Part shown: positions 1 through 32,293 of the stretch, piece by piece | How the letters are laid out: each line of letters opens with the position of its first letter | How positions within the stretch are numbered: position 1 is the first letter of the stretch | The notes under the pieces: model-generated | Database searches by the model: none | Told to the model about the DNA's origin: nothing | The model's input: the letters and a program-made list of their open reading frames with translations, nothing else | Sequence record: SRR20825019_904 | Strand: one strand, 5' to 3' | Length of the DNA stretch: 32,293 bases | Translations under genes and position numbers: made by a program

Positions 1-29
1 TTTCGTACTAATTGTGAAATTGTTGGCAT
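1..29 (-). CDS. rpsL: 30S ribosomal protein S12, 5' end only (continues off the window)
   Basis: Reverse complement of 1-29 reads ATG CCA ACA ATT TCA CAA TTA GTA CGA AA = MPTISQLVR(K), the characteristic S12 N-terminus. Too short to appear in the ORF track. Confidence 0.9.
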
Positions 30-82
30 ATTATTCTATACACTAATTATTAAAAATAAAATATCCCTATTTTTAGGGTTGG

Positions 83-113
83 CAAATGTAGTACTATTTT
101 TCAGTAAATCAAA
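83..113 (-). promoter_or_regulatory. Bacteroidota housekeeping promoter for rpsL (str operon)
   Basis: Minus strand TTTG (113-110), 19-nt spacer, TACATTTG (90-83): exact match to the -33 TTTG / -7 TAnnTTTG consensus. Confidence 0.8.
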
Positions 114-213
114 CGATAAGACATTAATTTTCTTCAGCAGTTTTAAAAAGCTTTCACAACTCGCATAAATTACCTTATAATAACGTTATTTATATTCAGA
201 AAATAAATCAGCA

Positions 214-1902
214 TTGAAGAGAATAGTTTTTATTGTCCTTAATTTATACCTACTAAATTTTAGTAATGTTTTTTCACAAGATCTAAAACTTCAAATTAAA
301 GTTGAGGATACTTTAAATTTGAAACATTTAGACAACTCATTAGCACTAAAAAGATTCAAAAACTTTTCAAGGCTTTCTTCATCATTTGACTCTATTTTCA
401 ACAATCTTCAAAATAAAGGATTTATAAATCTGAAGGCAACCCCTATACAAAAGGTTAACGACAGTATTTTTGAAAGCACTTTAAACTTAGGAAAACAGGT
501 AGATTCAATATTTATTGATATTCCACAATCCACATTCACCCTGAAACAACTAAAATCTGTAGACCCAAATGCCAAAGAGTCAAGAATAAAAATACCTATA
601 AGCAAAACGCAAAGCATACTAAACTATCTAAATAATTTACAAGCAAACTCTGAATCTCCATTTAGCTCACTAAGCTTAAAAAACATAAAAATTAACAAAA
701 CATCACTTTATGCAGATTTAAGTTTAGAAAGTACTAAACAAAGAACTATTGATAAGATAATTATAAATGGTTATGAAAAATTTCCTAATTCATTTATAAG
801 GTATGGCGCAAGACTAAAAATTAAACAACCTTTTAATAGAGAAACATTAAAGCGAAAATCTAAACAGTTAGACAATTTAAGTTTTGCGACCACTAAAAAA
901 GATCCTGAAATTCTATTCACTAAAGATTCCACAAGTGTCTATTTATACATAGAGAAGAAAAAATCTAATTCATTTGATGGCTTTTTAGGCTTTTCAAATA
1001 ATGCAGAAACCGGCAATCTTGAATTTAATGGGTACCTAGATTTAAATCTTACTAATAATTTAGATTTTGGAGAATCTCTTAATCTAACCTATAAGTCTGA
1101 CGGAAGAGAACAAGTTCAATTTAAATCTGGCATTAACCTTCCATATTTATTCAAGACACCAGTGGGTTTATTGCTAGACCTTGAAATATTTAAGAGAGAT
1201 TCTACGTTTGTTACTGTTGACCAAAATGCGCGACTAAATTATCAAATCACCAACAACTCTAATATTTATTTAGGCTACAAAGGAACAACATCCAGCAACC
1301 TTGAAGAGGAACCAATTGCAGGCACCACCATTGTAGACTACACTTCTAACTACGTAGATTTTGGAGGTAAAACAGAACAACTTTCGTCCAACAAGCTATT
1401 CCCGACTACATTTCACGTTAGCCTAAACAGTTTAGTGGGGAAAAGATCTACCGAATTGCTAGAGGACACCCAAGTTAGAGGCTCTATTAATTCTCAATAC
1501 AATTATCAACTTAGTGACAGAAGTTATTTGTTTGCAAAAAACTACGCTTCAATACTATTAACAGAAAACTACATAACAAATGAACTGTTTAGGTTTGGAG
1601 GCATTCAATCAATTAGAGGATTTGAAGAAAATAGTATAGATGCATCTCTTTTAAATTCATTTCAGTCTGAATTTCGCTATATCTTATCTCCAAATCTTTA
1701 TACGCACTCTGTGTTAGATTATGCATATTATGAAAATGATGTGTTAGGCATAAAGCAGCAACTCGTGAGTATTGGTTTTGGTTTAGGGCTTTATACCAAT
1801 TCGGGTTTATTAAAAGTTGTTTTTGCCAATGGAAAAACAAGCGATCAGTCATTTAAATTCGACAACACGAAAGTACACCTAAGCTTTTTTACAAAATTTT
1901 AA
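214..1902 (+). CDS. Omp85 (BamA/TamA)-family outer membrane protein with POTRA-like N-terminal region
   Basis: 562 aa, TTG start, signal peptide ending VFS-Q, barrel start motif SNSFDGFLGF, Omp85 loop-6 motif FRFGGIQSIRGFEE, C-terminal Phe (FFTKF). Confidence 0.8.
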   Translation: MKRIVFIVLNLYLLNFSNVFSQDLKLQIKVEDTLNLKHLDNSLALKRFKNFSRLSSSFDSIFNNLQNKGFINLKATPIQKVNDSIFESTLNLGKQVDSIFIDIPQSTFTLKQLKSVDPNAKESRIKIPISKTQSILNYLNNLQANSESPFSSLSLKNIKINKTSLYADLSLESTKQRTIDKIIINGYEKFPNSFIRYGARLKIKQPFNRETLKRKSKQLDNLSFATTKKDPEILFTKDSTSVYLYIEKKKSNSFDGFLGFSNNAETGNLEFNGYLDLNLTNNLDFGESLNLTYKSDGREQVQFKSGINLPYLFKTPVGLLLDLEIFKRDSTFVTVDQNARLNYQITNNSNIYLGYKGTTSSNLEEEPIAGTTIVDYTSNYVDFGGKTEQLSSNKLFPTTFHVSLNSLVGKRSTELLEDTQVRGSINSQYNYQLSDRSYLFAKNYASILLTENYITNELFRFGGIQSIRGFEENSIDASLLNSFQSEFRYILSPNLYTHSVLDYAYYENDVLGIKQQLVSIGFGLGLYTNSGLLKVVFANGKTSDQSFKFDNTKVHLSFFTKF

Positions 1903-1951
1903 CCAACAAATGTTAAAATATGTTAAAAGCGAATAATAGTGTTCATAAACA

Positions 1952-1982
1952 TTGCAATTATTAGGTTTATTGCTGAGTTTCG
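1952..1982 (+). promoter_or_regulatory. Putative promoter of susC1
   Basis: TTG (1952-1954), 20-nt spacer, GAGTTTCG (1975-1982), a degenerate TAnnTTTG. Same geometry as upstream of susC2. Confidence 0.45.
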
Positions 1983-1986
1983 TGCC

Positions 1987-2063
1987 GGCTAATTCAAATA
2001 AATTATAAGATGAAAACAAAGTTTAGTGGAATTTTAACGCTAATCCTAGCGTTTGTCGTGCAA
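1987..2063 (+). repeat. Direct repeat copy 1: susC 5' leader plus first 18 codons
   Basis: GGCTAATTCAAATAAATTATAA (1987-2008) is identical to 6583-6604. 70 of 77 nt match 6583-6659 by manual alignment. Confidence 0.9.
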
Positions 2064-5000
2064 TTTTCTTTTGCACAGGACAAAACCGTAACAGGTGTGG
2101 TTACAGATAATTCTGGCTTACCACTACCAGGTGTTACAATTATTGTAAAAGGGACCTCTAATGGAACCCAAACCGATTTTGATGGAAATTATTCTATCAA
2201 CGCAAGCGAAACAAGTACTTTAGTGTACTCTTTTATTGGTTTTAAAACACAAGAACAGCTTGTAGGAAGCAAAACCAACATTAACGTTACCCTTGCAGAA
2301 AGCACAGCAGAGCTAGACGAAGTAGTAGTTGTAGCATTTGGACAACAAAATAAGCGTAAGCTTATACAAAGTGTTTCTGTGGTAGACGAAGAGGCTTTAA
2401 GAGACATTCCCGCAAATTCTCCTCAAGAATTGATTCAAGGTCAGGCAGCTGGTGTACAAGTAGTACAATCTTCTGGTGTTCTTGGAGCTGCTCCAACAAT
2501 TAAAATTCGTGGTGTTGCATCAGTTTCATCTGGAGCTAGACCTTTATTTGTTGTAGATGGTGTACCATTAAATGACACAGACCTTACATCAAACCAAGGT
2601 GCGAACCAAGGACTTAACCCTTTAGCAAACATAAACCCTAATGATATTGCATCTATCTCAGTACTAAAAGATGCTTCGGCAACTGCTGTATACGGATCAA
2701 GAGGATCTAATGGTGTTGTATTAATTACAACTAAGACTGGTAAGAAAGGGCAAGATACTAGAGTAACATTAAATATGAATACTGCTTTCAGCGAATCTAC
2801 AGACACATTTGATATGATGACTGCAGACGAGTTTAGACAATATGCAGTTGATGCAGGTTACTTCTCAGGAGTGACTTCTCCAGACGACTTACCTCAAGGT
2901 GATTTTGATTGGGTAGATGGTGTTACAAGAACTGGAATCTCTAAAAATATAGATGCCTCTGTAAGTGGTGGTAGTGAAAAAACTTCATTCTTTATTAGTA
3001 CAAACTTTAAAAATGAAGAAGGATTTATTATTGGAAACGGACTTAAAAGAACTGCTGGTCGTATAAACATTAACCACGAAGCTAATGATTGGTTGGATGT
3101 AGGTGCAAACATTGGTGTAAGTTTAAACGAATTTGACAGAGTAGGTGCAGAGAACAGCACGTTTGCTCCACTTACATCTGCTTATTTAATAAGACCTTGG
3201 GTTGAACCAAGAGATGAAAATGGACAGTTTGTAAACACTGGTTTTATTGCAAACACAATAGCAATTGAATCTTTAGACATCAACAAATCTGATCAATCAA
3301 GATTAACAGGTAACTTTTTCGCAACTGCCGGAATTACAGATTACTTAAGTTTTACTTCAAAATTTGGTGTAGATAGAGTTTTAATTGAGGAGCAGCAACG
3401 TTCTTTTGAGATTAACACTCCTGGTGGATTCGCTTCAAATAGTTACGCTCAAGACAATAGAGTACTATTAACTAACTCTTTAAACTTTGACAAAACGTTT
3501 AATGACGTACACTCTGTAGGAGCTGTAGTAGGTATATCTTATGAAGAAAACAAAATTAGAACATCTACAGTAGCTGGTACAGGCTTTGTTAGTGATGCAA
3601 GTATAAACGTAGTTTCTGCTGCAGAAAAAACAACTACTACATCTGGTGCAACAGAAAACAGATTAGTAGGTTATTTTGGTAGAGTAAACTATGCTTACGA
3701 CAACAAATATGTATTAGAAGGGTCTTTAAGAAGAGATGGATCTTCTCGATTTGGAGCTAATGAGCAGTTTGGTACATTCTACGCAGTAGCCGGTGGATGG
3801 AACATCTCTGAAGAAGCATTTTTAGAAGATGTTGATTGGTTAAACAACCTAAAGCTTAGAGCAAGTTATGGTACAACAGGTAATGACAGAATTGGTAACT
3901 TTAGCTCTTTAGCATTATACCAAGGTGGTGTAATTGGTCAATATAATGGTTCTGCTGGTTTAGCACCAGATTCACCTGGAAACCCAGATTTAAGATGGGA
4001 AGAGTCTAAATCTTACGACTTAGGTTTTGCAACATCTTTGTTTAACAATAGAATATCTTTAACTGTTGATTACTACAACAAAGTAACATCAGACCTTATA
4101 TTAAACGTACCATTATCAGTTGCTGCTTTCCCAGGACAAAATTCAAGACCAGAAAACATTGGTGAGATTGAAAACACTGGATTTGATATCAGCTTAACTA
4201 CTGATAACGTTAGAAATGACAACTTTACATGGACAACTAGTATAAATGTTGGTATTAATGAAAATAAAGTTAATTCATTACCAGGTGCTGCAGTAGATGA
4301 CCAAGGCAGAGAATTTGTTGCTGGATCTGCATCTCAAAGAGCAATTGTAGGTGAGTCTGTAAACACATTTTATTTAATAAGATATGTTGGTGTTAACCCA
4401 CAAACTGGAGATGCTGAATGGTTAGATAGAGATGGGAACGTTACAACTACACCAACTGCAAGTGATAGAGTTGTTGTAGGAGATGCAAACCCAGATTTTG
4501 TTGGTGGTATTACAAATACCTTTAGATACAAAAACTTCGATCTTAACTTATTAGCAAACTTTAGTGTTGGTAATGATATTTATATTGACGGTTTAAGGTT
4601 TACTGATAATGCAGCTTCAGGAAGTTTCAACAACAGAAGAGCGTTATTAGACGTTTGGCAACAACCAGGTGACAATGCATATGTACCTGCTTTTGACAGC
4701 CCAACATTCTCTACATTCGATCAGAGATCAACATTACAGTTAAGAGATGGTTCTTATTTTAGAATGAAAAATGTAACTCTAGGATACTCTATCCCAGAAA
4801 CATTTATGGAAAAAATTGGTTTAGTAAAAAGCGTGAGACTTTATGCAACAGCTACTAACCTATTTACTATAAAAGCAGACAACTTAGAAGGTATTGATCC
4901 TGAAGTTACAGACACAAGCTCTGCTTTAGGACAAGGTGAAACATTTTTTACACCACCTCAGTCTAAGTCATTCTTATTCGGAGCAACACTAACATTTTAA
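2010..5000 (+). CDS. SusC/RagA-family TonB-dependent outer membrane transporter (SusC1)
   Basis: 996 aa; signal peptide; carboxypeptidase-regulatory-like N-domain (GTSNGTQTDFDGNYSI); LDEVVVV; plug motif LKDASATAVYGSRGSNGVVLITTK; RRDGSSRFG; NPDLRWE; C-terminal Phe. Confidence 0.95.
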   Translation: MKTKFSGILTLILAFVVQFSFAQDKTVTGVVTDNSGLPLPGVTIIVKGTSNGTQTDFDGNYSINASETSTLVYSFIGFKTQEQLVGSKTNINVTLAESTAELDEVVVVAFGQQNKRKLIQSVSVVDEEALRDIPANSPQELIQGQAAGVQVVQSSGVLGAAPTIKIRGVASVSSGARPLFVVDGVPLNDTDLTSNQGANQGLNPLANINPNDIASISVLKDASATAVYGSRGSNGVVLITTKTGKKGQDTRVTLNMNTAFSESTDTFDMMTADEFRQYAVDAGYFSGVTSPDDLPQGDFDWVDGVTRTGISKNIDASVSGGSEKTSFFISTNFKNEEGFIIGNGLKRTAGRININHEANDWLDVGANIGVSLNEFDRVGAENSTFAPLTSAYLIRPWVEPRDENGQFVNTGFIANTIAIESLDINKSDQSRLTGNFFATAGITDYLSFTSKFGVDRVLIEEQQRSFEINTPGGFASNSYAQDNRVLLTNSLNFDKTFNDVHSVGAVVGISYEENKIRTSTVAGTGFVSDASINVVSAAEKTTTTSGATENRLVGYFGRVNYAYDNKYVLEGSLRRDGSSRFGANEQFGTFYAVAGGWNISEEAFLEDVDWLNNLKLRASYGTTGNDRIGNFSSLALYQGGVIGQYNGSAGLAPDSPGNPDLRWEESKSYDLGFATSLFNNRISLTVDYYNKVTSDLILNVPLSVAAFPGQNSRPENIGEIENTGFDISLTTDNVRNDNFTWTTSINVGINENKVNSLPGAAVDDQGREFVAGSASQRAIVGESVNTFYLIRYVGVNPQTGDAEWLDRDGNVTTTPTASDRVVVGDANPDFVGGITNTFRYKNFDLNLLANFSVGNDIYIDGLRFTDNAASGSFNNRRALLDVWQQPGDNAYVPAFDSPTFSTFDQRSTLQLRDGSYFRMKNVTLGYSIPETFMEKIGLVKSVRLYATATNLFTIKADNLEGIDPEVTDTSSALGQGETFFTPPQSKSFLFGATLTF

Positions 5001-5017
5001 TTGAAAAAAGAAAAGAC

Positions 5018-6403
5018 ATGAAAACATATAAATATTTATTTATTCTAATCACAGCTTTAGCATTTACAAGCTGCGAAGATGAATTGAATGTACTTCCTGA
5101 AGATGACCAGTCTACAGAACAAGTATTTTCAAGTGAAGCAGGTGCTCAAGGAGCATTAGTTGGTGTATACAGTTTTGCACAACAAGACGATGTTCTTAAT
5201 GGTACATCTACATTAGCTACAGAGTGGCAAGCAGATAATGTTGATTTTGTAGGCTCATTCCCAACATTTAACGACATAAGAACATACGAAACACAAGCAG
5301 ACAACACTTCAATATTTGCCATTTATGATGACAACTATGAGGTTATTGGTGCAGCAAACAACGTAATTGCATTCGTTCCTACAATCGAAGATGAAAACTT
5401 CACAGAAGAAGAACGTGCTCAAGTGATTGCTGAAGCTAAATTTATGCGTGCTTTAGTATACTTTAAATTAGTTAATTTATTTGGTCAGCCATTACAAGTT
5501 GGTGGCGGAACTACATTAGCTGTTCCTTTAGTTACTGAACCATTCTCAATTTCTGGAGAAGCAAATCCTCCAAGAAATACAGTTAATGACATACACGCAC
5601 AAATTGAGCAGGATTTAACAGAAGCTATACCGTCATTAACAAATGCAGACAACTCAAGAGCTACTACTGGTGCTGCGCAATTGTTATTAGCGCGTCTTTA
5701 TTTATACCAAGAGCGTTTTGGCGAAGCAGCAACTTTAGCAAATGATGCTATTAGTAACGATGAGTTTGTATTAGCTACAAATTATACATTCTACAATACG
5801 CAATCAACTGAGTTCTTTTTCACACTAGTTAACACACCTGCAGATGGTCAAGATAGTGGCCAAGGTTTTTCAGGGTTAACAAATCCGGCTCCAGCTGGTC
5901 GTGGTGATGCTCCTTTTAGTGATAATTTAATTGAAGCATACCAAGAAGAAGCTGGTGATTTAAGATTCACATTAACTCAAACAGGTACATCTGCTTCAGG
6001 TGAAGACAGATTATTTACAAGTAAATTTCCTGATGGGAACACAAACTCAGATAATGCACCTGTATTAAGAGTTACTGAAGCTTATTTAACAAGAGCTGAA
6101 GCAAACTTTAGAAACGGAAGTACTATTGGTGCTGCTCCACTTGATGATATCAATGACTTAAGAGACAGAGCAAATTTACCACCACTAGGTGCTTTAACAC
6201 TAGACCAGATCTTAAATGAAAGACGTAAAGAATTAGCATTTGAAGGACAACGTAGAATGGATCTTTTAAGAAACGGTTTAAACTTGAGACGTCCAGGCAT
6301 GCCTAATGAAGCTGAGTCTGCACCAGGTCAAAACAAGACTATTTTACCTATTCCAGCAAGAGAAGTTGACTTAAGCGGATTAGAGCAAAATCCAGGTTAT
6401 TAA
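5018..6403 (+). CDS. SusD/RagB-family nutrient-binding lipoprotein (SusD1)
   Basis: Lipobox AFTS-C followed by acidic EDE; AEAKFMRALVYFKLVNLFG; ERRKELAFEGQRRMDL; ends QNPGY; directly after susC1. Confidence 0.93.
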   Translation: MKTYKYLFILITALAFTSCEDELNVLPEDDQSTEQVFSSEAGAQGALVGVYSFAQQDDVLNGTSTLATEWQADNVDFVGSFPTFNDIRTYETQADNTSIFAIYDDNYEVIGAANNVIAFVPTIEDENFTEEERAQVIAEAKFMRALVYFKLVNLFGQPLQVGGGTTLAVPLVTEPFSISGEANPPRNTVNDIHAQIEQDLTEAIPSLTNADNSRATTGAAQLLLARLYLYQERFGEAATLANDAISNDEFVLATNYTFYNTQSTEFFFTLVNTPADGQDSGQGFSGLTNPAPAGRGDAPFSDNLIEAYQEEAGDLRFTLTQTGTSASGEDRLFTSKFPDGNTNSDNAPVLRVTEAYLTRAEANFRNGSTIGAAPLDDINDLRDRANLPPLGALTLDQILNERRKELAFEGQRRMDLLRNGLNLRRPGMPNEAESAPGQNKTILPIPAREVDLSGLEQNPGY

Positions 6404-6426
6404 CAAAACCTTTTTAAAGTAAAATT

Positions 6427-6455
6427 AACGCCACCTTAAAAGGGTGGCGTTTTTT
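6427..6455 (+). terminator. Rho-independent terminator after susD1
   Basis: Stem AACGCCACC (6427-6435) / GGTGGCGTT (6443-6451) with a T-run to 6455. Confidence 0.85.
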
Positions 6456-6546
6456 ATTACACAAAATTCATTGAAACCACTTATAAACTGAAAGATTGGT
6501 AAAGCTTAATCTAAATTTTAAAAAATTAATATTTTCCTAATATATA

Positions 6547-6577
6547 TTGCATATTTAAGTTTTTATTAGCACTTTTG
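6547..6577 (+). promoter_or_regulatory. Putative promoter of the susC2 operon
   Basis: TTG (6547-6549), 20-nt spacer, CACTTTTG (6570-6577), one mismatch to TAnnTTTG. Lies downstream of the susD1 terminator. Confidence 0.55.
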
Positions 6578-6582
6578 GCGTT

Positions 6583-6659
6583 GGCTAATTCAAATAAATT
6601 ATAAAATGAGAACAAAATTTAGTGGAATTTTAACGCTATTCTTAGCGTTTATGGTGCAA
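6583..6659 (+). repeat. Direct repeat copy 2: susC 5' leader plus first 18 codons
   Basis: 70/77 nt identical to 1987-2063, including an exact 22-mer. Confidence 0.9.
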
Positions 6660-9600
6660 ATGACCTTTGCACAATCAAAGACGATTACCGGTACGGTAAC
6701 CGATGGTAGCGGCTTACCGCTTCCAGGTGTAAACGTCATTATTCAAGGTACTTCAAATGGTACTCAAACAGACTTTGATGGTAATTATTCTATCTCAGCG
6801 TCTACAGGAGACATTTTAGTATTTTCTTACATTGGTTTTACTACACAAAATCAAACTGTAGGAGCAAGTAACACAGTTAATGTTAAACTTGAAGCTGGTG
6901 AGGAACTGGACGAAGTTGTTGTAACTGCCTTAGGTATTAAGCGTAAGCAGGATGAGATTACAACTGCTAACCAGGTTGTGAAGAGCGAAGAACTTACTCA
7001 AGCACAAAACCCTAACGTTGCTCAAGGTCTTGCTGGTAAAGTATCTGGTCTTCAAATTAATACTACAAACAGTGGTGTAAACCAAAATGTACGTATTAAC
7101 TTGAGAGGTAACAGATCTTTAACTGGTGACAACCAAGCTTTAATTGTAATTGATGGTGTAATTTCTTCATCTCAAGTACTTACTGCTTTAGATCCTAACA
7201 TTATCGAGGATATTAACATTATTAAAGGTGCAAACGGTGCTGCACTTTACGGTTCTAGAGGTTCTAACGGTGTATTTATCGTTACAACTAAAAAAGGATC
7301 TGGTGGAGACAAGCTTACTGTAGCAGTAAACTCTGCAACTTCTTTTGAAGAAATCGCTTACATCCCACAACGTCAGACTAGATATGGTCAAGGTTGGAAT
7401 GGAGAGCACGTAAACTACGAGAATGGTGGTTGGGGACCAGAATTTGATGGTTCATTACAACCAGTTGGTCTTCCTCAAGAAGATGGTTCTTACAGATTTT
7501 TCCCTTATGTATCTTTAGGTGATAACATTAGTGAATTTTTCCAAACAGGACGTACATTCCAAAACACTGTATCTTTAAGTGCTGGTAACTTAGAAGATGG
7601 TTATGTATTCTTATCTGCTAACAAGACAGACACAGAATTCGTAATTGCAGATGACGTTTCAGAAAGAAACACATTCAACTTTAAAGGTGGTAAGAAAATT
7701 GGAAACTGGACATTAGAAGGTAACGCTACATATTTAACTAGCAAAACTACACAGTCAACAGGTACTCTTTACTTAGAGTTACTTCAAACTGCAACTAACA
7801 TTCCAGTACAGGAGTTTTCTGAGCCTAATAACGCTACACACTGGACATCTTACTACAGATCTCCATATTGGATTAGAGATAACGAAAGAACAACAGACAG
7901 ATACGATATCTTTAGTGGTATTGCTAACGTAAGCTACCAATTTAACGATCATATTAGTATTGGTTACAATGCTAACATCAGAACTCGTCAAAGAAGTGGT
8001 TTAAGCTACGTAAATGGTGATGTTGATACTGCTAATATTGGTGGTGGAGATTACACTACTATCTCTAGCTTTGATACATATGCAGATACACAGAGAAACT
8101 ACTACGGTGATTTAATCATTAACTTTAATGATTATAACATTACTGATGATATTACGTTTAGTGCTAACATCGGTCAGAACTTACAGGATAACTTATTTAC
8201 TCAATCTACAAATGGTGGAGATAACTTAACAATTCCTGGTTTCTACAATGTAGATAACATTACTGGAACACCAAGAGTATCTAACACTATCTTAAGATCT
8301 CGTCGTATGGGTCTTTTTGCAAACTTAGATTTTGGATATAAAGATTTCTTATTCTTAAACGTTACAGGTCGTAATGACTACGTATCTACATTAGATAAAG
8401 AGAACAATTCATTCTTTTACCCAAGTGCTGGTATATCTTTCATTCCTACTAAAGCATTCCCAAGCTTAAAAGGTGATGTATTAAACTTCGCTAAGATTGC
8501 AGTTAGTGCTGTAAAAGTTGGTAACGACGGTAGTATTGGAGCTTATGAAACAGTACCTGTTTTCGAACAAGCTGCTAACTATCCTTACGGAACGTTAAAC
8601 TCTTTCAGACAAGATAGAACTATTACAGACCCTTTATTAGAGCCTGAATTTGTAACGTCTTATGAAGGTAACTTAAACTTAGGTTTCTTTAAAGATAGAT
8701 TAACTTTTGACGGTTCTTACTATTTCTCTAAAAACACAAACCAAATTGCTAATACATCTACGTCTTCAGCATCTGGTATTAGTTCTTCGAGAATTAACAT
8801 TGGTGAGACTGAAACAAGAGGTTTTGAAATTGACTTAGGATTTACGCCTATCAAAACTGAGAACTTCCGTTGGGATGCTAGAATTTCTTATTCTACAAAC
8901 GAGACAAAAGTTATTAAGATTAGTGATGATACAGATGAGATTGCATTACAATCTTTCCCAAACAATGCTAACCCAGTTGGTGTATTTGCTGTTGTTGGAG
9001 AAACATTCCCTACTATTAAAGGAACATCTTACTTAAGAGATCCTCAAGGTAGAGTATTAATTGATCCTACTACTGGTACTCCTAGAGTATCTTCAGACCT
9101 TACTAACTTAGGTACTTCAAACCCTGATTATATCATTGGTTTAAATACTTCTTTTGAATATAAAGGTTTCCGCTTAGCAGGTGTATTTGATTACAGAACT
9201 GGTCACCAATTCTGGTCAGGTGCTAAATCTTGGTTATCTTGGTCTGGTCACTTAATCGAAAGTGCTGAAAACGGACGTGGTGGATTTATCTACCCTAACT
9301 CTGCTATTGAAACTTCTCCAGGTGTATTCGAAGAAAACACTAACGTAATTACAGGTGGAACAACGTATTCTAACTACTTAAACTACTTCTCTAACGATTA
9401 CTACACAGTAACTGAGAACTTTGTTTTAGATGCGACAGCTTTCAAAGTAAGAGAACTTTCATTAACTTATACTTTACCACAAGATTATTTAGCTAAAACA
9501 CCACTTACTGCTGTAACTGTAGGTGTAAATGCTAGAAATCCATTTACTGTGTTACCAAAAGAAAACAGAGGTTATAACGACCCTGAAACTTCTAACACAA

Positions 9601-9683
9601 CTGGTAACGGTCAAGGTTTAGCGGCTATCAACCAATACCCAGTAACAAGATCTTACGGTCTTAACCTTAACATTAAGTTTTAA
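6606..9683 (+). CDS. SusC/RagA-family TonB-dependent transporter (SusC2, different subfamily)
   Basis: 1025 aa; LDEVVVTALGIKR; LAGKVSGLQI; KGANGAALYGSRGSNGVFIVTTKKG; GRNDYVSTL; NSFFYPS; C-terminal Phe. Confidence 0.95.
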   Translation: MRTKFSGILTLFLAFMVQMTFAQSKTITGTVTDGSGLPLPGVNVIIQGTSNGTQTDFDGNYSISASTGDILVFSYIGFTTQNQTVGASNTVNVKLEAGEELDEVVVTALGIKRKQDEITTANQVVKSEELTQAQNPNVAQGLAGKVSGLQINTTNSGVNQNVRINLRGNRSLTGDNQALIVIDGVISSSQVLTALDPNIIEDINIIKGANGAALYGSRGSNGVFIVTTKKGSGGDKLTVAVNSATSFEEIAYIPQRQTRYGQGWNGEHVNYENGGWGPEFDGSLQPVGLPQEDGSYRFFPYVSLGDNISEFFQTGRTFQNTVSLSAGNLEDGYVFLSANKTDTEFVIADDVSERNTFNFKGGKKIGNWTLEGNATYLTSKTTQSTGTLYLELLQTATNIPVQEFSEPNNATHWTSYYRSPYWIRDNERTTDRYDIFSGIANVSYQFNDHISIGYNANIRTRQRSGLSYVNGDVDTANIGGGDYTTISSFDTYADTQRNYYGDLIINFNDYNITDDITFSANIGQNLQDNLFTQSTNGGDNLTIPGFYNVDNITGTPRVSNTILRSRRMGLFANLDFGYKDFLFLNVTGRNDYVSTLDKENNSFFYPSAGISFIPTKAFPSLKGDVLNFAKIAVSAVKVGNDGSIGAYETVPVFEQAANYPYGTLNSFRQDRTITDPLLEPEFVTSYEGNLNLGFFKDRLTFDGSYYFSKNTNQIANTSTSSASGISSSRINIGETETRGFEIDLGFTPIKTENFRWDARISYSTNETKVIKISDDTDEIALQSFPNNANPVGVFAVVGETFPTIKGTSYLRDPQGRVLIDPTTGTPRVSSDLTNLGTSNPDYIIGLNTSFEYKGFRLAGVFDYRTGHQFWSGAKSWLSWSGHLIESAENGRGGFIYPNSAIETSPGVFEENTNVITGGTTYSNYLNYFSNDYYTVTENFVLDATAFKVRELSLTYTLPQDYLAKTPLTAVTVGVNARNPFTVLPKENRGYNDPETSNTTGNGQGLAAINQYPVTRSYGLNLNIKF

Positions 9684-9700
9684 ACATATATCATAATAAC

Positions 9701-11203
9701 ATGAAAAAAATAATTTATTTATTTACATTAATCTTAGCCGTTGGAACATTCCAATCGTGTGAAGATTACTTGGACATCAATGATCCATTAAACGATCCTA
9801 TTGAATCTCAGGTAACACCAGACTTAATATTAGCTGGCGCTATGACAGGTTCATTCCCATCTCAATCTAATAACATGAACCGTTTAGGTAATGTTATGAT
9901 GAACAACTGGGCTGGTAACATTAACGCCTTTACAGGTGGTTTTAATGAAGAGTACCAATTAATTATTACAAGTACTTTCTATAACTTTATCTGGGATGGT
10001 ATCTACTTAAACGTTGCTAATTTCCAAGCAATGATTGATGCAGATTTCGAAAACTACGAAAATCACAAAGCTATTGCTAAGATTATGAAATCTTACTACA
10101 TGCAATATATAGTTGACCTTTATGGAGATGCTCCTTATACTGAAGCTTTCCAAGGTGGTGATAACCCAACTCCTACTTATGATGATGACATGGAAATTTA
10201 CCGTGCATTAATTACAGAAGTTGATGAAGCATTAGCATTAATAGACAATAATACTGACCTTACAAACCCTGTAGGTTCTGAAGATGTTGTTTACAATGGT
10301 AATATGACAAACTGGGTAACTTTTGCAAATACTCTTAAGTTACGTATCTTAATGAGACAATCTACATTAGCTGAAACTGATGGAGAAACTGCTTCTTATT
10401 TAGCAACACAGTTCCAAGCATTACAAGATGCTTCTTTCATCACAACTACAGCTGCAATTAATCCAGGTTATGCTAACGATACAGGAAGACAAAATCCTTT
10501 CTATGCTACTTACGGATTTAACGTAGATGGTTCTCAAACAACTTCTAACCGTTTTATCGTTGCTTCTCTTTATGCTGAGCAATATTTAGATGGTACATTA
10601 ACTGGTATTCTTGATCCAAGAATTAACGAGTTATATACTCCGGTTGATGGTGAAGTACAAGGTGTACAACAAGGTGTTGATAGTAATGATCCTAGTGTTC
10701 CAGACGAAATTTCTCCACTTGGTGAAGGTCTTTTAGTTGATGCTAGTCAAGATGGTGTATTATTTTCTGCAGCAGAAAGCTTTTTCTTACAGTCTGAAGC
10801 TGTATTTAGAGGATATATCGCAGGAGATGCTAAAGGTCTATTCCAAGACGGTATCAGAAGTTCTTTTGACCAATTAGGAATAGGAGCTCAAGCAGAAGCA
10901 TACATTACTAACAGTGATGGAGTTGATGAAATTGGTTGGGATGGTAGTGCTAACAAAATTGAAGCTATCATGACTCAAAAGTGGATTGCTACTAACGGAA
11001 TTAATGCTATTGAATCTTTCATAGATATGAATAGAACTAACTTCCCAGAAGTACCTTTAGCAATCAACGCGCAACGTGATAAAAAACCAACGCGTTTATT
11101 ATACCCATCATCTGAATCTATCGCAAATGCTGCTAATAAGCCAGCACAGGAAACTGATGATGCTTTTAATACGTATATATTTTGGGATTCAACACAGAAT
11201 TAA
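9701..11203 (+). CDS. SusD-like (starch-binding-associated type) lipoprotein (SusD2)
   Basis: Lipobox TFQS-C followed by EDYLDIND; VDLYGDAPYTEA; WVTFANTLKLR; IMTQKWIA; RLLYP; ends IFWD. Confidence 0.9.
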   Translation: MKKIIYLFTLILAVGTFQSCEDYLDINDPLNDPIESQVTPDLILAGAMTGSFPSQSNNMNRLGNVMMNNWAGNINAFTGGFNEEYQLIITSTFYNFIWDGIYLNVANFQAMIDADFENYENHKAIAKIMKSYYMQYIVDLYGDAPYTEAFQGGDNPTPTYDDDMEIYRALITEVDEALALIDNNTDLTNPVGSEDVVYNGNMTNWVTFANTLKLRILMRQSTLAETDGETASYLATQFQALQDASFITTTAAINPGYANDTGRQNPFYATYGFNVDGSQTTSNRFIVASLYAEQYLDGTLTGILDPRINELYTPVDGEVQGVQQGVDSNDPSVPDEISPLGEGLLVDASQDGVLFSAAESFFLQSEAVFRGYIAGDAKGLFQDGIRSSFDQLGIGAQAEAYITNSDGVDEIGWDGSANKIEAIMTQKWIATNGINAIESFIDMNRTNFPEVPLAINAQRDKKPTRLLYPSSESIANAANKPAQETDDAFNTYIFWDSTQN

Positions 11204-11219
11204 TTAAAAAAAAAGCAAT

Positions 11220-12089
11220 ATGAAAAATTTAAAATTTTTAGCCCTTACAGTGTTCTGCTCAACGATGTTTACATCTTGTTTAGTAGATGATACTGATGAG
11301 ACTTTAGAAGCAGTAGCTAACACTCCATACACAATTGGATTTAGCCAACAAGTAGCAAACGAAAGTTATTTTGAGGATATAGGACCTATTGAAGCTGGTT
11401 ACAACGTAGTTGTAATCGGTGGTCAAGATGGCAGTGATCCTTCACAGGACATTACAGTATCTTACACTGTAAACACTGAATTATCTTCTGCAACAGAAGG
11501 TGTCGAGTTTGACTTTGTAGATAACAGCGGTTCTTTAACAATTCCAGCTGGTAGTGATTTTGGAAGATTTAATTTATTAATTAACACTGGTGGTCTTAAT
11601 GAGACAATGCCAACAAGATTAGTTTTAGATCTTACTGCTGCAGATTCTACTGGAGCTCCTGCTGTAGTTGCAGCTAGTAATAGCAGAATTGCAATTACGT
11701 TTGTTGGTTGTAACTCTCAATTAGCTCAGGAGGATAATAACTTCACAGACTATTTTGTACAGTTAACTAGAGAAGATGGTGGTAGCTACAATGGTAACGA
11801 AGTAATTGAGTGGATTGCTCCAAACCAATTCTTAACTGAAAGTACTGGATTTTGGGGTGTAAACACTATTGCTCCAGATACATCAATGAACTTTGAAGTT
11901 ATTTGTGGTGAAGTATTTGTACCTAACCAAGGTCTTGCTCAAGGATTTTACAGTAACGAAGTTTACGGTGTTAACTTAGATGGTCCTGATGGATTAGTTG
12001 ACTTAGAAACATTAAACTTTGACATGTCTTACATCATTACTTTTGGATCAGGTCCATTAAGACACGATGTAACTTATACAAGACTATAA
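11220..12089 (+). CDS. Acidic surface lipoprotein of the SusCD operon (Ig-like, SusE-positioned)
   Basis: Lipobox MFTS-C followed by LVDDTDE; beta-rich sequence (SATEGVEFDF..SLTIPAGS); 16 nt after susD2. Confidence 0.75.
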   Translation: MKNLKFLALTVFCSTMFTSCLVDDTDETLEAVANTPYTIGFSQQVANESYFEDIGPIEAGYNVVVIGGQDGSDPSQDITVSYTVNTELSSATEGVEFDFVDNSGSLTIPAGSDFGRFNLLINTGGLNETMPTRLVLDLTAADSTGAPAVVAASNSRIAITFVGCNSQLAQEDNNFTDYFVQLTREDGGSYNGNEVIEWIAPNQFLTESTGFWGVNTIAPDTSMNFEVICGEVFVPNQGLAQGFYSNEVYGVNLDGPDGLVDLETLNFDMSYIITFGSGPLRHDVTYTRL

Positions 12090-12107
12090 CAAAACATAAC
12101 ATAAAAC

Positions 12108-13052
12108 ATGAAAAATACATTTAAGAATATATTATTACTTTCAGCTTTATCTATTTTTGCTGTAGGTTGTATGGATGACGATCAAAGTTATCCAGATCCA
12201 AACAAACCAGAAGTTAATGTAGTAAACCAGAGCATCACAATTGATGAAGCTGGAGATGCTGCAATCATTAACCTTACTGTTAGTCGTGCAATTGGAGATC
12301 CAATTGATTTAGTACTAACTCCAGTAAGTGGTGATGCTGTTGTTGCAGATTATAACGTATCAGGAAACGGAACGTTCAACTCACCAGATGATGGTGTTGG
12401 AGCAACTCCATCTTTTGATATTGTAATTCCTGCTGGACAAACTTCTCACGAGATTCCAGTAAGTGCTATTATCGATTTAGATACTAATGCTAGCGAATCT
12501 GTTGTTTTTGAATTAAGAAGTACAGGAAGTGGTCAAAGTTTTGTAAACCCATCTACTTCTACTATTACTGTTAACATCAACAACGCAGCTAACACTAGTT
12601 TTGGTGCATTACTTGAATGGGAAGGTGATGTTACTTACAGTTTCTTAAACGCAGATAATGAAGAAGAATCTTTAACTGAAGGATTATGTGATCACGTAGA
12701 TTTCGATTTATTCCTTAATCCAGTTGGTTATGTTGCAGGTTCTGCAGCTTGTCCAGAAGTTAACTATGCTTTTGGTGAATTAGCTGATGGTGATTACCAA
12801 GTATTTGTAGATCTATATGATGTAGCGCCAGGTGAAACTCCTCTTGCTCCATTTGCTATTCCTTTCAAATTAACTTTAGGAAAAGTAGGTGTAATCTCTA
12901 CAACTTTAGAGTACAATGTATATACTTCAGATAGCCCAACTAGTGCTCCTGCTGGATTAAACGATGGTTTATTCTTAGCTGCTACAATAAATGTAGCTGG
13001 CGGAAATTATACTATTGCTGATGCAGAAGGTACTGTAGTTGCTGCTGAGTAA
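12108..13052 (+). CDS. Acidic surface lipoprotein with Calx-beta/Ig-like N-domain
   Basis: Lipobox FAVG-C followed by MDDDQ; ITIDEAG..SGDAVVADY..IPAGQTSHEIPV..IIDLD..E..F resembles Calx-beta; last gene before the terminator. Confidence 0.7.
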   Translation: MKNTFKNILLLSALSIFAVGCMDDDQSYPDPNKPEVNVVNQSITIDEAGDAAIINLTVSRAIGDPIDLVLTPVSGDAVVADYNVSGNGTFNSPDDGVGATPSFDIVIPAGQTSHEIPVSAIIDLDTNASESVVFELRSTGSGQSFVNPSTSTITVNINNAANTSFGALLEWEGDVTYSFLNADNEEESLTEGLCDHVDFDLFLNPVGYVAGSAACPEVNYAFGELADGDYQVFVDLYDVAPGETPLAPFAIPFKLTLGKVGVISTTLEYNVYTSDSPTSAPAGLNDGLFLAATINVAGGNYTIADAEGTVVAAE

Positions 13053-13074
13053 TTACACTCATTTTTATAATACT

Positions 13075-13105
13075 AAAACACCTCTTTTTAAGAGGTGTTT
13101 TTTTT
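13075..13105 (+). terminator. Rho-independent terminator ending the susC2 operon
   Basis: AAAACACCTCTT (13075-13086) / AAGAGGTGTTTT (13090-13101) with a T-run to 13105. Confidence 0.85.
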
Positions 13106-13118
13106 ATCTTTATACCCT

Positions 13119-13856
13119 ATGACAGAAGACACTAAAATATACGGATTAAGAGCAATTATTGAAGCTATTGAAGCCGGTAAGGATATTGAAAAGGTATACC
13201 TTCAAAAAGAATTAGAAGGAGATCTTTTTAAGGAGTTAGAATCACTAATAAAATCTAAGAGAATAAGCAGTTCTTATGTTCCTGAAATTAAAATTGAAAA
13301 GTTAAGTAAAGGAAGGAACCATCAAGGTGCTGTAGCTAAAGTGGCACCTATATCATTTCAGGATTTTGAAATAACTATAAACAGAATAATAAAGGATATT
13401 GAGTCTCCAATCTTTTTAATGTTAGATCAAATATCAGATACTCGTAATTTTGGTGCAATTGTAAGAACCGCAGAATGCACTGGTGTTTCTGCTATTATAA
13501 TTCCTAAAACAGGCTCTGCTCCTATCACTGCAGATGCAGTAAAAACATCGGCAGGAGCTATTTTTAATATTCCTATATGTAAAGTAGATCATATTAAAGA
13601 TGCAATCTATTATTTACAAAGTTGTGATGTGAAGATTGTAGCTGCTACTGAAAAGACAGACAATACAATTTACGATGTACCTTTAACAGGTTCTCATGCT
13701 TTAATAATGGGTAGTGAAGGTCTTGGTATAAATCCTTCAGTTTTAAAGATAGTAGATTACAAAGCTAAACTACCACTATTGGGTAAAATTGAATCTCTAA
13801 ATGTATCTGTTGCTACTGGTGCATTTCTTTATGAAGCTATAAGACAAAGACAGTAA
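13119..13856 (+). CDS. rlmB: 23S rRNA (guanosine-2251-2'-O)-methyltransferase, TrmH/SpoU family
   Basis: IYGLRAIIEA, NHQG, LDQISDTRNFGAIVRTA, MGSEG, ESLNVSVA. Start set at ATG 13119 (MTEDTK); the GTG at 13095 lies inside the terminator. Confidence 0.9.
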   Translation: MTEDTKIYGLRAIIEAIEAGKDIEKVYLQKELEGDLFKELESLIKSKRISSSYVPEIKIEKLSKGRNHQGAVAKVAPISFQDFEITINRIIKDIESPIFLMLDQISDTRNFGAIVRTAECTGVSAIIIPKTGSAPITADAVKTSAGAIFNIPICKVDHIKDAIYYLQSCDVKIVAATEKTDNTIYDVPLTGSHALIMGSEGLGINPSVLKIVDYKAKLPLLGKIESLNVSVATGAFLYEAIRQRQ

Positions 13857-14588
13857 TTAACTGTCTTTTTTGTTTTCTATATAATGGTACTCAATATCTA
13901 AGTCTTCATCTTCTGTTTCTGTTTTTTCAACAAAATTCCCAGACTCATCAAAATGTGACATAAACTCATCTTCTTCTTCATTGTAATCTGGCTTTTCCCA
14001 AATAAACTTTTCCTTTTTTAAAGACACTCCTTTAAAGATTAAAGCTCCAAAAATTCCAGTTAATAATCCAGATAAGTGACCTTCCCAAGAAACATTTTCT
14101 GCTACTGCATTAGGTAAAGTACCCCATATTAAACTTCCGTAAATAAAGATTACAACTAGAGACAGAGCAATCAATCTGTAATGTTTAGACCAAATACCCT
14201 TAAAAAACAAGAAACTACTCAGAAAGTAAATAACACCACTAGCACCAATGTGATTTGATGGTCTTGCTATTAACCAAGTTATAAGTCCCGTAATTAGTAA
14301 TCCAAAGATCATAATTTTTATAGCCTTGGACCTATAAAAATAAAATAATGCTGTACCTAATATTAAAATGGGTAACGTATTATGCCATAAGTGACTTAGA
14401 TCACTATGTATAAATGGTGAGAATATTATACCTCTTAATCCCTTTAATGTTTGTGGCTGAACTCCAAAATTATTGAAATTATAATTAAATCTAATTTCAA
14501 ACCAAAACACCACCCACATTAGTAGCACAAAACTTAATGGAACAAGAATTGTATATAGTGAAAAATTAAGTTGGCTATTTCTATGCAT
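13857..14588 (-). CDS. Rhomboid-family intramembrane serine protease
   Basis: Multiple TM segments; PFIHSDLSHLWHN; HIGASG (catalytic Ser); SWEGHLSG (catalytic His). Confidence 0.9.
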   Translation of the reverse strand: MHRNSQLNFSLYTILVPLSFVLLMWVVFWFEIRFNYNFNNFGVQPQTLKGLRGIIFSPFIHSDLSHLWHNTLPILILGTALFYFYRSKAIKIMIFGLLITGLITWLIARPSNHIGASGVIYFLSSFLFFKGIWSKHYRLIALSLVVIFIYGSLIWGTLPNAVAENVSWEGHLSGLLTGIFGALIFKGVSLKKEKFIWEKPDYNEEEDEFMSHFDESGNFVEKTETEDEDLDIEYHYIENKKDS

Positions 14589-14601
14589 AAGGTTACACTA
14601 G

Positions 14602-14656
14602 CAAAAGTATTACCAATTTAAACATTCTGTAATAATGTCACGAATACTTACTTTTG
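14602..14656. promoter_or_regulatory. Divergent -7 promoter elements for the rhomboid gene and rarA
   Basis: TACTTTTG on the minus strand at 14609-14602 and TACTTTTG on the plus strand at 14649-14656; both match TAnnTTTG exactly. Confidence 0.7.
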
Positions 14657-14661
14657 CGTTT

Positions 14662-15939
14662 ATGAATACACCTTTAGCAGAACGGTTAAGACCAAAATCT
14701 TTAGATTCTTATATTAGCCAAAAGCATTTAGTAGGACAAGACGGTTCTTTATCTAAACAAATTAAAGCAGGCGTTTTACCCTCATTAATTTTTTGGGGTC
14801 CACCAGGCGTCGGAAAGACAACATTAGCTAATATTATAGCTAATGAAAGTGATCGCCCATTTTATAGCTTAAGTGCAATAAACAGTGGTGTAAAAGATGT
14901 TAGGGAAGTTATTGAAAAAGCTAAAAAGAGTGATGGCTTGTTTAGTAGTAAGAACCCTTTATTATTTATAGATGAGATTCATAGATTTAGTAAATCTCAA
15001 CAAGATTCCCTTTTAGGCGCTGTAGAAAAGGGTTGGGTAACATTAATAGGAGCAACTACAGAAAACCCTAGTTTCGAGGTTATACCTGCACTATTATCTA
15101 GATGTCAGGTTTATGTCTTAAAGCCTTTTAGTAAAGATGATCTTCTACAATTAATTAATAAAGCTATAATTGAAGATCCCTATATTTCTAAAAAGAACAT
15201 AGAACTAAAAGAAACAGAAGCATTATTAAGACTTAGTGGTGGCGATGCTAGAAAGCTGCTTAATATATTTGAACTTCTAGTTAATACCTCAGCATCAGAA
15301 AAGGTTGTAATCACAAATGATTTTGTTTTAAAAAATGTGCAGCAAAATACTGTTCTGTATGATAAAACAGGAGAACAACATTACGACATAATTTCAGCCT
15401 TTATTAAATCTATTAGAGGAAGTGATCCTAATGCGGCTGTATATTGGCTTGCGAGAATGGTTGAAGGCGGCGAAGATGTAAAGTTTATTGCAAGACGCCT
15501 TATAATTTTAGCATCTGAAGATATAGGTAATGCAAACCCTACAGCATTGGTAATTGCTAATAATACATTTCAAGCTGTTACTACTATCGGTTATCCTGAA
15601 GCCCGCATAATACTAAGCCAATGTGTTATTTATTTAGCAACTTCTGCTAAAAGTAATGCGAGTTATATGGCTATTAAGAAAGCGCAAAGTTTAATAAAGC
15701 AAACTGGAAACTTACCGGTGCCATTAGAGCTTAGGAATGCGCCCACACAACTTATGAAAGAGCTTGGCTATTCTAAGTCCTATAAATATGCACATGACTA
15801 TGAAGGTAATTTTGTTCAAGCTAATTTTTTACCTGAGGAATTAAAAGGCACAGTACTATTTAAGCCTGGCAATAATGTAAGAGAGTCTGGGATTAAAGAG
15901 TTCTTAAAACAACGCTGGTCTTCACATTATAGCTATTGA
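14662..15939 (+). CDS. rarA: Replication-associated recombination protein A (MgsA/RarA AAA+ ATPase)
   Basis: PLAERLRP, Walker [47 protein letters not shown]. Start set at ATG 14662 (MNTPLAE) because a -7 element lies between 14635 and 14662. Confidence 0.93.
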
Positions 15940-16766
15940 AGCTCATAACTAAGAGATACCAAAACATTGTCTGAATCTAAATATTCAATATTTAGGTTAC
16001 CATTTATTGAAAAATATGCGATACCCTTAGTATTCTTATCTTTTAAATAATGAAACACATTGTCCTGGCCACTAATTAATAAACTAGCAATTATTTTGTT
16101 GTTTAAATTTGAAGCTCTTAATTCAAAACCACCATCTGTCTTTATTAAGCTTACTATAGAATCTCCTCGTTTATATTTGGTAACTCCAAGAGGCTTTACA
16201 ACTTCAATTTTTTCTTCTGCAATCGTACTTTCTGCTTTATTCGCTTTAGGTTCATTTACATCTATATCTTGCTTAGCTGCAATCTCCTTATCTGTAAACT
16301 TTGGTGTGGAATCTTTGTTAGAGTTTGAAGTTTTTTCTTCGTTATAAGAATAATTTAAGGTTTCTAAGCTTTTAAAAGCTTCTCTTGTAGAGATTATATA
16401 AGCTTGTCCCTTACGCTTATCCTTACTTGTTCCTTCGTCTGTAATATATACAAGGTCTCCATTACAATCCAGCAGCTCTATACTAACTTTTGTTACAAAT
16501 AATCCAGAATTACCTATAGCGTTAGCATACAATGCCAAACATCTATCTTCAGCAAGATCTGTAGGATAATTATCACCTTCCATGATAGTATTAAAACCGT
16601 GTTTCTCAAATAAAAATTTTGAAAGTGAATTTAGTTGGTATTGGTCCTGCTCTTGTGAGAATTCGTAAGATTTAGGAACCACTACATACTTATAATCATT
16701 TATAGAAGTTTGTGCAATTAATGTCATGCTAAGAAACACGAACATAAAGCTTAAGATATATTTCAT
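15933..16766 (-). CDS. Secreted hypothetical protein
   Basis: Signal peptide ending LIA-Q. ATG at 16766 overlaps the upstream TGA (TGATG). Charged low-complexity linker between two domains. Confidence 0.75.
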   Translation of the reverse strand: MKYILSFMFVFLSMTLIAQTSINDYKYVVVPKSYEFSQEQDQYQLNSLSKFLFEKHGFNTIMEGDNYPTDLAEDRCLALYANAIGNSGLFVTKVSIELLDCNGDLVYITDEGTSKDKRKGQAYIISTREAFKSLETLNYSYNEEKTSNSNKDSTPKFTDKEIAAKQDIDVNEPKANKAESTIAEEKIEVVKPLGVTKYKRGDSIVSLIKTDGGFELRASNLNNKIIASLLISGQDNVFHYLKDKNTKGIAYFSINGNLNIEYLDSDNVLVSLSYELQ

Positions 16767-18184
16767 CACTCTTTAGTTATAATAAATTGAAAACCTAATT
16801 GTAAAGATAAGGCGTTTGCTTTGGCAAGATTTCTATAACTCAATAAATTATCTGCAGCTATGTAAAAATTAAATGTCTTACCGGTTACCGCAATTAAAGC
16901 TCCTATATTAGTGTATGAAAAGGCGTCTATAGTATAGGTAAGCTTACCTCTTAAACCATTTGTAATACGTTTGTCATAATACAGAGTAACAGCTCCAGAA
17001 AAAGCTCTTGGCCGTTTTACAGCATATAACTGAAGACCGACATTGTTATCATAAAGCTCATCTCCTGTAGCATAACAGTTACAAGCTCTATAAGTATTGC
17101 TAAAGCCATAGTTAAGTCCTGCATTTAATTTTACTGGCCTTAATGTTGTATAATTAGTTGTTAATGTATCAATTGGTACTGCAGCTTCAATAGCATCACT
17201 AAGTTGTTGATAATATGGAGGTGCAGGATCATTGTTATTTTCAGGAAACTCTAGCTCTATACCATCAAGTTCATAACTTCCTGAAGCTCTATAAGTCTCT
17301 ACATTTTTTGTGTGAGAAATAAAACCCAAATCAAGCACACTTGCAGATAAAGACCACGCATCGTTAAGAGTATAGGTTAAGCCTAAGTCTACGCCAAGTC
17401 CTAGATTTCCTCCAAAAAAATAACGTCCAGCTAATACACCAAAAACATCTTTTGGCGTACTTCCTTCTGGTAAATCATCTAATTCTGAATACCCAGATGT
17501 TTGTATTTTAACATTTGCATTTAGTAATGAGTGCTTGTAAAAATTAGGATCGTTTGGGGTTTCTTCTGTAATAAATGTTCCTTTATTATCTGTGCTTCTA
17601 AAATCTACAAGACTTGAATAAATCTTAAAACGACCTCCCAATCTCAAGTCTTTAGAAACTTTTTTATTGACCCCAAAATGCCAAACAGCTACTGCTTCAC
17701 CTTGTGCTTTAATTTCGTTAAATGAAAAGGGTTTGCCAATATTACTTCCTGCATTACCTTGGTAACCCAATAATGCAAAGTTTTTAGGCAAGTAAGAAAT
17801 AGCATCTACCTCTTGATATAGACCACCAGAAAAATAATAGTTTTTATTGTTTTGCCAGCCAAAGGATAGTATTTCAAATTGCTGATTAACCTCAACAAAA
17901 TCGTTTGTTGAAATTCTATTTAATACGTTTAAAATTCTTTGGTTTATTGAAACTACTTGAGAGTCTTCAAAAATATCGAAAGCATTAATGCCTGTTGAAC
18001 CAAAATTTACATGAATTTGAGAGAAAAAGGGTATCCCTATATGCTTATTAAATGTAATATTACTTCCTGGATTAAGCATTAAGGTTTGCGGTAAACCATC
18101 TACGCCATATAGTAATTGCTTATTCTGAGCAGTTAAAAAACTACTTAATACACATAAACAAAGTAGGATTACACATTTTTTCAT
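16766..18184 (-). CDS. DUF5723-like outer membrane beta-barrel protein
   Basis: Signal peptide ending LTA-Q; PQTLMLNPG; GNLGLGVDLGLTY..SASVLDLGFI; amphipathic strands ending LQLGFQFII. Confidence 0.7.
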   Translation of the reverse strand: MKKCVILLCLCVLSSFLTAQNKQLLYGVDGLPQTLMLNPGSNITFNKHIGIPFFSQIHVNFGSTGINAFDIFEDSQVVSINQRILNVLNRISTNDFVEVNQQFEILSFGWQNNKNYYFSGGLYQEVDAISYLPKNFALLGYQGNAGSNIGKPFSFNEIKAQGEAVAVWHFGVNKKVSKDLRLGGRFKIYSSLVDFRSTDNKGTFITEETPNDPNFYKHSLLNANVKIQTSGYSELDDLPEGSTPKDVFGVLAGRYFFGGNLGLGVDLGLTYTLNDAWSLSASVLDLGFISHTKNVETYRASGSYELDGIELEFPENNNDPAPPYYQQLSDAIEAAVPIDTLTTNYTTLRPVKLNAGLNYGFSNTYRACNCYATGDELYDNNVGLQLYAVKRPRAFSGAVTLYYDKRITNGLRGKLTYTIDAFSYTNIGALIAVTGKTFNFYIAADNLLSYRNLAKANALSLQLGFQFIITKE

Positions 18185-18741
18185 CCGCCAGTACTTTCTC
18201 CTCCAACTTCTAAAGTAAAATCTGCTTTAGATCTTAAGCTTAAATCACCTTGAATTGGCATACCATTATCTATCAACTCAATTTCAACCTGTAATTTAAT
18301 AGATTGCCTTATGCTATCTAACATATTTACTGGCACTTGCTCTATATGTATAGTTTGCTCTACAGTGCCATCTGGGCTTCCGTTTATCACAAAATTAATT
18401 GGATATTTTTCTTCATCTGCTTCAGACAAAAACGTAAGTGTGGTATTAAAGTCTTGGGAAAAGGTGTTGTTGTATTCAATATAAAGCTCTAACGCCACTA
18501 AATTTTCTTGAATGAAGCCATCATCTAGAAAATCTAATCTAGTTACATCTGTTACGTAACCATTATTTACTGGGTTTGTAAAATCTAAATCATCTACCTC
18601 AAAAAAGACTAGAGAGATTGTATTGTTTTGGTAAAATGTAAATGCTTCTCCTTGTTCAAAATCTACATCATCTACACAAGATGAGAGGTTAAAACAAAGA
18701 CATAACATTACCAAAACTATGATGTAACGGGACCTTAGCAT
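18181..18741 (-). CDS. Acidic lipoprotein, hypothetical
   Basis: Lipobox NLSS-C followed by VDDVDFE; ATGA overlap with the downstream barrel gene. Confidence 0.75.
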   Translation of the reverse strand: MLRSRYIIVLVMLCLCFNLSSCVDDVDFEQGEAFTFYQNNTISLVFFEVDDLDFTNPVNNGYVTDVTRLDFLDDGFIQENLVALELYIEYNNTFSQDFNTTLTFLSEADEEKYPINFVINGSPDGTVEQTIHIEQVPVNMLDSIRQSIKLQVEIELIDNGMPIQGDLSLRSKADFTLEVGGESTGG

Positions 18742-18778
18742 AGTTTAACAAGATATATGTTTAATAAAACTTACCTAA

Positions 18779-19468
18779 TTAAAGAAACGTTATAATACTT
18801 AAAAGATTGTCTACTTTAATCTGAGTATCAGGCACATTATCGTTATGCACGTCATAGTAAATAGATGTTATACCTAGGTTATTTGCGCCCAAGATATCTG
18901 CTTCATAACTATCACCAATCATTATACTATTATTTACAGTAGCGTTTGCCTGCTCAAGTGCATATTCAAAAATCTTTGGGTCTGGCTTCTTTACACCTAC
19001 CATTTCACTAGTGACAATCACATCAAAATAATCGTTTATTTTACTGTTATGCATTTTCTTTTGCTGCACCTCATTAAAACCATTTGTGATTATATGCAAT
19101 TTATAATTTGGTTTTAAATAGTTTAAAAGCTCAAACGTGCCTTCAAAAAGATGGTTAAATGATGAAAGATGCTCTATATAATCATTAGATAGTTTATAAA
19201 TAAGGGTGTCATTTATAGTGTAACCCAATTTATCAAACGTTTTTTTTAATCTACCATATCTTAATTCTTCTTTAGAAACTTGGTTGGTTCTGTACAATCT
19301 CCAATATTCAAAATTAATTGGACTGTAAACATTTATAAAATCATTAAATGATAGGTTTACTTTATTTGAATTGAAAATATGCTGAAATGTAAGTGCAGAG
19401 TTTTTTTCAAAATCCCAAAGGGTATGATCTAAATCGAAAAAAATATGCTTTTTATCTTTAAGTTTCAT
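18779..19468 (-). CDS. yjjG: YjjG-family HAD non-canonical pyrimidine nucleotidase
   Basis: FFDLDHTLWDF, IITNGF, KKPDPKIF, MIGDSYEADILGA. Confidence 0.85.
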   Translation of the reverse strand: MKLKDKKHIFFDLDHTLWDFEKNSALTFQHIFNSNKVNLSFNDFINVYSPINFEYWRLYRTNQVSKEELRYGRLKKTFDKLGYTINDTLIYKLSNDYIEHLSSFNHLFEGTFELLNYLKPNYKLHIITNGFNEVQQKKMHNSKINDYFDVIVTSEMVGVKKPDPKIFEYALEQANATVNNSIMIGDSYEADILGANNLGITSIYYDVHNDNVPDTQIKVDNLLSIITFL

Positions 19469-20744
19469 TAAGTTGAATTATTAAATCAAGATAAGCATTT
19501 GCTGTCGTTTGCGTTGAAAAATCTATATTATTAAACACCAAGTTCATTTCTCCTTCTAGCCTATTAATTGCAGATTTAACTTGTAGCAATTTTTCTGAAA
19601 CTTCTTTGAAATTTTCTGGACTTACACATAAACTATTAAATACATAAGGATGAAGCCTTACTGGTGTAACACGCTCTAAATTAATATCATAAAACAAGAA
19701 TGGAGAACACGTATTTGCTCTAAAACCAACATACTCTGGATATCCCATTGAAAACGTATGAGGAATTTCTAAATCTGCAATATGGTTTTGAGTTTCCGGT
19801 AAGTTCATAGGATACTTTGCATTAAGCATAGATTTAAGTGGCCTATTCATAATATTTTCCAAGCGTTTCTTTTCTTTTCTAAGCACAGATTTTTCGATAG
19901 TAGAGTTATGCCCAGATAACAATCCGACCTCATTATAATCTGCCATAGATTTAATAAGGGAATGAAAGTTTTTTCTGTTGTGGTTTACATTTCTATCCTT
20001 AGCAGAAAAGTCACTAAGCTGAAACATATATTTAAACTTGACATTATGTTTTTTAGAAAAATCTACTAGCTTCTCAAACACATCATAATCATCTTTCTTT
20101 AAAAACAAGAGGGTTCTCAACCTATTAAAAACTGAGCCTAGCCTAAGAGACACTAAATCTCTCAAACCTCCTACAACAGACCTCATTATGCCTTTTCGCT
20201 TGTATTTGTATGCTTCTTCTACAGCAACAATTGTACTAAGCTTAAATAATTTATTTTTAAATGTTATTGTATTAAAGCGTTCTTTTAGGACAGACCTAAA
20301 ACGTTCGACCCAAAAATCGACTACAGGTTGATGAATAAAATTAGATTTATAAGCTAAACTTTCTGTAGCAGGAAAACGGCCTTCACTATCTTTTACATGC
20401 GGTGAGTATTCTTCATAACGGCTCAATAAATAGAATGATGCTGCAAAAATATCAAACGGCAATGCACTCTTGTCTGTAACCTTAAAAAACCCGACTGTAC
20501 TGCCCCATTCTTGTACTGTAGGCTCTATATCACTAAAACCTTGTTCAAATAATAAAGGTACGTTTTGAAAAAACAATTCATTTCCTAAGGGTTGTCTTCC
20601 GTAAGACATTTTAGGACCATCATGACCAATAAAATCTTCTATTTTTGATGTAAACTTTACCTCTACTCCAAGCATATGCGTGCAGATATGCTTAAATGTA
20701 TAAACTATTCTTGGCGTTTGTTTTTTGGTGAAGACTAATAACAT
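19458..20744 (-). CDS. Polysaccharide-deacetylase-like (DUF7033-type) protein
   Basis: PFDIFAASFYLLSRYEEY..D..GRF and SMGYPEYVGFRANTCSPFLFYD, typical of this Bacteroidota family. The catalytic motifs look degenerate. Confidence 0.65.
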   Translation of the reverse strand: MLLVFTKKQTPRIVYTFKHICTHMLGVEVKFTSKIEDFIGHDGPKMSYGRQPLGNELFFQNVPLLFEQGFSDIEPTVQEWGSTVGFFKVTDKSALPFDIFAASFYLLSRYEEYSPHVKDSEGRFPATESLAYKSNFIHQPVVDFWVERFRSVLKERFNTITFKNKLFKLSTIVAVEEAYKYKRKGIMRSVVGGLRDLVSLRLGSVFNRLRTLLFLKKDDYDVFEKLVDFSKKHNVKFKYMFQLSDFSAKDRNVNHNRKNFHSLIKSMADYNEVGLLSGHNSTIEKSVLRKEKKRLENIMNRPLKSMLNAKYPMNLPETQNHIADLEIPHTFSMGYPEYVGFRANTCSPFLFYDINLERVTPVRLHPYVFNSLCVSPENFKEVSEKLLQVKSAINRLEGEMNLVFNNIDFSTQTTANAYLDLIIQLNET

Positions 20745-20750
20745 TGCGAA

Positions 20751-21446
20751 CTATAAGATACCATTGTCGGCAAAGCTAAAATACGCCTTTTGGGTTACAA
20801 TTACGTGGTCTAATACTTTAATGTCTAGACTCTGTCCTGCAAGTTTCAATTTCTCAGTAAGTTGCTTATCTGCTTGGCTTGCTTTTAAAGTGCCACTAGG
20901 ATGGTTATGAACCAAAATTATTGCAACTGCACCTACTTGTAAGACCATTTTAAATAACAGCCTAACATCTACCAAAGTACCCGTAATTCCTCCTTTGCTT
21001 AATTGCGTTTGTTGAATTACTTTATTGCTATTATTTAAGTATACAACCCAAAACTCTTCATGATCTAAATCTCCTATTATAGGTTGCATAAGCTCAAAGA
21101 CAGAGGCGCTTGATGTTATAACCTTACGCTCCAAAGCAGCTTCAAAACGTCTTCTTCGTCCTAACTCCATAGCCGCTACAATTGATATTGCTTTTGCTTC
21201 ACCAATGCCTTTATAACTTGTTAAGGTTTCTACAGATTGCTTACCTAACTCGTTTAAGTTATTATGAAAGTCTGCAAGAATACGTTTGCTTAACTCTACA
21301 GCACTTTCCTGTCTGTTTCCTGAGCCAATAAGTATTGCAATAAGTTCTGCATCACTTAATGCTGTTTTTCCTTTTAGGAGTAGTTTTTCTCTAGGGCGAT
21401 CGTCTAAGGCCCAAGTGGTAATAGGAAATGAAGATTTTCCTTCCAT
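20751..21446 (-). CDS. radC: RadC / JAB-domain protein (UPF0758)
   Basis: DRPREKLLLKG..LSDAELIAILIGSG, HhH-like KGIGEAKA, EEFWV, JAB motif HNHPSG..S..D, VLDHVIV. Confidence 0.93.
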   Translation of the reverse strand: MEGKSSFPITTWALDDRPREKLLLKGKTALSDAELIAILIGSGNRQESAVELSKRILADFHNNLNELGKQSVETLTSYKGIGEAKAISIVAAMELGRRRRFEAALERKVITSSASVFELMQPIIGDLDHEEFWVVYLNNSNKVIQQTQLSKGGITGTLVDVRLLFKMVLQVGAVAIILVHNHPSGTLKASQADKQLTEKLKLAGQSLDIKVLDHVIVTQKAYFSFADNGIL

Positions 21447-21535
21447 AATTAAAATTGCTTGTTTTAAAGATATGAAATTTATGAATGACTACATTTACAC
21501 TAGTTTTACCTAAACAGTTATAGTTTTAATTAATT

Positions 21536-22147
21536 ATGAGTTATCCACCTAAGCATTATCAGGAAACTAATTTTAATCACGTTATTTCTACTATTAAAGC
21601 CTATCCTTTAGCTACTGTGATTTCTGTAAAAGACGCCAAGGTATTAGTGACGCATTTACCACTAACCTACAAGGAAACCAAACAAGGCGCAGGCAAATTA
21701 ATTGGTCATATAGACAAAGCAAATCCGCAAACCTCATTACTATCTAATGGCAATCCTTGTACAATTATCTTTAATGGCCCAGATTCATATATTTCACCAA
21801 GTATTTTTGAAAGCAAACAATTACCTACTTGGAATTACATTAAAATACATATTGAAGGTAGTGTAAGTAAAATTGAAAATGCTAATGAGGTAAAAGAATC
21901 AATAGTAAATATGACTGCTCAACTAGAAGGTTTGGAACAAAAGTTTGTTTTAGACAAAAACGATGTAAGAATGGAGCGTTTAATAGATTTTATTGAAGGT
22001 TTTGAAGTAGACATTACTTCTTGGGAAGGCAAATTTAAAATAAGCCAAGACAAACCTAACGCTGAACAAATGCTTGCTAAAAGTGCTTTAGAAAACTCTG
22101 AACCAACACACAAACTAAATTACATTAACTCAATTTTTGACAGTTAA
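21536..22147 (+). CDS. PaiB-family FMN-binding negative transcriptional regulator-like protein
   Basis: YPP.HY, YPLATVI, THLP, GHIDKANPQ, GPDSYISPS, PTWNY, GKFKISQDK. Confidence 0.85.
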   Translation: MSYPPKHYQETNFNHVISTIKAYPLATVISVKDAKVLVTHLPLTYKETKQGAGKLIGHIDKANPQTSLLSNGNPCTIIFNGPDSYISPSIFESKQLPTWNYIKIHIEGSVSKIENANEVKESIVNMTAQLEGLEQKFVLDKNDVRMERLIDFIEGFEVDITSWEGKFKISQDKPNAEQMLAKSALENSEPTHKLNYINSIFDS

Positions 22148-22154
22148 CTGTACT

Positions 22155-23507
22155 CTATATTACAGACTTTAGCTCATTAAAATCTAAACCACCATAATTA
22201 CCACTACTCATTAATAGTAGTACACTATCCTTAAAGTCTTGTGCATATAAATACGTTTTAAAATCTGCTGGATTTGTAAAAATTACCAAGTCATCTCTTT
22301 TAAAAGCTTCATTAATCTGCTCTGCCTTCACCTCATCTAGCTGCTTAATTTGAACAGCATCTGGTGAGTAAAACACAATAGCTTTGTCTGCAGCATCTAA
22401 AGCTCCTTCATATTGGTCTAAAAATTCAGCATTTAAACTACTGTAGGTGTGCAACTCTAAACAAGCTACTAATTTGCGGTCTGGATATTGATTTTTTACT
22501 GCTTTTGTGGTTGCACTTACTTTACTAGGACTATGTGCATAATCTTTATAAACAACGGCATTATTATTTTCTGTAATTTTCTCAAGACGTTTAGAAGCAC
22601 CTTTAAAAGTTGATATTGCTTCATAGAATTCGTCTTCGTCTACGCCCATATGTTGGCATATCCATTTGGCACCTGCTAAATTATTAAGGTTATGAGCCCC
22701 AAATATTTCAATTGGCATAGGGCCTTCAGGAGTTTCTAATAATGTTTTACCATTCTCCACAGAGTAAGCTGCTGTTGTATACGCATGTTTGCGAGTTGGA
22801 GCTGTAGCCTCTTCTGCAACTTGCTTTACAGTTGGGTCTTCTTCGTTGTATACTAAAATACCACCTCGAGACATTGAATCTGCAAAGATTTTAAATTGCT
22901 CAACGTAGTTTTCAAATGTTGGAAAAACATTTATGTGATCCCAAGCAATACCGCTAAGTAATGCTATATTAGGTTTGTATAAATGAAATTTTGGTCGTCT
23001 GTCTATAGGTGAAGATAAATACTCGTCTCCTTCTAACACGATAAAATCATTTTCTTCTGTTAAGTGCACCATAGTATCAAAGCCTTCTAATTGCGCACCA
23101 ACCATATAATCTACCTCTTTATCATGGTAGTTCATAACATGCAAGATCATAGCTGTTATAGTAGTTTTACCATGTGAACCACCAATAACTACACGTGTTT
23201 TTTGTTTAGATTGTTCGTAAAGAAATTCTGGGTAGGAGTAAATTTTAAGTCCTAATTCTTTTGCTTTCAATAATTCTGGATTGTCTGCTTTTGCGTGCAT
23301 TCCTAATATTACAGCATCTAAAGAATTGGTTATACGTTCTGGAAACCACCCAAATGTTTCTGGCAGTAAATTATGCTTACTTAATCTAGATTTTGAAGGC
23401 TCGAAAATAGTATCGTCACTTCCTGTAACCTTATATCCTTTATGGTGTAATGCTAAGGCTAAATTGTGCATAGCACTTCCTCCTATTGCAATAAAGTGAA
23501 TATTCAT
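22155..23507 (-). CDS. Mur ligase family protein (Mpl/MurC-like peptidoglycan ligase)
   Basis: IHFIAIGGSAM, GSD, P-loop GGSHGKTT, LEGDEY, WDHINVF, HNLNN, DYAHSP. It stands outside a dcw cluster, which fits an Mpl-type recycling ligase. Confidence 0.85.
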   Translation of the reverse strand: MNIHFIAIGGSAMHNLALALHHKGYKVTGSDDTIFEPSKSRLSKHNLLPETFGWFPERITNSLDAVILGMHAKADNPELLKAKELGLKIYSYPEFLYEQSKQKTRVVIGGSHGKTTITAMILHVMNYHDKEVDYMVGAQLEGFDTMVHLTEENDFIVLEGDEYLSSPIDRRPKFHLYKPNIALLSGIAWDHINVFPTFENYVEQFKIFADSMSRGGILVYNEEDPTVKQVAEEATAPTRKHAYTTAAYSVENGKTLLETPEGPMPIEIFGAHNLNNLAGAKWICQHMGVDEDEFYEAISTFKGASKRLEKITENNNAVVYKDYAHSPSKVSATTKAVKNQYPDRKLVACLELHTYSSLNAEFLDQYEGALDAADKAIVFYSPDAVQIKQLDEVKAEQINEAFKRDDLVIFTNPADFKTYLYAQDFKDSVLLLMSSGNYGGLDFNELKSVI

Positions 23508-23551
23508 AATTTACAATTTGTTATATGATGATGTAAAAATAAAAAATGCAA

Positions 23552-23646
23552 GAGGGATTGAGCGCGTGTTTAAACTCTTTTTGCATTTGTTTGCAAAAAA
23601 GTGAGTAGCGAAAGCCCGACGCCATTTATAAATGGCGGCTTGCCCA
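23552..23646. ncRNA. Structured intergenic element resembling the Flavo-1 RNA/repeat motif
   Basis: GC-rich island. GGGAT(T) 23554-23559 can pair with AAGCCC 23612-23617; inner stem ACTCTTTTTGCA / TGCAAAAAAGTGAGT; perfect palindrome CGCCATTTATAAATGGCG 23620-23637; ends in GCCC. The family resemblance is from recollection, not a search, and the strand is uncertain. Confidence 0.6.
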
Positions 23647-23647
23647 A

Positions 23648-24607
23648 CTACATATCTAAAATTAGTGAGCGTTCTTGTAGTGCTTCTTTAAAGTCTGAAC
23701 GATCTTTTAAGGCTTCCTGAATCCAATATGAGGCTTTGCTCCTATTACCCATATGCCTATACATTTGTGCTTTTCTTAAATACGCCCAGTCTAACGGTAC
23801 GCCATCTTTTATGGAGTGGTTTAGTATATATCTGTCTGCATACACCAAACCAGTTTGTGGCTTAATATTATATTGGGCACAAATTTTTGCAATTTGGTAA
23901 TTAAGTTGATTCCTGTCATATTTTTTCAAGCTGTCTTCCAATGTATTTACAGCTTTTTCTGGCTCATTGTTTTCCTCGTAAAGTTTAGTTAGTTTCTCGT
24001 ACGTGTGAGGTGAGCCACCAATCTCTATAGCTTTTTTATAGTGTACTTCTGCATCTTTAGGTCTGTTACTGTATTCTGCTATATATCCTCTAGACAAGTG
24101 CCCATCTACAGGACTAATTTTATAAAGCTGCTCTGCATACTCCTGAGATTTAGACTCGCTTCCACCCAATATGCCTGGCAACTGTATATAAAGTTCAACC
24201 AAAGCCCATCTTACTTCTATATGGTTAGGGTCCAGTTTAGCTGCTTCATTTAAGTGGTACTTAATATCATCTATATAAAACACAGCTTTAACTTTATTCA
24301 TCTCAAGACATTTAAGCCCTAGTGAACCTCCATATTTAAAGTGATAATTGGCATTTTTTGGAGACGCGTCTAAAAGCTCTTTATAATAATCTAAAGCGGT
24401 GTCCCAATCTTTAGAGTGACCAGCAATATCACCAAGGTATTCCTTTGTTTGTTTGTGATTTGGATTTTCTTTGAGATAAGCCTGAAAGTAAGATTTAGCT
24501 GTATTATAGTTCTCTTTGTTAAATGATTGCAGTCCTTTTTCATAATTAGATTGCGCAACACCATTTAGCGAGAAGCAAAGTATGATTGCTAAAATTATAT
24601 ATCTCAT
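23648..24607 (-). CDS. Secreted tetratricopeptide-repeat protein
   Basis: Signal peptide ending GVA-Q; helical repeats with YLG..A..YY, LDPNH and PGILGGS patterns. Confidence 0.8.
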   Translation of the reverse strand: MRYIILAIILCFSLNGVAQSNYEKGLQSFNKENYNTAKSYFQAYLKENPNHKQTKEYLGDIAGHSKDWDTALDYYKELLDASPKNANYHFKYGGSLGLKCLEMNKVKAVFYIDDIKYHLNEAAKLDPNHIEVRWALVELYIQLPGILGGSESKSQEYAEQLYKISPVDGHLSRGYIAEYSNRPKDAEVHYKKAIEIGGSPHTYEKLTKLYEENNEPEKAVNTLEDSLKKYDRNQLNYQIAKICAQYNIKPQTGLVYADRYILNHSIKDGVPLDWAYLRKAQMYRHMGNRSKASYWIQEALKDRSDFKEALQERSLILDM

Positions 24608-24657
24608 AGGTTTCTTAACGTAAATTGGGGATAAGTATTATAAATAACTAATACAGA

Positions 24658-25179
24658 TTATTCTTTAGGTGGATAGCTTTTAAGCATTTTTGAAATTAAT
24701 TTCTTAAAGTAATTTAACTTGTATTCTGGAGAGGTGTTTAAATTAAACTTTTGTTCTGAAACTGCTTGCCAAATAAGATCATCTGAAGACTCATCTATAA
24801 TATCCAGCGTAAGTTTAAGAAAGTTAACTCTACTCTTACCTAACGGAATGCCACCAGAAACGCCAACGCCTACATTACCGCCACCACCAAAACCAATACC
24901 AATTGTGTTTGGGTTTACATCTTCATACTGTAAAGTATATACATTTATATAAAGATCTGGAAATCTTGATTTAGTAATTCCTTTTTCCTTTAAAGCATCA
25001 TCTAAAGCACTATATAATCGCTTTTCATCTAACTGGCTCAAGTTTGTTTGTATGTCTGGAAAAATATTATACGTCGTAAAGGTTGAAAAATTTGCTTCAC
25101 TATCATAATCTACAATTGGCTTAGGACCACCGCAAGACATTACTAATAGTGCAACAAAAAGTAAACTTAAACCTCTCAT
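24658..25179 (-). CDS. DUF4136-family lipoprotein
   Basis: Lipobox LVMS-C; VDYD...FSTFTTY; Gly-rich GIGFGGGGNVGVGVSGGIP; LDIID....LIWQA; ends YPP. Confidence 0.8.
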   Translation of the reverse strand: MRGLSLLFVALLVMSCGGPKPIVDYDSEANFSTFTTYNIFPDIQTNLSQLDEKRLYSALDDALKEKGITKSRFPDLYINVYTLQYEDVNPNTIGIGFGGGGNVGVGVSGGIPLGKSRVNFLKLTLDIIDESSDDLIWQAVSEQKFNLNTSPEYKLNYFKKLISKMLKSYPPKE

Positions 25180-25226
25180 AGTTTTTAATTTTTAGTAAAT
25201 GTATTCAAAAATTAAACCAAGATTGT

Positions 25227-28200
25227 TTAATCTTTTATTATTCGTTTTATAAATTTTCCTTGTTGGGTTGTAACTGTCACAAAGTAAACACCTTTAGTTA
25301 GAGAAGTTAAATTAATAGAGGTGTTCTTTGAGGTTAATAAACGTTGCCCCGTTAACGTTGTTACTACTATAGATGTGACTGTATTACCTGAAACAGTTTC
25401 TACATTTAAATTCGAATTTACTGGATTAGGATAAAGCAATATATTTTTGGGCATACTAGTTTCTGGGACACTAAGTGGCGCCACTACCTCTGTAGTTACA
25501 GTGTTGGTGATGATTGGCTCATTAAAATCGAAAAAGATATTTGCAGTATTTTCTACAGACTCTCCTAGTGTAAGGCTTGCTACTGGCTTTATCCTAAATG
25601 CAACATACCCGTTACTACCTTCTGAGTCATCTTGTTCTGCAGGAAGAAATATATCTTCAAAAATAAATTTTACAATGTTTCCAGCTTCTACCTCTAATCT
25701 GTACTCATGACTAGAAGCTACTGCTTTTAAAGTTCCCCATTGTAAATTATTAGATAATGTATCTGTTACTGTTATATTTACAGCACTTGCTGTACCTGTA
25801 TTTTGGAAACGCACCAGGTAATCTAAATAATTAGGCACTTCTGCTTCTAAAATACTTTCGCCTTGTGTTACTTGCTTGTCATTTGGATCAAAAGAATTTA
25901 CTACTATTTGCTCGAAAACCTGACTATTATCTTCTGGAATAGCATCATTTGAGTTTGGAGATATTGTTATTGTGTAGCTTAGGATATCGTCTCCATTAAC
26001 TGTTGGTGGCTGAAAAATGTCTGTAGTAAACACAATAGAGCCACTTTGAAATGGCTGCAAGTTGCTAAAACTCCAAGTTACCATATTACTAGTTACTGAA
26101 GTCTCTTGAGGTGTACTACTAAGGTAATTCATCTTAGTATCTTCAAACATTAAAGTTATAGTGGGATTTAAAACTGTAGTACCGTTATTCTCAAAATTGA
26201 TTAAATAATCTGTTTCAAAACCTGGTCGCGCTTCTTCTAATGGAAAAATTGAAACTGCTAGATCGTCAAAAGAACTTGAAGATGTTAGGCAGAAATCTGC
26301 AGTTACCTCTGTTTCAGATTCTGTGAATAAAACAGTTTGACTTGCAGGAGAAAACGAAACATCACTTGGTAAAGATTGTTCATTTATATATACCGTATAT
26401 TCATTATCAGATAATAATAACACATAGTTACCATTACTATCTGTAAGTGTTGATAGTATTCCGTTTGAATTTTCTACACTAACAAGAATACCTTCTGATG
26501 GTGCGTTTCCTGTACTACAGCCATTGTTATCTATATCGAAAGAAATAGTTCCTGTAAGAGAGTTAACAACACCTATACAGCCTTGTTCAATTTCTTGTAA
26601 TGAATTACAACCTGTTGCGTTATTGGCAATATTAAAATTTGTATTTCCCGCTGCAATGGCCAGACAAAAGCTCTCTATACTACAATTAGACAATGCGGAA
26701 TTATCTATAATTTGCACATTTCCTACTACAGTTGCATTTTCCAAGCTATTAATATTAAATAATAAAGGGTTTCTTTCAATACTAATAGAACTAACTTGAG
26801 TAGTAGTTTCTAACCCATTTAAGTTTGTGATATTAGGATTATCTTCAATAGCTATGCTTGATGTTACAGCAATTGAACCTTGCGTTAATGGTTGTTGTAC
26901 ATTAGGACTAAGCGTAAGCCTTAATGCTGCAACCTGTATATCACCAACACCATCTAAATTAACCATTGTCTCGTTAAGACCTACGGTAAGTGACTCAACA
27001 TATTGAAGGTTAGATAAACCATTCAAGTTGGGTAACATATCGTTAGTATTTATAATAAAGGAATTTTGAACGCTCTCTAAATTTTGCAACCCATTTAGTG
27101 ATGTTATACCATTTCCGCTAAGACCGATAAATGAGGTTGAAACAATATTCTCTAATCCAGTGAGATCTGTTAACAGAGCATTGTCCACTATTTCAATTTC
27201 TTGCATCCCTTCAAGTTCACTTGTTAATGCTATTGACGACATTGATGGATTATCTGTAACAGCTAACTCTTGAATAGTAGTGCTACCCAAACCATCTAAG
27301 TTGATCAAATCCTCATTAAACTCTACAACTAATGTCATTACACTCTGTAAATTGGTGAGGCCTGTAAGGTTAGGTAATATAATATTAGAAGCTATAGTTA
27401 AAAACCCTGTTACCTCAGTTAAATTTTCTAAGCCCACTAAAGAAGAAATAGTATTGCTACTAATTGAGACATTACTTAAGCTTGTTGTTGTTTCAAGTCC
27501 TTGTAAGTTATTTAGGTCGTCGTTTAACAAAACCTGCAAGCTTTCTGTCACCTGTAATGTATTTGTTGTCGCAATTTGCTGTAGTACAGGATTATTGCTT
27601 ATAAGGACAAAAGACAAGGTAGCATCAGGCAATCCATTAAGGTTAGTTAGGCTACTATTATTATTAACTTCTAAACTTTCTATAATTACTAGATTATCTA
27701 AACCTGTAAAGTTTGTAATATTTGGAGATTGTATAATTCTGAAAAAATCACTTATCTCCACAAGATTATTTAATCCAGTAAATGATGTTATGGCGTTGTT
27801 TGAAAGGCGAAGATCTTGAAGGTGAGTTGTCTCTTCTAAGCCAGTAAAATTATCCAAGGAAGTATTATTATTCACTTCTAAATTTACAGTAACATTTATG
27901 CTCGTCGTTGTAGAAATTTCAGACATAGCAACATTAGAGCTTATACCTAAATTATCAACAGTAAGCATTCCAACCCCATTTAAATTTTGGAGATTATTAT
28001 TTTGGTTTACACTTAATCCGCGAGCTAAGGTTAAGCCTCCAAGACCAGATAAGTTTAAAAGAGCGTCATTGTCATTAATTGCTGCAGAAAATGTTACGGT
28101 TGTGAGGTTATCTAATCCTGAAAGAGAAGTTATAGGGTTATTACTAATCTCTAAAACTTGTAACATTGTTGTTCCTTCAAAACCTTCTAAACTAACTAAT

Positions 28201-28583
28201 GAGGGATTATCAAGAATTCTTAGTTGAGAGGTGACTTCAATTTGGCTAGTAGAAATGCTTTGTAAAGATTCATTTTGAGTAATAGTAAGATTCTCTACAG
28301 TTATATTTCCTAAACCGTTTAAGTTTAAAAGATCATCATTTTCTATAACCAGTAAGTCTTGAACAGTAGTTAATGAAGAAAGTGGCGATAGGTCTGTAAT
28401 TTGATCTGTAGACACAGCAGTAGTCCCTATTCTTAAATCAATAAGTGTGGTACAGTTTGGAAAGTTGGCGCCAAAATCATCGACATCGGCTTGTGTTCTT
28501 AAATCTGCAAAATTTCCTGTAGGACATTGTGCATAAAATATTGATGTAAAAAGAAGACTAATTAAAAGTAGAAGTTGTTTCAT
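25227..28583 (-). CDS. T9SS-secreted leucine-rich-repeat (receptor-L-like) surface protein with Ig-like/DUF7619-type domains and type A CTD
   Basis: Signal peptide ending FYA-Q; Cys cap QCP..TQADVDDF..NC; about 25 LRRs; SFDPNDK..YLVRFQNTGTASA..DTLS..ANIFFDFNEPIITN; CTD YPNPV..KGVYFV..KRIIKD. Confidence 0.88.
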   Translation of the reverse strand: MKQLLLLISLLFTSIFYAQCPTGNFADLRTQADVDDFGANFPNCTTLIDLRIGTTAVSTDQITDLSPLSSLTTVQDLLVIENDDLLNLNGLGNITVENLTITQNESLQSISTSQIEVTSQLRILDNPSLVSLEGFEGTTMLQVLEISNNPITSLSGLDNLTTVTFSAAINDNDALLNLSGLGGLTLARGLSVNQNNNLQNLNGVGMLTVDNLGISSNVAMSEISTTTSINVTVNLEVNNNTSLDNFTGLEETTHLQDLRLSNNAITSFTGLNNLVEISDFFRIIQSPNITNFTGLDNLVIIESLEVNNNSSLTNLNGLPDATLSFVLISNNPVLQQIATTNTLQVTESLQVLLNDDLNNLQGLETTTSLSNVSISSNTISSLVGLENLTEVTGFLTIASNIILPNLTGLTNLQSVMTLVVEFNEDLINLDGLGSTTIQELAVTDNPSMSSIALTSELEGMQEIEIVDNALLTDLTGLENIVSTSFIGLSGNGITSLNGLQNLESVQNSFIINTNDMLPNLNGLSNLQYVESLTVGLNETMVNLDGVGDIQVAALRLTLSPNVQQPLTQGSIAVTSSIAIEDNPNITNLNGLETTTQVSSISIERNPLLFNINSLENATVVGNVQIIDNSALSNCSIESFCLAIAAGNTNFNIANNATGCNSLQEIEQGCIGVVNSLTGTISFDIDNNGCSTGNAPSEGILVSVENSNGILSTLTDSNGNYVLLLSDNEYTVYINEQSLPSDVSFSPASQTVLFTESETEVTADFCLTSSSSFDDLAVSIFPLEEARPGFETDYLINFENNGTTVLNPTITLMFEDTKMNYLSSTPQETSVTSNMVTWSFSNLQPFQSGSIVFTTDIFQPPTVNGDDILSYTITISPNSNDAIPEDNSQVFEQIVVNSFDPNDKQVTQGESILEAEVPNYLDYLVRFQNTGTASAVNITVTDTLSNNLQWGTLKAVASSHEYRLEVEAGNIVKFIFEDIFLPAEQDDSEGSNGYVAFRIKPVASLTLGESVENTANIFFDFNEPIITNTVTTEVVAPLSVPETSMPKNILLYPNPVNSNLNVETVSGNTVTSIVVTTLTGQRLLTSKNTSINLTSLTKGVYFVTVTTQQGKFIKRIIKD
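26664..28382 (-). repeat. Five 113-114-aa super-repeats of five LRRs each within the T9SS protein
   Basis: Manual parsing gives units starting at residues 68, 181, 295, 409 and 523, with sub-repeat lengths 23/24/21/22/24 in units 2-4. Confidence 0.8.
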
Positions 28584-28651
28584 ATGCTAAGTTAATTAGC
28601 ATACAAAATACAAACTCAAATGTTAAAAAAACCTTAATTTAATACAACAGG

Positions 28652-29653
28652 TTAATTATTAAGCATTTGCCACAACTTGTCTTTAAGTTGTTGTAGCCCT
28701 TGTTGCGCAACAGATGAAATAAATAAATAAGGAACGTTATTAAATTTACCCTTAATTGAAGCGTCTAACTCTCCTTTTAACTCTTCATCTAACATATCGC
28801 TTTTAGATATTGCAATAAGCTTGTCTTTATCTAACAGTTCTGGGTTGTAACGGCGTAGCTCATCTAACAATACCTGATACTGCTCAACAATATCTGGAGC
28901 ATCTGCAGGTATTAAAAATAATAGGGTTGAGTTGCGTTCTATATGTCTTAAAAAGCGATGCCCTAAACCTTTTCCTTCTGCAGCACCTTCAATAATTCCA
29001 GGAATGTCTGCCATTACAAAGGTCTGGTAATCTCGGTACTCTACAATACCCAAATTTGGCTTTAATGTTGTAAACTCATAATTGGCAATCTTGGGTTTTG
29101 CTGCAGTAATTACAGACAATAATGTAGACTTTCCTGCATTTGGAAAACCTACCAAACCAACATCTGCTAGTATTTTAAGCTCAACAGTAACATCTATTTC
29201 TTCGCCTTCTAAACCAGGTTGTGCGTACCTAGGAGTTTGATTTACACTGTTCTTAAAGTGTGTGTTGCCACGGCCGCCTAAACCTCCTTTTGCAATAATT
29301 ATTTCTTGGCCATCATTAATGACTTCATGAAGAATTTCTTCTGTTTCTTTATCTCTTATAACCGTACCTAGAGGCACGTCTATATATTGATCCTCACCAT
29401 CTGCGCCAGACATTTCTTGTTTTCTACCATGTTCTCCATGGCCAGCACTAATGTGTCTTTTAAACTTAAGGTGGTATAATGTCCAAAGGTTTTTATTTCC
29501 TTTAATAATAACGTGACCACCACGACCACCATCACCACCATCTGGGCCTCCTTTTTCTATATACTTTTCTCTGCGCATGTGTGCAGATCCTTGTCCGCCT
29601 TTACCAGATTTAAGGTGCAGCTTTACATAGTCAACAAAATTTCCTTCAGTCAT
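28652..29653 (-). CDS. obgE: GTPase Obg/CgtA
   Basis: FVDYVKL, Gly-rich Obg fold [13 protein letters not shown]1 [10 protein letters not shown]2 YEFTTL, G3 DIPG. Confidence 0.97.
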
Positions 29654-29736
29654 TGGGTGATAGTTTATAGTGATGAATATTTAATATAAGAAGTAAACTT
29701 CATCATACCATATTCGAAATAAAAAATTCGATATTT

Positions 29737-30840
29737 TTAAAGCTTATCTATAGCTTTACTTAGTCTTTCTGTAATTTCATTAATACTACCTACACCATTT
29801 ATACCATGGTATTTATCTTTCTTTTGGTAGTAATCTTTTAAAATTGCAGTTTCATTATAATACACTTTAATTCGGTTTCGTATAACATCCTCATTGGCAT
29901 CATCTTTTCTGCCTGAAGTTTTACCGCGTTCTAATAGGCGCTGTACTAAAACTTCATCTTCTACCTCTAAAGCAATCATAGCATCTATTTGCGAGTCTTT
30001 TTCATCCATTAATTTAGAAAGAGCTTCTGCCTGTGCTTCTGTTCTTGGAAAACCATCAAAAATAAAACCGTTTGCGTCTGCATTTTTATCTACTTCGGCA
30101 TTAAGCATTTTAATAGTAACTTCATCTGGAACTAGGTGTCCTTTATCCATATAAGATTTAGCAAGTGTTCCTAATTCTGTAGCATTTTTAATATTATAGC
30201 GAAATACATCTCCTGTAGATATGTGTACAAGGTTATATTTTTCCTTTAATACTTCTGCTTGAGTTCCTTTTCCTGCGCCTGGAGGGCCAAATAGAACGAT
30301 GTTAGTCATTTTTGTTGGTTTATGTTTATATATATCTTTTAGGTTTCTGCCTAGACCTTTATAATCTAAACCGTATCCTACAATAAATGTATTATCTATT
30401 TCTAAGCCTACATAATCTAATTTGTAATGCTTACCGTATGCAGATGGTTTATAACAAAGAGTTGCTATTTTTATAATTTCTGCACCTTCATTATCAAGAA
30501 TCTGCATAATAGCTTCAATCGTATTACCAGAATCTACAATATCCTCAACTACTACAACTGTACGTCCTTTAAGAGAAGGCTCTGCACCCATTACTGTTGT
30601 GATTTCGCCCTGTTGCATTCCTTCATAAGACGCTACCTTTATAAAGCTTAATTCACACTCATAATTAAAGCGTTTTATTATTTCTGCAGAAAACAAAAAT
30701 GCGCCATTTAATACTGTTAAAAATACAGGTCGTTTATCCTTTAGCTCATCATTTAATTTTACAGCAATGCCATTGATAGCGTGATTAATAGCATCATTGC
30801 CTATAAATTTCTCAAACTGTTTGTCGTGTAATTTTACCAT
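29737..30840 (-). CDS. adk: Fusion of hypoxanthine phosphoribosyltransferase (N-terminal) and adenylate kinase (C-terminal)
   Basis: N-half: VLNGAF, ASY, PRPP motif VVEDIVDSGNT, FIVGYGLDY. C-half from internal Met at 30309: GPPGAGKGTQA, HISTGDVFR, FDGFPRT, short-LID GRKDD. Confidence 0.9.
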   Translation of the reverse strand: MVKLHDKQFEKFIGNDAINHAINGIAVKLNDELKDKRPVFLTVLNGAFLFSAEIIKRFNYECELSFIKVASYEGMQQGEITTVMGAEPSLKGRTVVVVEDIVDSGNTIEAIMQILDNEGAEIIKIATLCYKPSAYGKHYKLDYVGLEIDNTFIVGYGLDYKGLGRNLKDIYKHKPTKMTNIVLFGPPGAGKGTQAEVLKEKYNLVHISTGDVFRYNIKNATELGTLAKSYMDKGHLVPDEVTIKMLNAEVDKNADANGFIFDGFPRTEAQAEALSKLMDEKDSQIDAMIALEVEDEVLVQRLLERGKTSGRKDDANEDVIRNRIKVYYNETAILKDYYQKKDKYHGINGVGSINEITERLSKAIDKL

Positions 30841-30848
30841 AGAGACGG

Positions 30849-30856
30849 CAAAGATA
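30849..30856 (-). promoter_or_regulatory. -7 promoter element for hpt-adk
   Basis: TATCTTTG on the minus strand (30856-30849), 8 nt upstream of the ATG at 30840. Confidence 0.65.
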
Positions 30857-30932
30857 ATGATTACGGCTTTTACCTCATATTCATTCGGCTATTCCTTTAG
30901 AAAGAATTATTTTTACGCAAGACATTTAAGCT

Positions 30933-32090
30933 ATGAACAACTACTTTTCTTCAGATTTTACTATAGGTATTCTTGGCGGAGGCCAGCTAGGTAAAATGTT
31001 ATTATACGAAACACGTAAATACGATATTAGGACTCATGTACTAGATCCTAATCCTCAAGCTCCTTGTAAAATTTCATGTAATAAATTTACAGAAGGTAGT
31101 TTAATGGATTATGACACAGTTTATAACTTTGGAAAACAAGTTGATGTCTTAACTTTTGAAATAGAAGCTGTAAATGTTGAAGCGTTAGAAGCATTAGAAA
31201 AAGAAGGGAAAACAGTATATCCTTCTGCTCAGACACTTAGAAAAATACAGAACAAGGGTGTACAAAAAGAGTTTTACGAATCTAATGGTATACCTACAGC
31301 TCAATTTAAACGCTATGAAACCAAACAACTCTTAACTGAAGCTATAGTTAGAAAAGAACATAGTTTTCCTTTTGTATGGAAAAGTTGTGAAGGCGGTTAT
31401 GATGGTAAAGGTGTGAGCGTTATTAGAGATGATGAAGATCTTATACCGTTACCCGAGGTTTCTTGTATAGCAGAGGAAATGATTCCCTTTAAAAATGAAC
31501 TTGCAGTAATTGTTGTAAGAAATCCTAAAGGTGATGTTAAAACATATCCCGTAGTGGAAATGGAATTTCATCCTGAAGCTAACCAAGTAGAATATGTTAT
31601 ATGTCCTGCAAGGATAGAAAAAACTATTGCAGACAAAGCTAGAACTGTGGCTAAAAAAGTCTCTGAGTCTTTTGAGCACGTGGGTATTTTAGCTGTAGAG
31701 TTATTCCAGACACATAACGATGAGATACTAGTAAATGAAGTAGCGCCAAGACCACATAACTCAGGTCATTTTAGCATAGAAGGTAGCTTCACAAATCAAT
31801 TTGAACAACACTTAAGAGCTATCTTAAATTTAACTTTAGGAAGTACAAAAAGTAAAGTTGGGAGTGTTATGGTAAACCTTGTTGGTGAGGAAGGCTATAC
31901 TGGCCAAGTGTATTACAAAAATATTGAGAACATCATGAGTTTAAATGGTGTAACGCCACATATATATGGTAAACGTGAAACACGACCATTTAGAAAAATG
32001 GGACACGTTACTATTATAGATGAGGACATAAATGAAGCAAGACGAGTTGCTGAAAAAGTAAAACAAAAAATTAAAGTTATTTCTAAATAA
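30933..32090 (+). CDS. purK: N5-carboxyaminoimidazole ribonucleotide synthase
   Basis: GILGGGQLGKML, TFEIE, GGYDGKGV, NEVAPRPHNSGH, YGK..RPFRKMGH; adjacent to purE. Confidence 0.96.
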   Translation: MNNYFSSDFTIGILGGGQLGKMLLYETRKYDIRTHVLDPNPQAPCKISCNKFTEGSLMDYDTVYNFGKQVDVLTFEIEAVNVEALEALEKEGKTVYPSAQTLRKIQNKGVQKEFYESNGIPTAQFKRYETKQLLTEAIVRKEHSFPFVWKSCEGGYDGKGVSVIRDDEDLIPLPEVSCIAEEMIPFKNELAVIVVRNPKGDVKTYPVVEMEFHPEANQVEYVICPARIEKTIADKARTVAKKVSESFEHVGILAVELFQTHNDEILVNEVAPRPHNSGHFSIEGSFTNQFEQHLRAILNLTLGSTKSKVGSVMVNLVGEEGYTGQVYYKNIENIMSLNGVTPHIYGKRETRPFRKMGHVTIIDEDINEARRVAEKVKQKIKVISK

Positions 32091-32096
32091 GTCATT

Positions 32097-32293
32097 ATGC
32101 CAAAAGTTGGAATTATCATGGGAAGTACTAGCGATATGCCAGTTATGCAAGACGCTATAGATATTTTAAGGGAATTTAATATAGATATTGAAGTTGATAT
32201 TGTTTCTGCTCACAGAACACCAGAGAAGTTATTTGATTACAGTAAGAATGCTCACAATCGGGGCATAAATGTAATTATAGCTGGTGCTGGTGG
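32097..32293 (+). CDS. purE: N5-CAIR mutase, 5' part (runs off the window)
   Basis: ATG at 32097 translates [32 protein letters not shown], the PurE signature. Not in the ORF track. Confidence 0.95.

Follow-up and report, generated by a model that had tools for sequence, protein, structure and literature searches.

The window analysed here, a stretch of DNA of 32,293 nucleotides, contains an array of two susCD units between a POTRA-domain gene and an rlmB-family methyltransferase gene (Table 1). Both susC products score above the curated cut-off of TIGR04056, the model for SusC/RagA TonB-linked proteins (849 and 530 bits versus 368 bits). Fjoh_0402 of Flavobacterium johnsoniae, which is 1701 nt long, precedes Fjoh_0403, and the accessible parts of two publications give the order at that locus as in the window: a gene of 566 aa, susC, susD, a partner gene and a gene of 244 aa (PMC12611786; PMC6847099). 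By position, the two ORFs without family matches would correspond to SusE (Fjoh_0405) and also to the small partners in BT2264-type complexes. The output of a sigma-70 scan, ill-suited to Bacteroidota promoters, was used for terminators only. The two susCD units are spanned by metatranscriptome contigs from four runs, with first positions at 2013 and 6607-6623; these contigs neither prove transcription starts nor give the strand, and their breaks may reflect conserved words common to many species. Contig cover of the upstream POTRA gene is low. In Rfam 15, no match at E<=5 overlaps 1987-2080 or 6583-6675.

Table 1. Features of the susCD array and its surroundings, with positions in the window.
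Feature	Position	Strand	Remarks
POTRA-domain (Omp85-type) gene	214..1902	+	anchors the susC array upstream; matches Fjoh_0402 by position
susC1 promoter (predicted sigma-A)	1952..1982	+	TTG 1952-1954; degenerate -7 box GAGTTTCG 1975-1982
susC1 leader (predicted)	1987..2009	+	23 nt; invariant motif CTAATTCAAA at 1989-1998
susC1	2010..5000	+	996 aa; member of the SusC/RagA family, with 8aa4 and RagA as nearest solved relatives
susC1 codons 1-8	2010..2033	+	A-rich, nucleotide-conserved; without supported pairing
susC1 hairpin H1	2036..2053	+	codons 9-15; AACGCT pairs with AGCGTT
susC1 hairpin H2	2058..2076	+	codons 17-23; GTGCAA pairs with TTGCAC
susD1	5018..6403	+	
Intrinsic terminator	6427..6451	+	between the two susCD units
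susC2 promoter (predicted)	6547..6577	+	TTG 6547-6549; -7 box CACTTTTG 6570-6577; family-consensus type
susC2 leader (predicted)	6583..6605	+	23 nt; motif CTAATTCAAA at 6585-6594
susC2	6606..9683	+	1025 aa, BT2264/Omp121-like
susC2 hairpin H1	6632..6649	+	
susC2 hairpin H2	6654..6672	+	forms in local folds
susD2 (SusD-like_2)	9701..11203	+	
Two ORFs without family matches	11220..13052	+	
Terminator near rlmB start	13075-13101		
rlmB-family methyltransferase gene	13095..13856	+	downstream anchor of the array

The original prediction was built on the likeness of the two susC genes at their 5' ends, and its measurements proved correct: an identical 22-mer is present at 1987-2008 and 6583-6604, starting 5 nt past the end of GAGTTTCG and 6 nt past the end of CACTTTTG, 48 of the first 54 coding nucleotides are the same, and the shared peptide GTSNGTQTDFDGNYSI is encoded with differences at 8 of its 16 codons. 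The barrels do differ, with 25% identity over the best alignment and 8aa4/RagA (susC1) versus BT2264 (susC2) as solved relatives. Two of its readings need to be modified. The promoters were said to have diverged, and copy 1 has indeed drifted, but the promoter is conserved across the family and the drift is limited to this copy. Similarly, the likeness of the paralogs, which seemed odd, exceeds chance at four-fold degenerate sites, but it is the normal level of conservation in the family and is not specific to this genome: among 107 genes of other genera, 45 agree with copy 1 at 48 or more of the 54 positions, and the exact 22-mer was found in 11 of 76 other loci.

The approximately 90-nt 5' end of the susC mRNA has a match in 134 of 151 genera and is conserved throughout the family. 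Among 109 genes, the homozygosity of four-fold sites in codons 3-22 is 0.68-0.96 (6 columns), as compared to 0.26-0.60 downstream in the same genes (42 columns) and to 0.28-0.38 at the 5' end of rlmB controls (n=69). The freezing of synonymous sites ends at codon 22-23, and from codon 26 on these sites are saturated. The view that selection acts on the mRNA's 5' end is strongly supported by the family-wide conservation together with these frozen sites. The conserved module, which comprises promoter, leader and first codons, occupies two slots of the chromosome, where some 21 lineages of barrels follow it. It has been reused on very different transporters across the Flavobacteriaceae, which suggests that both susC slots serve as platforms for expression where different barrels get swapped.

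What had been overlooked is a pair of hairpins made by the frozen codons 9-22, H1 (nt 27-44 of the coding sequence) and H2 (nt 49-67), the former with compensatory changes. H1 is a near-perfect inverted repeat with fixed spacing, and within the first 90 nt no pair exceeds its pair 30-41 in corrected mutual information (GC 86, AT 13, GT 4), the A-T form corresponding to 12 changes on a tree of the adjacent domain. In the formal tree-based test, which had low power, only three independent pairs were on well-supported branches (p=0.25). Taken together, H1 and H2 are 90.6% paired, with a covariation of 0.186 versus at most 0.075 for slid controls. In Flavobacterium, the pairs 26-45 to 32-39 are kept in all 49 variants, which were chosen without using the hairpin region, despite new letters and new amino acids. 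G-U greatly outnumbers A-C among the cells of H1 in two sets (54 versus 3 and 28 versus 0), which points to pairing of the sense-strand RNA. From these comparisons, H1 can be firmly assigned as a conserved RNA secondary structure of the sense strand.

The assignment of H2 as an RNA pairing is less firm. At its pair 50-66, most genera have T-A, and 45 of the 49 Flavobacterium variants have C-G. However, in the first set the covariation of H2 alone (0.091) does not beat that of its slid control (0.100), A-C cells are more frequent than G-U cells (30 versus 21 and 12 versus 0), and the predicted probability of the susC2 H2 falls to 0.12 once 150 coding nucleotides are included. Nucleotides 40-43 could alternatively form a helix with 49-52. 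A further helix obtained by single-sequence folding, P0, between the leader and codons 4-8, was rejected, as its covariation was no better than that of shuffles (318/500). RNA structure is much of the cause of the frozen 5' coding sequence, and the shape of the RNA helps dictate the protein sequence of the signal peptide, in which residues Thr/Val10, Ala/Val14, Phe/Leu15 and Val/Ala17 follow the RNA base pairs.

The native 5' ends fold locally at -14.8 kcal/mol, versus -5.7 kcal/mol for GC-matched synonymous recodings, and are more stable in 107 of the 109 genes. Compared with recodings, the site at which the ribosome would land opens more easily in 107 of 133 cases, and compared with GC-matched recodings in 78 of 109. 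Only a small insulation is predicted, 0.4-0.8 kcal/mol, with a mean of 0.43 when GC-matched nulls are used; for the two window genes, 22 and 14 of 100 recodings equal the native sequence in openness, and the leaders are predicted to be about half paired. A looser version of the module is present on ompA, where the signal-codon hairpins are more stable than in recodings in 29 of 30 cases and the opening energy is lower in 23 of 30. In ompA these hairpins occur without frozen sequence, and therefore insulation alone fails to explain the freezing. Beyond the family, BT2264-like genes of three genomes, selected across the class with an overly strict threshold, showed signal-codon folding at p<=0.05 in two of four cases, a sample too small to carry a conclusion.

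The promoters of the family are of a variant type: in 79 of 91 genes, position -12 of the -7 box is G instead of T, and the near-invariant T-12 is missing in 89 of them. The motif CTAATTCAAA is present in the leaders of 96 of the 109 genes at a variable distance of 10-13 nt from the AUG, and its spacing from the -7 box is tighter (7 nt in 72 of 91). An A is found at -3 in 100, at -12 in 91 and at -13 in 100 of the 109 genes, all of them positions that favour initiation (PMC6847099). The published leaders of two homologues, 22 nt for Fjoh_0403 and 24 nt for THC0290_1956 of F. psychrophilum, fit the predicted start sites. The ribosome density of Fjoh_0403 is 5.9, which is comparable to that of r-proteins and of its partners SusD and SusE, and THC0290_1956 is highly expressed in all conditions. 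The hairpins of Fjoh_0403 are themselves predicted from 78 named Flavobacterium loci. Cis-antisense RNAs of the DonS type are located at susC 5' ends. The module shares this location, and the published feature listing contains no antisense transcript for THC0290_1956.

Copies consisting of promoter, leader and terminator but no ORF exist in 10 genera, nine found by BLAST and one among 40 surveyed slots. They keep the leader motif together with the promoter, which ribosome loading does not explain, and their RNA folds with a z of -8.35; against Rfam, this RNA gave nothing beyond matches far under the gathering scores. The small predicted insulation makes a bound factor possible, and these copies hint at one. 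In the corresponding alternative, the module is where a trans regulator binds, either an RNA-binding protein of the RRM type or an sRNA like FopS; it would recognise the leader motif in single-stranded form, the hairpins would present this motif, and the ORF-less RNAs would serve as decoys. The retention of the motif at a variable distance from the AUG and without an ORF agrees with this, as do its occurrence, among the matches listed, in leaders of at least three other TonB-receptor-like genes of genome G149 and, in the accessible part of PMC11697453, the action of FopS and RbpB on Bacteroides susC start regions. The motif survey covers only 30 listed matches in each of three genomes, though, the mRNA of F. 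psychrophilum is constitutively high, and in the nearest genome the corresponding slot lacks an ORF-less copy. A secreted DUF4890-like gene carries in its 3' UTR a candidate antisense sRNA, a 19/20 reverse-complement match in G001, which was present in 1 of 30 orthologous 3' UTRs, with duplex energies that beat shuffles (p<=0.05) in 2 of 27, three more being too short; BLAST and one motif in G001, with the motif survey of three genomes, revealed no conserved antisense sRNA. The specific target for an sRNA or RNA-binding protein suggested earlier is a conjecture: all letters of H1 are replaceable as long as they pair, while the invariant leader motif, single-stranded and kept in ORF-less copies, would leave room for a trans factor. 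We consider trans regulation possible, although on the unlikely side.

The tight box-to-motif spacing, the loss of T-12 and the joint retention of motif and promoter in ORF-less slots would also suit a role in transcription or decay, in which the hairpins pause the polymerase or stabilise the 5'-proximal mRNA and the motif belongs to a promoter without T-12, as its initially transcribed portion. This is rather improbable, as the hairpins lie 50 nt from the 5' end within translated sequence, and slippage on the A-run could account for the difference in spacing. That H1 is an inverted repeat at fixed spacing might indicate that H1 and H2 are DNA palindromes to which, downstream of the start site, a transcription factor binds; the strand-asymmetric tolerance of G-U over A-C, the differing H1 variants within one genome (L114, L131, L134, L168) and the wholly different stem letters in Flavobacterium make this very improbable. 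Recent local gene conversion, originally offered as the alternative, is not needed and, as the sole cause of paralog identity, is largely refuted and scarcely credible. Within-genome paralogs are somewhat closer in the N-terminal domain than between-genome pairs (0.738 versus 0.673) and often group on its tree, but pairs from different genera reach the identity of the window pair, the window pair is unremarkable in this domain (0.707), and synonymous sites are saturated past the module. Conversion is likely the route by which the module has spread.

We give about even credence to the view that the module is a cis-acting high-expression 5' element by which Flavobacteriaceae express their housekeeping susCD mRNA, composed of the variant sigma-A promoter, an A-rich leader of 22-24 nt that contains the fixed motif, eight A-rich codons and the two signal-codon hairpins. 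Bacteroidota initiate translation without Shine-Dalgarno pairing. The ribosome would then require an open A-rich landing site, and the U/G-rich hydrophobic codons prone to pair with it would be folded locally just past the initiating ribosome; the probable effect of the H1 and H2 stems is to set the pace of early elongation rounds or to protect the 5' end. Strong selection on a very abundant protein, combined with a double constraint on protein and RNA, would freeze the sequence, and recombination would bring new barrels behind a resident module, or the module ahead of new barrels.

In the portions of PMC4288200 and PMC7063772 available to us, mRNAs generally fold weakly at the start codon and strongly downstream. 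Like the module, this profile has an open start and stable structure at about nt 25-70, with insulation and ribosome pacing among its proposed roles. It is, however, a statistical average, whereas the susC module is one defined, covarying two-hairpin structure fixed family-wide, in which amino-acid changes follow base pairs. With FopS sRNAs and RbpB of Bacteroides thetaiotaomicron, as far as the available text of PMC11697453 goes, the module shares susC as first gene and a focus of control or constraint on the start of translation; it differs in that the searches revealed no sRNA partner, expression of the F. psychrophilum target is constitutive and the conserved feature is a coding-region structure. 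A likeness in geometry is offered by the alphavirus downstream loop (DLP), described in the accessible part of PMC4872096 as a coding-region stem-loop 27-31 nt after the AUG of a highly translated mRNA. The distance in the susC module is 25-27 nt, also on a very highly translated mRNA, and it is constant, though signal-peptide length fixes it as well. The DLP acts in eukaryotic scanning through contact with 18S ES6S, which has no bacterial counterpart, making this an analogy without homology. By this analogy, a hairpin about 25 nt past the AUG might position or enhance initiation without Shine-Dalgarno pairing, and the leader motif might be read by a dedicated factor that ORF-less leader-mimic RNAs titrate in some genera, a combined proposal that we regard as unlikely.

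In summary, the module bears on how Bacteroidota attain very high translation without Shine-Dalgarno pairing. To our knowledge, the published determinants of translation in Bacteroidota are all upstream of the AUG. The module is a precise and mutable downstream structure on the mRNA of an outer-membrane complex of the tractable F. johnsoniae. That complex, SusCDE (Fjoh_0403-0405), is among the two most abundant outer-membrane components, and the sections of its description available to us do not mention the RNA element (PMC12611786). Natural compensatory variants provide a guide for mutating H1 and H2, and the module is a ready expression and secretion leader for the engineering of Flavobacterium. 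If the combined proposal of a downstream hairpin and a dedicated factor is true, RNA structure would generally shape the signal peptides of abundant envelope proteins of Bacteroidota.

The window carries, in order, a POTRA gene, susC1-susD1, a terminator, susC2-susD2, two ORFs without assignment and rlmB. The original prediction held that both susC genes begin with an identical leader and nucleotide-conserved signal codons and encode barrels of different subfamilies. Our recount confirmed the identical 22-mer, the match at 48 of the first 54 coding nt and the difference at 8 of 16 codons in a later shared peptide; the barrels are 25% identical and their closest solved structures differ. The proposed control element also extends beyond this genome: of 151 genomes searched with a 131-nt query, each genus being represented once, 134 had a match. 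The matches number 235, and among the 150 listed, identity was 77-92% (self-match aside) and most start at the leader start. As a stand-in for the window's genome we used the nearest genome, G001, which is 99% identical over the query. The G001 susC1 (L021) has a stop at codon 67, where the window susC1 is intact, reflecting either a pseudogene or a sequencing error. Both susC N-terminal regions match the BamP family model weakly and below threshold, presumably through a common carboxypeptidase-regulatory-like fold.

To avoid selection by the element, 67 loci were gathered by eye, from 97 matches, via the neighbouring POTRA gene; 13 more were gathered via the element itself. The loci yielded 111 susC genes, which were compared together with the window's two; of the whole set, 109 share a register and four were left out. 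In the neighbour-picked loci, the leader motif is present in 80/93 genes and all six pairs of the first hairpin (H1, CDS nt 27-44) are intact in 76/90. Synonymous conservation per codon bore out the prediction: four-fold-site homozygosity in the 109 genes is 0.68-0.96 over codons 3-22, compared with a mean of 0.39 (maximum 0.60) in 42 later susC columns and 0.28-0.38 in control rlmB 5' ends. Window copy 1 matches at least 48 of the 54 nt in 45 of 107 genes from other genera, and the paralog pair is therefore ordinary for the family. An order-wide sample scanned with a covariance model showed the element in all 19 genomes belonging to the family (four being training-set members) and weak matches in 4 of the 122 genomes from other families; above 100 bits, only array copies were found in five whole genomes. 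A pattern from one group of matches retrieved 78 named records, nearly all of them Flavobacterium; on this we base the family name, Flavobacteriaceae.

In both window copies, codons 9-15 and 17-23 fold as two hairpins (z -4.6 and -4.1), the second being H2 (CDS nt 49-67). Together they have 90.6% of cells paired, with none of 500 shuffles reaching the score, and a covariation of 0.186 versus at most 0.075 in slid controls, in which double-change counts were similar; H2 alone did not beat its slid control. Pair 30-41 has the top corrected mutual information within the first 90 nt (G-C 86, A-T 13, G-T 4), its change converting Ala14 to Val; the A-T form requires 12 changes on an adjacent-domain tree that is poorly resolved, with a non-significant paired test. 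The strongest evidence for the pairing, being independent, comes from 49 distinct Flavobacterium variants selected solely by leader and codons 1-6: all 49 keep pairs 26-45 to 32-39 despite other letters (28-43 G-C, 29-42 T-A), and 45 have C-G at H2 pair 50-66. In 24 more divergent model matches pairing is reduced (H1 pairs in 15-22 of 24). Native sequences fold at -14.8 kcal/mol versus -5.7 for GC-matched synonymous recodings, and are more stable in 107/109; ensemble probability exceeds 0.5 for H1 in 92/109 and for H2 in 90/109, falling to 0.12 for H2 of window susC2 once the context is lengthened. No support was found for a leader-to-coding helix.

In our judgment, the odds are about even that the element is a cis-acting translation module. 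The leader and codons 1-8 are 49% A, and codons 9-23 are 56% U+G; local hairpins would prevent codons 9-23 from base-pairing with an SD-less landing site, an insulating role proposed in general terms in PMC4288200 and PMC7063772. The landing site is easier to open than in recodings in 107/133 cases (78/109 when GC-matched), the predicted advantage being small (0.4-0.8 kcal/mol), and 14-22% of recodings are equally open for the window copies. By general ribosome geometry, H1 begins ~10 nt past the ribosome at initiation, and translation reaches both stems before the signal peptide exits the tunnel, which favours effects on pacing or loading and speaks against direct timing of membrane targeting. 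The boldest reading has an analogy in alphaviruses, whose downstream loop lies 27-31 nt past the AUG (PMC4872096).

A trans factor acting on the leader motif, for which FopS/RbpB (PMC11697453) is a precedent, is a distinctly less probable explanation than this cis module, and a role in transcription or decay is rather unlikely. Conversion alone and a DNA operator are both very improbable. H1 tolerates G-U and not A-C (54:3 and 28:0), which indicates sense-strand RNA and not an operator, an asymmetry that was absent when sought in H2. Separately, a DUF4890-like secreted gene of G001 has, after its stop codon and ahead of its terminator, a stretch that matches the reverse complement of the leader at 19/20 positions; it is not conserved in orthologues. 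Many orthologous 3' UTRs of this gene instead contain U/G-rich words (TTAGTT, TTGATT) that recur ahead of the terminator.

Coordinates of features in the window and in compared loci
Feature	Location	Strand	Neighbour
Predicted -7 boxes of susC1 and susC2	window 1975-1982, 6570-6577
N-terminal regions of susC1 and susC2	window 2010-2405, 6606-6940
Type IX-secreted protein, 1118 aa; leucine-rich repeats, DUF7619, C-terminal sorting domain	window 25227-28583	-
Fused phosphoribosyltransferase-adenylate kinase gene	window 29737-30840	-
ORF-less unit	L288 ~1418-1513 (G149)	-	rnhB
ORF-less unit	L453-L459, L481, L521		rnhB
Leader-complementary match	L013 1501-1520 (G001)		DUF4890-like gene

According to PMC6847099, start sites fall 4-5 nt past the -7 box, a rule by which the window starts are predicted at 1987 and 6582-6583, coinciding with the onset of the identity. 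The same paper gives Fjoh_0403 a predicted start 22 nt upstream and a ribosome density of 5.9 (SusD 6.6, SusE 6.1, OmpA 7.9), and places it after a nearly silent 566-aa gene and before susD, susE and a 244-aa gene, the gene order of the window. PMC12611786 describes Fjoh_0403-0405 as being of unknown function and as one of the outer membrane's two most abundant components. In PMC9723704, THC0290_1956, divergent from rnhB, has a 5' end mapped 24 nt upstream, a sigma-A motif, high expression under all conditions and no antisense feature; its promoter-leader string resembles that of loci L209, L211 and L482. Judging from relatives, Fjoh_0403 and THC0290_1956 probably have the hairpins. The promoters of the window and family loci are very strong, and at -12 in the -7 box they have G (79/91) or C in place of the near-invariant Bacteroidota T.

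Clustered at 35% identity, the 109 barrels fall into 21 groups, and codons 1-23 are 0.77-0.78 identical regardless of barrel identity; in the N-terminal domain, within-genome paralogs are slightly closer (0.738 vs 0.673). Each of the two window barrels has a different Bacteroides or Porphyromonas protein as its nearer relative, whereas the element is confined to the family; from this we infer that old barrel lineages were joined to the module by recombination and that selection retained it. A second slot, adjoining rnhB, bears the same module: among 40 genomes surveyed it is filled in six (by eye; two by script), ORF-less in one and absent from 33, and G001 lacks it. The ORF-less unit (~90 nt; fold z -8.35), comprising a susC-type promoter, leader motif, variable hairpin and terminator, recurs in nine further genera, 10 in all, and occupies the position of the second susC in other genera; it is a candidate leader-mimic RNA or an empty slot.

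Structured coding regions close to the start are a known type of feature. The element has no Rfam match, and no description was found in a literature search covering few subscription papers and no bioRxiv supplements; a family-wide covarying hairpin pair in the signal peptide, reused across transporter lineages, appears to be undescribed. In ompA controls (L422-L451, 30 genera; the best 30 of 70 matches), sequence is conserved in the leader and the first six codons, and the signal codons are more stably folded than GC-matched recodings in 29/30, with variable hairpins and four-fold sites of codons 10-22 not frozen (0.32-0.53). In these best 30 of 70 matches, ompA codons 133-137 also show high four-fold conservation (0.70-0.81). 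The folding trend is weaker in susD (47/51; p<=0.05 in 15) and slight in rlmB (p<=0.05 in 5/69), and among other SusC/TonB-type starts of G001 (L022-L036) signal codons beat recodings at p<=0.05 in 5/10. Hairpins over signal codons thus seem to be common in the family, with susC as the frozen extreme.
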